Below are positions 1 through 64,000 of a DNA stretch of 64,000 nucleotides, piece after piece. The translations under genes were made by a program, and so were the position numbers. The DNA is from a virus (lineage: Duplodnaviria > Heunggongvirae > Uroviricota > Caudoviricetes), in the IMG/VR virus record IMGVR_UViG_3300033156_001279, positions 13,069 to 77,068 of that record. The stretch is one strand, 5' to 3'. Every line of letters starts with the position of its first letter. Position 1 is the stretch's first letter. The notes under the pieces are model-generated. The model searched no databases and was not told the origin of the DNA. It saw nothing but the letters and a program-made list of their open reading frames with translations.

Positions 1-1972
1 TTTCGGTGAGAGGAGGTAAAGACGAATCTCTGCTATTATTGGCTTGGATATGCCATCTATTCGTATGAGTCGTATTTGGTGACTTGAATACTATTCTGTA
101 GGTATCATTCTTATTTAATTGTAATTCCGAGAAACTTACATATTTCCAAGAATAGTTATATTTAGCAAGTTGAGGAGCATCGGATTTATCACATAAAATC
201 CCACTCCTTAAAACATTCTCATTATGGTCTCTAATTTCATAATAGAGATGGTCTTCTGGGGGAGCAGAAGATTCATAATTAGTTGATACTCGAACCGCAA
301 TTGAATTTATTACTCGGTAAAAAGATTCTGTTTGAAATATCTGACTGTGTGTCCAATTTTGAGAGATATATGCCCAATTATCACCATAGGGTTGACCTTC
401 ATAGGTTCCATCTGAATATTCTATTGCATAAATCCCCTGATGGTCGGGAAAATACCAGTTCCAACTTCCCTCCTTGTAATGTTTATAGCATTGTTGAGAA
501 TCGGCAGTATTTCCCTTTGGAATCATCAAATTATTCGGTTTAATAGTTAACCAGGCAGCATAATCTGTTTCGCTAACAGCCCCATCATGATATTCAATTA
601 CTATGTAATAAATATTGCCTGCAGTTAATTGGGCATCTAGAGGAACCCACCACCAACCTATTTCTGTGAATTGTATTAAATCAGAAGCCAGCCATGTTCC
701 ATCAGGATTACCCGCACCATCATCAGCCTGAATTCCCAGACGATATGTGGGATGAAAATCACCTTCAACTTTTTCTATATAAACATAAGCCTTGGAAACC
801 TGGCCTGAATTCTGAGCTGTAAATCTAAATGCCCATTTTTGATCTGTATATTTTAGGGAAGTGTAATAATCTGCATCCACTCTAAAAAGATTGGAATTTG
901 GATATTCATTACAACTTGCACTACTTGAGCTAAATGAGGAAGAAGAGAAAGAACTTGAAGAAGAGCTTGTACTTTCCAAAGTACATCTGAAAGACAAATC
1001 TCTACTACCATCTGCATACCAAGTACTACCACTATCATTGGAATAACAATATCGACTATTGATATTAAAATATGTCTGAGCTTCAGCAGAATCGCCTCCT
1101 GGAGTATAATTTCTCCTGATAATATAGTAATCTGTAGAATCTGAATTAGGAGAATTAACAACAAATCTATAAGTGGTATTTGCTTTAAGAATTAAATTGC
1201 TAGATAAAGTAGCATCATACCAAGCATAATTCTCGGTTACAGTTGTAGCAGTTACAAGAGTTCCATTTCTTAGAATATTTTCTTCGTCATCTCTTATTTC
1301 ATAATATAAATCATCTGCTGGATTACTTGCTGTTGATTTTTTGATATAAGCTCCGAAAGTACTAATTTCCGTACCAAAACCAGTTTCTGTTGTATGAAAT
1401 TGACCTTTCCAATAACTGCCATTTATCCCAATTGAACTAGTACGATCATAAGGAAAACCTTCTGAACTCCCATCAGAGAATTTTAAAACAAAACAAGGAC
1501 TAGCATTGCTATATTCATTCCAACTACTAGTCCCATCGGAATAATAGAGAACTTTTTGTTGAGTATCCGAGGAATCACAATCATAAGGAATAGTTGTATG
1601 ACCTGGTCCTACATATCTCAAGGTCGCATAATTATTATCATCAATAGTTCCAGAGAAATATGCAATCACTACATGATAAACATCTCCTTTTGTAATTCCT
1701 ATATTGGGTATGCTTACTTCTAACCAATCATCATCTGGAAGCTGCGTAGTAGAAGAAGCTAAAAGAGTATTTGGTTCTCCACCGCTATCATCCCAAATCC
1801 CTACCTCATAAGTAGGAGAAGTTCCTTTTAGATTATAAGTGCTAATAAAAATAGAAGAAACCTCTTTTGAATTTTGAGCAGTAAATCTAAAAGATCTCTT
1901 TGGAAAAGAGGCATTAAGATTTCCATAATAACCTGAATCAACAATCCAATTATTTTTGGGATTATAAGGCAT
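1..1972 (-). CDS. tail fiber / receptor-binding-like structural protein, N-terminal ~657 codons (5' partial in this window; ORF runs past position 1)
   Basis: Unbroken minus-strand frame from ATG at 1970-1972 (overlapping the upstream stop as TAATG) to the window edge. It is missing from the ORF track only because it has no stop in the window. Two internally duplicated ~300-aa halves (RFTAQNS..VS and LYYEIRD.EN.LR.G in both) are joined by the linker SSSSSSFSSSSFSSSS. Lies downstream of the tape measure and Dit-like genes. Confidence 0.45.
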   Translation of the reverse strand, partial: MPYNPKNNWIVDSGYYGNLNASFPKRSFRFTAQNSKEVSSIFISTYNLKGTSPTYEVGIWDDSGGEPNTLLASSTTQLPDDDWLEVSIPNIGITKGDVYHVVIAYFSGTIDDNNYATLRYVGPGHTTIPYDCDSSDTQQKVLYYSDGTSSWNEYSNASPCFVLKFSDGSSEGFPYDRTSSIGINGSYWKGQFHTTETGFGTEISTFGAYIKKSTASNPADDLYYEIRDDEENILRNGTLVTATTVTENYAWYDATLSSNLILKANTTYRFVVNSPNSDSTDYYIIRRNYTPGGDSAEAQTYFNINSRYCYSNDSGSTWYADGSRDLSFRCTLESTSSSSSSFSSSSFSSSSASCNEYPNSNLFRVDADYYTSLKYTDQKWAFRFTAQNSGQVSKAYVYIEKVEGDFHPTYRLGIQADDGAGNPDGTWLASDLIQFTEIGWWWVPLDAQLTAGNIYYIVIEYHDGAVSETDYAAWLTIKPNNLMIPKGNTADSQQCYKHYKEGSWNWYFPDHQGIYAIEYSDGTYEGQPYGDNWAYISQNWTHSQIFQTESFYRVINSIAVRVSTNYESSAPPEDHLYYEIRDHNENVLRSGILCDKSDAPQLAKYNYSWKYVSFSELQLNKNDTYRIVFKSPNTTHTNRWHIQANNSRDSSLPPLTE

Positions 1973-2760
1973 TATAAATAAGTGGGCCAATATTCAATAG
2001 CTAAGTCTATATTGAATGCATCGGCCATGATTTCTATCTTTAAATTATTTGTATTTGGACATAATTCAAAAAATACTCCTGTGAAATCTTGATCAGCACC
2101 ATTCAACTTAACGGTCTCATCAATTGAATTTATTACCAAAGTGTCCTTATTGCTGGTATTGAAATCAGCTTCAACCTGAATCCAATCTCCAGTGGAAGTA
2201 TTAGTCAGTTTAAACACTGTCATATTCGTTTCAGAATTCACAGTCATTGTTATTATTGGTTTTGCATTATAAGTTCCAGTAATCGAGAAAGTCTTCGTGG
2301 TATTAGAAGTTATGTTCCTCCAACTATTAGAAGTATCAGAAGTAGTCGCTTTTCCGAATGGCTCACACAAAAATTCAATTGTAAATGGTAACTGAGTTAT
2401 ATTCCAAAATTCCTCTGGGATATCTATAGCCTGAACGGTTGCTGTGAAGCGAATAGTGCCCGAGTCGTCAGTTATATCAAGATTGCCCTCTTTAGCCCTC
2501 AGAGCGTCCATAAACTCGTCTCTGAGCGTTCTGAGATGGGTTTCAGAGTCAGAAATAAGCCAACCAGAAGCAGTTATTATTTTTTGGGAATATCTTATAT
2601 TTTTTATATCAAAAGAATCCCTGACAGATTGCTGTCTTAAATTAATTACTTTATCTGGAAGTTGCCTGTAATGAATATCTCTGGTAAGTCTCTGTTTTTC
2701 TTTGTTTGAGGTATCTTGCAGGCTATAAGCATTAAATGAAATATTTTTTATACTAGACAT
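1972..2760 (-). CDS. distal tail protein (Dit)-like / tail structural protein
   Basis: 262-aa ORF directly downstream of the tape measure gene in transcription order. Called on size and position only. Confidence 0.3.
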   Translation of the reverse strand: MSSIKNISFNAYSLQDTSNKEKQRLTRDIHYRQLPDKVINLRQQSVRDSFDIKNIRYSQKIITASGWLISDSETHLRTLRDEFMDALRAKEGNLDITDDSGTIRFTATVQAIDIPEEFWNITQLPFTIEFLCEPFGKATTSDTSNSWRNITSNTTKTFSITGTYNAKPIITMTVNSETNMTVFKLTNTSTGDWIQVEADFNTSNKDTLVINSIDETVKLNGADQDFTGVFFELCPNTNNLKIEIMADAFNIDLAIEYWPTYL

Positions 2761-2778
2761 AATTTTGAACCTGGGTTC

Positions 2779-5157
2779 TTATCCACCAAGTTTAGTCCAT
2801 CTTTGCCTCTGACCAAGAACCTGACTAACTTGTCTGGCTATTTCCCTTATATCATTGTCATTTCTGACAGTATTGTACATGTTAATTGTGACATTTTCTC
2901 CGCCTCTAGTTTCCCCCGCTGGAATTATTCTTTCTCCTCCGTGAGCTATTATTGGAACTGCTTGACCTCTAATCCCTGGAACTATACCACCGAACTGAAA
3001 CGGCGAAAATCCAAGTTGCGACCATAAGAGACTTGAGACTATTTTTTGCCAAGTTCCTCCACCCTTCTTTACACCTCTTGAAGCTTCTTCTAATTCCCTT
3101 CTGCCCATTCCTTCCCAAGGGAGAGGCCCTAATTCAGGTATAGTTCTTATCCATCCCATTCCTCGAATTCTACTGATTCTTGCTATAGTTCTGTTGACTA
3201 AAGAAATCAAGTTATTCAATTTATCCCTGAACCAAGTAACAAATTTGGTTATAGGATCATATAATGCATCAGTAAGTGCTTCTCCTAATACTGTAGTTAA
3301 GCCCATTAGTGCAGCATGAAAAGTCTCAAGAATAAATTTTCCCAAATTCCAAACATTTTTTCCGATTTCACTGAATAACGCAGTCCAAAAAACTGGATCT
3401 AACAAATATTTGATAAAATTATCCCAACACCATTTACCGATTTTCTCGAAGGTAAGGCCCAACTCTCTCCAAAAAAACTCCCAAAATACAGGATCGGTTA
3501 AATCTTTTTGCCAACCTTTTAACCAATCTTTCCATTTCTCCCAAGCATTCTTCATTTTTTCAGTTTGAGCATCAACTGCTTCCCCCAAATTTTCTAAATT
3601 GTCCATTAAATTCTTAAAAATCCCTCCTTCTTCTTTTCCTTGTTTTTCTCTATCTGCTAAATACCTCTCCCAATCTTCATTTTCTCTTCTTAATCTCTTT
3701 TCCAAATCCTTAATTGTCATCTGATTTGCCCACAAACCTTTACTTCTTTCTCTTTCTAAATCTTCCATAATATCCTCAACTGCTCTTTCATGAGCCACTC
3801 TTCTATCTTCATCTATTCCCATTCCATCTTCTTGAGTTTCCGCCAGACCTTTAAATCCACTCTTGATATCAGCAATTCTTTTTTTGATATTATCCATGCT
3901 CTTTGCCATCTTGTCCCAGACTCCAGTATATTTCAAAACCAGATAAGTCCCAGCAGTTAAAACAGCACTAATTCCCAAAGCAGCCAAAGCTAATTTTGAA
4001 AAGGAAAAAGCAGCCACACCTACTATAGCACTCAGTCCTTTAAGAATATTAAAAAAAGAAATTAAGATACCTATTCCGAAAGAAATTTTGCCTATTAAGG
4101 TAGTAATAGCAATGCCCAGAATAGTAATTAATGCCACGGTGGTGTTTATTTTAGGCACTAAATCCAGAACTATTTCAGTTATTTTCCTGAGAGCATTAGC
4201 AACCACCCCCAGAACAGGAGCTAAAGCTTCTCCATAAACATTTTTCAAAAGTTGAATTGAAGTTCTCAATTTGTTCAAAGTAGCTCTTAAAGTTTCTTCT
4301 TCTATTTCATGATAGCCAACTGTATAAGCATATTTTTCCTCAATAGTTTTTAAAATTGCCAATGCTTTCTGCTTTTTTGAGAGTTGGTTTATTGTAAGTC
4401 CAAGCTCTTTTTTCAACCGCCTATCAGTCTCATTCCAGAGCATAAGAGCGGTAGTGTTGCCAGCAGCAATTGAAGTTCCCTTTAAAATTCTTTCTGACAG
4501 AGCCGTCAATGCCTTGGTCATATCGTCCATTTCACTTGTGGTCAGAAAAGCTACATCCAGAAATCTATAAATGAATTTTCTTGCTTCTGGAAAACCTAAA
4601 CCAGTAATATATAAATTCTTAACTGCATTTGCCGCATCTGTTAAAGGCATCAAGCCTTTCAAAGCCAGTTCCTGAGCAAGTTTCGTTGCTTCTTCAGTAT
4701 CTCTTCCATATGCCGCTGCTGCCACTTCAATTGATAAAAATGATTCCTGTAATTCAGCTGCAACATCAATACTTTCTTTTACTACTCTTCTCCATTGTCT
4801 ACTGATCTTACTAAAAATATTTCCTAAATATCTAAAATGCCAAGCAATAAAGGTTAATTGATAACCTATTCCCTTGGCGACTTTTTTCGTACCAGTTTCC
4901 AATCTGTTTATATGATTATATGCATCTTTGAAAGAAGTACTCCAATTTTGAGCAAACCTAGTAGCTACTTTAGCAGTTTTATCTTGAGCTTTGGAAAGAG
5001 AGTTAAAAGTCTTACTAGTCTTCATGAGAGACTTCGAAACTCCTTGACTGGATTTTTTGGTTTGTTTCCCAAGATTCGCAAGATTTTTAATCAGCTTTTC
5101 CTTTTCTTCTTTCCCCTTAACACTTAATTGAATTGTTACTTTAATTTCCTCTGGCAT
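2779..5157 (-). CDS. tail tape measure protein
   Basis: 792 aa, coiled-coil-rich, with a central block of hydrophobic transmembrane-like segments (ILGIAITTLIGKISFGIGILISFF...GVAAFSFSKLALAALGISAVLTAG). Follows the G/G-T chaperone pair, the canonical position. Confidence 0.6.
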   Translation of the reverse strand: MPEEIKVTIQLSVKGKEEKEKLIKNLANLGKQTKKSSQGVSKSLMKTSKTFNSLSKAQDKTAKVATRFAQNWSTSFKDAYNHINRLETGTKKVAKGIGYQLTFIAWHFRYLGNIFSKISRQWRRVVKESIDVAAELQESFLSIEVAAAAYGRDTEEATKLAQELALKGLMPLTDAANAVKNLYITGLGFPEARKFIYRFLDVAFLTTSEMDDMTKALTALSERILKGTSIAAGNTTALMLWNETDRRLKKELGLTINQLSKKQKALAILKTIEEKYAYTVGYHEIEEETLRATLNKLRTSIQLLKNVYGEALAPVLGVVANALRKITEIVLDLVPKINTTVALITILGIAITTLIGKISFGIGILISFFNILKGLSAIVGVAAFSFSKLALAALGISAVLTAGTYLVLKYTGVWDKMAKSMDNIKKRIADIKSGFKGLAETQEDGMGIDEDRRVAHERAVEDIMEDLERERSKGLWANQMTIKDLEKRLRRENEDWERYLADREKQGKEEGGIFKNLMDNLENLGEAVDAQTEKMKNAWEKWKDWLKGWQKDLTDPVFWEFFWRELGLTFEKIGKWCWDNFIKYLLDPVFWTALFSEIGKNVWNLGKFILETFHAALMGLTTVLGEALTDALYDPITKFVTWFRDKLNNLISLVNRTIARISRIRGMGWIRTIPELGPLPWEGMGRRELEEASRGVKKGGGTWQKIVSSLLWSQLGFSPFQFGGIVPGIRGQAVPIIAHGGERIIPAGETRGGENVTINMYNTVRNDNDIREIARQVSQVLGQRQRWTKLGG

Positions 5158-5338
5158 ATTTTCCAGAAAATCTCTTTTGTTTAGCCATTGCCTTTCTTTG
5201 AGCTCTCTTCTCTTCCTCAGCTTCCAAATTGATAAAACTTAGAAAATGACTAATTTTTTCCCAAGATTGATTACTCAAATCAGAAGGAAGGCAAGAAAAC
5301 TTTTTACATAATTGATACTCAATCCATTCAAAAGGCAC
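5141..5338 (-). CDS. tail assembly chaperone T segment (probably made as a G-T fusion by -1 frameshift)
   Basis: 65-aa ORF in the -1 frame relative to 5371-5700 (codon phase 0 vs 1 on the minus strand). It stays open upstream across the A-rich slippery site. Classic G/G-T arrangement before the tape measure. Confidence 0.45.
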   Translation of the reverse strand: MPFEWIEYQLCKKFSCLPSDLSNQSWEKISHFLSFINLEAEEEKRAQRKAMAKQKRFSGKYARGN

Positions 5339-5370
5339 TTCAGAGATGGTTTTTCCCTGAAGTGCTACTA

Positions 5371-5700
5371 TTACTTTTTTGAGGTTTTCTCGTTTTTTTT
5401 TAAGTTCTTCTCTAAAATCTCATTGGCTTTATCCATCATTATTTTCAGGTCTTGAAGAGGAAACTGATTCAGGGTCTTTTCGTTAACCTCTAATTCTTTC
5501 CCTTCTTTATCAACAAAATTCCAGCTCTTGATTATATGTTGCAAGACTAGAATCCCCCTATCAAAATCATCTTTAGCTTTGCCAATTTGTTTCATCTGAC
5601 CAAAAAGCAAACCATCATACATTTCAATCTTGCTTTTTGGAAAAGATGGAAGAGTTAACTCAAAAACTCCACGAATATCTTTTAGTTCTACATTTGTCAT
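5371..5700 (-). CDS. tail assembly chaperone (gpG-like)
   Basis: 109-aa acidic ORF between the major tail protein and the tape measure. Ends ...KTSKK-stop on an AAAAAAG heptamer. Confidence 0.45.
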   Translation of the reverse strand: MTNVELKDIRGVFELTLPSFPKSKIEMYDGLLFGQMKQIGKAKDDFDRGILVLQHIIKSWNFVDKEGKELEVNEKTLNQFPLQDLKIMMDKANEILEKNLKKNEKTSKK

Positions 5701-5728
5701 GGTTTTTAACTAACCTTCAACTTAGATT

Positions 5729-6826
5729 CTATGGTTGGGACCAAGAACTTGAACTCGAACTTGAGGGAGATACTGAACTGGATGAAGATTCACTAGAAGA
5801 ACAAGAAGAACTAGATAAGGATGTAATATAAGTTTCCCCTTCATAGTGGTCTTCGGTATTTCTAACTTCTATTTCTATGCTTCCGAAATCTGGGTCATAA
5901 TCTACAACAAAAGTTGGATTTTCAGTAACAAATCCTTCTGGAGAAGTATCTATTCCTCTATCAGTTAAATGGAAACTTGGGATTTTAATTCGAATTTCTT
6001 CCCTTGAGCTGTTACCTATTTCCTCACCTATGAAAGAAACTATCATCGCTCTGTGAGTTTGGTTTTCATGAGCTGCCTGCTCTGTTGTATCCTCGAAGAA
6101 AAGAGTGTAATCTCCACCTATCTCAAGTTGCCCCATTGAAATTTGGGCTGGAGAAGTAGAACCCGAAACATACTGTGCCTCGGCATTATTGTTAATTGTA
6201 AGTGTAAAAGCAGTAAGTTTTTTGGGAGTACTCTTTGCAGCCGAACTCAAAGTATCTCCGAAATAGATATTTGCATCCTTAAAAGCCAATACATTCTCCT
6301 CGGTTATGTCTAAAGTTCCAGCACCAGCTACAGGTTTTTTGCTTAATATCCCAGCAGTCAATTCAACCCAACCATCGCTAAAACTAATCTCAGCGGTATT
6401 TACCGTACCGTAATGATATTTTCGAATATTTTCTCCACCTGTAGTTTTCTCAGCCGTATCATAAACATTTAAGCAAAGAGTTCTCGGTGGATTTGAAGCT
6501 TTACGAGTAAATTTATGAAGATAGACATTACTCTCTTGCTGAACTCCTGTAACTGTTCCAGTCCCCAAGGCTGGAAATAATAAATAAGGGGCATTCTTCG
6601 CATCCAAAAGGATAGTAATATCTCCTTCACCTCTCTCTCTCGCAACTACCGAACCCCAAGCTCTCTCTCTGATTCCCTTAGCTGCTTCATCATCTAAAAC
6701 TTCTACTACGTTATGAAGGCTTTGTGAAGTATACGGAAGATACTTTTTGGGAGTATCGCCCCCCGTTCCTGCAGAAGTTTCAAGATTAACTCCTACCCAA
6801 CCACGTCTTCCAATTGAAACACTCAT
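5729..6826 (-). CDS. major tail (tube) protein with C-terminal Ser-rich extension
   Basis: 365 aa, immediately upstream of the chaperones. The C-terminus is SSSSCSSSESSSSSVSPSSSSSSSWSQP. Confidence 0.4.
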   Translation of the reverse strand: MSVSIGRRGWVGVNLETSAGTGGDTPKKYLPYTSQSLHNVVEVLDDEAAKGIRERAWGSVVARERGEGDITILLDAKNAPYLLFPALGTGTVTGVQQESNVYLHKFTRKASNPPRTLCLNVYDTAEKTTGGENIRKYHYGTVNTAEISFSDGWVELTAGILSKKPVAGAGTLDITEENVLAFKDANIYFGDTLSSAAKSTPKKLTAFTLTINNNAEAQYVSGSTSPAQISMGQLEIGGDYTLFFEDTTEQAAHENQTHRAMIVSFIGEEIGNSSREEIRIKIPSFHLTDRGIDTSPEGFVTENPTFVVDYDPDFGSIEIEVRNTEDHYEGETYITSLSSSSCSSSESSSSSVSPSSSSSSSWSQP

Positions 6827-6840
6827 AATTGAAATTCTTT

Positions 6841-7044
6841 TTATTTAGGCTTACGACCTTTACTTGGGATCTCTTTAATTTCTGGATTGCAATTAATTGT
6901 AAAAAAATTGAAAGAATTACAATTTGGACATTTAACTACTATATTCACTTTATTTCCTTCTAAATAATATCTGAAAAGTAATTGATTACAATCTCGATTT
7001 TTTTTATTTTTGCCTTTACATCGAAAATCTCTTTTTTTTTCCAT
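6841..7044 (-). CDS. small zinc-ribbon protein (Cys pattern reminiscent of Mu Com)
   Basis: 67 aa with RCKGKNKKNRDC...LLF...CPNC. Four-Cys ribbon, basic. Confidence 0.3.
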   Translation of the reverse strand: MEKKRDFRCKGKNKKNRDCNQLLFRYYLEGNKVNIVVKCPNCNSFNFFTINCNPEIKEIPSKGRKPK

Positions 7045-7045
7045 A

Positions 7046-7528
7046 TTATGGTCTATTTTGAATTCTAATAACTTCTAATCTCAAAGTACTCTCTTTAGTC
7101 ACAAATTGTTCACCCAATTCCGTAGTCCTGGCTCTCATTCCATATTCTATACTGCCAGCATTCCTAATATACCAATTCTTATCTAATCTAAGATTATTTC
7201 TAAGTATATACAAAATAGTCTTTGGTCTCAGATTGCCAGAACTATCTTTTCCTTCCATAATTTCAGTCAGGTATCTGCTTCCTATTATTTCTTTCTTAAA
7301 TTTTTTGAGTTCAATCCTGGCATCGATAATTACTAAAACATCTATTGTAAAAGTATATTGGTCTCTCTGATTATCAAGAATATCTATGCTGGTAGATATA
7401 GGTGCTACACATAAAGCGGGCAATTCTGAAGTAGGAACCAATCCAGGTTCATCTATAAAATAATCTTTAAATGTATCTCCTAACGAATCTTTTATTAAAT
7501 CTCTGATTTTTTCACAACTCGAAAACAT
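7046..7528 (-). CDS. head-tail joining / tail completion protein (hypothetical)
   Basis: 160 aa in the connector region between the fiber and the major tail protein. Called on position only. Confidence 0.25.
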   Translation of the reverse strand: MFSSCEKIRDLIKDSLGDTFKDYFIDEPGLVPTSELPALCVAPISTSIDILDNQRDQYTFTIDVLVIIDARIELKKFKKEIIGSRYLTEIMEGKDSSGNLRPKTILYILRNNLRLDKNWYIRNAGSIEYGMRARTTELGEQFVTKESTLRLEVIRIQNRP

Positions 7529-7529
7529 A

Positions 7530-8009
7530 CTACTTAAAATCTTTTTTAATTTGTTCTCTTATCCAATCCTGAAAAATTCTCCTAATTCCTGATTTTTGTC
7601 TCTTCTGAAATTTTAAAAGTATCCTTTTGGGCATCCGACTAGTTCCCTTCTGATGATACATTGCATAAGAAACAGGATTATAGACTTCCACCCAGCCACT
7701 GTTCCTGCTTATCTCGGGTCCTCGTATATAAAAACTTCTTTTTAATCTTCCTGTTCTTACCATCATGGGATAGACAAATCCTACTTCCTTCAATTTAATT
7801 CTTTTTGTTATATCTTTTAAATCAGGCCAGCCTCCAGATTGCATCTTTTCACCTCTTTGAGCAAAATTTTCAATTGCCTCTCTTCTCATGAACTCTGCTG
7901 ATTTCACAAGAGGTGTTTTAAGGTCTCCTAAACTATCACTAAACCTTTGAAATTGCACCCTTAATTTATCATCTCCTTCTATTTTTATTTTAATATCAGG
8001 ATAAGTCAT
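7530..8009 (-). CDS. head-tail adaptor / virion morphogenesis-like protein (hypothetical)
   Basis: 159 aa. Overlaps its neighbours by 1-2 nt, which indicates a translationally coupled structural operon. Confidence 0.25.
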   Translation of the reverse strand: MTYPDIKIKIEGDDKLRVQFQRFSDSLGDLKTPLVKSAEFMRREAIENFAQRGEKMQSGGWPDLKDITKRIKLKEVGFVYPMMVRTGRLKRSFYIRGPEISRNSGWVEVYNPVSYAMYHQKGTSRMPKRILLKFQKRQKSGIRRIFQDWIREQIKKDFK

Positions 8010-8974
8010 TAAGAAGTTGGTAAATCTGGATCTTTAAATACAATTGAAGGTTCGTCTCCAATATTGAATAATTCTCCTTTATCGGCAGCTTGTTCATAAA
8101 CATTACTTCCCGAAACAAATCTAATACTTCCCTGAGTTCCTATAACATTGCCATCATCATCCACTAATTTCAAAGTCCCATCCACTATTTTATTAATCAG
8201 ACTCCAAGCCTTTTCTATCATTCTCTGACCAGATTTCGATATTTCAATATCTGCTTCCATTCCATATTCCTTAGCTATCAAATTACCAGCAGATAACAAT
8301 TCTACAATCTGTTTTCCTAATTTGGGTTTGGGACTTAAGGGCAAACTATACACCCCAGCAATTGCAGATTCAAACTCATTTTCCGCCAAATCTCTAAAAT
8401 CTGAAATACTTTCATCTGATATCCCATAAGCTTCTTCAAAACCAGCCTGTTTTCTTATGGAATCTATAGAAGTATAATGGTCAGATTCCGCTGCTTGAGT
8501 AGCAACAGCATCATCTTTACTAGTCTCTTCATTATCTATTGTACTATAATAAGTAGCTTTATACCAACTTGAAGAAGTCCCACTTACATCCTCGTAAAAA
8601 GTCCCATCTGGCCTATCAACTTCAATGTCTTTGGTTCCCAGAAGAGAATATTGTCCAGTCTTTGAAGTTGCACGGTAGAATCTTCTCTGATTATACAAAA
8701 TCTTTTGAATTTGAGTATCTTTGGAATGAGCAAATCCCAAACTGCTATTCAACTCGATGGTATTATTGGATATTCCATCAGTCTTAATTTGTTTTAATTC
8801 AGTTTTCTCATCACCCAACCTACCAATTACAATATAATCTTCCTCTCCGCTGGTATCAGAAAATCCTTGTGAATTAACCACAGTAATTGAAGAACTGCCA
8901 GCATTCACATCTGAAGCAAGATAAGTAAGTTCACTTAAAACACTAGATTCTGTTGGAGCTTGGAGTATTTGCAA
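8009..8974 (-). CDS. structural protein (hypothetical)
   Basis: 321-aa ORF with the codon usage of the surrounding late operon. Confidence 0.25.
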   Translation of the reverse strand: MQILQAPTESSVLSELTYLASDVNAGSSSITVVNSQGFSDTSGEEDYIVIGRLGDEKTELKQIKTDGISNNTIELNSSLGFAHSKDTQIQKILYNQRRFYRATSKTGQYSLLGTKDIEVDRPDGTFYEDVSGTSSSWYKATYYSTIDNEETSKDDAVATQAAESDHYTSIDSIRKQAGFEEAYGISDESISDFRDLAENEFESAIAGVYSLPLSPKPKLGKQIVELLSAGNLIAKEYGMEADIEISKSGQRMIEKAWSLINKIVDGTLKLVDDDGNVIGTQGSIRFVSGSNVYEQAADKGELFNIGDEPSIVFKDPDLPTS

Positions 8975-9076
8975 AATAGTTCTTTTGTCACTATGAGTAG
9001 TTGGACTTTATTTCATCTTCTTTTTAGATGAAACTGGCACAAAGCGATGCCACATAATAAATTAACTTATTAATTC

Positions 9077-9105
9077 AATATAAAATCTAAATCAGTTAAG
9101 GTCAA
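9077..9105 (-). promoter_or_regulatory. candidate sigma70-type promoter (minus strand): -35 TTGACC, 17-nt spacer, -10 TATATT
   Basis: The reverse complement of 9077-9105 reads TTGACC-N17-TATATT. Sits upstream of the 8009-8974 gene. Confidence 0.3.
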
Positions 9106-9383
9106 GTGTTCAACCTAATTCTTCCAGGTTTTGTAAATAATTTAGCCTTTTCTTCTTTAGTCATTAATCTTATCCTTTTTTCCTGAGTAGAAAGTCTGGT
9201 TCTATCTATTTGAGCACAATATTTTGATACTAAAATCGTTCTTCCTTCTTTAGTAGAAAGTTCTGTTCTTCCTTTTGGAAGACGAAAAATCGGAATATAG
9301 CCATCATACCGAACATTTTTATCTGAATATGTATGATAAGCAGAACTATATTTGATATATCTTTCAGAATTAGAATTTGACAT
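9102..9383 (-). CDS. hypothetical protein (93 aa, basic)
   Basis: ORF with internal RTELSTKEGRTIL / RTRLSTQEKRIRL repeats. Confidence 0.2.
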   Translation of the reverse strand: MSNSNSERYIKYSSAYHTYSDKNVRYDGYIPIFRLPKGRTELSTKEGRTILVSKYCAQIDRTRLSTQEKRIRLMTKEEKAKLFTKPGRIRLNT

Positions 9384-9384
9384 T

Positions 9385-9543
9385 TTACTTAAACTCTTTT
9401 AAAAGCTCATCTATTTCCGCCAATCTTTTCTGAAAACCCTGCTTCAACATTTCTAATTGTTCTTTTCTATATCTTCGCTTTCTTTCAGTAGTTTCTATGA
9501 CTTCTATAGTTTTGTCATCAATTTTTGTAATTTTTTTTGCCAT
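9385..9543 (-). CDS. small coiled-coil protein (52 aa; not in ORF track)
   Basis: ATG at 9543 (reverse complement). Translates to MAKKITKIDDKTIEVIETTERKRRYRKEQLEMLKQGFQKRLAEIDELLKEFK, stop at 9385-9387. Confidence 0.3.
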   Translation of the reverse strand: MAKKITKIDDKTIEVIETTERKRRYRKEQLEMLKQGFQKRLAEIDELLKEFK

Positions 9544-9574
9544 ATTTCTTAATCTATTATTGTTTATTGACCTT

Positions 9575-12523
9575 TTATTCTGTTGCCTCCCCCAATTTAT
9601 TGCTCACATAATTAAAATTCATAGCAGTTAAGTGAGCAACATCTTCCAATGTATCATTTGCGTTGCCGCCAATTCTTTCAAGTTTTAGGATTAAGAGCAA
9701 ATCGGTATCTGAAATATCAGCAGCGGGAATTGTGAAACTTGTTTTAACCAAACCCTCTGCAGTTGAGCTTGAACCAGCTATTTCTTGTAATGTGTCATCT
9801 GCTGCTGCGTCTATTGCTTCATCTTCGCTTCTTAATAAATAACTCGTTTCCCAGACGCAGTTTGCGGAAGTTGAAGGACTTGCCCATCCTATGTCAACAA
9901 CAACATCTTCTGTTCTGTCAATATCAAGAGGCAGAGGCATCTCTAAAATAACAGTTTCAGTAGTTCCGTCGGAAAACTCCCACGCCCCCGCAATTCCTAA
10001 ATCAACCCAAGAAGCAGGATGAGTTGCTGGAGGTTTAATTGAGCCAATAGCTATCTCAATATTTTTTCTAACTTTCGCCGTTCCGTGAAGGGAGAGCTCG
10101 CCGTCTGCCGCTATTTGAAGATAATTTGTAGTTCCGCCATCGCCAAAATAATGGTTTCCGTCTTTATCTATTACATATCTGAGTATTCCCTGAACTGTTG
10201 TCCAGTTTGGAGAAGTGAGAAACTCGTGCGAGGTTGGGGCATTTCCATATCCTCCTCCCCACATGAAATGGACTTCGTCCATCAGAGCCGCTATGTTTAT
10301 AAGATTTATATCTTCCTCGCCAGCCACAGGATGCGGCACAGAAATCCCGCCAAGCTGAAGTCCAAACCCAGTATCATACATTCCCAGACGCAGTTGAGTA
10401 AGAGCGCCTGTTTGTCCTCCAAGAAGTTGTAAAGGAACATCACCTTGACTTCCAGCAGTGCCAAATGCCGCTGTGCCTGTTGTTTTCAGGTCAGTGTCAC
10501 CAAAATCAGCTAATCCCGGTGTGTTCCAACTTAAAATAATATCTGAACCATCATTGGCATATAACTCCCTTGATGACCAGTTAAGAGACAAAGCATCTGA
10601 ACCGTCTGTTAATAACAGGTTTTCCCAGTCAAGTCTCTGTAAGCCAGAGCTGTCTGCTAATTGTCTATTTCCCCAATCAACACTGAGATAGTCTGAATCA
10701 TCTTTAAGATAAAGACTTCCCCAGTCAACAACATGATAACCCGAATAACCATAAAGGTATTTCCACTGCCAGCTGACATTTATATCCCCTGATGTATCCT
10801 TTAACTGCCTATTGTTTAAATCAACTGAAATCCTATCGCTTGAATCAAGAAGCCCGCTGTCAAACCTTCCTGTGCCTGTGGTTATAAGGTTGCCTGACCC
10901 CATATTCAAAGAAGCATTGTTTGGGAAAGTAATTAAACCACTTTCTACCAGCAAATCTACCTGACCAAAACCAATTGCCAAACTCTCCGCTGTATTGTTT
11001 GTAAAACCTAATCCAAAGCCAAGGGCGTTATCTGCTGTAGCATTGACATCCTGACCCATTGCGATTGCCCCCAATCCCAAAGCTTTTAGAGTGTGTCCCG
11101 ATGAGACATAACCCAGAGCGATTGCCCCTTTATGACCTACTTCACTTCCAGCAACCAAATAAAAATCATCGTGGTCTTCGCTATATCCAGAAGCAAAAGC
11201 ACCCTGCCCTTCCGCAAGAACTTTACCACCAAAAGCAGTTGCGGACTGAGCTGTTGCTTTTGACTGCCAACCCCAAGCGGTTGCATATGGTGCTTCCGCA
11301 GATGAGGAAGCTCCCCAAGCTGCTGCGTAATTCGCTGTTGCTCTCCCTTGTCCCGCAGCAAAAGATCTATTTCCAGAAGCAGTTGAGTCTCCAAGTGCGG
11401 TTGAACTCGCCCCTCCTGCCGTGCTTGTCCCCGTTGCAAAGCTATTTTCTGCTGATGCTATCGCACCCGAACCTACAGCCATTGCATAATCCCCGCTTAC
11501 ATCTGATGTCCCAAATGACACACAGAGAGCTCCAGTTGCTATCGCATCTGGCATCTTGAAAACACTCCCAATTACCGTATTTCCTGTCACTATATCTCCT
11601 GTCACTGTATCTCCTGTTATCGCCCCGTCTTCTAACAAAATCTCATCCTTGTTAATAATAAATCTTGCCCCTACATTTAGGAACTTAAATGTATCACCAA
11701 CCGACAGACCTTCAACACTGTTAAGCTCTATAACATCATTATCTCCTGCGTCTATAGCACTCACAACGGTAAATCTATTTCCTGCTTCAGCTCCTGTCAG
11801 CATTTCTATTTCTCCTCTAAAACTATCAGGAATGACACTTGGTATTACATTTGTAGTCTGAAAGTAATTTTCAAATGGAAGTGCTAAAATCTCATAAGCA
11901 TCGCTATCTGTTAGAGGAGAGCTTATTTCTATTGTTGAGATGTCCCCAAATGTCCCTGTGCCTGTGGTGGTAAAATTGCCTGAACCTAAATCTATACTAT
12001 CGTTAGCAGTGTGGGGGGTTAGAGTGCTATCTGACCTGTCCCAGAGAACTTCTTGTTTTCCATTAAATGAATTCCAATCCGCAGATGATAAATAACCATC
12101 AGTAGTACTATTAGCTTTTTGAATCGAAGCAACATTTGAAGTCAAATCCAAAGGGGCTGTCCAAGAATCTACTCTCTTGGAATAAGCATCATTCCAATTT
12201 GAATCATTTATATTAGAACCAGAGATAATTCCAGAAGCAGATATTGCACCAACAACTTCCAAAGCAACATTCGGGGTTTCTGTTCCAATACCAACTCGAC
12301 CTAATGAGTCTACTATCAGGCTTTTTACAGGAGCGGAAGAATCCGCAGCAATTATCCTATGAAGCAAAGCATGGTCTGGAGCATTAAGTTTATCTGAAGC
12401 TTTGGGTTGAGATATAGCCATAGTAAAGATTAAATAAAAATGGGCATTTAAGAGCCCATTTCTGGATGGAAGAAGAGATTCCCTAAGAGAAACTTCCACC
12501 CAGTGGGTGATTCTTCCACCCAA
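9575..12523 (-). CDS. tail fiber / tailspike-like protein
   Basis: 982 aa, Gly/Thr/Ser-rich with beta-helix-like repeats and repeated SVDWGNRQL / SLNWSSREL units. A ~14-bp tandem DNA repeat at ~11570-11615 encodes TGDTVTGDIVTGNTV. Confidence 0.5.
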   Translation of the reverse strand: MGGRITHWVEVSLRESLLPSRNGLLNAHFYLIFTMAISQPKASDKLNAPDHALLHRIIAADSSAPVKSLIVDSLGRVGIGTETPNVALEVVGAISASGIISGSNINDSNWNDAYSKRVDSWTAPLDLTSNVASIQKANSTTDGYLSSADWNSFNGKQEVLWDRSDSTLTPHTANDSIDLGSGNFTTTGTGTFGDISTIEISSPLTDSDAYEILALPFENYFQTTNVIPSVIPDSFRGEIEMLTGAEAGNRFTVVSAIDAGDNDVIELNSVEGLSVGDTFKFLNVGARFIINKDEILLEDGAITGDTVTGDIVTGNTVIGSVFKMPDAIATGALCVSFGTSDVSGDYAMAVGSGAIASAENSFATGTSTAGGASSTALGDSTASGNRSFAAGQGRATANYAAAWGASSSAEAPYATAWGWQSKATAQSATAFGGKVLAEGQGAFASGYSEDHDDFYLVAGSEVGHKGAIALGYVSSGHTLKALGLGAIAMGQDVNATADNALGFGLGFTNNTAESLAIGFGQVDLLVESGLITFPNNASLNMGSGNLITTGTGRFDSGLLDSSDRISVDLNNRQLKDTSGDINVSWQWKYLYGYSGYHVVDWGSLYLKDDSDYLSVDWGNRQLADSSGLQRLDWENLLLTDGSDALSLNWSSRELYANDGSDIILSWNTPGLADFGDTDLKTTGTAAFGTAGSQGDVPLQLLGGQTGALTQLRLGMYDTGFGLQLGGISVPHPVAGEEDINLINIAALMDEVHFMWGGGYGNAPTSHEFLTSPNWTTVQGILRYVIDKDGNHYFGDGGTTNYLQIAADGELSLHGTAKVRKNIEIAIGSIKPPATHPASWVDLGIAGAWEFSDGTTETVILEMPLPLDIDRTEDVVVDIGWASPSTSANCVWETSYLLRSEDEAIDAAADDTLQEIAGSSSTAEGLVKTSFTIPAADISDTDLLLILKLERIGGNANDTLEDVAHLTAMNFNYVSNKLGEATE

Positions 12524-12575
12524 AAATAAGCTCTAAATGGAAATCTCTTTTTTTTCTTATATTAAATCTAGTTAT

Positions 12576-13508
12576 CTAGTGGGTCAACCTTTCTAATTTT
12601 TCTTCAAGCCATTTCACTTTCATAAAATTTCTCAAATCAAGTTTACTTAAATAACAATATTTTAAAAATTCATTAAGAATCGTTTCTCTAGATTCCAAAG
12701 CTCTTCTTTCATGTAATTTGCCTAATTCGTTATCCTTGAAGTAGCCACTCATAGGCACCATAAGTCCAGTATACCAATTCTTATCAAACCATTTTCCATG
12801 CACAACTGCTATCCTTTCTTCTGTTTCACTTAATAATACTCCATTCTTTTTTATTATTCTGGTATTAGGTTTGACCCCAAAGTGATGAATCTGGGAAAAA
12901 AGATAAGGAGGCATGCAAATCATTTTTTCAGTTTTCCTCATCTTAATCCCTAAAATATTTAGATATAAAAAATCATCAAAACTATCTACTCGCTTAGATT
13001 TATAAAGGGCACTAAACCAATCTAAATCTTGTGGACTCAAAAAAATAGGAGCAGTAGTATGAATTAAATAATGAGGATATTCCTCAACTCCCAAATCACA
13101 TTTATAAATCTCTTGATGTTTTTTAGTAAATGAAATGTGCATCCCATTACTTCCAACAATTATCAATCCTTTGGAAGCAGCTAAAAAAAATCTTGCTACA
13201 TCATTAACAAAGAACATATCGGCATCTAACAAGCATACAGCATCATACTCTTTTCCAATTTCATAAGCTATCCGAAATCTTTCAATAGCGGTTCCTTGGA
13301 CTTGATGATTTATCCTTGGTTTAAATATTCGAATATTAAAACTAAAAGTTTCCTGAGCTTTCTTTAAATAATCTTCAGGAATATCAAAAGAAACCAGAAG
13401 GAAATCTTCCTTATGGCTATGAACCTCCAAACTATTCAATAAAGCATTCAAACCAGCTAAATAACTTTTAGAAGCTCCTGTTAAAAATGCAAATTTACTC
13501 TTTTTCAT
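12576..13508 (-). CDS. nucleotide-diphospho-sugar glycosyltransferase-like (DxD)
   Basis: 310 aa with a DAD motif (AVCLLDADMFF). Paralogous to 15831-16757. Confidence 0.35.
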   Translation of the reverse strand: MKKSKFAFLTGASKSYLAGLNALLNSLEVHSHKEDFLLVSFDIPEDYLKKAQETFSFNIRIFKPRINHQVQGTAIERFRIAYEIGKEYDAVCLLDADMFFVNDVARFFLAASKGLIIVGSNGMHISFTKKHQEIYKCDLGVEEYPHYLIHTTAPIFLSPQDLDWFSALYKSKRVDSFDDFLYLNILGIKMRKTEKMICMPPYLFSQIHHFGVKPNTRIIKKNGVLLSETEERIAVVHGKWFDKNWYTGLMVPMSGYFKDNELGKLHERRALESRETILNEFLKYCYLSKLDLRNFMKVKWLEEKLERLTH

Positions 13509-14175
13509 AGAATTGCTTCTTCAAATAATCTTTATATTGAAAATCTTTTTTAGTTTTAGACTTCCATCTCAACCAATCTTCAAATTGTCTTTTATTCGAC
13601 TTCCATTTTAACCAATTCTCATATTGTCCTTTTTTCCGACTCCTGCTGTCGCCGATATGAATACAGACTCCATTTTTCTCATAATCAAGAACAGCTGTCT
13701 TAAAACCCTTAAAAGCGACAGAGAATCGACGTTCGCACTCCATACTCTGAAAATCTCCTGCATCTTTACGAAGTTTAAGTAGAGTGCTCCTTCTGATTAT
13801 ATGAGGATTATGGGTCCAATGTCCACCTGTGATGAAACCTCTCTTAATTTTCTCTAAATATCTTACATTAGTCTGACCATCACCCTTTTTTCTTAATCTC
13901 ACCATGCCAACTTCAGGATGATTATCTAAAATTTCTATAGCGTCCTGAACCCAATTTCCTTTTTCTAAAAATAACCAGTCATCCTCGCACTCTAAAACAT
14001 ACTCCCCTTTTATTTTATTTAATAAGAAGGCTCTGCCTTCCCCAATAGTTTTATCATGATTGTAAATTATCATTTCCCAATAGGGATAGGTTAGAGTTTC
14101 AAGCAAGGAGGAAATAGTGGTTTCAAGAAGTTCATATCGATTAGAGGATAGAATTAAAATAGTTAAAAGTTTCAT
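13495..14175 (-). CDS. glycosyltransferase family 2-like
   Basis: N-terminus LTILILSSNRYELLETTISSLLETL resembles the GT2 opening (I..ivPtyN......l.Sl..Q). Confidence 0.4.
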   Translation of the reverse strand: MKLLTILILSSNRYELLETTISSLLETLTYPYWEMIIYNHDKTIGEGRAFLLNKIKGEYVLECEDDWLFLEKGNWVQDAIEILDNHPEVGMVRLRKKGDGQTNVRYLEKIKRGFITGGHWTHNPHIIRRSTLLKLRKDAGDFQSMECERRFSVAFKGFKTAVLDYEKNGVCIHIGDSRSRKKGQYENWLKWKSNKRQFEDWLRWKSKTKKDFQYKDYLKKQFYEKE

Positions 14176-14939
14176 TTTAAATTTTTTAAGAATTCTTTCA
14201 CTTGTCCTTTCTTAAAATTATTGATATCTATTTTTGGAATACTCTTTCTAGTATAAGTTTTTAAAGGATGTAGCTTTTCAAGATATAACAATCTTTCGGG
14301 CATCACAGATAAAGCTACCACAAATGGCCCTGAAGCAACTGTGATAGCAGCAAAACTATGTTGGATTAAACCAATTAAACTGGAAATCTTAGCTTGACAA
14401 CCCCTGACTGAATTATCAATAAAGTCATATTTTTTATTTTTAGGATTGTGCCAACAATGTTCAAAATGAACTTCAATCGGAATCTTTCCAAATTCCTTGA
14501 TTTCTTGCCATATTTGTTTTGCAATTTCTTCAGGACAATTTACTGAATTTGGCAAAGCTGTTCCCATGAAATGACAAGCTACAAAAGGACTTTCGAATTT
14601 TGGTAAATCTATAACTTCTAGATTTGGAGGTTCAATTCCCATTTCTTCTCTACAACACTTTTCTAATTTTGTTTCTTCCGAACCTTCAGCCATGGGAAAA
14701 TTCAAACTAAATATCAAATCATAATCCTGAGAATCTTTATTTTTTTCATCACCCCATATTTCTTCTTGCCCACTTTCAACATACAGATGAAAATCAATTT
14801 TTGGATAATCTTTTTTCAGTTTCTCATAAGCACCCAACCACATTAAAAGGTCTCCAAATCCATGGCCCCAGCGAATTAACACTTTTTGGCCATCTTTTAA
14901 ATAATCGGTTAATTTTCGAGTTTTAAAATCATCAATCAT
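14172..14939 (-). CDS. GT9 (heptosyltransferase)-like protein, short
   Basis: ...LIRWGHGFGDLLMWLGAYEKLKKDYPKIDFHLYV resembles the GT9 N-terminal signature (GD.l...p....lk..yP). Confidence 0.3.
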   Translation of the reverse strand: MIDDFKTRKLTDYLKDGQKVLIRWGHGFGDLLMWLGAYEKLKKDYPKIDFHLYVESGQEEIWGDEKNKDSQDYDLIFSLNFPMAEGSEETKLEKCCREEMGIEPPNLEVIDLPKFESPFVACHFMGTALPNSVNCPEEIAKQIWQEIKEFGKIPIEVHFEHCWHNPKNKKYDFIDNSVRGCQAKISSLIGLIQHSFAAITVASGPFVVALSVMPERLLYLEKLHPLKTYTRKSIPKIDINNFKKGQVKEFLKNLK

Positions 14940-15879
14940 TTTTTTCTTTTTCTTTCTCTTTTAAGATTTCCTCACGACTTGCTATGATATAGGGAACTGA
15001 TTTATATCCCAATTCTTTTGCTGCCAAAAATCTATGTCCTCCTTCTATCCCTCTAAATTTAAATTTTCCCCTTTCGCAAGATTGACAAATTAAGGGTTGT
15101 CTAATTCCCAATTTTTGAATTTTCTTTTTTAATCTATCAACTTTTGTTCTCAATATGTCATCCCATTCATTTCGAAGTTTTCCTCCTTTAGGAGCTGGAA
15201 TCCTATCCAAATTTATAAAATGAACCTCTTTACCTCTAAAACATTGTCGAGTATCTCTCTTATCTCGGGAACAACGAAAGAAAGAATAAGCTTCTTTTGG
15301 ACCTCTTTTATTCCCGCTCTTGCCTAAGTACTTATAATCATGAAAAGAAGTATTATCTCTTACTTCTTCAAATTGTTTTTTTACATCATGAAATGAATTA
15401 GTTTCGAAATACAAAACTTCCCGGGTATGCCTATCTATCCAATCTATCATTTCCTTTCCATTCTTTAGATGTGATAAGACAGCACAAAAAAAGACCACAT
15501 CAAACTTTGGACAGAAATTCTTGAATTCTTTGCTTTCTATATCCGTCTGCCAAAACTCAACATCTAATCCCTCTTCTTTTGCCAAGGCTTCTGCAGCTTG
15601 GACAGAATCAAGAATATCAACTCCCAAAACCTTACTCGCACCTCTGCGTTTTGCTTCTAAGGCTATTAAACCATTATTGCAACCCAAATCCAAAACAGAT
15701 TTTCCTTTTATATCATTCCACTTTATTAAATCAAAACGTGTTCTATCTCTGCCACGTGGATTAAAAAGAAACTGATTTCCTTTCCAAACTTGCTCATGAC
15801 TGCTAAATTTTTTGAATTCAGGATTCATAATTAAAAGATTAATTTTAAATTCTGGGGAAAATCCCAATCTTCTTTCCAA
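14932..15879 (-). CDS. class I SAM-dependent methyltransferase fused to a ParB/Srx-like C-terminal domain
   Basis: SAM motif I VLDLGCNNGLIALEA. C-terminal GIEGGHRFLAAKELGYKSVPYI matches the ParB N-terminal GxxRxxA motif. Confidence 0.5.
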   Translation of the reverse strand: MERRLGFSPEFKINLLIMNPEFKKFSSHEQVWKGNQFLFNPRGRDRTRFDLIKWNDIKGKSVLDLGCNNGLIALEAKRRGASKVLGVDILDSVQAAEALAKEEGLDVEFWQTDIESKEFKNFCPKFDVVFFCAVLSHLKNGKEMIDWIDRHTREVLYFETNSFHDVKKQFEEVRDNTSFHDYKYLGKSGNKRGPKEAYSFFRCSRDKRDTRQCFRGKEVHFINLDRIPAPKGGKLRNEWDDILRTKVDRLKKKIQKLGIRQPLICQSCERGKFKFRGIEGGHRFLAAKELGYKSVPYIIASREEILKEKEKEKND

Positions 15880-16757
15880 TCTATCTTATGATAAAGTTCA
15901 GTATTAAAATATTTCGTGAATTCCCAAAATAACTTAACATTATTGAAAGCAATCTCTTGATTTTCCCTCTCCTTAACACCATTAATATATTTTTCACAGA
16001 TACTTTTTATCCACCATCTTCTATGAAAGGAAAAGATTCGGTCACCTCCTCTATGCTCTCCCAAATACCACTTATTATTTATATTTCTTCTAGCTAACTT
16101 TACATGATAGTAATGAGATTGAACCCAACGAGAATTCGAAAGAACAAAAATATCTTTCATCATATTAAGATTAATTAAAGCATTATTCAAAGAACACATA
16201 TCTGAACCAGGCTCTTCAAGCATTCTTGAAGGAATCTTATTAAATATCTTAGGTTTGAAAAACAATGGCATGCAGTGTAAAGGAGGCGAAGCCGCTCCAT
16301 GATAAGGATAATCAGGATGCCAATCATATTCCTGATTTGAATAATCATTATTTGGCATCAGAATTTTTTCAGTTTCATCCGCAATTTCAAAATAAGGCAT
16401 TATATTATTCACAATTTGCATATCAGCATCGAAGATGGCTACCGCATCATAATCCTGAAGCTCATTAATAGCATAAAAGTAGCGATAAAATTTGTAATAC
16501 CAAGCTGATTCCTTTTTTCTTGGATGTTTTGGATAATTATCTTTTTCTTTTAGCTTTTCAAGTTCAATTTTTTTTAAATTCGGAAAAACATCTCCTAAAG
16601 TATTCAAATATTCGATTACTTTCTTGCTTCCATAAAGCAAGTGAAACTCAACATTAATATTATAATATCTAGTAGCATTGAGTAAGCCATTAACCCCAGG
16701 AATGTGTCCGCTAGAAGTGACTATCAAAGCATATTTTTTATTTTCTGAATTCTTCAT
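15831..16757 (-). CDS. glycosyltransferase-like (DxD), paralog of 12576-13508
   Basis: AVAIFDADMQIV DxD motif. Similar N-terminal region to 12576-13508 (..L.TSSGHIPGVNGLLNA / FLTGASKSYLAGLNALLNS). Confidence 0.35.
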   Translation of the reverse strand: MKNSENKKYALIVTSSGHIPGVNGLLNATRYYNINVEFHLLYGSKKVIEYLNTLGDVFPNLKKIELEKLKEKDNYPKHPRKKESAWYYKFYRYFYAINELQDYDAVAIFDADMQIVNNIMPYFEIADETEKILMPNNDYSNQEYDWHPDYPYHGAASPPLHCMPLFFKPKIFNKIPSRMLEEPGSDMCSLNNALINLNMMKDIFVLSNSRWVQSHYYHVKLARRNINNKWYLGEHRGGDRIFSFHRRWWIKSICEKYINGVKERENQEIAFNNVKLFWEFTKYFNTELYHKIDWKEDWDFPQNLKLIF

Positions 16758-17550
16758 TGGATTTCAACATTTGTTTAATTAATTTTGGATCATATCCTGC
16801 CTTTTCTGAAAATCGAATCAAAGCACTAACATCTTTGGGAAAGCACTTTCCACCAAATCCAGGTTTATCCTCAAAAACCGCAGTGTGTAATTTTTCAACT
16901 CTCGGATCTAAAGCCCATAATTCTCTTACTTCCCCAAAGTTTAAATCCAAAGAATCACATATTTTTTTCATCTCATTTGCCCAGGTGACTTTCATAGAAC
17001 CCCAACAGTTCGTCATGTATTTTGTCATCTCTGCAACTTTTGAACAAACAAACCTATATTCCTTAGATGGCCCCAAAATCGGAAGAATCAAATCGTATAT
17101 ATATTTAGTATCTTTTTTCTTCCCGCCTAAAATTAAAAAAGGAGTTTCAAGAGGATCATAATGAAATTTGAACGGACTCCAGTATTTATTTTCACCAATA
17201 AATTCTGGACTAAAGACTATGTGTTTTTTATATTTATCACTCAAATATTTGGTGGTTCCAGGTGGAATTGTTGACTTAATTAAAATTGGAGTTTCAATCC
17301 AGCTTACCACCTCTTCTACTATTGAAGTATCACATTCACCATCTTCTTTCATGGGAGTCGGAACACAGATAACAGCCAAAATAGAGTTATTAACCTCTTT
17401 TCGGCTTCCAATCTTTTTAGGTTCATCATATTCAAAAACCTCATATTGATTGTTATAAGACCATAATTTCTTTTGAGCAGAACCAACATATCCCTCACTT
17501 CCTATAATCGCTATTTGTTTTAAGTTTCCAGCCATAACCTTTGCCACCAT
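16738..17550 (-). CDS. UDP-glucose/GDP-mannose dehydrogenase-family protein (short)
   Basis: Rossmann IAIIGSEGYVGS, ICVPTP motif, and catalytic-Cys motif GGKCFPKDVSAL. At 270 aa it is shorter than typical family members. Confidence 0.5.
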   Translation of the reverse strand: MVAKVMAGNLKQIAIIGSEGYVGSAQKKLWSYNNQYEVFEYDEPKKIGSRKEVNNSILAVICVPTPMKEDGECDTSIVEEVVSWIETPILIKSTIPPGTTKYLSDKYKKHIVFSPEFIGENKYWSPFKFHYDPLETPFLILGGKKKDTKYIYDLILPILGPSKEYRFVCSKVAEMTKYMTNCWGSMKVTWANEMKKICDSLDLNFGEVRELWALDPRVEKLHTAVFEDKPGFGGKCFPKDVSALIRFSEKAGYDPKLIKQMLKSNEEFRK

Positions 17551-18461
17551 TTAAATGCCTGAATCAAATTTTCAAATACTGTATTTTTCAAAAAATCAAA
17601 ATTAAATTGCAAAAGCATCTCCTTATAAGTTCCAATCCTAACTTTCTCAAATCCTTTATCAACAAATTTATAAAATTCATCAGAATGTTTATTCATCGCT
17701 ATCTCCTCTTGAGCATCTTCTCTCGCATTTATTTTAGTATCATGATAAATAATCGGCAAACCGTAAGAAATGCTTTCCTTTCGTTTTTCTAAAAATTTTT
17801 GCATTATATATCCTCCCCAAATGTCATCATGTCTTGAAAAATAATAGTCTCTATATTTAAAATTCGGTAAGAAAAATAAAGCAGGAATTAGTTCCTTTCG
17901 ACAGATAAAATTCATTCCAGAAAAAGGTATCTTACCTACTGCAATTTTATTATCATCTATCAAAGTATTCTTAGGTGGATTATAAGAAATTCTATCTTGC
18001 CCATTAATATCCAACTCATTCTCCCACAAACCCATATTTATCATAACTTTTCGTTTCCTTTGAGAGTATGGGAAACCTCTTGGATACCAACCTATCTTAT
18101 ATAAAGGATTTTCCCAACCATAACCCTCTTTGTCTAATGCTTCTGAATGTTGTTCAACAAAATTCTCCAAACAAATGCAATCAGAATCTAAGCTTATAAT
18201 TCTGTCATAATTTTTCTTGTAAGCTAGCCAATGACCAAAATTCTTACAAGAAGAACTATGATGAAATTGCTTGAAACCTTCATAAAATCTACCCAATTCC
18301 TGCTTTTGTCGCTTATAATCATAAACCTCAATATTTTTTCTCTTAATATTAATTTTTCCATTACTATCATCTACTATAATAATTGGAACATCAGGTAAAT
18401 TCCTAATCCATTTTTTCGATGGCTGTTTATGAACTGCGCTTACAACTACAAATTTAGTCAT
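17520..18461 (-). CDS. hypothetical protein in glycan island (possible glycosyltransferase)
   Basis: 313-aa ORF. Called on context only. Confidence 0.2.
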   Translation of the reverse strand: MTKFVVVSAVHKQPSKKWIRNLPDVPIIIVDDSNGKINIKRKNIEVYDYKRQKQELGRFYEGFKQFHHSSSCKNFGHWLAYKKNYDRIISLDSDCICLENFVEQHSEALDKEGYGWENPLYKIGWYPRGFPYSQRKRKVMINMGLWENELDINGQDRISYNPPKNTLIDDNKIAVGKIPFSGMNFICRKELIPALFFLPNFKYRDYYFSRHDDIWGGYIMQKFLEKRKESISYGLPIIYHDTKINAREDAQEEIAMNKHSDEFYKFVDKGFEKVRIGTYKEMLLQFNFDFLKNTVFENLIQAFKWWQRLWLET

Positions 18462-18478
18462 AACTCTTTAAATCTCAA

Positions 18479-19531
18479 TTATAAATCCAACCATTTTTGA
18501 TTCTCAGGTCTTATCATCCATTCCACACATTTTCTTAATGACTCTTCTAAATTTAATTTTGGTATCCAGCCTAATTTTTTTAACTTCTCACCTGATAATG
18601 CATATCTAAAATCATGACCGGGTCTTAAAACATGATAATCTTTAAATTCTATCTCATTTTCCTTTAATTTTCTGCCCTGTATAATTTGGGAAATCTTATT
18701 GGCCATCCAAAGAGCATCTTTTTCCTCTCCAACTATGTTATAACTTTCTTCCCTTTTTCCATTAAATAACAAGAAGAAGAGACCATCATAGATATTTTTA
18801 GTGAATAACCAATGTCTTTGAGAGATTTGATTGGGTTTGCCATGAATTATAACTTTTTCCTTTCTTAAAATTTTCCTTACAACCATTGGAACAAACTTCT
18901 CAGGATGCTGTCTTTCTCCAAATATATTCATTGAATGAACCATACAAATCGGAATCTTAAACGAATGAGCGAAAGCATATTCCATAGACCATTGTCCCGC
19001 CTTTGCTGCCGAATACGGATTTGACGGATAAAACTTATCGGTTTCCGGATGATATTCTCCTTTCTCAGCTGGTCCATAAACTTCATCAGTGTTAAAACCA
19101 ATATATTTTTTGATATTAGGTCTTGAATTTTTTATCCATTCTAATAAATTAGTGGTTCCAACCACATTACTTTGAGCAAAAGGTAAAGCGTTTTTGAGAC
19201 TTCTTTGCACATCACTTTCAGCCGCTAAATGGATAATATAATCTACTTCGCCAATCAACTTATCAATAATTGAAGAAATAGGGCTTCTTAAGTCATGATA
19301 AACAAATTTAACTCTATCCTTTTCGAGTTTCCAGTTATCAATTTCGGTTATTCTATTTAAATTCCCAGCATAGGAAAGCCTATCTAAAATCTTAATATCC
19401 CAATTGGTTTCTTTTAAGAATCCTGAAACAATGTGCGAACCCACAAAACCAGTGCCTCCAGTTATAAGCACTTTTTTTCGATTATTTTTAAGATTTTCTA
19501 ACTCTTCTTCCATAATAATATTGTTTATCAC
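18479..19531 (-). CDS. NDP-sugar 4,6-dehydratase / epimerase (extended SDR)
   Basis: Rossmann VLITGGTGFVGSHIV, NTDEVYGP, and YxxxK as NPYSAAKAG. Pattern resembles RmlB-type dehydratases. Confidence 0.55.
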   Translation of the reverse strand: MINNIIMEEELENLKNNRKKVLITGGTGFVGSHIVSGFLKETNWDIKILDRLSYAGNLNRITEIDNWKLEKDRVKFVYHDLRSPISSIIDKLIGEVDYIIHLAAESDVQRSLKNALPFAQSNVVGTTNLLEWIKNSRPNIKKYIGFNTDEVYGPAEKGEYHPETDKFYPSNPYSAAKAGQWSMEYAFAHSFKIPICMVHSMNIFGERQHPEKFVPMVVRKILRKEKVIIHGKPNQISQRHWLFTKNIYDGLFFLLFNGKREESYNIVGEEKDALWMANKISQIIQGRKLKENEIEFKDYHVLRPGHDFRYALSGEKLKKLGWIPKLNLEESLRKCVEWMIRPENQKWLDL

Positions 19532-20162
19532 TGTTCGCTATGTTTTTCCAACCTGTTATTTTCTTTAAAGTCTTACTTTCAAAATGATGCACATAACTAT
19601 CTAAAACTTCTTTAGGAGAATATCCAGAACAAGTAAGACGCTTAATATAGTCTATATCCCCTCGAGCTAGTTTAAATTTCTCATCAAAATAACCAATAAT
19701 CCTAAATGCTTTTCTTTTAATAGCAAAACAAAATAGAGGAATTCCTTTGTGTTCTCGTTCAGTATTTTTTGGAAAATTCTTAGGAAGCTTCTTTCTAGTA
19801 AAACTTGGGTAAACTAATAACGAATTAGATTTTTTAAGTTCTTTAATTAAATTATCAATGGCTAGAGGTGCAAAAATAATATCATTATTTATAACTACTA
19901 TTAGTTCTGAATCAGAAGCTTTAAGTCCTTGGTTTATTGAAGTATAAACCCAATGATTCACCTTATTTTTTATTTGTAACAGCTCAATTTCATTGGAGTA
20001 ACAGAAATTATAGACCCATTCCAGTGTTTGATCAACAGAAGCATTATCTACTTGTATCAAACGAAATTCTAATTTAGTATTGGTTTTTAGACTTCTAAGA
20101 CATTGTTTTGTAAAATCAATCTCATCTTTCGTTAAAATAACTATATCTATCTTCTCAATCAT
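19488..20162 (-). CDS. glycosyltransferase family 2
   Basis: IVILTKDEIDFTKQCLRSLKTN...VDNASVDQT, the GT2 N-terminal signature. Confidence 0.5.
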   Translation of the reverse strand: MIEKIDIVILTKDEIDFTKQCLRSLKTNTKLEFRLIQVDNASVDQTLEWVYNFCYSNEIELLQIKNKVNHWVYTSINQGLKASDSELIVVINNDIIFAPLAIDNLIKELKKSNSLLVYPSFTRKKLPKNFPKNTEREHKGIPLFCFAIKRKAFRIIGYFDEKFKLARGDIDYIKRLTCSGYSPKEVLDSYVHHFESKTLKKITGWKNIANSDKQYYYGRRVRKS

Positions 20163-21306
20163 TGAATTTTTCGAATTTATTTTTCAAATTCCTATAAGTC
20201 TCATCATCAGGAATTATTAATCTTCCACCTTTATAATACATCTTTACCGAATCCAATATTCTTTCTGGGGTAATAATTTCAAAACATCTTGGAACTTCCC
20301 CCTTATCCGTCTTAATTAGATTTTTACACTTTCCTTTTATCGAACCTCCTAACCAACAACCATCCCATTTACAACATTCCATACAACCATTGGAATAGAT
20401 ATATTGAATATGCGGATAGATTTGCCAAAGGACTCCTTCTTTTCCCCCAGCTACAACTACTGCTGGCTGTTCAAATGCAGCAGACATTTCGAATTGAAAT
20501 GAGATAGGTCCAATAGTTCCTTCAGCCCAATATCCAAGCCTGATTAATTCTCTGAGATTGGTCTTGCCAACTAAATTTAAGACTCCTTTTAAGGGAGGAT
20601 GAATATGAGCTTGATGCCCTATCTGAACTAACTTAACTCGACCATCAAAATAATTATTAAACAAATCAACAAACTCCTGCCAGCGATGATATTGTTTTAA
20701 TTCATTATCTTGTTTTCTGCCAGCATTTATAAGCCAAAATGGTCCATCCCATCCAAATTCACAATGAACTTGATTATACCAACTTTTTTCTTGCTCTGAT
20801 ATCCATAATTCTGGTTTTATACCAGTCTTTTTGATTGGAATTTCAAGTTTCTTTTCCAGTTCATGCCTGAAAGCATCTGAAAAATGCAGACCATTCCAAC
20901 CAGATTGGTGAATTTCTTCATATCCAATATTGAAAATCTCCACTCCTTCATCATTTTCATTTAAAGGACTCAATCTTGGATTATTCTCCCAAATTTCGGG
21001 AGCGGGAGATCTGATATCAATTTGATAATTTGGATAACTTTCCTTTAAATCACCAACAGCTCTGGTAAATACTAAAATATCGCCGGGCGATTGGCCTTGT
21101 CTAAGGATTACTTTTCTTTTCTTTTTAACTATTTCGGGATGAGCTTCTGCCCATAACTCCCATGGTGTTTTTGCATCAATATAATTTATTGGAAACATAT
21201 TTAAAAAGGAAAGGAGAGAATCAAGAGGTTTCTCAAGATTCTCTCCTATTTTTGGAGAAGATTCAATTATCAAAAAGTTCATCGAGGCTGATAGCAGAAG
21301 TTCCAA
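20155..21306 (-). CDS. GT9-family heptosyltransferase-like glycosyltransferase
   Basis: ILRQGQSPGDILVFTRAVGDLKESYPN and a C-terminal ...LVGKTNLRELIRLGYWAEGTIGPISFQ block resemble ADP-heptose:LPS heptosyltransferases. Confidence 0.45.
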   Translation of the reverse strand: MELLLSASMNFLIIESSPKIGENLEKPLDSLLSFLNMFPINYIDAKTPWELWAEAHPEIVKKKRKVILRQGQSPGDILVFTRAVGDLKESYPNYQIDIRSPAPEIWENNPRLSPLNENDEGVEIFNIGYEEIHQSGWNGLHFSDAFRHELEKKLEIPIKKTGIKPELWISEQEKSWYNQVHCEFGWDGPFWLINAGRKQDNELKQYHRWQEFVDLFNNYFDGRVKLVQIGHQAHIHPPLKGVLNLVGKTNLRELIRLGYWAEGTIGPISFQFEMSAAFEQPAVVVAGGKEGVLWQIYPHIQYIYSNGCMECCKWDGCWLGGSIKGKCKNLIKTDKGEVPRCFEIITPERILDSVKMYYKGGRLIIPDDETYRNLKNKFEKFND

Positions 21307-22045
21307 ATCTAGAAATTACAATTCCTGCTGCCTTGTTAGCAAGCTCCATCATTTTTCTAGGATTCCTTATTCCATTTAAAAGACAAAAAATCAGAATCGA
21401 CATTACGGTATCACCTGCACCTGTAACATCAATGACTTCTTTGACATCTGCTGGAACATTTTCAACAAACTTTCCATTCTCATAATAATCAATTCCTTTC
21501 TCAGCCCGAGTAATAAATGCTTGAGGAAAATCAGGATTTTTAGCTTCAGCAAATTCAAACTGATTAATCTTAAGAATTTCAGTTCCCTTAAAAACAGAGA
21601 GGTCTTTCTTTTTGGAGTCAACTATAGTTGCCTTACCGCCTTTTATGAATCCTTTATCATAATCTACAAAAGCAATAACTTCGAAATCACAAGGATTGGG
21701 TAATAGGATTCCTTCTAAATCTTCTGGTCGATAAACCGAAGGCTCATCTATCCTCAGTAATTGTTGACGTTGAGCTACTATTCTTGTCTTTCTCAGAGAT
21801 TGACACCTTTTGGGACTAATGATTTCGAAATCAAAATCTCTTGCAAATTCATCATCAATGATAGTAAATACAACTGGAATTATTCCCAACCCCATCAGAT
21901 TAATTGCTACATTAAGAGCTCCACCAGCTCTAATCTCTGTCCGCTCAACATCTATAATTGGAACAGGAGCTTCAGGAGAAATTCTTTCAACTTTTCCAAA
22001 ACGATATTCATCAATGAAACTATCACCGACGATAGCAACCTTCAT
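21263..22045 (-). CDS. PfkB-family sugar kinase (HldE kinase-domain-like, heptose-7-phosphate kinase type)
   Basis: DVTGAGDTVMS (the PfkB DTxGAGD motif). N-terminal MKVAIVGDSFIDEY...GGALNVA. Confidence 0.6.
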   Translation of the reverse strand: MKVAIVGDSFIDEYRFGKVERISPEAPVPIIDVERTEIRAGGALNVAINLMGLGIIPVVFTIIDDEFARDFDFEIISPKRCQSLRKTRIVAQRQQLLRIDEPSVYRPEDLEGILLPNPCDFEVIAFVDYDKGFIKGGKATIVDSKKKDLSVFKGTEILKINQFEFAEAKNPDFPQAFITRAEKGIDYYENGKFVENVPADVKEVIDVTGAGDTVMSILIFCLLNGIRNPRKMMELANKAAGIVISRFGTSAISLDELFDN

Positions 22046-22046
22046 C

Positions 22047-23030
22047 TCAGCCTCCTTTCTGAAATTGGAAGCTTCTCCTTTTCAAAGAGCTATTCTTAAT
22101 TTGTCGGATTAAATTAGTTGTTGAAAAACCTTTCAAAAGAGGAATTATTACTACTTTACCCCCCGACTTTCTTACAAAATCAGCACCAACTACTGTTTTC
22201 AAAGTATAATCACCTCCCTTAACTAGTATATCAGGTTTGATATTCTCAATCAAATTCAAGGGACTATCTTCATCAAAAATCTCAACTCTATCTACAAAAC
22301 TAATCGCTTCTAAAAGTTCTTTCCGCAATTTTTCCCCAATGATTGGCTTTCTTTTCCACCTCTTTGCTGAATCATCAGAATTAATTCCGACAATTAATTT
22401 ATCTCCAAGTTTCCTAGCTTTTCTCAGGAGATGCAAATGACCCGAATGTAATAAATCAAATACTCCATTGGTAAATACAACACTCTTTTTTCTGAATAAT
22501 GCGCTATAAATATCTTCCCTGATTCCAGATTCTGTTTCAGGATAACCAGACTTAATAAGTTTGAAACCTCTAACTTGAAAGAATAAGTCTAAACTCCGCT
22601 CTGTAAAATAATGTAAATGCTCTCCAGTCTGATATTTGAGATGTTTCCAACCATCCAAATTCTTTCCGAATGGTAAAATGGGAACGGTAACAAAAACATA
22701 ATCAGTCATTTGGAATAAGCTATCAAGTACTAAAAAATCAGGAATATGCTCCAAGACATCACAAAGAAAAATCAGATCATAATGACTATGTCTGATTCCC
22801 GTATACTGAATTGGAAAATCTCCAATATCATAAGTATCAACCACTGTACCTTTAGGCTTAAAATCTTTTAGCAGATTCAAACCCGCTCCATAATCAAGAA
22901 CTGTTTTGGGTTTTATTTCTTCAACAAAATTCCAACGCAGTTCATTAATTACTTTTGCCGTTTCCATATTCAATTTTTTCATATATTCCCAATATTGTTT
23001 TCCATATGGGAAGGAATCTCTTTTAGACAT
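22047..23030 (-). CDS. bifunctional methyltransferase-like / cytidylyltransferase-like nucleotidyltransferase (HldE adenylyltransferase-domain-like)
   Basis: C-terminal VVFTNGVFDLLHSGHLHLLRKARKLGDKLIVGINSDDS carries the HxGH motif of the cytidylyltransferase family (RfaE domain II / TagD). N-terminal SAM-MTase-like VLDYGAGLNLL...LIFLCDVLEHI. The start is placed at the ATG at 23028-23030, which is preceded by an AAAGGAGG Shine-Dalgarno. The ORF track's TTG-extended ORF runs to 23081. Confidence 0.6.
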   Translation of the reverse strand: MSKRDSFPYGKQYWEYMKKLNMETAKVINELRWNFVEEIKPKTVLDYGAGLNLLKDFKPKGTVVDTYDIGDFPIQYTGIRHSHYDLIFLCDVLEHIPDFLVLDSLFQMTDYVFVTVPILPFGKNLDGWKHLKYQTGEHLHYFTERSLDLFFQVRGFKLIKSGYPETESGIREDIYSALFRKKSVVFTNGVFDLLHSGHLHLLRKARKLGDKLIVGINSDDSAKRWKRKPIIGEKLRKELLEAISFVDRVEIFDEDSPLNLIENIKPDILVKGGDYTLKTVVGADFVRKSGGKVVIIPLLKGFSTTNLIRQIKNSSLKRRSFQFQKGG

Positions 23031-23058
23031 GTTGACCTCCTTTCTTGTTAGGAAACTT

Positions 23059-23157
23059 GGAGAGACGTAATTTCCCAACAACCTTAAGGTCTCTCCAAAC
23101 CATTAGATATCATAAACTCCTTTTAGTGAAGTCTCCTTCTAATGGTTAACTTAAGGA
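23059..23157 (-). terminator. two adjacent hairpins downstream of the major capsid gene (candidate terminator/attenuator)
   Basis: Inverted repeats GGAGAGAC...GTCTCTCC (23059-23096) and AACCATTAGA...TCTAATGGTT (23098-23157), between the MCP stop and the glycan-island start. Confidence 0.3.
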
Positions 23158-23176
23158 TTTAATAAACTATTGAGAC

Positions 23177-24121
23177 TTAGAGCGACCAATCGGGATTACA
23201 ACCGTAAGCATACTGCCACATTCCAAAGCCAACATTTCCCCTGAAATCAACTCCGAAATAGAGTTTCTTTTTCAAGAAACTATCAGTATTATCCTTAGTC
23301 AGACTATCAAAGGTAATATCTCGTCTGATTTGAAGGATAATAGGTTTAACAATTCCAGTGGTATCTATAACAGCCCAGAAATTAGTATCTACATATGGAG
23401 TAACATAAAGATCCAGAGCTCCTTTCAGAACGTTCGTTGCAAGTTTGGTTCCTTCAACCTCTGTTGGGTAGTATTGGCTATTCAGAATTTCTCGAGCAGT
23501 AAATTGCTGACTTGGATTAACTATCAAGAGATTAGGTCTAACTTCAAGTGGATTTCCCTTATCATCCACCCATTGCATCATTTCTTCAATTACAGTTTGA
23601 AGATTATCAGCAGTCAATTCCAGGTTATCTCCATTTCGTTGAGTTCCAGATTCACCTTCTTCATGAGAATCTGAAAAGAAAGCCTGACCATCATAACAGG
23701 AAATATCTTTGCCTTCAAGAATTGTTCCATCTTCTCCTGTGGTGTTATCCCCTTGGTTTAATAAGGTATATACCATTTTGCCCCAGAACCTTCCAGCTTT
23801 ATTTGCCAAATCTCTTACTCTGATATTAATCTGGCCATACTGTTCATCTTCCAATGCATCTCTATCCACAGAAATAGAACTTTCCCAAGATCGATTCCTA
23901 ATGGAGAAATGATGTTCTAAAAGACCCTGTGGAACTCTTTCGTCTACCCATTCATGTAAGTCAGGTACCGCACCCAACCAAGGATAGGTTTCTTCACTCT
24001 TGGTTGAGTTTATTCTAGTAGCAATTCTTTCCCATTCAGCTTCATGCTTTCTAAACTCTTTCATGAATGTCTTTCTCATTCCAGCCTCTAATAGTTTTGG
24101 AATATCAGATTTTACTAACAT
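23177..24121 (-). CDS. major capsid protein
   Basis: 314 aa, immediately downstream of the protease/scaffold and a small head protein. Size and composition fit HK97-fold or Mu gpT-like capsid proteins. Confidence 0.5.
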   Translation of the reverse strand: MLVKSDIPKLLEAGMRKTFMKEFRKHEAEWERIATRINSTKSEETYPWLGAVPDLHEWVDERVPQGLLEHHFSIRNRSWESSISVDRDALEDEQYGQINIRVRDLANKAGRFWGKMVYTLLNQGDNTTGEDGTILEGKDISCYDGQAFFSDSHEEGESGTQRNGDNLELTADNLQTVIEEMMQWVDDKGNPLEVRPNLLIVNPSQQFTAREILNSQYYPTEVEGTKLATNVLKGALDLYVTPYVDTNFWAVIDTTGIVKPIILQIRRDITFDSLTKDNTDSFLKKKLYFGVDFRGNVGFGMWQYAYGCNPDWSL

Positions 24122-24123
24122 AA

Positions 24124-24624
24124 TTATGCACTCTCAGAAGAGCTTGAAAATGAACTGCTTGAGAAACTAGAACTAGAAGAACTCCAAGATTTTTGAGCAT
24201 ATTCACCTATTCCACCTTGAATATCAACTTTCACAGTAGAACTATCAATGAATTTCACTACTTGTCCAACCACAAGATCATTTGTGACATCTCCTACTTC
24301 ACCAACAGTATTATCGTCTACCACAAAGACTTGATCTCCAACTACTCGTTGAGCAGCTCTAAATGCTGTAGCAAACTTGAATACTCCTCTTCTATGAACT
24401 CTGACACTTCTATCTCCACTCTTATCATTATCAGGTGCTTCAGATTTCTCTGCTGCAACCCCTACCACCACACTATTGGCGGCATCAGTTGCCGCTCTCA
24501 GATAACCATCAGCTCCAACCATAACAATTGCACCTTTGTAGATATCCTCATCTGCATAAATCTTATATCTAATCAAATCTCCCTCTTGTCGTTCAGCCTC
24601 ATAATCGTCTGTTAACGCAGCCAT
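24124..24624 (-). CDS. head protein (decoration-like) with C-terminal poly-Ser tail
   Basis: 166 aa ending SWSSSSSSFSSSSFSSSSESA. The same Ser-rich motif occurs in the 1-1972 fiber. Confidence 0.35.
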   Translation of the reverse strand: MAALTDDYEAERQEGDLIRYKIYADEDIYKGAIVMVGADGYLRAATDAANSVVVGVAAEKSEAPDNDKSGDRSVRVHRRGVFKFATAFRAAQRVVGDQVFVVDDNTVGEVGDVTNDLVVGQVVKFIDSSTVKVDIQGGIGEYAQKSWSSSSSSFSSSSFSSSSESA

Positions 24625-24664
24625 TATTTAAGATTTTTAAATTTTTTAAGAACTGACCTTTAAC

Positions 24665-27109
24665 TTAGAAAGGAGTTGATTCACCTTCCTTTTTTTTCTC
24701 ATCTTGAACTTCTTTCCAAACTTCTTTTTGAATATCTTCATCCAATTCCATTGCTTCCATTACCTTCTTCCCATCCTCAGGAATTTCAGAAGTTTTTTCT
24801 CTCTCTTCTTTATCTTCATTAATTATACCTTCTTCTGATAAAGAAAAGATTGACTTTTTAGATTTCAGGAATTTTTCTAAAGCTTTACCAACCATTACTT
24901 TCTTTCCATCTTCCAATTCTATTTTGGAATCAGAACCAAGTAATGGAAGTAAAAGTTCTCTTTCTGTAGGAGTTACTTTTCCCATCCTGAGAAGAGCGTT
25001 ATATCTTTTCTCGGCTAAATCAACTTCTTTTTCTTCAGAATTCTCTTCAGTGGAAGTTTCTTCAGTTACAGATTCTTCAGATTCAGATTCCTCTTTTTCT
25101 TCTTCCTCGGTATCTTGACCAACTTTAGAAGACTCAGACTCTTCTTTCTCTGAAGTTTCTTCTGAAGTTTCCTCCGAAGTTTCCTCTGAAGTTTCATCTT
25201 CATTTAATTCCAATTTCTTCTCTATCCTTCTTATTTTCGAACTAATTTCCTCTTGGGTCAAGGGAGGTTCGGAATTCAGAATTGGAATAACCAATTTACC
25301 CTCAAAATTTTCTGAAAGCGGAACAAAGTTTTCCATTCCTTTGATATAAGGTTCGGTAACTAAGGCCGCATGAAATAAAGTCGGACCAATCCTTTCCCCT
25401 GTATCCTTTCTCATATAATCTTCAACAAAACTAGCTGAGATTCCATTAATCAAACCCTTTTTGATTCTTTCCGCAACTGCATCATCTTTCACTTCAATAA
25501 TTGCAGAAAGTTTGGTTCCATCTTTTGAAAGTTCCAAATCATTAACCTGACCTGCATTCTTCATTGGCTCGTCACCAACAGGATGTCCCAAAGGAACAGT
25601 AACATTATCAAGAACTCCTTTTTTAAAATTCTCATACAGCTTTCTTAGTGTCTCTTTTGAAACTTTCAAAATTCCATTTTTACTCGATTCATGAAACCAA
25701 GAACCAACTCTCAATATCTCCTTTTTAAATCTATTCCCTTCGCTAAGTTTGATTAATCCATTGTTATAAACTCGGTAAATCAAATCTTGATTTTCAGCCA
25801 ATTCTTTTTTAGGACTAGGATATGCTGAAGGATACTTTTCTTTTAGACTGATAATTTTCTCACGAATCTTTTTTAACTTGGTAGCAATCTTTTCATCGGC
25901 TTCTTTAATTATAGAATCAAGATCTCCTAAAATTGAATCAAGATTAGTCGTAGCCTTCCGAACTGGATAAGGATAACCATAAGGATAACGGTAAGGATAA
26001 CGGTAGGGATATTGATAAGGATATTGATAGGGATATTTAGAAGGATATTTTGGATATTTAACCGTTCTTTTGGCCTTCTCAGTTTTTCCGCTACAAATTT
26101 TGGCAGCTTCTTTCATTGATTTTCCAGCCTTCATCTCCTTTTTCATACAATCGGTATAAGCTGATTTTTCGAGTTTAGTTATTTTACCAGCTTTCTTAAC
26201 TTTCTTGCTACATATCTTTGCTGCTTCTTTAAATGGAGTTCCTTTCTTAAGCTCTTTTTTCATACAATCGGTGTAAGCGGATTTCTCTACATAAATTTTC
26301 TCAGTTAATTCAGTTTTTTCTTCTTCCTCATCGTCATCCTCTTCCTCATCTTCTTCATCTTCCTCATCCTTGTCTTCCTTATCATCCTCTTCCTTTTCAG
26401 TTTCTTCCTCTTTGTCCTCACCTTCTTCTTTATCCTCGACTTCTTCCGTATCCTCTTCAGACTCATCAGTTCCCTCTTCCTCAGTTTCCTCCTCTTCCTT
26501 AGTCCCTTCGGCCTCCGTTTCTTCAGTTTCTTCTTTATCATCTTCTAAACTTTCCTCTTCAGTTTCACTTAACTCTTCGAAATCTTCTTCTAAATTTTTG
26601 TTCATGGTTTTTTCAGCCATATCAATAGCTTTGGATACATACCATCGAATGGCTTTTGCTTCTGGATTTGCACCTTGCGGAACTAATGATACTTCCTCAA
26701 TATGCAAATCCTTAATTACTCTTAATTTCAAATCAGGAAATAACTCGACCTTTTCTCCATATTTTATCTCTCCTTTGACCGAGAGGCTATTTAGTTCTCC
26801 TGATTTGATTTTATCTATAATTTTTGGTTTATCTACTTCAGTCTTAATCCAAATTTTCCCTTTCCTGAAAACACAATCAAGAACTTTTCCTATTTCTTCT
26901 TTTGTATGGTTCAAACAGAATTTTCCATATTCTTTGAAATCCTTTATGCTTTTCCTTAAAGCTTTATCAGTAATAATATCATTCTGTAAATCAAAATCAT
27001 TCGCAACAGCAAATCCTTCAAGAATAAATCTTTCTTTTTTCTCTTTTTTCTCACTCAAAAAAAGTGGAAATTGAAATTCTATTTTTGGATAATATAATAA
27101 CTTGTTCAT
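24665..27109 (-). CDS. prohead protease (HK97 gp4/S78-like) fused to acidic repeat-rich scaffold region
   Basis: N-terminal FILEGFAVANDFDLQNDIITDKAL...LNHTKEEIGKV...LNSLSVKGEI and a second S78-like segment ...PLGHPVGDEP...GQVNDLELSKDGTKLSAIIEV...IKKGLINGISASF. Between them lie a poly-E/D tract, duplicated KSAYTDCMKKE.K.G..KEAAKICS modules, a YPYQYPYQYPYRYPYRYPYGYPYP repeat, and C-terminal ETSE x4. Confidence 0.5.
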   Translation of the reverse strand: MNKLLYYPKIEFQFPLFLSEKKEKKERFILEGFAVANDFDLQNDIITDKALRKSIKDFKEYGKFCLNHTKEEIGKVLDCVFRKGKIWIKTEVDKPKIIDKIKSGELNSLSVKGEIKYGEKVELFPDLKLRVIKDLHIEEVSLVPQGANPEAKAIRWYVSKAIDMAEKTMNKNLEEDFEELSETEEESLEDDKEETEETEAEGTKEEEETEEEGTDESEEDTEEVEDKEEGEDKEEETEKEEDDKEDKDEEDEEDEEEDDDEEEEKTELTEKIYVEKSAYTDCMKKELKKGTPFKEAAKICSKKVKKAGKITKLEKSAYTDCMKKEMKAGKSMKEAAKICSGKTEKAKRTVKYPKYPSKYPYQYPYQYPYRYPYRYPYGYPYPVRKATTNLDSILGDLDSIIKEADEKIATKLKKIREKIISLKEKYPSAYPSPKKELAENQDLIYRVYNNGLIKLSEGNRFKKEILRVGSWFHESSKNGILKVSKETLRKLYENFKKGVLDNVTVPLGHPVGDEPMKNAGQVNDLELSKDGTKLSAIIEVKDDAVAERIKKGLINGISASFVEDYMRKDTGERIGPTLFHAALVTEPYIKGMENFVPLSENFEGKLVIPILNSEPPLTQEEISSKIRRIEKKLELNEDETSEETSEETSEETSEKEESESSKVGQDTEEEEKEESESEESVTEETSTEENSEEKEVDLAEKRYNALLRMGKVTPTERELLLPLLGSDSKIELEDGKKVMVGKALEKFLKSKKSIFSLSEEGIINEDKEEREKTSEIPEDGKKVMEAMELDEDIQKEVWKEVQDEKKKEGESTPF

Positions 27110-27121
27110 AGGGTCAAGAGT

Positions 27122-30100
27122 TTATTTGGGCTTTGGAAGTTCGCTTTTCTTTAAAACCCAAAACTTGCTGGCATCTTCCCTTTCTAAAATCCACAGACCT
27201 TTTAATTTTTTGCCTTTAAATTCAAATTTTTTAAAAGAATCAGAATCTTCATAAACGACTGCTTTCCCTTTATCTATTATCTTAATATATGAACTCGTTG
27301 CCTTAGTTGGGTTCGCTTCTTCTATTCCAGGTGGTAATTTTGCCAATTCCTTTTCTGACATTTTTGCTCTTTCATTTGCAGGCGGAAGATACTGAGAGAC
27401 TTCCATCCATTCTTTATATTTACAAGGTTTCCATATCGCTGTAATCTCTTTATTTTTTAAAGGATTTTGACTAAGAACAAAATGCATCAAGCCTTCCCTT
27501 TCAGGAAAATTGAATCTCAAATCCCAATGTTCTTTTGAGATTCCCGCTCTAATAACCCTTTGTCCGCGCCACCAATGCCACTGCAAAACAAAGGAAACTG
27601 TTTTTGCCTTTTCAATCTGTAAAAGTTCAACCATAATCAACTTCATATCGTTGGGTCTTTTTCTCAACCAAGTTATAATATCCTTCAGCCATTCTTTCTT
27701 AAGTGGATGAAGCTCTTTGAACTCTTGTAGTGCTTTCTCAACCCGTTTAACTTTTTCCGGGTAAGGAGTTCGAAGCCAAAAAGTTAAAATCTGTTGGGAC
27801 AAAACATATCGATAAGCAGCCCTTGCCCAACTTGCACCTGGGTTCAATTTTTTTTCAACAAGTTCTTTTCCAAGTTTTTCAACTAACTTATCTCTAACTT
27901 CTAACCTTTTCTTTTTATCTTCAAATTTCCAATACTGAAATTCTTTGGAAATTTTCTTTTTTATCTTTTCTGGTAGAGCAGAAATATTCTTTGGAGGAAT
28001 CCATTTTTTCTCAACAGCCACATCTGAAATAACATAAGGTGTTTCGTCTAATGGCTTAACAAGGAACCATGATGCTTCTTCTCTAAATTTTGTTTCTCTT
28101 GCTGGAGGTATAACTTCCTGCTTCTCTATCTTTCCTCGAAATTCAGCAGGTCTTAATTGCCTGAAAAACCACCTGCCCTTGAGTTTGCCACCAGAAAAGA
28201 AGTATTCATGGAAATAAGACTTTTGAGTTCCGCATTCGCAAAAACCCCTATCAATGATATGAAAAACTCCAGGGTATTCTTTCGTTGCCCCCACTTCTCC
28301 TTTTGGTGTTATACCTTCGACATTCAGCCACTCCACTGGCTCCCTTGATTTCCTCATCGCTGCTATTTCAGCATATTTTTCTTTGAATCCAGGCTTAATC
28401 CCAGGCCTTAATTTGGGAATACCTTTCTTCCAATCTATTTTCCAGATATCTTGGGCATCATATTTTTTCGCTTCAGCTATTGAAAGAACTGGCTCTTTGA
28501 TTTTTCCCTTGATTTGGTCAGCGATAGTCCAACCAATAAGAAATTCATTATACTTAAACCTCAAATCGGAATGGCAACTTTTACCCCTATAGTGATGCTG
28601 AACTACATACTTTTTCTTTCCTTCTGGCTTGGGATATTCCATATAAGGGTCAGCTAGTTTTTCAACCTTAAGCTTGGTCTTCATATATTTTTCTGCTCGC
28701 TTCCAGCATTCATACCAAGAGCCAGTCTTTTTCTTTGGTTTTATATCAATTCCAATACTATGCAAAACATCAACTATCTTAGCAAAATATCTCAAAATAT
28801 CTTCCATTGTCCAATCACCCCATTTTTTTCCTGCTTTTAATCTTGGAAAGCCAGCATTGCCCAAATATCTCAGATCTGCTATCAATTCTCTTTTTCTTTT
28901 CTTTGGATTTTTCAAATCTTCATCCATTCCTTCACTTCTAAATTGTTCCAAATGAAGTTTTTCTATTTCAGATAGATAAATAATCTTTCCTTCTTTCGTA
29001 ATCTCCTTCTCCTGTAAACAATAATTCTTCTTTGCTCGCTCAATCGTTTCTCTAACCGTATCTGCTTTCCTATCTACCTTACGCATTACTCTCGGAGCCC
29101 AAACCGAAATTCTCCAAGTATCATCTGTCAAATCATGTTCAGCATTCAGAGTTTCACCCTCAATCTCCAAGACATCTCCTTTATTAGCTTTTAAAGAGGT
29201 AGAGAAAGTTCTACCAGAACGGTGATAGAAAACATTGCCAAGTTTTTCTGTCTTCATTTTGTATTTTCCAGGTTCTAAACCGAAATAATAGTTATATACT
29301 TCTTTTACTTTGGTCTCTTTGATTTCAAGAACCTTGCCATAAACTGCTGTTGAATTATGAAATTTTACCATCCCACTCCGTATACCTTTGAGATTAAATT
29401 TGAAATCTCTTGTCTTACAAACATTGCCTTCTGAACCTGGTAGTCGTCTTAAAAATTCTGTATGTTTTCTTAGTTCCCTTCTGTTTTTTGAAAGAAGATA
29501 AGGGGCAAAATTCAATTTCATTTTTGTATCTGGAATTTTCCATGTTCTTTGCTTAAAAGGCAAAGACTCAAGTAACTTTAATCTTTTTTCAAAAGACTCA
29601 TTATGGATATCAATTTTAAAATAAGGCATATCATAAACATTAGCAACCACATGAGAATCATCAGGCATTCCTTTTTGATGCATATAACCAGCAATTACTT
29701 CTCTTGGTTTATGGTCATTGTCTTCCCACCATTCTAATTCGGCCATCAATACACAATCTTCTTTAGTTAATCTTTTCACTTCTTCAATCAAAGTAGGCAA
29801 TCTGTTAGTTATGATTTCACCATCTTCCGAAAAGATTTTTATTTCATTTCCTTTTTTATGCAACTCACAATTAAATCCATCATACTTCTTAGTTGAATAA
29901 AAAGGATATTTCCCTATTCCCTCCATTACTTCAGTAAATAAAACAATCGTTTGTCTTTTTTCTGGATAATACCCTCTTGTGGGTTTTAACGGCAAGAAAA
30001 ATCTGAACAATTTAATTTTATCTTCTCTTGCTGAAGTCTCAGCATCCTTGACCGCTGAAGCAACTCGGGGTTTTTCTCTTAGTTCTTTTTCAATTTCAGA

Positions 30101-31828
30101 AAGTTTCAGCATTCTATCTTTGCTTCTTAACATCACCAGATTATAAAGAGGAATAGCATTTGTGAAAGGAGTTGAAAATTTATCATAAACAAAATGCAAT
30201 CTTCTTCTAATCCACCAAGGAAGACTTCTAGCTATTCTAAATTCAATTATTCTTCTCATATCAAAACTCAACCATTCAGGTAAAAGAATATCCAAATCTC
30301 CTCTTGTTGCACCTCGGTTCACTATTCCTCCCGTAAGATAAACAAGCGGTCTTTGAATGGTAAAATTTTTAAAATAAGGCAATACCTCTTTCAAAACTAA
30401 GGTCTTTCCCATTCTCTTACCAGAAGTATAAATCGGCGCTGAATTCTCACTTAAATTGATAACCGTGTTATCTGTTGCTATGATGGCAGGAATTTTTGTT
30501 AACTCTTTAATTTTAGTTAACAAAACATCATCTCCATAACTCAGCGATTCTTTACCTAAATGAGTAATTATAATCTTTTTAACATTATCAACTGTATACC
30601 AATTCTTTAACTGATTGGCGATGCTACTATGACCATATGGTTCACCTGCTTTCCCTTTTCTTCTCGCCAAAGTTCTGGTAAGAGAAGAACCATCAATAAT
30701 TGCTAAATCCAATTTCTTAACATACTTTTCCTTATCTCCAGAATGCCAACCTAGGATATCTGTTGCTTGAAGAACTTTCTTATCACCCATTTGAATTATG
30801 AAAACATGCATTTTTGCCCGAATAGAATGAAGAACGGGAATTGGGGTTATTTTGAAGGGACCTAGATTAAAAGTCTTATAAGATTCATATTTTGCTCTGG
30901 TATCAATGTTGAAATCTTTATAAAGATTTGGAATTTCTTTTGCAGTTTCTTTGGAAACTATGACAGACATATCTTTCAAACCTAAAAGATGATCTGGGTG
31001 GGAGTGGCTAACCAAACAATAGTCTGGTTTAATTTCACTTAGGTTACCCTGATTTATCTCCCCGTAATCCACTAAAAGTCTTTTGCCTTTATACTCATAG
31101 AGAATCGCAGTATGGAACCTATGTCCAGGACCTTCTTCTTCAATTAAACCTTTTGTCCCGTAAAATGAAACTTTGTAACCTTCTTTGCTAAATCTTTCTT
31201 CAAATTTTTTTGATTCTTTATCTAAATTATCATCCATTACCTCATGTTTGAGTTTTCTTTTTAATATCTCATTCTTAATTAAAATGTGATAGTTGATACA
31301 TTCTTCTTTCGAAGCTGCTGATTGTTGCCATATTTTATGCAGTTTCTTATGCATATCCAAAAGTTCTTCATCGCTGAATTTAGCTGGATCACCAAAGTTC
31401 ATACTTTTGAAAGTTACACCTTCTAACCAAACCTGAGCACCTTTTGGTCTGATGATTTCTTTAGGAGGATCAAATTTCGAGATGAGTTCGATTGGGTAAT
31501 AGTACAAAGTCTTCTTCCCTTTCCACCACTTTCTGTATTCAGAATCTGAAATCTTATGAAATTTTCTCAGTTTCTTAAATTCTTTTAAATCAATCTTTCT
31601 GCCTTCTTTTAGTTCGATGATTCCTAAAGCTTTGTCTTCCTCAATCAAATACACTGGAATTCCAATATATTTCTTAAATAATCTTGAACTGACTATTGCT
31701 TTTTTCTTTCTTTGCCAAATCAAAGTACCATGGGGTTTCACCAAAATTTTTCCAGGCAACATAATTGTTCTTCCAGGCTGTATCAATTCAGGAATGTCTG
31801 ATGGAACTAACATTTTTGCAGAAATCAA
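27122..31828 (-). CDS. LigD-like multidomain DNA-end processing enzyme: MBL-fold + possible Pol-beta-type NTase + ATP-dependent ligase + two LigD 3'-phosphoesterase domains
   Basis: HSHPDH (HxHxDH) at aa 275-280. GG-x9-DLD at ~aa 500-513. Ligase motifs KYDG (648-651), DGE (669-671), EGNVCK (800-805), KVLEIKETK (~832-840). LigD PE signatures VVQHHY..HSDLRF..EGITPKGEVG..IIDRG..GGKLKGRWFF (aa ~1073-1225) and VLQWHW..HWDLRF..GKKLKGLWIL (~1413-1552). Confidence 0.6.
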   Translation of the reverse strand: MISAKMLVPSDIPELIQPGRTIMLPGKILVKPHGTLIWQRKKKAIVSSRLFKKYIGIPVYLIEEDKALGIIELKEGRKIDLKEFKKLRKFHKISDSEYRKWWKGKKTLYYYPIELISKFDPPKEIIRPKGAQVWLEGVTFKSMNFGDPAKFSDEELLDMHKKLHKIWQQSAASKEECINYHILIKNEILKRKLKHEVMDDNLDKESKKFEERFSKEGYKVSFYGTKGLIEEEGPGHRFHTAILYEYKGKRLLVDYGEINQGNLSEIKPDYCLVSHSHPDHLLGLKDMSVIVSKETAKEIPNLYKDFNIDTRAKYESYKTFNLGPFKITPIPVLHSIRAKMHVFIIQMGDKKVLQATDILGWHSGDKEKYVKKLDLAIIDGSSLTRTLARRKGKAGEPYGHSSIANQLKNWYTVDNVKKIIITHLGKESLSYGDDVLLTKIKELTKIPAIIATDNTVINLSENSAPIYTSGKRMGKTLVLKEVLPYFKNFTIQRPLVYLTGGIVNRGATRGDLDILLPEWLSFDMRRIIEFRIARSLPWWIRRRLHFVYDKFSTPFTNAIPLYNLVMLRSKDRMLKLSEIEKELREKPRVASAVKDAETSAREDKIKLFRFFLPLKPTRGYYPEKRQTIVLFTEVMEGIGKYPFYSTKKYDGFNCELHKKGNEIKIFSEDGEIITNRLPTLIEEVKRLTKEDCVLMAELEWWEDNDHKPREVIAGYMHQKGMPDDSHVVANVYDMPYFKIDIHNESFEKRLKLLESLPFKQRTWKIPDTKMKLNFAPYLLSKNRRELRKHTEFLRRLPGSEGNVCKTRDFKFNLKGIRSGMVKFHNSTAVYGKVLEIKETKVKEVYNYYFGLEPGKYKMKTEKLGNVFYHRSGRTFSTSLKANKGDVLEIEGETLNAEHDLTDDTWRISVWAPRVMRKVDRKADTVRETIERAKKNYCLQEKEITKEGKIIYLSEIEKLHLEQFRSEGMDEDLKNPKKRKRELIADLRYLGNAGFPRLKAGKKWGDWTMEDILRYFAKIVDVLHSIGIDIKPKKKTGSWYECWKRAEKYMKTKLKVEKLADPYMEYPKPEGKKKYVVQHHYRGKSCHSDLRFKYNEFLIGWTIADQIKGKIKEPVLSIAEAKKYDAQDIWKIDWKKGIPKLRPGIKPGFKEKYAEIAAMRKSREPVEWLNVEGITPKGEVGATKEYPGVFHIIDRGFCECGTQKSYFHEYFFSGGKLKGRWFFRQLRPAEFRGKIEKQEVIPPARETKFREEASWFLVKPLDETPYVISDVAVEKKWIPPKNISALPEKIKKKISKEFQYWKFEDKKKRLEVRDKLVEKLGKELVEKKLNPGASWARAAYRYVLSQQILTFWLRTPYPEKVKRVEKALQEFKELHPLKKEWLKDIITWLRKRPNDMKLIMVELLQIEKAKTVSFVLQWHWWRGQRVIRAGISKEHWDLRFNFPEREGLMHFVLSQNPLKNKEITAIWKPCKYKEWMEVSQYLPPANERAKMSEKELAKLPPGIEEANPTKATSSYIKIIDKGKAVVYEDSDSFKKFEFKGKKLKGLWILEREDASKFWVLKKSELPKPK

Positions 31829-31942
31829 ATCTAGTTATTTATGATAACGACCAATGAATAACCACTTCATTAGTCATCTTTTTGAATTTTAGCTGATAAA
31901 AGCCAACCACATTTTCGACAGTATTGCCTGCTTTCTTCATTT

Positions 31943-33415
31943 TTAGTTCCGCATCTGGGACAAATTTTTTTTCTTTTGGCCATCAGCATATTTCTGACCC
32001 AACTTAAAACATTTAATTTCCAAGTCGGGACCAGGTTTTAAATTTAATATACTATCTTTCAAAGACTGAGGAGTCTTTGGAGCATTTATTTTAAGCTCAT
32101 CACTTCTTCTTCGCTTTCCTTCTTCAAAAGATTTTAACAAATTCTTATTCCTTTTCTCTGTCTCTTCCTCTTTCTTATGAATCCACTTGAGTTTTAAATT
32201 CCTTGCAGTCTCATCAATTACTTCGTCCACAAAACCATCAGGCAATCGTTTAGAGTCTGCTATCTTAGAAAAGACCGTTTCCAAGAATTGAGCAGTCTGT
32301 CCAGTTATCTTCTCAAATTCAATTCTTGGATATGCTTGACTGCCAAAGTTCCAATCTATAAGGGGAGCCACAGCATAAGTATTCAAGGTAGATTCCATCT
32401 GATTCATAATAGATTGAATAGACAAGGTGGCATATTGAGAGCTTTGGGTTCCTTTCCCATATGGATAAGCATATTTAATCTGATCTAAGACCTGCACCAA
32501 AGCTGACTTACTCATTTCACTATTATGATGTTCAATTAAAGGAAGAGGATCAAAACCTTTTTCACCACCTCTCTGAATTTCAAGTTCAATTCCTGGAGGC
32601 AAAGTCACTCTTGAATTAACTCCAAGAGTATCCACCACTTCTTCTGCTCTCTCTCTTTCTTGAGGAGTGGTAGTCTGTCCAATTTTTAATATTTTCAAAC
32701 CCAATGTGTCCAACTCGGCCTTTTTATGAGTTAAATAATATAACTTATGTTTTTTGTCATAATGATACCAGGCCGTCTTTAATATAGATTCGCCATAAAG
32801 CCAATGTTTTTCTTTTTGAAAGGTAAATAAAAGACACTTTTCAGGAGGAAAGTCTATAGAGACGGTTTCTCCCCCAAATGTTGCATCCTGATGTGCTCCA
32901 GCAAAACCGCCATGCTTATCAGGTTTTAAGGTAATAGTTTGAGCATCCCTCGGAGCTAATTTTTTCCAACCCACTTTACCTTTGTACTTACCATCGGGAA
33001 TTATTCTGGCTACTTTCTCATAAAGTCTAAATCCCTCAAAAATTGCTCTGGTCATATCAGCCACAATAAAAGGAAGTGGGGTAGTCATCCCACCTTGACC
33101 TGGAGGATTCATAAAAACCATTTCTATAAAGTCTCTTTCTCCCTTATCTCCTTCTGCTGGAAGAATATGAATAGGAGTTGAAATTATAGGTAAAGTCAGA
33201 AGTCTAACTATAGCCTGTATTTCACCATCATTGCTCTGCATCTGAATATAATCTTCGGGAGTCAATTCATCTGGATTTTCTTCTGTTTCATACGAGCTTA
33301 AGACTCCTTCACGAGCCAAACCGAACTCTTTCATAAACTCGCTGATAGTCAAAACCTTCCTTTCTTTCTTACTCCTTTTTTTTCTCTTAAAAAAATTAGG
33401 AATTTTTATATTCAC
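31943..33415 (-). CDS. portal protein (putative)
   Basis: 490 aa, upstream (in transcription order) of the protease/scaffold and MCP. Acidic, with size and position typical of portals. No diagnostic motif was verified. Confidence 0.4.
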   Translation of the reverse strand: MNIKIPNFFKRKKRSKKERKVLTISEFMKEFGLAREGVLSSYETEENPDELTPEDYIQMQSNDGEIQAIVRLLTLPIISTPIHILPAEGDKGERDFIEMVFMNPPGQGGMTTPLPFIVADMTRAIFEGFRLYEKVARIIPDGKYKGKVGWKKLAPRDAQTITLKPDKHGGFAGAHQDATFGGETVSIDFPPEKCLLFTFQKEKHWLYGESILKTAWYHYDKKHKLYYLTHKKAELDTLGLKILKIGQTTTPQERERAEEVVDTLGVNSRVTLPPGIELEIQRGGEKGFDPLPLIEHHNSEMSKSALVQVLDQIKYAYPYGKGTQSSQYATLSIQSIMNQMESTLNTYAVAPLIDWNFGSQAYPRIEFEKITGQTAQFLETVFSKIADSKRLPDGFVDEVIDETARNLKLKWIHKKEEETEKRNKNLLKSFEEGKRRRSDELKINAPKTPQSLKDSILNLKPGPDLEIKCFKLGQKYADGQKKKNLSQMRN

Positions 33416-33461
33416 AATTCGAAAATTTTAAGAACTTATTAACTAGATCGATTTTAACTCA

Positions 33462-34100
33462 TTAATTCTTGGTCATCTGATTAATCTCACCACCTGAGAA
33501 CTCCGCAATCCACAAGTATCTCCCGTCTGTTGTAATTCCGCATGGATGCGAAATCGTTGCTGTAACATCTATCATTTTAATAACATTACCCTGCATGTCC
33601 ATTTGACAAATCTTTTTGTTTGAGTAATCTGTCCACCACAAATATTTCCCGTCTGTTGTAATATCCATTGGATAGGTAGTAATCGCTGAAACATCTATTG
33701 ATTTTATGACATTGCCATTTCTGTCTAACTTATGAATTGCATCAGTAGAGCTTTCAGTTATCCACAAGTATTTTCCGTCAAACGTAATTCCCCGGTCATA
33801 TGCTACACTGCCAGAGGGAATAAAGGAACGGATTAAATTACCCTGCTTATCTGATTGTATGATGCCTACTCCAGGGCCAATCCACCAAAGATATTTCTTA
33901 TCAAAAGCTGTGATTCCTCGTGGGCTTGCAGTTATTCCTGAAATATCTATTGTTTTTATCAGATTTCCCTGCTTGTCCAACTGATAGACATTATCATTGT
34001 CGTCACCTGTTACCCATAAATACTTTCCGTCTGTTGTGATACCTCGAAGAACACCATCTATTGCAGAAATATTAAGAGTTTTAATAATTGAAGCTGCCAT
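33462..34100 (-). CDS. 5-bladed beta-propeller-like repeat protein
   Basis: Five ~42-aa repeats (RGITTDGKYLWVT....DKQGNLIK.IDIS.IT..P) tile the whole 212 aa. Confidence 0.45.
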   Translation of the reverse strand: MAASIIKTLNISAIDGVLRGITTDGKYLWVTGDDNDNVYQLDKQGNLIKTIDISGITASPRGITAFDKKYLWWIGPGVGIIQSDKQGNLIRSFIPSGSVAYDRGITFDGKYLWITESSTDAIHKLDRNGNVIKSIDVSAITTYPMDITTDGKYLWWTDYSNKKICQMDMQGNVIKMIDVTATISHPCGITTDGRYLWIAEFSGGEINQMTKN

Positions 34101-34103
34101 TTT

Positions 34104-34490
34104 CTATCGATAGAGCTCTATATAAGCTGAAACGGTAAAAAAGGTTCCCCCATCAGTTCCAGCACTGGTAATCTTCAACCTAAGGTCTCTGGCAAAACAA
34201 GGTCCTTTTAACACTTCCTTCAAATCACCTTGATCCAGGGTATATCTTAAATCTCCCCAAAAATCATTTTGAAGATCAAACCAAGTATCTCCCCCGTCAG
34301 CAGAACCTTGAATTGTAAAAACTAAAGTTTCATCAGTATAAGAACCAGTGGTTGAAATATCCAAATATAGTGCAAATTCCGAGAAAGTATAAGAATTAAT
34401 CTTCTTTGAATATTGAGTTTCTGCACCCTTCTTAAAGACTTGGTCGGAAAATAGAGTCTTTACTTTTGATCTTTTGGTTAAATAATCCAT
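34104..34490 (-). CDS. hypothetical protein (128 aa)
   Basis: ORF in the late operon. Called on context only. Confidence 0.3.
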   Translation of the reverse strand: MDYLTKRSKVKTLFSDQVFKKGAETQYSKKINSYTFSEFALYLDISTTGSYTDETLVFTIQGSADGGDTWFDLQNDFWGDLRYTLDQGDLKEVLKGPCFARDLRLKITSAGTDGGTFFTVSAYIELYR

Positions 34491-34536
34491 ATGCTTAAAA
34501 AGAAGATGTTATCTTGCTTTAGTTATCTAGAACCGA

Positions 34537-35496
34537 TTATTTTCTAGTTAAAACTAAATGAATAACTCTATCGGAGAGTTCGACTCTCTCTCCAGTATAA
34601 TTCTCATTTTCAAGTGCTATCAGCCTCCAGTCTTTGCTTTTAGAAATAACTTTTTCCTGGAAATCAGACTGAAGAAGAATTTTGACGAATTCTTTGCCTC
34701 TCTCTTCTTTAAATTCAAATGGCAGATGTTCTTTCAATTTAGAAATTTTCTCTCCTTCCTTCTCTATCACTTTTTCTCTCATAATTTCCCAAGATTCAGG
34801 CAAATCAAAGACTTCTAAACCTGGTACCCCCTCTAAATCCAAAAGAGCCATGCCAACTTGATTCTCAAATCTGGGTATTTGGTTCAGAATAGATTTAATC
34901 TTTTCTGAGAAAGTCTTGAGATTCCCTTCTAAATCATCCGAACCAGCAAAATTAGTTTCCTCAATTATAGGAATCTCTCCTGCAGTTGTGGACAAGTCAT
35001 ATAACCTTCCCGTGAAATTTTGAGAAGTAGAACTAACCGCATTCCAAATTGTTCTTTGCTCCACATTCCTCATTTTAAAATTGGTATGAGACAAATAAGA
35101 ATCAAAATTGGAAGTAGCTATTCCCGAGGAAGTCATAGTAGATCCGGTATAAATTCCTTTAGAGGCATGAACGCAACGCACATCTATTCCAACTTTCTCT
35201 CCTGGCATAATCAAATAACTCCTAACAGCTATTCTCTCTTGAGTATCACCAGAAAAAATCTCACTCATTCTGATGTAAACTGGTTTTTTCTCGTTATTCT
35301 CCACTTCTACTTTGTTAATTTTGCCAGTATCCGTTATCTTAACATTTTTAGCCTCAGATAAAAGAAGATAATTCCTCCTTTTTCGAGTCTTTCTTAAAAT
35401 AGGAAGAATAGCCACTATCGAATCCTTGTTATATCTCCAACTTTTGCCGAAGGAGAATCCATCCTTCTCTTCGGCGATGCATTGACAAAAGTTCAT
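34537..35496 (-). CDS. hypothetical protein (319 aa), first gene of the leftward operon
   Basis: ORF downstream of the candidate late promoter at 35547-35576. Confidence 0.3.
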   Translation of the reverse strand: MNFCQCIAEEKDGFSFGKSWRYNKDSIVAILPILRKTRKRRNYLLLSEAKNVKITDTGKINKVEVENNEKKPVYIRMSEIFSGDTQERIAVRSYLIMPGEKVGIDVRCVHASKGIYTGSTMTSSGIATSNFDSYLSHTNFKMRNVEQRTIWNAVSSTSQNFTGRLYDLSTTAGEIPIIEETNFAGSDDLEGNLKTFSEKIKSILNQIPRFENQVGMALLDLEGVPGLEVFDLPESWEIMREKVIEKEGEKISKLKEHLPFEFKEERGKEFVKILLQSDFQEKVISKSKDWRLIALENENYTGERVELSDRVIHLVLTRK

Positions 35497-35546
35497 AATT
35501 TAAATTCTAGATTTTTAAAGAACAAGATAACATCTTCCTTAACTTA

Positions 35547-35576
35547 ATAATAAACACTGAATAATTAAAAGGTCAA
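35547..35576 (-). promoter_or_regulatory. candidate promoter for the leftward structural operon: -35 TTGACC, 18-nt spacer, -10 TATTAT
   Basis: Reverse complement of 35571-35576 is TTGACC. Reverse complement of 35547-35552 is TATTAT. Confidence 0.3.
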
Positions 35577-35704
35577 GTCTTTTATCATAAGAAATATAAA
35601 TAATGCGGTTAGCTGTTTGTTAAAGTAGCGAGTTTGGGATTTTTGTTGTGGGTGGGAGGGGGCTAGGAGGTTCCCCTTTTTCTTCTTTCTTTTTTTTTAT
35701 CCTT

Positions 35705-35850
35705 CTTTATCTGGTCCGGTTTTATTTGGTCCGGTTTTCTTTTTATTTCTTTTTAATCTCTGATCTCTGGTCCTGGTCCCGGTACTGGTCCTGATCTCTG
35801 GTCTCCAGTCTCCGGTCTCCGGTCTCCCTCTGGTCTCCGGTCTGGTTTTA
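35705..35850. repeat. GGTC-core short tandem repeat array in the divergent intergenic region
   Basis: ctGGTCCGGTTTTatt x2 (35711-35742), then GGTCCTGGTCCCGGTACTGGTCCTGATCTCTGGTCTCCAGTCTCCGGTCTCCGGTCTCCCTCTGGTCTCCGGTCTGG. About 14 GGTC units, including CGGTCTC x3 in tandem. Confidence 0.6.
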
Positions 35851-35871
35851 TACTCAAAAGAAGTTTTCCCC

Positions 35872-35900
35872 TTGACGGGGGGGCTTGATTTTGCTAAACT
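35872..35900 (+). promoter_or_regulatory. sigma70-type promoter P1: TTGACG-gggggg-N-TAAACT
   Basis: -35 TTGACG at 35872-35877, 17-nt spacer, -10 TAAACT at 35895-35900, followed by AAAGG. Shares the ggg-after-minus-35 architecture with the other promoters listed below. Confidence 0.4.
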
Positions 35901-35971
35901 AAAGGTAGGTGTGAATAACTCAAAAGGTCCATTAAAAATTAAATACTACTTGCCGGGGTAGTTAAAAAAAA

Positions 35972-36187
35972 ATGAGTAAAAAAGATTATATTAGGATCGC
36001 AGACGCAATCTCACATTTCCTCAATAGCACAGAGGAGAAAATTGACTTAGAGGGTCTAATTGCTTGTTTTTATGAAGAGCTAACAAGGGACAATTACCGT
36101 TTTGATATAGATAGATTTGTTATGTATCTTAGAAATAGAGTAAGACCGGATAAATTGAAAATGTATAAAAGCATCCTATCCAAATAG
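35972..36187 (+). CDS. hypothetical early protein (71 aa)
   Basis: First ORF of the rightward block. Confidence 0.4.
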   Translation: MSKKDYIRIADAISHFLNSTEEKIDLEGLIACFYEELTRDNYRFDIDRFVMYLRNRVRPDKLKMYKSILSK

Positions 36188-36341
36188 TATGAAGAAGCTT
36201 CAATTTGAAACTTTTGACGAATACCTGAAAAGAAGAAAAGAAGAAAAGAAAGAAAATAGAAATCTTATAAGGTTCTATTGTCTGTTGTTCTTAATGCTTG
36301 CCGTTGTTCTTCTTCTTCTTTACTTTTAAAGGGTTTTAGTT

Positions 36342-36376
36342 GGTAGCTTTAAAGTCCCCGGCGCTTTAAAGCTACC
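36342..36376 (+). promoter_or_regulatory. perfect 13-bp-stem hairpin GGTAGCTTTAAAG-tccccggcg-CTTTAAAGCTACC
   Basis: Seen directly in sequence. Lies downstream of ORF 35972-36187 and is followed by AAAGGTC. Confidence 0.5.
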
Positions 36377-36402
36377 CCTAAAGGTCTTTAAAAGATCTAA
36401 TG

Positions 36403-36422
36403 AAAGAGGTTGCCGGCTCTTT
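36403..36422 (+). promoter_or_regulatory. SD-containing hairpin AAAGAG-gttgccgg-CTCTTT, 12 nt upstream of the ATG
   Basis: Seen directly. A second copy sits at 36978-36998 (AAAGGAG-gttgccgg-CTCTTT) before ORF 37010. Confidence 0.45.
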
Positions 36423-36434
36423 TAAAAATGAAAA

Positions 36435-36767
36435 ATGAAAAAACAATATAATTTGAGGGGTTTTTATACCATTACATTCTGGGGTGGTGGAACTGGTTTT
36501 AAACATATCAATATAATTACAGATGAAGAGGGTTTGAAAAAGATAAGAAAAGAACCTTTACAGGATTACATATCTTTTGGGGTGGAGAGTGTGGATTATG
36601 TATCTTTTGAAGTGTATTTAACAGAGATTAAAGAAGAAGAAGACAAAACAATAAAAACAGAATATCTTGAACCTGTTGAAAGAATTGAGGCGGGTAAGTA
36701 TAAATTATCTTCAAAAGAAGAAGAAGCATTATTTGAAGATTTAGAAATAGCAAAGATTAACTATTAG
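36435..36767 (+). CDS. hypothetical protein (110 aa)
   Basis: ORF. The earlier ATG at 36428 is out of frame and hits a stop after 7 codons. Confidence 0.4.
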   Translation: MKKQYNLRGFYTITFWGGGTGFKHINIITDEEGLKKIRKEPLQDYISFGVESVDYVSFEVYLTEIKEEEDKTIKTEYLEPVERIEAGKYKLSSKEEEALFEDLEIAKINY

Positions 36768-36781
36768 TTTTTATTCTTTTA

Positions 36782-36815
36782 GTTAGCATCAAACATCCGG
36801 CGGTTTGGTGCTAAC
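36782..36815 (+). promoter_or_regulatory. conserved RNA hairpin element, copy 1 (loop ATCCGGCGG)
   Basis: GTTAGCATCAAAC-atccggcgg-TTTGGTGCTAAC. The flanking ..attcttttagt and acaataaagRat are also conserved with copy 2. Confidence 0.5.
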
Positions 36816-36934
36816 AATAAAGAATGAAAGCTCATCTTTAAAAAAATGAAGCCGTGAGAGGCGATTTAAGAGGTTTAAATGATAGGGTTAATGGTTTAGG
36901 TCATCTATTTTGGTCCAATTTGAAGTTTAGCTAT

Positions 36935-36962
36935 TGACAGGGGGTCTTGGTTTTGCTAAAAT
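36935..36962 (+). promoter_or_regulatory. sigma70-type promoter P2: TTGACA-ggggg-N-TAAAAT
   Basis: -35 at 36935-36940, 16-nt spacer, -10 TAAAAT at 36957-36962. Confidence 0.4.
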
Positions 36963-37009
36963 TAAGAATAGATAACTAAAGGAGGTTGCCGGCTCTTTCA
37001 CAATAAAAA

Positions 37010-37261
37010 ATGAATAAAAAACAAATAAAAGCAATCTTAGAGGAAGTTAGGAATGAATTAAAAGAAGATAAGAAATGGGAGCATCAAGTTAAGAAATGGA
37101 AGAAAAACAAAGTAAAAACCACCTCCGAAGATTTTGTGAATTGGTTAAAGAAAAACAGACAGGATTTAGTTCAAAAGATCTCCCAGTTAAGTTGTAAGGA
37201 AGTATGGGATGAAGGGTTTTTAGTTGCTGGAATTGTATGGAGTAGCTTAATGAAAAAATAA
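37010..37261 (+). CDS. hypothetical protein (83 aa)
   Basis: ORF preceded by an SD hairpin. Confidence 0.4.
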   Translation: MNKKQIKAILEEVRNELKEDKKWEHQVKKWKKNKVKTTSEDFVNWLKKNRQDLVQKISQLSCKEVWDEGFLVAGIVWSSLMKK

Positions 37262-37287
37262 ACAAAACATTTAATTGTATTCTTTTA

Positions 37288-37321
37288 GTCAGCATCAGTC
37301 ATCCGGCGGGCTGGTGTTGAC
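37288..37321 (+). promoter_or_regulatory. conserved RNA hairpin element, copy 2 (loop ATCCGGCGG; stem holds with G-U wobbles)
   Basis: GTCAGCATCAG(tc)-atccggcgg-GCTGGTGTTGAC. The primary sequence differs from copy 1 in the stem, but pairing is kept through G-U wobble. That is compensatory-type conservation. Confidence 0.5.
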
Positions 37322-37380
37322 AATAAAGGATATAAACTAAAGGTCGTTTATTAAAAATTAAATAAAATAAAATATAAAAT

Positions 37381-37581
37381 ATGAGTAGAAAATATATTAT
37401 TAAGGATTTAGGCGATGGCTGGTATGATTTTAGTAAAATACCCCAGAATAAAAGCTACATAAAGATTGGTGCGGTGATGTGTAAAAGTCCAGAAAAAGCA
37501 CAAAAACAAGCCCTTCATATTTTAGAGGTCAATGGTTTGATTCCTACCAGTCCTGATGGTGCTGAAGTAATAATAAAATAA
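37381..37581 (+). CDS. hypothetical protein (66 aa)
   Basis: ORF. Confidence 0.35.
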   Translation: MSRKYIIKDLGDGWYDFSKIPQNKSYIKIGAVMCKSPEKAQKQALHILEVNGLIPTSPDGAEVIIK

Positions 37582-37619
37582 TCAAAAAAAAGGTCGTAAG
37601 TAAAAACAAATAATGAAAA

Positions 37620-37937
37620 ATGAATAAAAAAGAATTAGAATTACAACAAAAAGGAGCAGAATTAGTATCCCGGCACATCTTACATAATTTAAGCTTGACA
37701 GCAGAAAAAGAATTAAAAGAAAACCCGGAGTTATTAGATGAGGCGAAAAATTATGATTATGGAGAAAGTGAGATTTACGAGTTTTGGGCGGTTGATGAGT
37801 GGTTAGCGAATAAGTTAGAAAATAAGGGCGAGATAATTTTTAAAATGTTGGATTTTATAGTTTGGGGCAGACAAACAACGGGACAAGCAATCAAAATGGA
37901 TAATGTAATTCAAGAAATAGCAGAAGAAACATTTTAG
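37620..37937 (+). CDS. hypothetical protein (105 aa)
   Basis: ORF. Confidence 0.4.
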   Translation: MNKKELELQQKGAELVSRHILHNLSLTAEKELKENPELLDEAKNYDYGESEIYEFWAVDEWLANKLENKGEIIFKMLDFIVWGRQTTGQAIKMDNVIQEIAEETF

Positions 37938-38032
37938 GTTCTTTACTCCCTCTTGATTATCCAGCAATAGTTAGGAGGGAGAAAAGAGGATAAAATTAAA
38001 AAGGTCGCATATTAAAATTAAAAAACAATAAT

Positions 38033-38206
38033 ATGAAGAAAGGTGATAAGGTTAGGATTTATCAAAAACCAATAACAGAAGAAGATTTTGAGGGAGAAGC
38101 CACCTTAATACGAAAAGATTTAACTGATAAAAAGAACAACTTAGAAGTTTGGTGGGTAAAGTTTAAAGGAGATACCAGAGAGTTTAGAAGAACTATTAAG
38201 GGTTAA
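38033..38206 (+). CDS. hypothetical small protein (57 aa; below ORF-track cutoff)
   Basis: ATG at 38033, 26 nt after AAAGGTCG. Translates MKKGDKVRIYQKPITEEDFEGEATLIRKDL... Confidence 0.3.
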   Translation: MKKGDKVRIYQKPITEEDFEGEATLIRKDLTDKKNNLEVWWVKFKGDTREFRRTIKG

Positions 38207-38301
38207 AAAAGAGGATTTTAGCCCAAAAACAAGCCATTGAGAGGCGTTTTAAGGCGTTTAAAAATAAAAGTAAGGGTATAATACCTTTTTAAAAGAGAAA
38301 A

Positions 38302-38700
38302 TTAAAGAGAACTAATTTGACCTACAGCATCAATAACATATCTTGTTCCGTTCTTTCTTTTATAAATACTTCTATTATCTTTATCAGGTATATCCTCAGG
38401 ATTTTCTGGTTCTGGTCTCGTCTTCCAAGTAGCACCTAAAGAATTGGTTATACCTTCTTTTTCGTGTTCGTATATCACAGCTCTTCTTCCATAAACTTCT
38501 TCACCCTTTACTACTGTATAAGATAATTTGTCCGAGTTATTATTGTCCGCTTTTATCCCGGACACTTGAACTTTATTGTCCGCTTTATTGTCCGCTTTAT
38601 TGTCCGCTTTACGAGAATATGCTTTTCTACACCTATCCGAACAAAACTTAGCATCTTTTCTTTTAGATATAAACTCTTTATTACAATTTAAACATCTCAT
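38302..38700 (-). CDS. zinc-ribbon protein with ADNK tandem repeat
   Basis: MRCLNCNKEF...CSDRC, then ADNKADNKADNK. This is encoded by a 12-bp x3 tandem DNA repeat at ~38565-38610. Lone leftward gene inside the rightward block. Confidence 0.45.
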   Translation of the reverse strand: MRCLNCNKEFISKRKDAKFCSDRCRKAYSRKADNKADNKADNKVQVSGIKADNNNSDKLSYTVVKGEEVYGRRAVIYEHEKEGITNSLGATWKTRPEPENPEDIPDKDNRSIYKRKNGTRYVIDAVGQISSL

Positions 38701-38848
38701 ATCTACATAATTATTTTGCTTATTATGACCTTTTTATTGTTATTCTATTAAGTATAGCAAAAACAAGTTATAAAGTCAAGGGTTCAATAAACTTAATAAG
38801 TAAAAGCCGTATTTTTAAGGGGATTTTATACCTGTGGAAAACTATCTA

Positions 38849-38878
38849 TTGACAAGGGGTTATGAAAAATGCTACAAT
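38849..38878 (+). promoter_or_regulatory. sigma70-type promoter P3: TTGACA-agggg-N-TGC-TACAAT-gg
   Basis: -35 at 38849-38854, 18-nt spacer with extended -10 TGn, -10 TACAAT at 38873-38878. Confidence 0.45.
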
Positions 38879-39051
38879 GGATAGTAGAGAATAGAGCATA
38901 TTATAATTGAAAGTTAGGTTGGCGGTTTTTGAGGATAGAAGACAGGAGAGTTGAAACTCTTAACATATCAAAAAAAAGAAAAGAAAAAAAAGAAAAGAAA
39001 AAAGAAAACCCTCAATAAATTCTAAAACCTTAATAAACTTTAAACCTTAAT

Positions 39052-39309
39052 ATGAAATATAAAGTTATTGTGAATTGTAATTTGGAATATACTTTTGATG
39101 TTGATAGTAGAGAGGAAGCGATTATAGGGGTGGAAAATGTAGAGTTGCCTCCAGAATATGTAGAAGATAGCTTTAAAATTGTTAAGGTAAAGAAAGATAA
39201 AAATTTAGTTTATTGCGAAAATTGCCAGAAAATGACCCCTACCAAACTACATAAGGATAAATATGGAAATGATTATATGACCTGTGTAATATGTAAAGAA
39301 ACTAAATAA
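39052..39309 (+). CDS. small zinc-ribbon protein, member of a YKV...VEAKD.EA family
   Basis: CENCQK...CVICK. The N-terminal MKYKVIVNCNLEYTFDVDSREEAI resembles 42889, 43129 and 44540. Confidence 0.4.
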   Translation: MKYKVIVNCNLEYTFDVDSREEAIIGVENVELPPEYVEDSFKIVKVKKDKNLVYCENCQKMTPTKLHKDKYGNDYMTCVICKETK

Positions 39310-39512
39310 TATGAGAATATACTCCAAAGAGGAGAAAAATAAGATATGGAAAAGAATAGCAGAATTGGAACAAGAAGCGATTGGAAGATATATAGAAGTT
39401 GTGAACTGGGATTATATTGTGAAAATGTTAGATGAAGATAGCCAAAAAGAATTAAAGGAGCTTTATAAAAAGATAAAAAGATTTTAAAAAGGTCAAAAAA
39501 AAAGCTAAAACT

Positions 39513-39716
39513 ATGAGATTAACAAAGAAACAAATTGATGAATTATTAAGTTGTCATATAGGAGTGGGGATAGTAGCTTATAAGAGTGCCGATGACACAA
39601 TAACAAAGTTTGAATTTTATACGGATGATGATAATAAAGTCAGAAAAATAAGTGATTTTAAAACTCCCGAAATAGATTTAAGTAAGGAAGTTAGTAAGAA
39701 TTTATTAAGAGCATAG
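39513..39716 (+). CDS. hypothetical protein (67 aa)
   Basis: ORF. Confidence 0.35.
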   Translation: MRLTKKQIDELLSCHIGVGIVAYKSADDTITKFEFYTDDDNKVRKISDFKTPEIDLSKEVSKNLLRA

Positions 39717-39732
39717 TTTAATAAGCAAAAAA

Positions 39733-39927
39733 ATGAAAACAATAAAACAAGTCCAGAATAAAGCGAAGAGGTTATTAGAAGAATATAAAAAAGAGGAGCC
39801 GAGAGAAGATTTGGTTTCTGTTTATGAGAGAAAATTAGATGATTTTATAGGTGATTTTTGGGATTATAGTTATTTTGAGAGACAAAAATTAAGTGAAATA
39901 AGGGCTGATTTCTTTGATGAATTATAA
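39733..39927 (+). CDS. hypothetical protein (64 aa)
   Basis: ORF. Confidence 0.35.
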   Translation: MKTIKQVQNKAKRLLEEYKKEEPREDLVSVYERKLDDFIGDFWDYSYFERQKLSEIRADFFDEL

Positions 39928-40391
39928 GTGGAATATCTTTGCGGGAAGCCGGTAAGATGGTTTATGGTAAGTGATAAAAAAAGTGTTTAATTTTAGCCGG
40001 TTTGAAGCTCAAAAAATTAAAATTACTTTTTATCAAAACCCATTTACGATTTTATTTGGCTTTCTACAAAGGTATTCTGACTTGCCACCTTTATTCTACC
40101 ATATTTAATTCAAAAAGTCAAAAATATACTTCTTGAACCCAGGTTCAAAAACTATTTTAAAAAGTGAACTTATGTTTCAAAAAATGAAATTAACTATCAG
40201 AAGATATATTAAGAATAGAGAAATTAACTTTAATTGGAAAGGACAACTCTATATTTTAGCTTTCAGAGAGCTAAGGAAACAGGATAGAGGATTTTTCTTT
40301 AGCATTTACAAAATAGAGGGTTTAAAGTATAAAAGAGTTTTTAAGTTCTAAGTTCATTTTAGCAATAATAAAAATAAAGGTCAAGTAAATT

Positions 40392-40640
40392 ATGAAAAAA
40401 GCAAATAAAAAAGAGGTAGATAAAGACATAAAGGAAATTGTAGATAAAATAGCAGAATTGGTAGGTTGTCATATTCAGTTTAACAATTCTCCCTGTAATA
40501 CCTGTTTTCACACTTGGGCTGGTGATATTGGTCTTTCTGACAATATGGCTCATTTATTTTGGCTCGTATTATTGGGGATTAGAGGAGATTATCCAGAAGA
40601 AGAGATTATAGAGGGAATTAAAGAAATGAAACTTTACTAA
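40392..40640 (+). CDS. hypothetical protein (82 aa)
   Basis: ORF 9 nt after AAAGGTCAAG. Confidence 0.35.
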   Translation: MKKANKKEVDKDIKEIVDKIAELVGCHIQFNNSPCNTCFHTWAGDIGLSDNMAHLFWLVLLGIRGDYPEEEIIEGIKEMKLY

Positions 40641-40649
40641 ACTAATAAT

Positions 40650-41306
40650 TTGACTATGGAAAATAAAAAGAAAAAACAAGGAGTATTTTTTAACAAGTTT
40701 AACTTCTTAATACATAATTTTTGCGGTAAGTCCTCCGGAAGACCCGAACTGGGAGGAGTGTTTGTTTCACCTGCTCACACCGTAAGCACAGACAGTTTTA
40801 AGATAATCAAGGTAGACACCCCAAAGGGTTTAGATCCTGATGATTATCCAATTATACCTAATAAACCAAAACCTTTGAATAATTTTAAGAGTTTTATTCT
40901 GCCGAAAGATGAAGCAAAAGAGGTATTAGAAATGTTTAGAAGTCAAAAGAGTTCAAAATCTCTACCTATTTTAGATTATGCCGTGCTTCTAAAAAATGAT
41001 AAGGAAAATGTAGAGATAGGAAAAACCAATTTAGAAAGTTTTAGGAGTGTAAGCAGTAGAAAAATCGTAGGTGAATATCCCAGATACCAAGATTTATTTG
41101 TTGAGAGAGGCAAATATATTGAGATTTCAGTCAATCCCTCGTTTTTAAAAGAGATAGTGAACTTTTATGTCAGTTTTATAGATAAACCCTTAAAAGAATT
41201 AAAGATTAAAGTTCCAATAGAAAAAACTAACCCCATAAGGTTTTATGCTGAACGGCAAGAAGGGCAAAAAGCTGTCGCTTTATTGATGGCTATTGAGGAT
41301 AAATAA
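40650..41306 (+). CDS. hypothetical protein (218 aa)
   Basis: Largest ORF in this part of the early block. No motif recognised. Confidence 0.4.
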   Translation: MTMENKKKKQGVFFNKFNFLIHNFCGKSSGRPELGGVFVSPAHTVSTDSFKIIKVDTPKGLDPDDYPIIPNKPKPLNNFKSFILPKDEAKEVLEMFRSQKSSKSLPILDYAVLLKNDKENVEIGKTNLESFRSVSSRKIVGEYPRYQDLFVERGKYIEISVNPSFLKEIVNFYVSFIDKPLKELKIKVPIEKTNPIRFYAERQEGQKAVALLMAIEDK

Positions 41307-41676
41307 ATTGGTCTTTAATACTTAGACAGACGAAGTAAGCCGGAAAAACCAAGATAAAACTTTAAAACTTCTCTTGGGTCTGTCTAAGTATTAGGGACTA
41401 ATTTAAAGGATTTTCTGAAACTTTTAAAATGCTGATAAGGAAATGATAGAAACGAAATTGTCAATTAAGGATATTGTTTTAGAAACTACCTATCTGAAAT
41501 TGATCCCCTTATGACTTAGAAACCTTATCTGATATTTTTAAAAGTTTTAGTTATATTGCTTATAAAGAAGTTCCTAATGACTTCTAACAAAGTTAGATGA
41601 CTTGATAAGAATAGTTTATCGCCTTAACAATTTGATAGTTAAAAGGAAAGTTCTTTGGTAGTTTCTGCTTTTCCTT

Positions 41677-41937
41677 TTGCTATCCTCAATTATGAAATTC
41701 TTAATCGCTATGTTATTATTTATTCTTCTGTTCTTTACTCTGCTTTTAAGTGCCTATTTTATAGCCAGATATACCAGTATAGCTGGATATATCAAGGCAA
41801 ATAAAGAACTAAAAGAAGAAAATTGGTCTTTGATACAAGACAACAGACAATTGGAACAATTGGTAGATGTTTGTGTTAAAGAATTAAAAGAGTGTAGAAA
41901 AAATTATATTGAAGAATACTTCCAGGAAAATAACTAA
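41677..41937 (+). CDS. small membrane/coiled-coil protein (86 aa)
   Basis: N-terminal hydrophobic helix LIAMLLFILLFFTLLLSAYFIA, then a coiled coil. Confidence 0.35.
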   Translation: MLSSIMKFLIAMLLFILLFFTLLLSAYFIARYTSIAGYIKANKELKEENWSLIQDNRQLEQLVDVCVKELKECRKNYIEEYFQENN

Positions 41938-41952
41938 TTATTTAAAATCTCT

Positions 41953-42168
41953 ATGACTATGTTTAAAAAAATCTATGTGGTCTATCCCAGAAAATTCAAT
42001 AGCGATAAAGAGATAATGGATTATCTTGAAAAAGACGGAGATGTTGAGAGTTTTTCAAGTTTAAAAAAGGCAAGAGAGTTCAAAAAAGAATATGGCGGTT
42101 GGATAAACCAAGAAGTAGCCGATGAAGAAGTGTTTAAAGAAATTGATAAATATACCAAAAGAATATGA
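41953..42168 (+). CDS. hypothetical protein (71 aa)
   Basis: ORF. Overlaps the next gene by 4 nt. Confidence 0.35.
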   Translation: MTMFKKIYVVYPRKFNSDKEIMDYLEKDGDVESFSSLKKAREFKKEYGGWINQEVADEEVFKEIDKYTKRI

Positions 42169-42872
42169 CAAAGAATACTTTAAAAGTTCACCAGATTTTG
42201 GATAAGTTTGTTCAGGGCGTTGTCAAAGATTTAAGTAATTCTTTATTAGTAGTAGGATCAGCTGGAACTGGAAAAACCGAAGGAATACTCTCAAGTTTAA
42301 AGAAACTAAAACTTCAAGAAAACAGACATTTTAAATACCTAAATAGCTATTCCAGTCCTCTTGAATTCTATCATTTGTTGGAAGATGTAAATGAACTGGA
42401 AAAACCAAGATTGCTGGTGCTTGATGATGCCGAAGAGTTTATTCACAACAAAAGAATTTTATCGTTGTTAAGAAGTAGTTTATGGGGAAATTTAGAAGGA
42501 AAAAGAATAGTCCATTGGATTTCGCCAAGAACAGAAAATCATAGTTTTGAGTTTAATGGCAAAATTATAATTCTACTAAATGAATTAAACCTAAATAATA
42601 GTTTAATCCGGGCTTTGATTTCAAGAGGATTTTTCTATAATTTAAAACTGACAAGGCAAGAAATATCAGATCTTATTCAAGAAAGAGCAAAAGTTCCGTA
42701 TAAAAATCTTTCATTTAAACAAAGAAAGAAAATAGCTAATTTTTTAATAGAGGAAGGAAATAAGGGTAAAAAACTCAATTTGCGAACTTTTCCTTTAGCA
42801 ATGAACTTATTTCTTCTTTCTCCTAATCATTATCAAAGGTTGATTTCAGAACTTTTATCAAAAAATTATTAA
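42165..42872 (+). CDS. AAA+ ATPase (helicase-loader / replication-initiator-like)
   Basis: Walker A VVGSAGTGKTEG, Walker B LLVLDDAEEF. 235 aa, the size of DnaC/IstB-type loaders. Lies downstream of a 370-bp structured non-coding region. Confidence 0.5.
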   Translation: MTKNTLKVHQILDKFVQGVVKDLSNSLLVVGSAGTGKTEGILSSLKKLKLQENRHFKYLNSYSSPLEFYHLLEDVNELEKPRLLVLDDAEEFIHNKRILSLLRSSLWGNLEGKRIVHWISPRTENHSFEFNGKIIILLNELNLNNSLIRALISRGFFYNLKLTRQEISDLIQERAKVPYKNLSFKQRKKIANFLIEEGNKGKKLNLRTFPLAMNLFLLSPNHYQRLISELLSKNY

Positions 42873-42888
42873 CAAACCAATTGATAAT

Positions 42889-43095
42889 ATGAAAAAATTA
42901 TATCTAATAAACTGCGATGTTCACGATGAATATCCTTATTACACTTTCTTTATTGAAGCCAAAAATGAAATTGAAGCAAATGAAAAAGCGATGAAAATTG
43001 CCAAAAGGGATTATGAAATGGTTGCTTTGAAAGAACCCGAAATATATTCCTATGAAATAAAGAGTTTAGAAGATATTAGAAAAAGGTGTCTTTAA
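42889..43095 (+). CDS. small protein of the Y(K/R)V...EAK.E.EA family
   Basis: MKKLYLINCDVHDEYPYYTFFIEAKNEIEANEKAMKIAKRDY. Confidence 0.35.
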   Translation: MKKLYLINCDVHDEYPYYTFFIEAKNEIEANEKAMKIAKRDYEMVALKEPEIYSYEIKSLEDIRKRCL

Positions 43096-43128
43096 AGGTC
43101 GGTTCTAATCAACTTTAATACTTTAATT

Positions 43129-43365
43129 ATGAAAAAATATAGAGTAAATTTTTATTCCACAAATGCTCAAGTTGAAGCAAAAGATAAGGTTGAAGCAGTC
43201 CGAAAAGCCAAAATATTATTCTATGATGGCGAACTATGTTCTGAAGTAGAAAGTGCTGAAGAAATAGAAGAAGAAAGGTCTTGCCGGAAGTGTGGCAAAA
43301 CTTCTGGATTGCTTGAAGAAGAAGATATTTGTTATACTTGTGCCAAAGAAAGAGGAATTATTTAA
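43129..43365 (+). CDS. small zinc-ribbon protein of the same family
   Basis: MKKYRVNFYSTNAQVEAKDKVEAVRKAKILF... plus CRKCGK...CYTCAK. Confidence 0.35.
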   Translation: MKKYRVNFYSTNAQVEAKDKVEAVRKAKILFYDGELCSEVESAEEIEEERSCRKCGKTSGLLEEEDICYTCAKERGII

Positions 43366-43379
43366 AATAAGATAAAAAT

Positions 43380-43556
43380 ATGTATAAATGTGATAAATGC
43401 GGAAAAAAAGCTAAATACAATTTACAGACACGCTGGCATCTATACGAGATAACTGGCGAAGATGAAAATGAGGATTTTAAGGAAATGGAAACTTGGGATG
43501 GAGACGATAATGAATTTCTCTGTAAAAAGTGTGCCAAAGAAGAAGGAATAATCTAA
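43380..43556 (+). CDS. small zinc-ribbon protein (58 aa; not in ORF track)
   Basis: MYKCDKCGKK...LCKKCAKEEGII. C-terminal ...C.KCAKEEGII resembles the 43129 gene's C-terminus (CYTCAKERGII). Confidence 0.35.
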   Translation: MYKCDKCGKKAKYNLQTRWHLYEITGEDENEDFKEMETWDGDDNEFLCKKCAKEEGII

Positions 43557-43567
43557 AAAATAAAATT

Positions 43568-43783
43568 ATGAAAACTTATATCTGTCCTTCGTGTAGAAAA
43601 AAACAATATAAAGTAAGAGAATGGCGAAGAGGTTTATTTTCTCGCGAGTTCAATTTAAAAACTGGAAAGATGGGAATATATTATCAGATTGGAGATAATT
43701 CCGAACACAAAAATTGGGCTTGTCCGAATTGTGATGCTAATCTACCTTTTGAAATTATTGATGGATTTATAGAACAAATCTAA
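43568..43783 (+). CDS. small zinc-ribbon protein
   Basis: MKTYICPSCRKK...CPNCDANL. The start is placed at the ATG at 43568; the ORF track shows a longer upstream extension. Confidence 0.35.
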   Translation: MKTYICPSCRKKQYKVREWRRGLFSREFNLKTGKMGIYYQIGDNSEHKNWACPNCDANLPFEIIDGFIEQI

Positions 43784-43930
43784 ATGAAGTCAGATTATGT
43801 CAAAACTAAATTCTGTAAATCCTGCCCAGTCAAAAATTGTTCTGGGAAAGAGCTTGGCAAATTGGGTTATCCTGTTGTTATCTGTCCTGTCAAAAAAAAG
43901 AAAAAAAAGGTCAAAACCAATTCAAAATAA
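43784..43930 (+). CDS. small Cys-rich basic protein (48 aa; not in ORF track)
   Basis: MKSDYVKTKFCKSCPVKNCSG...VVICPVKKKKKKV. Confidence 0.3.
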   Translation: MKSDYVKTKFCKSCPVKNCSGKELGKLGYPVVICPVKKKKKKVKTNSK

Positions 43931-43936
43931 ACTAAT

Positions 43937-44110
43937 ATGAGAAGTCGTCAAAATGGCAATCACAAAATTTTAGAAATCTATCTTAGTGATTTAAAAAAGG
44001 AAGCACAGAAAGAAGTATTAGATTTATATCAATTGAAAGAAGACAACTACGATATAGCTCCGTTGTTTGTATTAGAAAATGAAACAAAAAAACAAAGAAT
44101 ATCCAAATAA
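43937..44110 (+). CDS. hypothetical small protein (57 aa; not in ORF track)
   Basis: ATG 24 nt after AAAGGTCA. Confidence 0.3.
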   Translation: MRSRQNGNHKILEIYLSDLKKEAQKEVLDLYQLKEDNYDIAPLFVLENETKKQRISK

Positions 44111-44525
44111 ACTGAGATGTAAAATCTGTGGCAAAGAGTTTGAGCATTTGGGTTCTCATATTTGGCACAAACACAAAATACCTGTTCGTGAATATAAGGA
44201 GAGATTTGAATTACCGTATAATGAAGCCCTGATTTCAGAAGAAATTTATTATAAGAAAAAGAAGCATTGGGAAAGCAGGAGAGATTATTATCTTAAAAAT
44301 TTAAGGAGAGGAAAAAAATATCAGTTTAAGAAAGGGCATAGAGGTCAGAGAAGAATATCAGCAAGCGAAAGAAAACGACTTATTAAGAGAATACTTGAAG
44401 TTAACAAAAAAAGAAAGTTGGAAAAATGCCCTATTTGTAATCTAAAATTTTATTGTTTGGATGCTCATCTTTTTAAAAAACATCAATTCTTGAGAGTTCC
44501 TAAAATCAAAAAGGTCGCAAAATAA
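44079..44525 (+). CDS. C2H2-like zinc-finger protein (two CxxC...HxxxH units), basic
   Basis: CKICGKEFEHLGSHIWHKH and CPICNLKFYCLDAHLFKKH. Confidence 0.35.
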   Translation: MKQKNKEYPNKLRCKICGKEFEHLGSHIWHKHKIPVREYKERFELPYNEALISEEIYYKKKKHWESRRDYYLKNLRRGKKYQFKKGHRGQRRISASERKRLIKRILEVNKKRKLEKCPICNLKFYCLDAHLFKKHQFLRVPKIKKVAK

Positions 44526-44539
44526 AAAAAAAGAGAAAT

Positions 44540-44863
44540 ATGAAAAGAGAAAATCTAAAACCAAAGGATGAAGAAGAACTAACACAGATACTTAGTAAAA
44601 ACATCTTAGAGAGATATGATAATAAGGAGTATTGGGATCAGAAACAGAAACTTATTGAAAGTTATCTACAAGAAAAGGAAGAAGAATATAAGAAAAAGAA
44701 AAAATACAGAGTGGGTTATTGGCAAACTGATTACGGCTATTTTGAAATAGAAGCTAAAGATGAAAAGGAGGCAAGAGAAATTGCTGAAAAATTAGATGAT
44801 ACTTCGGAAGAATTTGTAAGTAAAAGGGTAGATTTTGGAATAGAAGAAATAGAAGAAATTTAA
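44540..44863 (+). CDS. hypothetical protein (107 aa), C-terminal part of the Y.V...EAKDEKEA family
   Basis: ...KKYRVGYWQTDYGYFEIEAKDEKEAREIAEKLDD. Confidence 0.35.
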   Translation: MKRENLKPKDEEELTQILSKNILERYDNKEYWDQKQKLIESYLQEKEEEYKKKKKYRVGYWQTDYGYFEIEAKDEKEAREIAEKLDDTSEEFVSKRVDFGIEEIEEI

Positions 44864-44896
44864 AAAGGTCGGAAAATTATTAACCTAAAGAAAAAT

Positions 44897-45343
44897 ATGG
44901 AATTAAAATTTAAAGTTGGAGACAAAGTAAGAGGAATAGGTGCTGATATTAAAGGTTGCGAAGGGATTATAGAAGAAGTTAAACCTGATGGTTATAACAT
45001 CCGTTTCACAAAGGTGGGAAATGAAGCTTGGCACGGAATTGGAGAATGGAGAGTGGGTAATTTAATGTGTAGGCATACTTTTTGGGAAGGTTCTTTAGAA
45101 TTAATAACATCCTCTGACGAAACAAATAAGCGGAGGACATTTAAAATGAAGTTAAATACAATGATGAAGAAATTGCTTGATAAGGATACCAAAATTCTTA
45201 TTGAAGCAGATTATATCGATGGCAATCTGTTGCTCACCGAAGAAGGCAAAAGAGCCCTTGATGCCATCATATTTGAGGAATATAAAGCTGATTTAGTCAA
45301 ACTTGCTAAAGAAAAGATAGAAGAAATCAAAGAAAACAAATAA
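44897..45343 (+). CDS. hypothetical protein (148 aa)
   Basis: ORF 25 nt after AAAGGTCG. Confidence 0.4.
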   Translation: MELKFKVGDKVRGIGADIKGCEGIIEEVKPDGYNIRFTKVGNEAWHGIGEWRVGNLMCRHTFWEGSLELITSSDETNKRRTFKMKLNTMMKKLLDKDTKILIEADYIDGNLLLTEEGKRALDAIIFEEYKADLVKLAKEKIEEIKENK

Positions 45344-45617
45344 TGAAGTTTAGGAGTTTGGAAAAAATTTTAAGAATTAAAAGATGTTATCTTTGTGGTT
45401 GCTTGATATGGTGGTCAAAAGAGAAGATTAGAATAATTGAAAGTCCTAAAGACCGATATGGGATAAAAGTCCCCATCTGTTCAAAATGCCATCGGGAGTT
45501 AGAGAGAACTAACTCTTAAAATCAATTCTACCCCCTCTATTTGCCCCTCTAACAAGCTTTTAAGAAGAAGTAGTAGAAAGTATAGCAAGTTAAATAAAAA
45601 AGAAAATAAACAAAAAT

Positions 45618-45818
45618 ATGGAAAAACCCTTCTTATATTGTCCTCATTGTAAAAAATATCCCAATAAGATTAAAGAAATAATTCAGAATAAGGAAAGCAT
45701 CCTGCGAAATTGGAATAGTCAGGAATATGAAAAGGTCGGGAGTTCTTCTAAATCTTCAATAAAAGCATTTTGCCCTCATTGCGGAACAGAATTAAGAATT
45801 AAAGGTCAAATTAAATAA
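45618..45818 (+). CDS. small zinc-ribbon protein
   Basis: CPHCKK...CPHCGTE. Confidence 0.35.
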   Translation: MEKPFLYCPHCKKYPNKIKEIIQNKESILRNWNSQEYEKVGSSSKSSIKAFCPHCGTELRIKGQIK

Positions 45819-45836
45819 AAAATAATAAATAAAAAT

Positions 45837-46100
45837 ATGACTGATGAAATAAAAATCACAGAAGAAAAAATCAAAGAAATTTTGAAAGAGAAACTACCAA
45901 AATGGTTTGAAGAACAATTATCTGCTGATTATTCAAATCCATTAAAAGATGCTATTGAAGCGGAGATTAAGGAACAGGAAGGAGTTATTAAAAAACTGGT
46001 TAAAGAAATCCTTTCCAGTGTGGTAGAAGACCCGAAATTCAAAGAAGAAATTGGAAAAGAAGTGATAGGGAGAATTATCTCTAAAGGATTGAATAACTAA
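45837..46100 (+). CDS. hypothetical protein (87 aa)
   Basis: ORF. Confidence 0.35.
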   Translation: MTDEIKITEEKIKEILKEKLPKWFEEQLSADYSNPLKDAIEAEIKEQEGVIKKLVKEILSSVVEDPKFKEEIGKEVIGRIISKGLNN

Positions 46101-46128
46101 AGGTCAAAAAACAAAATAACTTAAAATT

Positions 46129-46374
46129 ATGACTTTTGCGATCATAGCAATTACAATAATTGTGATTTCAGCTCTTTTAGCTAAGTATAAAGAAAGAAGT
46201 GTGGGTTTGGCAATAGTTTCAGCTGTGTTCTTTGGAATTTTCACAATTATCTATTATCTGATAGTAAGTAAATTGAAAGAATGCCCAAAATGTAAAATGA
46301 AAGTAAAAGAAACAGCCTTGACTTGTTATCATTGTGGACATTCTTTTGTGAAAAAAACTCAGAATAACAAATAA
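46129..46374 (+). CDS. membrane-anchored zinc-ribbon protein
   Basis: Two hydrophobic helices, then CPKCKMK...CYHCGH. Confidence 0.35.
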   Translation: MTFAIIAITIIVISALLAKYKERSVGLAIVSAVFFGIFTIIYYLIVSKLKECPKCKMKVKETALTCYHCGHSFVKKTQNNK

Positions 46375-46385
46375 TCCGAGTGAAA

Positions 46386-46405
46386 TTTTGAACCTGGGTT
46401 CAAAA
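46386..46405. repeat. 20-bp perfect palindrome TTTTGAACC-TGG-GGTTCAAAA
   Basis: Seen directly. Other copies lie at 2766-2779 (one mismatch), 40133-40148, 50258-50271, 52395-52410 and 54746-54759. Confidence 0.8.
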
Positions 46406-46408
46406 TCC

Positions 46409-46437
46409 TTGACACAAGTTTTTCAGTTTGATAAAAT
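46409..46437 (+). promoter_or_regulatory. sigma70-type promoter P7: TTGACA-N17-TAAAAT-gg, firing into a non-coding region
   Basis: -35 at 46409-46414, -10 at 46432-46437. Confidence 0.4.
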
Positions 46438-46443
46438 GGAATA

Positions 46444-46570
46444 ATACCTGCTCGGTCTTAATATTTATACCCGCCCGAGACCGAGCAGGTTAAGGAGGTT
46501 TTATCATAAACATTAGGAAATGAACCCAACTATGCAAAACAAAATCCCAGCATTTGCTGAGGTTTTTTTG
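46444..46570 (+). ncRNA. candidate small RNA (~125 nt): P7 promoter, 12-bp-stem hairpin, then terminator-like hairpin with T7 tract
   Basis: CCTGCTCGGTCT(46447-46458)...AGACCGAGCAGG(46478-46489), then CAGCatttGCTG followed by TTTTTTT (46549-46570). The only reading frame inside is a 17-codon one whose SD is 21 nt from the ATG. Confidence 0.35.
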
Positions 46571-46652
46571 TAATATTGGTTCGCCTATTTTCGTCTTAAT
46601 TACAACCCAAGTTAGGCTGGTAAAATGCCGGTAATAAGAAATTTCTTTACGA

Positions 46653-46683
46653 GGAGAATTAAAAACTCTCCTCTTTTCTTTTA
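46653..46683 (+). terminator. hairpin GGAGA-attaaaaac-TCTCC followed by a T-rich tract
   Basis: Seen directly. Sits at the convergence point of the rightward block and the leftward genes 46681-47974. Confidence 0.3.
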
Positions 46684-47106
46684 TAGTATCTCTTGTCTTT
46701 GTTCTAACATAATCTTCTTAGATATTTTTTCTAATGGAGTCGGAAAAATATTGTGAGCTCTCCGATAATCATCAATTTGCATAAGTTCTTTATCAGTGCA
46801 AAGCTCACAATCTTGTGGAATATAAGTTGTTAGAAAACCAATTTTAACCTTCTTTCCTTTTCCTACTCCTTCAGTTCCTAAATTACAATAAGTATTGTTT
46901 TGCGAATAAATTCTATCCCAATCTCGGTAGCTTACTAATTTCTTTACAAAAACTGGCTCTATTGATTTGGATTTTGGAACTGTTCTTTCTCTGAAATCTT
47001 TAATTCCTTGTTTTGCTTTGGGACTATTTTTCAGCATCTCCTGAAAACTTAAATACCCAAAACCTCCTTTTGATTCCGATGTTTTTGAAATCTGTTCAAA
47101 TGTCAT
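46681..47106 (-). CDS. hypothetical protein (141 aa)
   Basis: ORF co-oriented with the Rep-like gene and downstream of it. Confidence 0.35.
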   Translation of the reverse strand: MTFEQISKTSESKGGFGYLSFQEMLKNSPKAKQGIKDFRERTVPKSKSIEPVFVKKLVSYRDWDRIYSQNNTYCNLGTEGVGKGKKVKIGFLTTYIPQDCELCTDKELMQIDDYRRAHNIFPTPLEKISKKIMLEQRQEIL

Positions 47107-47119
47107 AATTTTATTAAAT

Positions 47120-47974
47120 TTAATAATTATTTCGACCTTTATTATTAAATGGCTCTAATTCATCAAGATTCTCATCAATAAATTTATGAATTGTTTCTAA
47201 TTTCCACGGAAAGTTTACATTGTCGCACAACCAATCCATCACAGCTACTATTTCCTCATCTGGATAACCAATAAGAGCTTTTGCTGGTCTTAACTCTCTT
47301 TTAAGAGCGGCTTGATATTGTTGCTGATTAGCAAACTGAAAATTTTTATATTCCCAATAAAGAGCAATAATTTGGATATGTCTCTTTTTATCTTTTTTCA
47401 TTTCTTCTAATTTAGATTTAAAAGAAAATTCTTTGAGTTGTGACTTAGTCGCAACATTCCTTTCTTTTGTGTTTCCTTTCTTTTGTGTTTCCTTACTATT
47501 AGAAGTAAAACTGTTTAACCCGTGATGTAAAACTCTTATACTCGTGAGTTTTAACTCTTTTACATCACCTTTGTAAGTGTTGTAAAACTCTTTTACTTCA
47601 CTTTCGCTCATATTTTTGAATTTCTTTTTAAGTTCTTTCAGTTCGCTAAAATCAGTTCTCCAATGTTTTTTACCCAAAAGCCAATATCTATTCGTGCATT
47701 GTTTTCCTATTCTCTTTTGTTTTATGAGTCCGAAATATCTTAAAACTTTAATCCCTTCATTGACTGTTGCTCTACTTAATGCTAATTCTTCAGCAATCTT
47801 TTTTTGAGCAGGAAATGCCTTTTGATTTTTATCAGCATATCTACATAAACTAATATAAATCATTGAGAAAGTAGTTCCCAAAATTCGAGCGTACCCATTA
47901 AGAAACTTATCATCAGTCCAATACCAACCCTTAGGTCTCATATCTCTCACTTCAAATTGTTCTTTTTCCTCCAT
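47120..47974 (-). CDS. HTH replication-initiator / replisome-organizer-like protein
   Basis: The N-terminal ...ISLCRYADKNQKAFPAQKKIAEELALSRATVNEGIKVLRYFGLI resembles the winged-HTH of plasmid/phage Rep (DnaD/RepA_N-like) proteins. Adjacent to inverted repeats at 48041-48115. Confidence 0.45.
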   Translation of the reverse strand: MEEKEQFEVRDMRPKGWYWTDDKFLNGYARILGTTFSMIYISLCRYADKNQKAFPAQKKIAEELALSRATVNEGIKVLRYFGLIKQKRIGKQCTNRYWLLGKKHWRTDFSELKELKKKFKNMSESEVKEFYNTYKGDVKELKLTSIRVLHHGLNSFTSNSKETQKKGNTKERNVATKSQLKEFSFKSKLEEMKKDKKRHIQIIALYWEYKNFQFANQQQYQAALKRELRPAKALIGYPDEEIVAVMDWLCDNVNFPWKLETIHKFIDENLDELEPFNNKGRNNY

Positions 47975-48009
47975 AATCTAATACAAAGCGAGATTCACAT
48001 GACAAAAAA

Positions 48010-48035
48010 CCACCTCAAAAAAAGGTGGCTTTTTG
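48010..48035. terminator. hairpin CCACCT-caaaaaa-AGGTGG flanked by A/T runs (bidirectional terminator-like)
   Basis: Seen directly, in the divergent Rep/MTase intergenic region. Confidence 0.3.
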
Positions 48036-48040
48036 CTTCT

Positions 48041-48115
48041 TGACAGCGACAAGAATCTGGGGGAATAAAACCCAGAGCTCTGAATTATATTTAAAAAATG
48101 TTTTTGTCGCTGTCA
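48041..48115. repeat. 12-bp perfect inverted repeat TGACAGCGACAA ... TTGTCGCTGTCA with nested TCTGGG/CCCAGA
   Basis: Seen directly. The arms are separated by ~50 bp. Candidate origin or operator next to the Rep-like gene. Confidence 0.5.
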
Positions 48116-48308
48116 TATTCTCATCTTACATTATTCAAAAACTTGTGTCAAGCCTTGATTATATTTTGAATTATTTAATTTGGCGAGATAGCAGATGCCA
48201 AACCGCCACGATATGAAACGTAAACAACTTTGCAGTCATAACCTTTCAGTCGTAGAAGTAAGGCAACTACTATCTTCACTATCTATCTTAACATTTTTTC
48301 TTGCGAGA

Positions 48309-48347
48309 TGTCAAGAGTTGACAAGGGTGTTCTAAAAATGATATAAT
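48309..48347 (+). promoter_or_regulatory. sigma70-type promoter P4 (TTGACA-aggg-N-TATAAT-gg) with overlapping palindrome TGTCAA-gag-TTGACA
   Basis: -35 at 48318-48323, 18-nt spacer, -10 TATAAT at 48342-48347, ATG at 48354. The palindrome 48309-48323 covers the -35 and is a candidate operator. Confidence 0.45.
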
Positions 48348-48353
48348 GGAGTT

Positions 48354-49175
48354 ATGGGCAGGAGGCAAAAATTATTTAAACCAATTACAGATGAAAGTTC
48401 TGCCTCTCAATATATGGGTATTAAAGAATTTAAAAATAAAATAATATGTGGAGATTGCTTAAAGATTTTACCAAAGATTCCTGATAATTCTGTTGATTTG
48501 ATAATAACTGATCCGCCTTATAATATAAGCCAAAAAGGTAAAAGTATATCAAGAAAATCAATGAGAGCAACTTCAATGAAGAGAAATATGGATATCAAAT
48601 TGGATTTTGGAGATTGGGATCATATGTCAGAAAAAAATTTTAAGAAATTTACAGAAGAATGGTTTAAAGAGTGTGCAAGAATTCTAAAACCGAAGAGTTG
48701 GATCTATGTATTTTTTAGTAAGGAGAGAATTGGATATTTAGCGATGAATTTAGATTTGAAATATGGTTTGAAGACAAGAACTATATTTACTTGGGTAAAG
48801 AAAAACCCAGCACCTCAATTTAAAAAAGTCAATTGGATTTCCGCAACAGAATTTATTTGGGTAGGAAGTAAAGGAGCAAGTAAATTGAAAAACTATGGTT
48901 ATGTTAAAGATATGTATAATTGGTATATGACTTGTAATAAATCCATTTATGGTAAAACAGAGCATCCAACAGAAAAACCAGTTGAATTGGTAGAACATTT
49001 CATAAGATATAACTCCAATGAAAATGATATAGTTCTTGATCCTTTTCTTGGTTCGGGCACTACAGCAGTTGCATGCAAAAGATTAAGAAGAAATTATTTA
49101 GGAATCGAAAAAAATAAGAAGTATTGTAGAATAGCGAAACAAAGAATTGATGCTCAAACTCTGCCTCTCTTTTAA
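48354..49175 (+). CDS. beta-class DNA methyltransferase (DPPY; N6-adenine or N4-cytosine)
   Basis: Motif IV LIITDPPYN precedes motif I FLGSGTTAVAC, which is the beta-class order. Confidence 0.7.
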   Translation: MGRRQKLFKPITDESSASQYMGIKEFKNKIICGDCLKILPKIPDNSVDLIITDPPYNISQKGKSISRKSMRATSMKRNMDIKLDFGDWDHMSEKNFKKFTEEWFKECARILKPKSWIYVFFSKERIGYLAMNLDLKYGLKTRTIFTWVKKNPAPQFKKVNWISATEFIWVGSKGASKLKNYGYVKDMYNWYMTCNKSIYGKTEHPTEKPVELVEHFIRYNSNENDIVLDPFLGSGTTAVACKRLRRNYLGIEKNKKYCRIAKQRIDAQTLPLF

Positions 49176-49179
49176 AAGA

Positions 49180-50250
49180 ATGGAATTTGTAAAAAAAATA
49201 CCACAAAATAATACAGAAAAAAATATAAGGCGGTTTATAAACTCCAATATTCAAGGAGATACACTGGAAGTATTAAAAACATTTCCAGAAGAATGCATTG
49301 ATTCAATTATTACATCACCACCATATTATTTACTAAGAGACTACCAAATTGAAAAACAAATTGGGTTGGAGAGAACTTATCAAGAATATCTTGCTAAACT
49401 TTGGGTAATTTTTGATGAAATAAAAAGAGTATTGAAGAAAGATGGAACCTGTTTTGTAAATTTGGGTGATACTTTTTCTGGCGGTGGATTTGGATATGGA
49501 AATATTACAGATGAAGAATTCAAAAAAAAATCCCCAAAACAAGGAAGCAATGTTGGGACTTTGTCGGGTAAAAGCAGATTAAAGATAAATAAATTAAGAA
49601 AATTGAAACAATGTCCAGCTAAATCTTTAATGCTCATTCCTCACAGATTCGCAATAGGAATGCTAGATAGAAATTGGCATTTAAGGAATACTTTGATCTG
49701 GATAAAGAAAAATGCAATGCCTGAAAGCGTGCGAGACAGATGGAAAAAAGCTCATGAGTATATTTTTTTCTTTACTAAATCGCCTAAATATCATTTTGAT
49801 TTAGATGCTATAAGAAGACCACACAAAGAAGTTTCAATCAAGCGAGCTAAATATGAGCAAGGTAGAAACGCATTAGGATTAAATCCGAGTAGCATGGGAA
49901 AAAAATATAAAGGCAATAAAAGATATTTTGGAATGCCTGCCAGAATGGTTAAATTAAATCCCAAAGGGGCAGTTCCGCCAGATTATCTCTTGGTTAATAC
50001 CAACTGTTCAGAAAAAGATACTTCGGAACACTATGCCAGCTTTCCACAGGATTTAATTATTCCCTTAATCCAAGCTGGCTGTCCTAAAAGAGGAATCATA
50101 TTAGATCCATTTATAGGAAGTGGAACAACAGGAATAGTCGCTCTCAAATTAGATAGAAATTTTATAGGGATTGATATAAAAGAAGAATATGTAAAAATGG
50201 CTAATAAAAGAATTGAACCATATCTAAGACAAACAAAATTATTTAAGTAA
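49180..50250 (+). CDS. beta-class DNA methyltransferase (SPPY; probably N4-cytosine)
   Basis: IITSPPYY, then C-terminal FIGSGTTGIVAL. The start is placed at the ATG at 49180 (MEFVKK); the ORF track shows a longer overlapping extension. Confidence 0.7.
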   Translation: MEFVKKIPQNNTEKNIRRFINSNIQGDTLEVLKTFPEECIDSIITSPPYYLLRDYQIEKQIGLERTYQEYLAKLWVIFDEIKRVLKKDGTCFVNLGDTFSGGGFGYGNITDEEFKKKSPKQGSNVGTLSGKSRLKINKLRKLKQCPAKSLMLIPHRFAIGMLDRNWHLRNTLIWIKKNAMPESVRDRWKKAHEYIFFFTKSPKYHFDLDAIRRPHKEVSIKRAKYEQGRNALGLNPSSMGKKYKGNKRYFGMPARMVKLNPKGAVPPDYLLVNTNCSEKDTSEHYASFPQDLIIPLIQAGCPKRGIILDPFIGSGTTGIVALKLDRNFIGIDIKEEYVKMANKRIEPYLRQTKLFK

Positions 50251-50256
50251 TTATCT

Positions 50257-50916
50257 ATGAACCCAGGTTCAAATGCGAATAAGAAAAAGATAATCCTTGA
50301 CTTATGTGGGGGAACAGGAGCTTGGAGCAGACCCTACAAAGAAGCAGGATATGATGTGAGGAATATAACCTTACCTGATTATGATGTTAGAACTTATAAG
50401 CCACCTAAAAACGTTTATGGGATATTGGCTGCTCCGCCCTGTGTGCAATTCAGTTTTGCTAAAACTACTGGTAAACCTAGAAACTTGAGAAAAGGAATGG
50501 AAATAGTTATTGCTTGTTTAAAAATAATTTGGGAATGTCAATATGATTTAAAGAGTCCTTATGCAAAAGAAACTACACTAAAGTTTTGGGCATTAGAAAA
50601 CCCTAGTGGATTACTCAAAAGATTTCTTGGAAAGCCAGTCTTTGAATTCTGCCCTTATGATTTTGGTGATGAATATCAAAAACATACTTCTTTGTGGGGT
50701 TATTTCAATATTCCGAAAAAAAAACCAACAAAATTGTCTAAAAGATTAAAAGAATTATCTAAAACTCATAGTCAACCTTTAGCAAAATATATGAAATTTG
50801 ACAGATTAAAAACGAGAGAGATACATCCAGAATATTATGGAAAATTAACACGAGCAGAAAGAAGGGCTATAACTCCATCTGGTTTTGCTGAGGCATTTTT
50901 TCAGGCTAATAAATAA
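50257..50916 (+). CDS. minimal C5-cytosine methyltransferase-like protein (motifs I, IV, VI only)
   Basis: ILDLCGGTGAWS (motif I-like), AAPPCVQFSFAKTTG (PC motif IV), FWALENPSG (ENV-like motif VI). 219 aa with no recognisable target-recognition domain. The ATG is immediately followed by the TGAACCCAGGTTCA palindrome. Confidence 0.45.
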   Translation: MNPGSNANKKKIILDLCGGTGAWSRPYKEAGYDVRNITLPDYDVRTYKPPKNVYGILAAPPCVQFSFAKTTGKPRNLRKGMEIVIACLKIIWECQYDLKSPYAKETTLKFWALENPSGLLKRFLGKPVFEFCPYDFGDEYQKHTSLWGYFNIPKKKPTKLSKRLKELSKTHSQPLAKYMKFDRLKTREIHPEYYGKLTRAERRAITPSGFAEAFFQANK

Positions 50917-52395
50917 TCACCAACCTTTCGGAATCTTTTTTCCTTCTTCAAACATAGAACCTCCGCCGACGCTAACTTCCCTGTCTTTTCCTTCCGAAGC
51001 ACCCATTTTATTAAAACCCTGTAGAGCCAAAGCTACTGACCAAAAATCATCCGAATGCTGAGTCCCAGTTTCCATACTCACTAAATCATTAGTAACAGAA
51101 CATATGGAAGTCAGCATTTCTTCATCATTAAGAAGTTCCAATTGTCGGTTCAAAACTACCTTTCCGAAATCAGTAGCCATCTGAACTCTTTTCTTGGAAG
51201 TAAAAACCACAGGGACAAATTGAGGAGACAAGAGTCCTAAATCACTGGCTCCTTCCAATTCTCCTCTGGTACTGTCATAAAAGACATAATCAATTCCAAA
51301 AACCCTTATAGCTTCTTTGACATATTCCAACTGAGTTGGTTTGAGAGGGTCATATGTTTCGCCAGAATAATAGCCCCAATTTCTCACACTCTTTCTGTGA
51401 ATGTGTATGGCTTTTCCTTTCCTGATTTCAAAAACATTCAAGACGCTTGGATGTTTTTTCTTTCCCAAATCCCAACCAGCTACAACCAAGTTGTCTGTTT
51501 TAAAACCTTCGATTATCGGGATATTTCTCAAACTCTCATTGACTATCTCCTTTCTCAACTTTTCTTTCTTAAAATAACTATCAGTTGAATAATACGGATT
51601 ACATTGCACTTCTGCTGAAAAAGCCTTTTCCCCCATAACTGGGATTTTCGCTTTTAATTGTTCCAAGGTATAAAACTCGGGCCAAGTCGGAACTTCATTT
51701 CCTTCTTTATCTCTGGTAATTCCTGGGTAAAAACGAACATGAAATTCTTTTTGGATTTCAGGATCAAAATAAATATCAGCACGGGAGATGGTGGACCCAG
51801 CGACATGAATTTCACCTCCAGGTTTGAGTGCTTCCAAAATAACACTCCTAAATATATCTGAGATTTTTAGAGTTAGAGTTGGATGAATCGGATTAGAAGG
51901 GTCTGAAAATAAATCATCGCATAAAATTATGTTATCCTTTGCTCCCCTTGTAAATGAGATTATTCCAGAAGGTCTGATCCTTATCACGTGTTTTCCATCC
52001 CAAGTATAAGCAGCAACATTCTCCGCTAAAGGTTTCAAATTTTTAAGTTCTTCGAAATAAGGATTTTTATCTATCAAACTTTTAATTTGCTGAATATGCC
52101 AACCAGCTAATCTATCATTAAATGAATAATATCTGATGCTCAAATCTTGCTTAAAGCCTTGGAACATTATTTTAAAGAGAACATAAGAGTAGAAACTTGT
52201 ACTTTTAAAATGGCTTCTGGCAGCGACCCTCATTGTTCTATCATATTTCTGAAGATAATCACAACATTCTTTGATATAGGACCCGCCAGTGAAATTGGTA
52301 AAACTTTCAGCAAATATTTTTGTTGTAAAAAAATAAAAGCTCTTTTGAGCTTCACTCAATATCTTAACTTTGGTTTTTAAATCTATATTTTTCAT
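50917..52395 (-). CDS. terL: terminase large subunit
   Basis: N-terminal ATPase region (RVAARSHFKSTS Walker A-like, ILCDDLF Walker B-like). C-terminal RNaseH-like nuclease (VAGWDLGKK..., ...METGTQHSDDFWSVALAL). The start is taken at the ATG at 52393-52395. The ORF track extends to a TTG at 52410, which lies inside the palindrome. Confidence 0.6.
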   Translation of the reverse strand: MKNIDLKTKVKILSEAQKSFYFFTTKIFAESFTNFTGGSYIKECCDYLQKYDRTMRVAARSHFKSTSFYSYVLFKIMFQGFKQDLSIRYYSFNDRLAGWHIQQIKSLIDKNPYFEELKNLKPLAENVAAYTWDGKHVIRIRPSGIISFTRGAKDNIILCDDLFSDPSNPIHPTLTLKISDIFRSVILEALKPGGEIHVAGSTISRADIYFDPEIQKEFHVRFYPGITRDKEGNEVPTWPEFYTLEQLKAKIPVMGEKAFSAEVQCNPYYSTDSYFKKEKLRKEIVNESLRNIPIIEGFKTDNLVVAGWDLGKKKHPSVLNVFEIRKGKAIHIHRKSVRNWGYYSGETYDPLKPTQLEYVKEAIRVFGIDYVFYDSTRGELEGASDLGLLSPQFVPVVFTSKKRVQMATDFGKVVLNRQLELLNDEEMLTSICSVTNDLVSMETGTQHSDDFWSVALALQGFNKMGASEGKDREVSVGGGSMFEEGKKIPKGW

Positions 52396-52410
52396 TGAAC
52401 CTGGGTTCAA

Positions 52411-52533
52411 TTATCTCCTGTTTCGTCCTTTACCAGTTCTTCGAGTGGGGCTACATCCGCCACGCCCTCGATTTGCTCTTATCCCTCTTCCACTTCCGTC
52501 TCTACGAGGTATTCCTCTTTTTGTTTTAGTCAT
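52411..52533 (-). CDS. candidate 40-aa Arg/Gly-rich micro-ORF in a locally GC-rich spacer between terS and terL
   Basis: Minus-strand ATG at 52531-52533. Translates MTKTKRGIPRRDGSGRGIRANRGRGGCSPTRRTGKGRNRR, stop at 52411-52413. Its GC content is visibly above the surroundings. Confidence 0.25.
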   Translation of the reverse strand: MTKTKRGIPRRDGSGRGIRANRGRGGCSPTRRTGKGRNRR

Positions 52534-52542
52534 ATTTTTAAT

Positions 52543-53004
52543 CTAACTTTGCTTATTTAAGACCTCCAAAATCTTTTTAACAGATTCTCCACCTTCTAAT
52601 GTGACCGAATATTTTTCCTGATATATCGATTTCAATTTATTCAGTTCAATCTCATCATTTCTAATCTCGGAATTTAACTCTTTTATATTTCTAACAGAAG
52701 GCTCATTTTTTTTATATTCCTTTTCCAATTGTTCAGTTAATTTCTTAATCCTTTCACTAATAGAAAAGATAGCCCCTTTCAAAATAATCTTATTGGGCAA
52801 AGAAATAAATTCTTTGTTGACAAAAGTAATTGCTTTCTTGATGGTCTTTTTAGAAAAGCCATAATCTTTTTCCAATTGCCAAATGGGCTTCTTCCTGAAG
52901 AAATGGTCAGACCAAATTTTGATATATCTTTCTTGGATTTCCTCATCCTCTTTTGCTGAAGGTCTTCCTGGATGAGTCCTATTTTTTTCGTTAGCTATTG
53001 ACAT
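52543..53004 (-). CDS. terS: terminase small subunit (putative, HTH)
   Basis: 153 aa immediately upstream of terL. HTH-like KKPIWQLEKDYGFSKKTIKKAITFV. C-terminal coiled coil. Confidence 0.4.
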   Translation of the reverse strand: MSIANEKNRTHPGRPSAKEDEEIQERYIKIWSDHFFRKKPIWQLEKDYGFSKKTIKKAITFVNKEFISLPNKIILKGAIFSISERIKKLTEQLEKEYKKNEPSVRNIKELNSEIRNDEIELNKLKSIYQEKYSVTLEGGESVKKILEVLNKQS

Positions 53005-53027
53005 AACTTTAGATAAAATGCTATAAT
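52998..53027 (+). promoter_or_regulatory. sigma70-type promoter P5: TTGACA-N18(TGC)-TATAAT-gg
   Basis: -35 at 52998-53003, overlapping the terS start codon on the other strand. -10 at 53022-53027. Confidence 0.45.
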
Positions 53028-53046
53028 GGATGTATAATAGATTGAT

Positions 53047-53322
53047 ATGAATATGGAAAACTTTAAAACTAAGGATTTCCCATTATCGGCCTTTCTTATT
53101 GCTAAAGGTTTTAGATTGCTTGATATTGAGAATCATTCCAAAAGAAAAACCTTTGTTTTTGAATCCAATCCTGAGATTAACAGATTAGCTCAGGCTTTTT
53201 ATTTTGATAAGAATAATTCCAAAAATCTGCAAGTGGATGCCAGAGAATTTATTAGAGCTGAAAGAGAACTGAAAACCAAGCTGTATTCCACTTACTTTGA
53301 TATTAAGACTAAAAGAGACTAA
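53047..53322 (+). CDS. hypothetical protein (91 aa)
   Basis: ORF 20 nt after P5. Confidence 0.4.
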   Translation: MNMENFKTKDFPLSAFLIAKGFRLLDIENHSKRKTFVFESNPEINRLAQAFYFDKNNSKNLQVDAREFIRAERELKTKLYSTYFDIKTKRD

Positions 53323-53377
53323 GGTCAAGTCCAATGGCTAGAAAAGAAAAGATAAAAAAATAAAAATATAAGAATTT

Positions 53378-53902
53378 ATGAGAAAATTAATCGATGAAAA
53401 AAATTTCATAGTTTCGGAAATTGAAGAAAGCGATATTGATAAATGGATTAAAGAGGAATTTAGGAACTGTCATCCTGAAAATCTTATAAAGGCAACTTTT
53501 CCAAAGAAAATCATGGACATTATCTGTTCCGACCATCATAAAAGTAAGGATGGAGGTTTCATCATAAGTTATGATTTCTGGGATGACAAGTGGTATATTT
53601 TCCATCATGGCTATATTCGGGAAGTCGAGGTTGAAGGAAAGACATTTTTAGAAGTTGCCCGAAAATATCTGAGAAAGATAGAAAGAGAGAACGAGCGGGT
53701 TCTATATCGGGAAATTGAAGAAGAAGCAAACAAACTCCTGCCAAAAAATATCTCGATTGAAATTTCTGAAGGGAGTATTTCTGTCTATGATTATTCCAAA
53801 GGAGAAGATAATTTAAAATGCATAGCTAATTATGATATTGAAAACAAAACAGTCAAGAAAGTAGTGAGAAAGGTGAATGAAATATTAAAGGAAACATATT
53901 GA
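53378..53902 (+). CDS. hypothetical protein (174 aa)
   Basis: ORF. Confidence 0.4.
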   Translation: MRKLIDEKNFIVSEIEESDIDKWIKEEFRNCHPENLIKATFPKKIMDIICSDHHKSKDGGFIISYDFWDDKWYIFHHGYIREVEVEGKTFLEVARKYLRKIERENERVLYREIEEEANKLLPKNISIEISEGSISVYDYSKGEDNLKCIANYDIENKTVKKVVRKVNEILKETY

Positions 53903-53912
53903 ACTCAGTATA

Positions 53913-54455
53913 ATGAAGAAAAGAGGATTAAGTTTAAAACAAAAGAATCAATTAGCCCAAAAATCAGATGATGAACTCGCAAAATGGCGAAGAATTGGTT
54001 CTATTTCATACTTATATCAAGGAAAAATATTAAAAAAAATCAAGGAAAATAACCTTTATAAGTATCTTGGTAAGAGTCCTGAATTTGAGAACTTTGAGAT
54101 GTATGTAAACTCACGTGGAATTGATTTGAGGAAAGCATACTACCTGATACAGATATATTCAGTCTTTGTAGAAGAGTATAAATACAAGCCTGAAGAACTT
54201 TCAGATACTCACTGGACTTCTTTAAGAAGTCTTCTGCCAGTTGTAAACAAAAAAAATGTTAAGGAATTGGTGGAAAAGGCAAAAATTCTCACTAGAAGTC
54301 ATTTGGATCAAGAAATAAAATCATTAAAGGCAGGCTTAACTTCTATGGAAGACTTAGGTAAGCATATCCACACTTGGAAATTTATTTCGTACTATCGTTG
54401 TACTATTTGTGGAGAGAGAAGTTTAACAAAGCCCAAAGATGGAAAAATTTTATGA
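53913..54455 (+). CDS. hypothetical protein with C-terminal zinc ribbon (180 aa)
   Basis: ...RCTICGERSLTKPKDGKIL C-terminus. The stop overlaps the next start as ATGA. Confidence 0.35.
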   Translation: MKKRGLSLKQKNQLAQKSDDELAKWRRIGSISYLYQGKILKKIKENNLYKYLGKSPEFENFEMYVNSRGIDLRKAYYLIQIYSVFVEEYKYKPEELSDTHWTSLRSLLPVVNKKNVKELVEKAKILTRSHLDQEIKSLKAGLTSMEDLGKHIHTWKFISYYRCTICGERSLTKPKDGKIL

Positions 54456-54748
54456 AAACGCTAAATGACATTTTAAAAGAGTATTATAGAAGATTTACTC
54501 ACGATTGGCCTCCCGAATGGTATACAAAGGAAGAGGCTAAAAATCATCCGATAGAAGCGGGAAAATTTCTTACCAAAGAAATAACCGAATTACTAGAAGA
54601 ATTAGTTGGAAAAGAACGAAAACTTCCTAAAAATGCAAAAATGCTTTTTAGCAATGAAGAATTGAAAAAAGAAAAATTAAGAAATTATGGTTCTAATTTA
54701 AGACGTCAATACCTTAAAACCCAAATTAAAGAAATATTAAAGAAATGA
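54452..54748 (+). CDS. hypothetical protein (98 aa)
   Basis: ATG at 54452 coupled to the upstream stop. The TGA stop is part of the 54746-54759 palindrome. Confidence 0.35.
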   Translation: MKTLNDILKEYYRRFTHDWPPEWYTKEEAKNHPIEAGKFLTKEITELLEELVGKERKLPKNAKMLFSNEELKKEKLRNYGSNLRRQYLKTQIKEILKK

Positions 54749-54841
54749 ACCCAGGTTCAAATTATGTTTTATAAAAATTTATCTAAAAAAGGTTTAAATA
54801 AATTAGGTTCTCATTATAAATAACTGAATCCGATATAAAAT

Positions 54842-55231
54842 ATGTTTAATAAAGAAAAATCATTTGTTAAATATCTAGAGAAACTCATACTTAAATACTC
54901 TCCATTATTAGGAGTGGATTCTTATTGGATTTTGGTTGATTCGAGAGCAAGCATTGCTGATGATCCCCGGACTGGTTTTCAAATAGAAATATTATATCCG
55001 TATAAACGAGCATTTTTGCATTGGACAGAAAAGGCACTGAATAAATACCAAAAAAAGAATTTCAAGCAACTTGAACAAGCAGTAATTCATGAACTTTGTC
55101 ATATTCCAGTTGCAGGATTGAAAGAAATAACTAAAGAACGTTATATCAGCGAGAGAGAAGTCAGTGAAAAAACTGAACATTTAATTGATCATTTTGCTAA
55201 TGTATTCTTTAAGTTAATAAATAAAGGTTGA
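54842..55231 (+). CDS. HExxH metallopeptidase-like (SprT/Wss1-like) small protein
   Basis: AVIHELCHIPVAG contains HELCH, an HExxH motif. 129 aa. Confidence 0.3.
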   Translation: MFNKEKSFVKYLEKLILKYSPLLGVDSYWILVDSRASIADDPRTGFQIEILYPYKRAFLHWTEKALNKYQKKNFKQLEQAVIHELCHIPVAGLKEITKERYISEREVSEKTEHLIDHFANVFFKLINKG

Positions 55232-55256
55232 CAATAGGACAGTTTAATATCTTAAT
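55228..55256 (+). promoter_or_regulatory. weak promoter-like TTGACA-N17-CTTAAT-ggg
   Basis: -35 is perfect. -10 is poor. Confidence 0.2.
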
Positions 55257-55325
55257 GGGTGCAATCACGGAATTAGTCAAATTCGAAAAAAAATAACTGA
55301 TAATAGGTCATAAAATAATATTAAG

Positions 55326-56258
55326 ATGAAGAAACCAAAGCAAAAATCTAAAAATAATCCTCTACTAAAACTAGAGAATTGGATAAGAAAGACATACAAA
55401 GCAACTCCAAAAGATAAGTTATATCTTAAAGTTGCTAATCTTATAAAAAGTTCGAATTCTTCGGAAAGATATTTCTCGCTTTCTGAACACGAATATATTA
55501 TCGAGAATAGGGATTGGGACTATTATTTTATTGTGCCCGAAAGTGCTTTCAAAGATAAAGAGGAGATGAAAGTTACAAAAATCAAATGTAAAAACCTAAT
55601 CCGAGAAGTGATAGAATTTCCTTCTAAGTTGGTATTTTCTTTAATGGACCAATCATATTCACCATTGGGAACCGATGGTTTTTGGAAGTATAGTGAGAAA
55701 TGGGATGATGAAACTTTTGAATTTAAGCCCAGAATAGCAATTAATAAGAGTGGCAAATTAATCGGAGGTGATGGCAAACCCCTATTTGGATTTCATTTTA
55801 GTTCACCTAGAGGAAGAATTTACAAAAACATACTTTTTACTGATTTAACAAAAGCTAGTCTGAAAAGAGCAAAAATTCTATTACTTAAACAGAATTTAAT
55901 TCCTCTAAAAGAATTCAAGAAACAAAAATTTCTATTAGTAGTTTCACCAGAAATAGAATTTAAGGCAAAAGAAATAGAACATGAACTTATGAAAGAAAAA
56001 CATCCAGACGATCTTTTAGTAACCCCTTATCTGAAAAAACTTAATTGGGCAATAATCTTAGAATCTCCTGCCAAGCCCTTGATTTTTCAACTCAGGTCAG
56101 AACCAGATTTCTGTGTAAATGTTAAAAGACTTTTTGCAGAGGAGTTTGAAAAGAAGACAGTAATAGATTCTAATATGAGATGCAATGCGGGAATTGGAGA
56201 CTGGAAGAAAATAGTTGGTTCATTCAAGAAGGAAGTTGAAAATGAAATATTTAATTAA
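55326..56258 (+). CDS. hypothetical protein (310 aa)
   Basis: ORF. Confidence 0.4.
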   Translation: MKKPKQKSKNNPLLKLENWIRKTYKATPKDKLYLKVANLIKSSNSSERYFSLSEHEYIIENRDWDYYFIVPESAFKDKEEMKVTKIKCKNLIREVIEFPSKLVFSLMDQSYSPLGTDGFWKYSEKWDDETFEFKPRIAINKSGKLIGGDGKPLFGFHFSSPRGRIYKNILFTDLTKASLKRAKILLLKQNLIPLKEFKKQKFLLVVSPEIEFKAKEIEHELMKEKHPDDLLVTPYLKKLNWAIILESPAKPLIFQLRSEPDFCVNVKRLFAEEFEKKTVIDSNMRCNAGIGDWKKIVGSFKKEVENEIFN

Positions 56259-56291
56259 ATTTATCAAAAACTAAATTAAAAGGAAATCAGT

Positions 56292-56621
56292 TTGGTGAAA
56301 ACTAAGAAATGTAAAAAATGTAACAAGCCAGCCAAATCCCGTGGTTTGTGTAATACTCACTATTATCAGTGGTGGTCTAAACATATGTATGAGAAAAATA
56401 TGAAAAAAAAGAAAACAAAGAAAAAAAAGGATAAATGGAATATTAATTTGTTTAAAGTGAGAAATGCAGAATATACAGTAGAGAACTTTAAAATGGAATT
56501 TGGTTTTCCTGATTTAGATGACTTAAATATAAAAGACCCAAAAGAATTATTATTAGAACCATTGATAGAACTTAAAAGATTTAGTATTGATATTAAAATT
56601 AAAAAGAAAAAATCTAGGTAA
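56292..56621 (+). CDS. small Cys-rich basic protein (CKKCNK...GLCNTHY)
   Basis: ORF. The N-terminal Cys/His cluster could be HNH-like or a zinc ribbon. Confidence 0.3.
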   Translation: MVKTKKCKKCNKPAKSRGLCNTHYYQWWSKHMYEKNMKKKKTKKKKDKWNINLFKVRNAEYTVENFKMEFGFPDLDDLNIKDPKELLLEPLIELKRFSIDIKIKKKKSR

Positions 56622-56643
56622 TCAAAATAAAGGTAAAATAAAA

Positions 56644-57021
56644 ATGATAGACAGAAGAAAAATAGGTAAACAAAATAAAAGGAAAGGAGCATTAGCAGAA
56701 ACTGAATCAGCTAAGTTTTGGAGCAAGAAACTAAATTCAAATATTAGGCGTACTCCACGTTCTGGAGCTTTCATAGATTGGCCAGGAGATTTAATTGATT
56801 TAGGAAATTCCATTTTAAAAGATTTTATAGTAGATATTAAAAGCGGAAAAACTGCGGTTCCCAAAAAATTAGAAAGGGAAATGAATAAATTAAAGGATGA
56901 AGCACAAGGCAAATTATATTTTCTTGAACTTTCAAAACCTTGGGGCGAAAATTACATAATAATAAATAGAAAACATTTTGGAAGATTACTTTATGAATTA
57001 CAAAACTACAGAAAAAAATAA
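56644..57021 (+). CDS. PD-(D/E)xK nuclease, Holliday-junction-resolvase-like
   Basis: GALAETES...PGDLIDLGNS...IVDIKSGK gives an E...D...D-x-K layout. The start is placed at ATG 56644 after AAAGG; the ORF track extends upstream. Confidence 0.4.
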   Translation: MIDRRKIGKQNKRKGALAETESAKFWSKKLNSNIRRTPRSGAFIDWPGDLIDLGNSILKDFIVDIKSGKTAVPKKLEREMNKLKDEAQGKLYFLELSKPWGENYIIINRKHFGRLLYELQNYRKK

Positions 57022-57022
57022 T

Positions 57023-57238
57023 ATGCTGTTTTCTTACACTATTTTTTTCTTTGCTACATTTATTCCTATTAGTATAATCTTAAAATATGTTTTTCATGCT
57101 GGAATTGACACCTACCTTTTAGTAGCTATTTTTGCTAGCGGGGCAGCAATCTTGAATTCACTCGAGATTCGACTTAAATCATATCTTAAAATTATTTTAC
57201 GGACATTATCTCAATTTTCTGAAAAAAAAAGACAATAA
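57023..57238 (+). CDS. small integral membrane protein
   Basis: Two hydrophobic helices (FFFATFIPISIIL..., LLVAIFASGAAIL). Confidence 0.3.
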   Translation: MLFSYTIFFFATFIPISIILKYVFHAGIDTYLLVAIFASGAAILNSLEIRLKSYLKIILRTLSQFSEKKRQ

Positions 57239-57274
57239 ATAAAGGTCGAAAATGAAAATTAAATAAAAAAAAAT

Positions 57275-57640
57275 ATGCTTAAAATAACAATTAAAAAAGA
57301 AGGTTTTCCCAGAGAAGTGGAAATAGAAGGAAGTACAGAAGAGATTACTAAAGTTCTCAGAGGTCTTTATTATCGGGAATACAAGACAGGTGCTTATCCA
57401 AGAGAAAAAATGAAGACGAAAGGGAATTGTATTATCTGTGGAAATCCCCTGCCTGCAGGAAAAATAAAATACTGTTCTGAGGCTTGCTATAAAAAGGGAA
57501 TGAAAAAGATTTACGAAAGGTATAAAAAAAGAAGAGAAATGGAAAGAAAAAGAAAAGAAAAGGAAAGCTTAAATGAAAATAAGCTTGGAGAAGTAAACTC
57601 TAAGTTGGATGAAAGAAATACAACAGATACAACCTGGTAA
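57275..57640 (+). CDS. zinc-ribbon protein with basic coiled-coil tail
   Basis: CIICGNPL...CSEAC. Confidence 0.35.
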   Translation: MLKITIKKEGFPREVEIEGSTEEITKVLRGLYYREYKTGAYPREKMKTKGNCIICGNPLPAGKIKYCSEACYKKGMKKIYERYKKRREMERKRKEKESLNENKLGEVNSKLDERNTTDTTW

Positions 57641-57692
57641 TTATGCAGAAATTAAAGGTCGAATAAAACAAAAAAATTAAATAAAAAAAATT

Positions 57693-58520
57693 ATGAAAAT
57701 GTTTAATTATGTGACGGAAAGAGACGAAAATGGAATTCAAAGGTTGAGATGGGGAAAACTAATTGGTCACTTAGTTTTACTAATGGTCTTAATCGTGTTG
57801 TTCTTTGGTGCGTGGGGCACTATCGGTGCTGGCGAAAGAGGAGTATTACTCCAGTTTGGTGCTGTTCAGGATAAGATTTTCGATGAAGGATTTTATCTCA
57901 AGATTCCTTTTGTCCAGTCAGTAAGAAAAGTAGATGTCAAAATCCAAAAAGACGAGGTATCCGCCAGTGCTGCTTCTAAAGACTTACAGATAGTCACTTC
58001 TACAATTGCTTTAAATTACCATATTGATCCAAACTCAGTTAACAGATTATGGCAAGAAGTGGGAGTAAACTATAATGCAAGAATTATAGCACCAGCTATT
58101 CAAGAAGCAATGAAAGCGACAACAGCTCAATACACAGCCGAAGAACTGATTACCCGCAGAGAGGAAGTAAAAGAAGCCACAAAGATGAACTTAACGGAAA
58201 GATTATCGGATAGAGGAATTATGGTGGATGAATTCAATATTATTGACTTTGATTTCTCAAAGGCATTTAATGAAGCAATTGAAGCTAAAATCACCGCCGA
58301 ACAATTGAAATTAAAAGCTGACAGAGATTTAGAAAGAATCAAGATTGAGAAAGAGCAGATGATAACAGCGGCACAGGGCAAAGCAAAAGCTATTAAAATA
58401 GAAGCTGAAGCATTAATGTCAAATCCTAAAGTTGTCGAGCTTCGGTATATTGAAAAATGGGATGGAAAAATGCCCCAATTCTGGGGCGGTGCTACACCCT
58501 TTGTGGGTATTGACAAATAA
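57693..58520 (+). CDS. SPFH/band-7 (prohibitin/HflKC-like) membrane protein
   Basis: TM helix, then GAGERGVLLQFGAVQDKIFDEGFYLKIPFVQSVRKVDVKIQ...NYHIDP, which is the canonical SPFH core. Coiled-coil tail. Confidence 0.6.
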   Translation: MKMFNYVTERDENGIQRLRWGKLIGHLVLLMVLIVLFFGAWGTIGAGERGVLLQFGAVQDKIFDEGFYLKIPFVQSVRKVDVKIQKDEVSASAASKDLQIVTSTIALNYHIDPNSVNRLWQEVGVNYNARIIAPAIQEAMKATTAQYTAEELITRREEVKEATKMNLTERLSDRGIMVDEFNIIDFDFSKAFNEAIEAKITAEQLKLKADRDLERIKIEKEQMITAAQGKAKAIKIEAEALMSNPKVVELRYIEKWDGKMPQFWGGATPFVGIDK

Positions 58521-58521
58521 C

Positions 58522-58704
58522 ATGAGGAAAGCTTTTACTTTAGTCGAATTATTGATTATAATTGCCATAATTGGAATTTTGGCAACTATTATTATAACTA
58601 CTGTAATAGAGGTAAGAAAGAATGAAGGCAATTGCCAAGAAGTCAGAGAACAATGTGTTTCTGAATGTTTTAAACAGGAAGAAAAATGTCTAATTAAGAA
58701 TTAA
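58522..58704 (+). CDS. type IV pilin/pseudopilin-like protein (class III signal peptide)
   Basis: MRKAFTLVELLIIIAIIGILATII matches the prepilin [KR]-[GA]-F-T-L-[IV]-E leader and hydrophobic helix. The start is at the ATG one nt after the SPFH stop. Confidence 0.5.
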   Translation: MRKAFTLVELLIIIAIIGILATIIITTVIEVRKNEGNCQEVREQCVSECFKQEEKCLIKN

Positions 58705-58734
58705 AGGTCGAATAAACCAACTAAAAATAAAATC

Positions 58735-58911
58735 ATGAACGAAGAAGAAAAAAAGGAAACTACTGAAGAAGAAACAGGAGATACAGAAGAGAAAACAGAA
58801 GATACAGAAGAAAAAACAGAAGAAGAAACGACAGAAGAAACAGAGGAAGAATCAACAGAGGGAACAGAAGAATCCGAAGAAACTCCTGAAAGTGTTCCTG
58901 AAGAAGAATAA
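58735..58911 (+). CDS. highly acidic E/T-rich small protein (58 aa)
   Basis: MNEEEKKETTEEETGDTEEKTEDTEEKTEEETTEETEEE... Confidence 0.3.
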   Translation: MNEEEKKETTEEETGDTEEKTEDTEEKTEEETTEETEEESTEGTEESEETPESVPEEE

Positions 58912-58949
58912 GTTTCATGCCATCCCTTATCCTGTTTAAGGGATAAGGG

Positions 58950-59321
58950 ATGGCTAACTCAATTATGGGAGATAGAACAACATGGATAGAAAAATGTCCC
59001 AAATGCGGAGCGGACATCGAAGTTTATTCTGCACCTTCTTCATTAATTTGGAGAAAGCATTGTCATATTTGCGGATATGATGATGGATTAGATTACTATG
59101 AAGCCCCTAATTATGTCATTGAAAAACTAACAGAAAAAGAAGCAAGAGAGAAAAAAATTATATTTGATTGTCCCAAATGCAAAACAATTATGACATGGTG
59201 GGAAAAGAAAAAATATGGGATGTGTATTTCCTGTCATCAAGAAAAAACTAATAAATTAAAGAATCATGAATCCAGAAGCAATTCAACAAATAGTAGAAAC
59301 TATCAAGACCCTAAATCTTAA
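58950..59321 (+). CDS. multi-zinc-ribbon protein
   Basis: CPKCGA...CHICGY...CPKCKT...CISCH. Confidence 0.35.
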   Translation: MANSIMGDRTTWIEKCPKCGADIEVYSAPSSLIWRKHCHICGYDDGLDYYEAPNYVIEKLTEKEAREKKIIFDCPKCKTIMTWWEKKKYGMCISCHQEKTNKLKNHESRSNSTNSRNYQDPKS

Positions 59322-59487
59322 TATAGATAGCCAAACAGCTATAGAAATAGTTCAGATTTTAAAGCCTCTTATGTGGCTCTATATCCTAAAAGGTTTTGTC
59401 TTGTCCTTTCTCGGTCTTGTAGCATTTGTCTTTGCTATTTATCTTATTAGCAAAGCAGTTAAAAGTTATTACAAAAATAAAGAGTAA
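59266..59487 (+). CDS. single-pass membrane protein (holin-like candidate)
   Basis: Central hydrophobic helix LYILKGFVLSFLGLVAFVFAIYLI, charged C-terminus. Confidence 0.3.
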   Translation: MNPEAIQQIVETIKTLNLNIDSQTAIEIVQILKPLMWLYILKGFVLSFLGLVAFVFAIYLISKAVKSYYKNKE

Positions 59488-59489
59488 CC

Positions 59490-59657
59490 ATGTGGTGGTT
59501 CTATTTTATCTTGACTTTATGGATAGGTTGGGTGTTGGCTTTGTGCAGGCATAAAATAGAAAGAGATAGTTTTACGTTTGATTGGGTTGATGTAATTATT
59601 CTCTCTACTTTGGGTGCTATGATTGCCTTTTTGATGATTGTAGTTGGAATAGCTTGA
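59490..59657 (+). CDS. two-helix small membrane protein (55 aa; holin-like candidate; not in ORF track)
   Basis: MWWFYFILTLWIGWVLAL...VIILSTLGAMIAFLMIVVGIA. The stop overlaps the P6 -35. Confidence 0.3.
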   Translation: MWWFYFILTLWIGWVLALCRHKIERDSFTFDWVDVIILSTLGAMIAFLMIVVGIA

Positions 59658-59683
59658 CAGGGGCTTAGTAAAAATGCTATAAT
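59655..59683 (+). promoter_or_regulatory. sigma70-type promoter P6: TTGACA-gggg-N-TGC-TATAAT-ggag
   Basis: -35 at 59655-59660, 17-nt spacer, -10 at 59678-59683, ATG at 59696. Confidence 0.45.
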
Positions 59684-59695
59684 GGAGTATGAAAA

Positions 59696-60325
59696 ATGAA
59701 ATTCAAAACTATACTAAAAGATTTTATAAATAGTAATCCTCATCCTCGTATCCTTGGCAGATTTTGGGCTAGTGAAATTTTCGCTATTCAGAAAGGATAT
59801 TTGAAGCCAGAAGATTTCTTTAAAAACGACCCAATCGATTTATCTGGATGCAGAAAAATTAGTTCGGGAATCGCTTATGAGGAATATCTTTCAAAAATAT
59901 TTTTGGAAAGGGGGATTTTGCCAGAGATGAAAGATAGAAATAAGATTACAGAATTAAAGGCGAAATTGGAAGAAACTCTTAAAGAATCCAAACTAGATGA
60001 ATTATTGGAAATCAATTTAATTCCAAAACAAGAAAAGAAAATCTTAAAAATTTCAGATGAAGTCTCACTGGTAGTAAAACCCGATTTTGTCTTTCCAGAT
60101 AAGATTGTTGAAACCAAATATGTATTCAGGTGGGATGGAGAAATTCCGGAGAGATATAAGCCTCAACTTGAAGCGGAATTTCAGGCATTTAAGAAACCTG
60201 TATATCTTGGAAGATTTGAAACTCCTTTTTCTCTTAAATTTTATAAATATGTCCCTTCTTCGAAAAGGTGGGAAAATATAAAAAAGACATTACTGGATTT
60301 TTATGAGAAGATTCAGCAAATTTGA
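59696..60325 (+). CDS. PD-(D/E)xK-like nuclease (putative)
   Basis: ...SLVVKPDFVFPDKIVETKYVF gives the hhhPD...E-x-K pattern. Confidence 0.35.
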   Translation: MKFKTILKDFINSNPHPRILGRFWASEIFAIQKGYLKPEDFFKNDPIDLSGCRKISSGIAYEEYLSKIFLERGILPEMKDRNKITELKAKLEETLKESKLDELLEINLIPKQEKKILKISDEVSLVVKPDFVFPDKIVETKYVFRWDGEIPERYKPQLEAEFQAFKKPVYLGRFETPFSLKFYKYVPSSKRWENIKKTLLDFYEKIQQI

Positions 60326-60752
60326 TTTTTATCTTTTGGGAATTATAACAGGAATACTGCTGGCTTTGGGCTTATATTTGATAATAAATTGGTCTCCTAG
60401 AGAAATTTCCCAGCCAGAAACCAGATTGGAGGAGTGTTTTGTGAAAGCCCCTAATCTCCCTCTAATCCCTCATATTCAGACATTGGCTACTGTAACAGCC
60501 TATAACCCGACCAAAGAACAGTGCGGACAGAACCCGGACATAATGGCAAGTGGTAAGAGGGTTTACGAGGGATCGGTGGCTTGCCCAAGGGAACTGGAGT
60601 TTGGAACTGTGGTTAGAATAGACGGGAAGTGGTATGTTTGCGAGGACAGGACAAGCAAGAAGTATGACGGCCGTTTTGATTTGTTAATGTTTAGCGAGAA
60701 AGAGGCAATAGAATTTGGAAAACAAAAGAAAGAGGTTGAGATTTATAAGTAA
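60303..60752 (+). CDS. membrane-anchored 3D-domain protein (MltA/YuiC-like cell-wall hydrolase; endolysin candidate)
   Basis: N-terminal TM, then VTAYNPTKEQCGQNPDIMASGKRVYEGSVACP...EFGTVVRIDGKWYVCEDRTSKKYDGRFDLLM, which is the 3D-domain signature. Confidence 0.5.
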   Translation: MRRFSKFDFYLLGIITGILLALGLYLIINWSPREISQPETRLEECFVKAPNLPLIPHIQTLATVTAYNPTKEQCGQNPDIMASGKRVYEGSVACPRELEFGTVVRIDGKWYVCEDRTSKKYDGRFDLLMFSEKEAIEFGKQKKEVEIYK

Positions 60753-60794
60753 TTAGTAAAAAAGTTGGGGTTATAAATACTAATCGTAAATAAT

Positions 60795-61275
60795 ATGAGA
60801 AAATATAAACTAACAAAAGAGAAGAAGGAAATATCGGGAACTACACTCTACCGAATAGAAGCGTTAAGAGACTTTGGAGATGTAAAGAAAGGAGATAAAG
60901 GCGGATTTATAGAGAAAGAGGAAAACTTGTCGCACGAGGGAAATTGCTGGGTTTATGATAATGCTTGTGTCTTTGACAATGCTCGGGTCTTTGACGATGC
61001 TCGGGTTTATGATAATGCTTGTATTTTTGATAATGCTTGGGTTCACGGCGTTGCTTGTATTTTTGATAACGCTTGGGTTCACGGCGATGCTTTAGTTTAT
61101 GACGATGCTCTGGGTTTATGATAATACTCAGGTTTATGATAATGCTCGGGTTTGGGGCAACACTTGGGTTTACGGGCAATTAAGACTTTCTGGTGGTGGT
61201 TTCTATTACTTCAAACCAAAATCAGAAAAAAGTAGAAAAGATAGAACTTGGAGAAGATTACGAACTTTTATGTAG
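60795..61275 (+). pseudogene. hexapeptide-repeat (V-[YF]-D-[ND]-A-x) protein gene interrupted by a +1 frameshift inside its 18-bp tandem repeat array
   Basis: About 14 tandem 18-bp units at 60950-61190. The unit gacgatgctcgggtttatgat has become gacgatgctcTgggtttatga at ~61111. This creates a TGA at 61119-61121, and the repeat frame continues in +1 to a TAG at ~61273. Confidence 0.45.
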
Positions 61276-61390
61276 CAATCCAAAGGTAGAGAGAGAAGAA
61301 AAGGAAGAGTTAAAATTGGGCAGGAAAGTAAGAGTGAGGTTAAAAGAGGGACAAATAGTTGAAGGGGAAATTGTGGAAGATTGGTTTTAG
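61193..61390 (+). CDS. hypothetical small protein (65 aa)
   Basis: ORF. It overlaps the tail of the repeat gene in another frame, so its reality is uncertain. Confidence 0.25.
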   Translation: MVVSITSNQNQKKVEKIELGEDYELLCSNPKVEREEKEELKLGRKVRVRLKEGQIVEGEIVEDWF

Positions 61391-61439
61391 ATAATTTATG
61401 AAAGAAGAAAAGAACTATTAAGTAATTATTAAAAGAGAT

Positions 61440-62028
61440 ATGAAATATCCAGATGACTTTGTAAATAAAATAATATGTGGAGATTGTTTAGAAGTAATGA
61501 AAGATATACCTGATAAGAGTGTGAATTTAGTTTTGACAGACCCACCATATCCTGACTATCATAAAGAGATTTATAGTTATAAAAAAAGGATTATTAGAAC
61601 CGTTAAAAAGATTTAAGTGTAAGCAACTGATATTTTGGTCAGCAAAAGTAGATTTTCCTCTTGATTATACGGCAATACATATTTGGGATAAAAAATGTGG
61701 AGTTGGTTCTATGTATGAACGAATTTTTGAGAGAAATGGAAATAAAGAATACAAAGTTTATAACTACTATTTAATAAATTCGGAAGTAGCGGCAAATTAT
61801 ACAAGAGATATTTTTTGGAAACATCCATCTCAAAAACCAATTAAGTTAATAGAGAGATTGATTTCAGAGAATAGTAAAGAAAATGATTTGATATTAGATT
61901 TATTTATAGGAACAGGAACAATAGCAGTGGCGGCTAAACATTTAAAAAGAAACTTTATAGGCATAGAAATAAACCCAGAATATTGTGAAATAGCAAGGCA
62001 AAGGTTGAGACAAGAATTACTAATTTAA
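61440..62028 (+). pseudogene. beta-class DNA methyltransferase (DPPY) split by a frameshift in an A7 homopolymer
   Basis: 61440-61616 gives MKYPDDFVNKIICGDCLEVMKDIPDKSVNLVLTDPPYPDYHKEIYSYKK, then a stop. The frame-1 continuation from the A7 run (61581-61587) reads ...GLLEPLKRFKCKQLIFWSAKVDFPLD...HPSQKPIKLIERLI...ILDLFIGTGTIAVAAKHLKRNFIGIE to 62028. An A6 run would restore one ORF. Confidence 0.55.
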
Positions 62029-62048
62029 GCAATTATTAAAATAGGGAT

Positions 62049-62258
62049 ATGAAGAGAGAAGAGAAAATTAAAAAAAGATTAAACGAGCATATTCGTTTAT
62101 TAAATAGTGGGCGTCATAAGATTTGTAATTGTGATATAGAAAGTGCTTGGTTTTATGATTTTGGAATGTATAAATGTCAGTATTGCGGGGGTATGTTAAC
62201 CGATTTGGAGAGAGTAAGAAAAATTATTGAATATAATATACCCTCTAACCCTAAATAA
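62049..62258 (+). CDS. small zinc-ribbon protein
   Basis: ICNCD...CQYCGG. Confidence 0.35.
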   Translation: MKREEKIKKRLNEHIRLLNSGRHKICNCDIESAWFYDFGMYKCQYCGGMLTDLERVRKIIEYNIPSNPK

Positions 62259-62262
62259 ACCT

Positions 62263-62490
62263 ATGAAGAAAGAAAAGGAAATTAAACCTGATAAGTTAAA
62301 AACAACCAAAGAAGTATTTGGGTTTCCTTTTAAAACATTTAAAAATAGTAAGGATTTACATCGCCAGATGTTAGAAGCGAGTGAGAATACTTTATTCTTA
62401 ATTGGTGAAAATATAATCAAATATCCAGAAGGGAGAGAAGCAATAGAGTTGGTATGGGCGAGAATTTTTAGGACAAGGGATAACCATTAA
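62263..62490 (+). CDS. small protein, MKKEKEIK family (conserved 5' leader)
   Basis: Start is placed at the ATG after AACCCTAAATAAACCT. The ORF-track start at 62227 is an upstream extension. Confidence 0.35.
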   Translation: MKKEKEIKPDKLKTTKEVFGFPFKTFKNSKDLHRQMLEASENTLFLIGENIIKYPEGREAIELVWARIFRTRDNH

Positions 62491-62505
62491 ACCCTAAATA
62501 AAACT

Positions 62506-62739
62506 ATGACTAAAGAAGAAATATTAAAAAGGGAAGGATTACAAGATTGGAAAATAAAAATAACTCATAGTGGAGGTGGGTTGACATTATTTGATAAAAA
62601 AGAAATTTGGCTGGATAAAAAATATAAAGATGATTTGCCAATGTTTCTTCACGAACTGGCTCACGCTATTACTGGTGAGAAACATAATGGAATTTTTGCT
62701 GATAAATTTACAGAATTAGTCAGAAAATATCTAAACTAA
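62506..62739 (+). CDS. small protein, MTKEE family (conserved 5' leader)
   Basis: ACCCTAAATAAAACT-ATG-ACTAAAGAAGAA. Confidence 0.35.
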   Translation: MTKEEILKREGLQDWKIKITHSGGGLTLFDKKEIWLDKKYKDDLPMFLHELAHAITGEKHNGIFADKFTELVRKYLN

Positions 62740-62755
62740 AACCCTAAACAACCCT

Positions 62756-63151
62756 ATGACTAAAGAAGAAAAAAGTGAATTTGGAAAAGGATTTATTTAT
62801 AATCTGATTTTATTCAGCAAACATTGGTGGAGAGCTTTTAAAGATATGGAAGACTATAAAGAAGTGTTTAAGAAAAAAACACCAAAAGAAATAGAACAAA
62901 TGGTGATGGATTTATGGTTTAATGGTGCTTCTGACCATTTTTATGAGTTAGAAATCCCGCCTCAATTTAAAAGAAAAAAAATAGGAAAACTTGCTAAATG
63001 GCTTCAGGATAGATGTTTATACTTAGGACACGGATTTGAAGAAAAAGCAACTAAAAAGGATTTTGAAGAAGTATTTGAGAAGTTAGAGGAGTTGGCTCGG
63101 CTAATAGATAAAGAATTAGGAGTAAAATGTATTAAAGCAGATTTTAGATAA
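62756..63151 (+). CDS. small protein, MTKEE family (conserved 5' leader)
   Basis: ACCCTAAACAACCCT-ATG-ACTAAAGAAGAA. Confidence 0.35.
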   Translation: MTKEEKSEFGKGFIYNLILFSKHWWRAFKDMEDYKEVFKKKTPKEIEQMVMDLWFNGASDHFYELEIPPQFKRKKIGKLAKWLQDRCLYLGHGFEEKATKKDFEEVFEKLEELARLIDKELGVKCIKADFR

Positions 63152-63164
63152 TTTATGAAAAAAA

Positions 63165-63407
63165 ATGATGAGTGATTTTAGGATTCTTACAATGGGAATA
63201 GGGATAATAATTGGGATTATATCGTTGTTAATTTTTAGTGTGTATTTAATGGACAGATTTATTTTGTGTCCTAATTTTGGAGAGGAAGTTGAGCTACCTT
63301 GTAAATATAATTTCTGGGCTGGCGGTTGTTTTGTTCAATTAGATAGCGGACAATGGATTAGAGTAGATAATTTTCACGGTGTCAATCTTAACCAAAACCC
63401 TAAATAA
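63165..63407 (+). CDS. small membrane protein (80 aa)
   Basis: N-terminal hydrophobic helix ILTMGIGIIIGIISLLIFSVYLM, then Cys-rich. Confidence 0.3.
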   Translation: MMSDFRILTMGIGIIIGIISLLIFSVYLMDRFILCPNFGEEVELPCKYNFWAGGCFVQLDSGQWIRVDNFHGVNLNQNPK

Positions 63408-63411
63408 ACCT

Positions 63412-63669
63412 ATGACTAAAGAAGAAAAACGAATGAAACAAATGGAACACATAGAAGCCCAAGAGCATTTTGCGGATTGTAGAGAATGTCAGAAGATATT
63501 TCAAGACAAATTAGAAGCCCAAAAAAAAGAATTATTAGAGAAGATAAAGTGGATAGAGGGATTCTGTTTTAAAAACTGGAAATCAATTTATGACCAGAAA
63601 AAAGATTGTGAATTTACTTGTATTAGCGGAAAAGATTTGGCAAAGAAAATTAAGCAATTGTTAAAATAG
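63412..63669 (+). CDS. small protein, MTKEE family (conserved 5' leader)
   Basis: ACCCTAAATAAACCT-ATG-ACTAAAGAAGAAAAACG. The ORF-track 63379 start is an upstream extension. Confidence 0.35.
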   Translation: MTKEEKRMKQMEHIEAQEHFADCRECQKIFQDKLEAQKKELLEKIKWIEGFCFKNWKSIYDQKKDCEFTCISGKDLAKKIKQLLK

Positions 63670-63782
63670 AGATATGAAAGAAGAATACACAAGTTCTTAT
63701 GATAATTGGAGATTTGGATTGATTACTGGATTGTTGGCGGTGGTTTTAATGATAACTATTTATTTGATATTAAAATAAACCT

Positions 63783-63995
63783 ATGAAGAAAGAAAAGAAA
63801 ATTAAAAGAGAACTTAAACGATTTTATTGTCAAAATTGTAATACTGAATATGTTATTGCTTTTGGATATAAAAAATTCGGAGAGCCAATTTTTTGTGATA
63901 ATTGTAGAAAATATGGTGTGATAGATAGATGGTGGGATTATAAAAATAATACATTTAAAAAGGAAAATAGTGAGATTTTTTCGCTCAAAACTTAA
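63783..63995 (+). CDS. small zinc-ribbon protein, MKKEKKIK family
   Basis: AAATAAACCT-ATG-AAGAAAGAAAAG...; CQNCNTEY...CDNCRKYG. Confidence 0.35.
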   Translation: MKKEKKIKRELKRFYCQNCNTEYVIAFGYKKFGEPIFCDNCRKYGVIDRWWDYKNNTFKKENSEIFSLKT

Positions 63996-64000
63996 CCAAA

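Follow-up and report, generated by a model that had tools for sequence, protein, structure and literature searches.

Two adjacent genes of a tailed phage, one for an SPFH (Band 7) membrane protein and one for a very small protein with the N-terminus of a type IV pilin, raise the question of whether they belong together and, if so, how they may act on the host cell. They lie in a 64,000-nucleotide stretch of DNA (IMG/VR record IMGVR_UViG_3300033156_001279, positions 13,069 to 77,068), hereafter the window. Genes for a large terminase, portal, head maturation protease, tape measure and minor tail protein are all present in the window, and these confirm the first-pass description of the pair as phage-encoded. 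The host of the phage is probably one of the ultra-small Patescibacteria. The pair sits amid genes for replication and recombination, and the structural genes are on the other strand; this position alone suggests the early operon in which the first-pass annotation placed it. Megablast of 14 kb against GenBank phages gave no match, and a tRNA search found none. A motif scan of the window detected no further pilin-like ORFs, profile searches of a subset of its ORFs matched no type IV pilus (T4P) or type II secretion system (T2SS) components, and no pilus-binding tail proteins were identified in it. The PADLOC defence-system models had no matches to the SPFH protein or to two mini-pilins.

Table 1. 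Features of the SPFH/mini-pilin locus, in window coordinates.
Feature	Position	Strand	Evidence or remark
Intergenic motif ATTAAAGGTCGAATAAA, 25 nt upstream of the SPFH start	57651..57667	+	Exact 17-mer repeat; AAAGGTCR copy
Prohibitin-like SPFH/Band 7 membrane protein, 275 aa	57693..58520	+	Band_7, phrog_200, prohibitin-2, hydropathy, homologues
Predicted single transmembrane anchor of the SPFH protein, residues ~22-44 (estimated helix core)	57756..57824	+	Kyte-Doolittle
Mini-pilin, 60 aa	58522..58704	+	N_methyl, TIGR02532, PHROGs, AlphaFold2, BLASTP to L001
Cys-rich mini-pilin tail, C-x6-C-x3-C-x6-C, Cys38/45/49/56	58633..58689	+	Cys positions
Second exact copy of ATTAAAGGTCGAATAAA	58700..58716	+	Shares bases with the mini-pilin stop codon; next gene starts 18 nt further on, at 58735

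The SPFH/Band 7 identity of the larger protein was upheld by profile search: residues 43-215 match Pfam Band_7 (PF01145) far above threshold (E = 8.8e-35; 120.8 bits against a cut-off of 23.6), and the protein matches phrog_200 at E = 9e-49. Judged by sequence, the prohibitins are its closest relatives among characterised SPFH proteins, with prohibitin-2 (PHB2) aligning at E = 1.2e-31 over residues 43-254, PHB1 at 8e-28, HflC at 3e-8 and erlin at 9e-7; the nearest solved structures are also prohibitins. The stomatin/prohibitin core assigned at first pass is therefore closer to prohibitin than to stomatin. Chromosomal homologues in Patescibacteria are 70-79% identical to the window protein, and GenBank annotators call related phage proteins 'prohibitin family protein'. 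Kyte-Doolittle analysis revealed one hydrophobic stretch (window limits 18-48, peak 2.57), the N-terminal transmembrane (TM) helix that had been expected, which precedes the SPFH domain. The 22-residue N-tail, beginning MKMFNY, contains five Lys or Arg residues, and by the positive-inside rule the protein is predicted to be oriented N-in; this orientation would leave the N-tail in the cytoplasm and place the SPFH domain outside it. Beyond the domain lies an A/E/K-rich, putatively helical region, into which the prohibitin-2 alignment extends, followed by a C-terminal IEKWDGKMP...PFVGI motif. An N-terminal anchor, an SPFH domain, a putative coiled-coil region and a predicted extracytoplasmic orientation are shared with the prohibitin and HflK/HflC cages (PDB 8rrh and 7vhp, among others). 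In contrast to the HflK/C or PHB1/2 pairs, the window protein is the product of a single, phage-borne gene with a phage-specific N-tail, and unlike HflK and HflC it falls below the equivalog cut-offs for HflK (TIGR01933; 52.2 against 159.4 bits) and HflC (TIGR01932; 37.8 against 134.4 bits).

The smaller protein (MRKAFTLVELLIIIAIIGILATIIITTVIEVRKNEGNCQEVREQCVSECFKQEEKCLIKN) has 60 residues, and not the 61 first reported. The JGI gene call is an 80-residue version that starts at ATG 58462 and overlaps the 3' end of the SPFH gene; we favor the shorter form because the homologues all begin M-K/R-K-G-F-T-L. It exceeds the thresholds of Pfam N_methyl (PF07963; 26.8 against 21.2 bits) and TIGR02532 IV_pilin_GFxxxE (22.0 against 16.3 bits), and matches six PHROGs, the 'pilin' family phrog_3433 among them; its SPFH-linked relatives score 34-38 bits. 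The leader is MRKA, with predicted cleavage before F5 (F+1) and with E9 as E+5. Of the prepilin leader proposed at first pass, the class III signal thus holds, while the canonical Gly at -1 is replaced by Ala (MRKA|F). Ala at -1 is poorly cleaved by the prepilin peptidase of Pseudomonas aeruginosa; it is shared by further viral pilin-like ORFs (L025-L029, L219 and L222 among our sampled loci), and every other SPFH-linked mini-pilin examined has Gly at this position. A link between prepilin peptidase and SPFH-regulated proteases has no support.

The hydrophobic alpha-1 segment extends to about residue 28 and is followed by a 32-residue helical tail. AlphaFold2 models the protein as a single helix over residues 7-58 (mean pLDDT 79.8), with no globular alpha/beta pilin domain in the 32 residues beyond the hydrophobic helix. 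Full-length pilin equivalog models match at the N-terminus only and score far below cut-off, and no similarity to any pilin was detectable past the N-terminal motif. On these sequence features, a 60-residue protein with Ala at -1 and lacking a globular domain is a 'mini-pilin', not a pilin. A homology search against 5.8 billion proteins returned only the protein itself. The tail of the mini-pilin in phage locus L001 is homologous to the window tail (BLASTP E = 2e-11, three aligned Cys), and a C-x5-8-C loop directly after the hydrophobic helix is also found in the SPFH-linked mini-pilins of L239, L230, L240, L328 and L338. Like the SPFH domain, the Cys-rich tail is predicted to lie at the outer side of the membrane.

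As first noted, the mini-pilin gene begins one nucleotide past the SPFH stop: the TAA codon occupies 58518-58520, a single C lies at 58521 and the ATG follows at 58522. The mini-pilin gene has neither a Shine-Dalgarno sequence nor an AAAGGTCR motif of its own. AAAGGTCR is a phage-wide signal (23 occurrences against 5.4 expected): its copies follow the coding strand of their surroundings, and most precede a start codon by 20-35 nt. The 17-nt direct repeat around the pair was considered as the insertion scar of a mobile cassette and rejected, since its core is this genome-wide upstream motif; the second copy marks the downstream boundary of the two-gene unit. The one-nucleotide spacer, the one common upstream AAAGGTCR and the placement of the next motif after the pair indicate that the two genes form one tightly coupled unit. 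In relatives, the SPFH/mini-pilin junction is a 4-nt overlap (L240) or a gap of 5 to ~80 nt (L233, L328, L239, L230, L319, L338 and L293).

The SPFH/mini-pilin pair is a recurrent phage-specific module. It is present in the phage of L001, for which L060 is a metagenome copy, where the SPFH protein is 67% identical to that of the window, the flanks are otherwise unrelated and an extra 81-residue TM protein is encoded between the two genes. The pair also occurs in 38 GenBank records of T4-like phages (36 Aeromonas, 2 Stenotrophomonas) and in 10 of the 26 IMG/VR contigs that pilin sequence alone had recovered, the query contig being one of the 10. The SPFH partners fall into at least four clades, with between-clade identities of only 15-28%. 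Viral pilin-like ORFs were also sampled blind to SPFH: a same-strand SPFH gene lay within 1.5 kb of 11 of the 42 short ORFs as against none of the 45 long ones (Fisher p = 1.5e-4); 12 of the 13 SPFH genes in this sample (1.09 Mb) adjoin a pilin-like ORF, and ~70% of its short ORFs have no SPFH neighbor. None of ~160 cellular or metagenomic SPFH loci, L060 excepted, has a pilin-like neighbor. Among these are the ~45 Patescibacteria copies with 70-79% identity, which have housekeeping neighbors and no conserved partner, and we therefore rejected inheritance of the pairing from the host. Absence from these loci, recurrence in phages and enrichment in the SPFH-blind sample argue that the pairing is not due to chance, and the first-pass view of it as meaningful is strongly supported by its occurrence in many unrelated phages. 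The motif G/A-F-T-L-I/V-E is conserved in the mini-pilins while their tails, the shortest of 13 residues, are hypervariable, which points to a function in prepilin-type processing and alpha-1 interactions. MAFFT hinted at a common ancestry of the L001 and Aeromonas tails; with a BLASTP E value of 0.45 we make no such claim. Phage SPFH genes and phage pilin-like genes are each known, and we found no description of their linkage in the literature. Recurrence in so many unrelated phages looks like the mark of a conserved two-gene device that acts on the host membrane or pili.

Most phage SPFH genes are without a mini-pilin. One of two SPFH queries matched over 900 GenBank phage records, and no adjoining mini-pilin was found at the SPFH genes of Bruynoghevirus (Ab22), T5-like phages (atrejo), Klebsiella PTP25, Pantoea Phynn, Aeromonas Ah1 and 4_4572, Vibrio 1.187.O, Burkholderia CSP3, Acinetobacter SH-Ab 15599, Stenotrophomonas DLP3, a Manatee Spring siphovirus, a faecal phage contig and L202. 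DLP3 is a pilus-dependent phage. In HF2 the SPFH gene is followed, after a 1-nt gap, by a gene for a 44-residue single-TM peptide that is not a pilin, and similar tiny peptides follow it in PTP25 (32 residues), Phynn (36) and 4_4572 (45). That most phage SPFH genes stand without a mini-pilin, several of them before such a peptide, suggests that SPFH function is independent of pili.

Several known systems resemble the pair in part. Cellular SPFH-NfeD operons couple a stomatin or flotillin gene to an NfeD partner, and in the window, likewise, an SPFH gene is transcriptionally coupled to the gene of a small membrane protein; unlike NfeD, this partner has a class III signal and neither an OB-fold nor a ClpP-like domain, and no NfeD domain was matched in the mini-pilin, its neighbors or the partner proteins of related loci. 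The phage proteins Tip and Aqs1 inhibit type IV pilus assembly by binding the PilB ATPase. The outcome proposed here is comparable, in that a phage shuts down the pilus and so excludes other phages, but Tip and Aqs1 are soluble, cytoplasmic and directed at the motor; neither is a pilin mimic of the membrane, and neither has an SPFH partner. The same gene order as in the window is seen in Aeromonas phage 44RR2.8t, where ORF098c (a TM-anchored SPFH protein) precedes ORF097c (N_methyl), with homologues in phages 31, 25, Aes012, phiAS4 and others that encode a 72-75-residue N_methyl protein with a two-Cys tail. SPFH proteins of this type are only ~17-20% identical to the window protein, and the mini-pilin tails have no significant similarity; both Pfam matches were given separately, without comment on their pairing (Nolan et al., 2006, Table 3; PMC1524935). 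Like the mini-pilin, the prophage-encoded FimU (P-FimU), which incorporates into the pilus and blocks pilus-tip phages, and the truncated, N-terminal-only PilA proteins of ~60 residues encoded by virulent (non-temperate) Pseudomonas phages, proposed to incorporate into the pilus or inhibit its assembly, are phage-encoded class III signal proteins (Sztanko et al., Cell Rep 2026, PMC12952977). As a minor pilin of full length, P-FimU resembles its host counterpart, whereas the mini-pilin is similar to pilins in its N-terminal motif only; the truncated PilA class is the nearer analogue. The window mini-pilin differs from both in its Ala at -1 and in having an SPFH partner, none being described for them (PMC12952977).

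As candidate roles of the pair, the first-pass annotation put forward superinfection exclusion, a block on pili or competence, or a membrane scaffold. We tentatively favor, at a little short of an even chance, an explanation in which a co-translated SPFH platform and an alpha-1-only pilin decoy interfere with host type IV filaments, for example in superinfection exclusion. Soon after infection, the two proteins would act at the outer side of the cytoplasmic membrane of the host. The mini-pilin would enter this membrane N-in, and the prepilin peptidase of the host would trim it. As a decoy without a head, it could then use its conserved F1/E5 alpha-1 helix to join the host pilin pool or one of the type IV filament machines (the type IV pilus, the competence pseudopilus or the T2SS) and so block, cap or re-surface the filament. 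The SPFH protein may oligomerise into a ring or cage that concentrates or stabilises the mini-pilin, or shields it from FtsH-type quality control; alternatively, the cage may hold captured host pilins in a closed membrane patch. The phage would gain superinfection exclusion or receptor masking, and in a Patescibacteria host possibly control over pilus-dependent DNA uptake and attachment. The precedent of P-FimU and the truncated PilA genes supports a decoy (PMC12952977); the Ala at -1 of the window mini-pilin and the ~70% of short viral pilin-like ORFs that have no SPFH neighbor weaken it.

The main rival, which we consider rather doubtful, is a generic device of an SPFH protein and a small membrane partner, in which the cage tunes host membrane-protein quality control (including FtsH), membrane integrity or the timing of lysis or lysogeny, and the downstream gene encodes a bitopic partner or client that in some hosts uses a class III signal for insertion and trimming and leaves pili unaffected. 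Prohibitins and HflK/C, the closest solved structures, both form cages around AAA+ proteases, and viral SPFH genes that have no mini-pilin often precede, equally tightly, a 30-45-residue single-TM peptide. The extra TM protein between the paired genes of L001 would also fit, as would the framing of phage SPFH proteins by HflK/C and lysogeny in the Bruynoghevirus paper (PMC8540360). Yet a generic anchor would have no need of the conserved G-F-T-L-I-E with its membrane-buried Glu, which is kept across SPFH clades of 15-28% identity; only short class III proteins show the enrichment, and an NfeD domain was found in no partner. Simple chance, with two unrelated accessory membrane genes adjacent by accident, is already disfavoured and seems very improbable: although small membrane genes form mosaics in the accessory regions of phages and Aeromonas phage Aeh1 has both gene kinds apart (PMC1524935), the pair recurs with differing flanks across the divergent SPFH clades, junctions overlap or measure 1-5 nt, and the counts from the SPFH-blind sample (p = 1.5e-4; 12/13 adjacent) speak against accident.

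A role in lysis, with the mini-pilin as a holin, antiholin or spanin-like protein whose timing is set by the SPFH protein, is in our judgment improbable. Disulfide-linked spanins carry paired Cys, of which the mini-pilin tail is reminiscent. Within 2 kb downstream of the pair lie genes for two small TM proteins (59266-59487 and 59490-59657) and a TM-anchored 149-residue protein (60303-60752), and the SPFH gene of Aeromonas and Klebsiella T4-like phages is a few genes from rI lysis-inhibition genes. Against this, a strong promoter (59654-59683) lies between the pair and a neighbor of the downstream TM genes, profile searches recognised no endolysin beside the pair, in most loci the module lies amid replication-type genes and not structural or lysis genes, and a class III signal is a feature of no known holin or spanin. 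It is similarly unlikely that the pair consists of auxiliary genes that help pilus function, a Patescibacteria-type SPFH copy and an extra pilin subunit boosting or remodelling the host pili or membrane and, for example, keeping an episymbiont attached and importing DNA or nucleotides. The 70-79% identity to chromosomal Patescibacteria genes and the surface-modification auxiliary genes reported in Patescibacteria phages (PMC12911398) would agree with such support, but virulent T4-like phages of Aeromonas have the module too, it also occurs with SPFH clades for which the sampled loci offer no close cellular counterpart, and mini-pilins have no globular domain of the kind needed for normal pilus surface functions.

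A bolder form of the decoy explanation, which we regard as speculative and on balance unlikely, would make the pair part of a widespread, previously unrecognised phage membrane device, in which an SPFH cage encloses alpha-1-only decoys and captured host pilins and so switches off type IV filaments (pili, competence and T2SS) from within the membrane. The pair would then be one case of a general rule, from archaeal haloviruses to T4-like phages, by which a viral SPFH protein works together with a micro-membrane protein that is co-translated with it.

Phage SPFH proteins are common, and in the literature examined a tested function has been assigned to none; head-less pilin genes in virulent phages have been noticed only recently. 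Their genetic coupling across very distant phages, from the probable Patescibacteria phage described here to the cultivable, genetically tractable Aeromonas T4-like phages, gives both kinds of gene a concrete, testable context. If an SPFH cage manages a small membrane client, the pair would be a minimal natural system for studying how such cages function. If the pair instead blocks or re-surfaces type IV filaments, it would represent a new route of superinfection exclusion and offer a new way to reach pili, competence and type II secretion, and in Patescibacteria it would touch the organelle on which the episymbiotic lifestyle depends.

The upstream gene of the pair encodes an SPFH protein whose Band_7 match (residues 43-215, E=8.8e-35) scores 120.8 bits against a Pfam cut-off of 23.6, and which matches phrog_200 with E=9e-49. 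Among solved structures the top matches were prohibitin-2 (E=1e-31) and prohibitin-1 (E=8e-28), aligned to residue ~254; HflC, HflK and the erlins scored far more weakly, and scores against the HflK and HflC equivalog models fell well below cut-off. These best matches and missed cut-offs narrow the stomatin/prohibitin core proposed in the first-pass annotation to what, judged from sequence, is a prohibitin-type protein. Hydropathy bears out the N-terminal TM helix also proposed there (single, core ~residues 22-44), and, since a K/R-rich N-tail precedes it, the positive-inside rule predicts an outward-facing SPFH domain. Several phage SPFH proteins from different clades (window 57693, L001 4001, L328, L217 and, as MFDY, L228) have in common a short cytoplasmic motif in the N-tail, M-x-(M/I)-F-N-Y, which is absent from chromosomal homologues in Patescibacteria.

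The second gene begins one nucleotide past the SPFH stop, as first described: the stop ends at 58520, position 58521 is C and the ATG lies at 58522, the ORF encoding 60 aa rather than the 61 originally given. Its prepilin-type class III signal is upheld by N_methyl (26.8 against a curated threshold of 21.2) and TIGR02532 (22.0 against 16.3), so that Band_7 and N_methyl are both matched above their Pfam cut-offs; six PHROGs are also matched, one annotated 'pilin'. Full-length pilin and pseudopilin models matched only the first ~30 residues, far below cut-off, and AlphaFold2, run on the single sequence, predicted one unbroken helix over residues 7-58 (mean pLDDT 79.8). The protein can be called a mini-pilin: it has a class III signal and an alpha-1 helix, and lacks a globular domain. 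It begins MRKA/FTLVELLIIIAIIGILATIII... and ends in a tail with Cys38, Cys45, Cys49 and Cys56; Ala instead of Gly at -1 and this four-Cys helical tail make the window copy unusual among the members. A second JGI contig carries the same phage, for which the JGI gene call gives an 80-aa version starting further upstream and overlapping the SPFH gene; homologues favour the shorter start.

The window derives from a tailed phage, with tape measure, minor tail, portal and head-maturation-protease-like genes on the minus strand (~2-35 kb), the large terminase at 50.9-52.4 kb, and a plus-strand block (36-64 kb) of small genes, a replication initiator/DnaD-like gene, three DNA methyltransferases and a RusA/PDDEXK-like nuclease. 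No tRNAs were found in the window, and no close relative among GenBank phages. The motif AAAGGTCR occurs 23 times in the window against 5.4 expected; its copies follow the coding strand of their surroundings, in most cases 20-35 nt ahead of a start codon, and an A-rich spacer comes after them. It may serve as a phage-specific promoter or as a signal for RNA processing or translation. An exact 17-nt form stands on both sides of the pair, at 57651 and 58700, and the mini-pilin lacks a motif copy, so that the pair makes up a single motif-delimited unit, probably translationally coupled. Early timing is only suggested, by position.

Features of the window and of retrieved comparison loci (L numbers)
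Feature	Locus	Position	Strand	Remarks
SPFH protein, 275 aa	window	57693-58520	+	Pfam Band_7, phrog_200
Mini-pilin, 60 aa	window	58522-58704	+	N_methyl, TIGR02532
AAAGGTCR copies, examples	window	37339, 37589, 38000, 44510, 44864, 57241, 57654, 58703	+	
AAAGGTCR copies, examples	window	6854, 9568, 24654, 47133	-	
Three near-perfect sigma-70-type promoters	window	59654-59683; upstream of 48354; upstream of 53047		before genes 59696, 48354, 53047
58-aa ORF, nearly all Glu and Thr (MNEEEKKETTEEETGDTEE...)	window	58735-58911		directly behind mini-pilin
Mu gpT-like major-head-protein homologue	window	55326-56258		plus-strand block; Pfam E=2e-11, phrog_371
814-aa ORF	window	24665-27109		both halves match head-maturation-protease PHROGs
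Three consecutive DNA methyltransferase genes	window	48354-50916		phrog_67 twice, phrog_757
982-aa ORF	window	9575-12523	-	
TM-anchored 149-aa protein	window	60303-60752		phrog_6631, function unassigned in PHROG
YdcK-like beta-solenoid repeat protein	window	60795-61121		NF040481, E=3e-23
Helical ~60-67-aa protein	L230; L231; L314; L217	4158-4352; 1850-2053; 6567-6743; 1106-1312		
Secreted 135-aa protein, HExxH motif	L229	3597-4004		between SPFH gene and mini-pilin
SprT-family metallopeptidase	L198 (Ah1)	3825-4706		
DUF1190 lipoprotein / glutathionylspermidine-synthase-like gene	L200 (Aeromonas phage 25)	3713-4321 / 4532-5758		
DUF1190 lipoprotein / glutathionylspermidine-synthase-like gene	L192 (44RR2.8t)	2385-2993 / 692-1882		
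Single-pass peptide behind SPFH	L367 (HF2)	2794-2928		44 aa, 1-nt gap
Single-pass peptides behind SPFH	L195; L196; L197	3363-3461; 3374-3484; 3271-3408		PTP25 32 aa; Phynn 36 aa; Aeromonas 4_4572 45 aa
SPFH homologue	L130	3837-4529		

Several other features of the window were recorded. The sigma-70-type promoters (TTGACA, 17-18 nt, TG-n-TATAAT, ending 'gctataatgg' or 'gatataatgg') may mark separate transcription units read by host RNA polymerase. A second upstream motif, AACCCTAAATAAACCT, recurs with variants in the intergenic regions of 62240-63780, ahead of a run of at least four small genes (62263, 62506, 62756, 63412), and the Glu/Thr ORF has its own AAAGGTCG motif and no family match. The Mu gpT-like gene has replication, methylase and accessory genes around it and is widely separated from the minus-strand portal/tail/protease block. 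GC content is 0.44 against ~0.34 at 10001-12000, within the 982-aa ORF, which has no PHROG match; the stretch may represent part of a tail fibre that is mosaic or was acquired recently. Small TM proteins are encoded at 59266-59657, just upstream of the 149-aa protein gene; together with the YdcK-like gene, these may form a cluster for lysis or envelope functions.

The pair recurs in other phages. In a related phage (L001, with its metagenome copy L060), the SPFH protein is 67% identical to that of the window and the flanking genes are otherwise unrelated. There the SPFH gene is followed by genes for an 81-aa TM protein and then an 83-aa mini-pilin, and the Cys-rich tails of this mini-pilin and of the window's can be aligned. 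In Aeromonas phage 44RR2.8t, ORF097c (N_methyl) beside ORF098c (SPFH) was listed without comment in 2006 (PMC1524935); a TM-anchored 307-aa SPFH protein is followed, after a 53-nt gap, by a 72-aa MKG/FTLIE protein with two Cys, and this type of pair is kept in 38 GenBank records (36 Aeromonas, 2 Stenotrophomonas). When IMG/VR contigs were retrieved by pilin sequence alone, an SPFH gene lay directly upstream in 10 of 26, the query contig included. For an SPFH-blind sample, K-G-F-T-L-I-E-L was turned into a DNA pattern and searched for in viral contigs; the 120 stretches obtained (1.09 Mb) yielded 87 unique pilin-like ORFs. Of these, 42 were under 120 aa long, and 11 of them had a same-strand SPFH gene within 1.5 kb; none of the other 45, which were longer, did (Fisher p=1.5e-4). 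The sample contains 13 SPFH genes, 12 of which adjoin a pilin-like ORF. At least four clades are represented among the SPFH partners (window/L001/L293/L338; L217-L240; L221/L233; the Aeromonas group), with 15-28% identity between clades, while flanking genes vary from locus to locus and junctions often overlap or span a few nucleotides. All relatives' mini-pilins pass the N_methyl threshold and keep G-F-T-L-I-E invariant, and their tails are hypervariable (13 to ~95 aa), often opening with a C-x5-8-C loop. That the pairing is meaningful, as the first-pass annotation suspected, is strongly supported; chance adjacency, the least probable account, is effectively excluded.

Additional genes accompany the pair at some loci. 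In some viral contigs a helical ~60-67-aa protein (MFGNTIKKRV..AEKEK.F...), absent from the window, is a third recurrent member, encoded between the two genes or just behind them. A secreted HExxH protein occurs in L229, and Aeromonas phages Ah1 and Aeh1 carry a SprT-family metallopeptidase gene beside or near SPFH; phages may repeatedly associate SPFH with a metallopeptidase. In Aeromonas T4-like phages a DUF1190 lipoprotein gene (E=7e-22) directly follows the pair, with a glutathionylspermidine-synthase-like gene further downstream whose GenBank note cites YgiC similarity. We take these two to resemble the E. coli ygiB-ygiC pair, and they could be a captured host envelope cassette.

The nearest relatives of the window SPFH gene are chromosomal genes in Patescibacteria/CPR MAGs (Doudna-, Nealson-, Kuenen- and Saccharibacteria among others), with 70-79% identity over the core and variable housekeeping neighbours (TypA, Obg, ABC transporter or RarA). 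A neighbour-joining tree places the window protein in a group formed with two short contigs and L001/L060, next to the CPR clade. This identity and tree position point to gene exchange with Patescibacteria, apparently recent, and the phage probably infects them; the shared SPFH protein is a further trait that sets the window copy apart. No pilin-like neighbour was found at any of ~160 cellular or metagenomic SPFH loci, L060 aside, and the pairing is therefore not inherited from the host. One SPFH homologue (L130, in a MAG labelled Candidatus Peribacteria) has several in-frame stops under translation table 11 where homologues have Gly, which suggests a recoded stop codon, code 25-like.

The identities, coupling, recurrence and phage specificity of the pair are established, and both ectodomains are predicted to lie on the membrane's outer face. 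We tentatively favour a role in superinfection exclusion. The mini-pilin would be processed by the host prepilin peptidase and, as a headless decoy, engage the type IV filament machine of the host or its pool of pilins; the SPFH oligomer would organise or protect it, and pili or pseudopili would be blocked or re-surfaced. Two points speak for this reading: proteins with almost nothing else still conserve the cleavage motif and a Glu+5 buried in the membrane, and prophage FimU proteins, like the truncated PilA genes of virulent phages, provide a precedent (PMC12952977). The manipulation of the host envelope originally proposed is partly supported, and the underlying observation is confirmed.

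The main rival, somewhat less likely, is a pilus-independent device in which SPFH and its partner tune FtsH-type quality control, membrane integrity, or lysis/lysogeny timing. It draws on the non-pilin micro-partners of other viral SPFH genes. Most SPFH genes in the phages checked have no mini-pilin, and none was found adjoining those of Bruynoghevirus, T5-like, Klebsiella and Pantoea T4-like phages, DLP3, CSP3, SH-Ab 15599 and others. Several are instead followed, equally tightly (gaps 1-55 nt), by a single-pass membrane peptide of 30-45 aa, in an archaeal virus (Halorubrum phage HF2) and in enterobacterial and Aeromonas phages. Conversely, ~70% of the short pilin-like ORFs in the SPFH-blind sample have no SPFH neighbour. 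Lysis control by the pair and a host-supporting auxiliary function rank below both the decoy and the pilus-independent device, and we regard either as improbable.

Taken singly, SPFH genes and pilin mimics in phages are already known, as are truncated pilins; no description of their linkage in phage, as SPFH/prohibitin with pilin/prepilin, was found in the full-text literature, a search whose coverage left out most subscription journals. The module joins a phage pilin mimic to an SPFH partner that looks obligate, and may be one case of a broader rule, viral SPFH plus micro-membrane partner, of which the mini-pilin is one partner type. Its main interest lies in the conserved module thus exposed, rather than in the single locus of the window.
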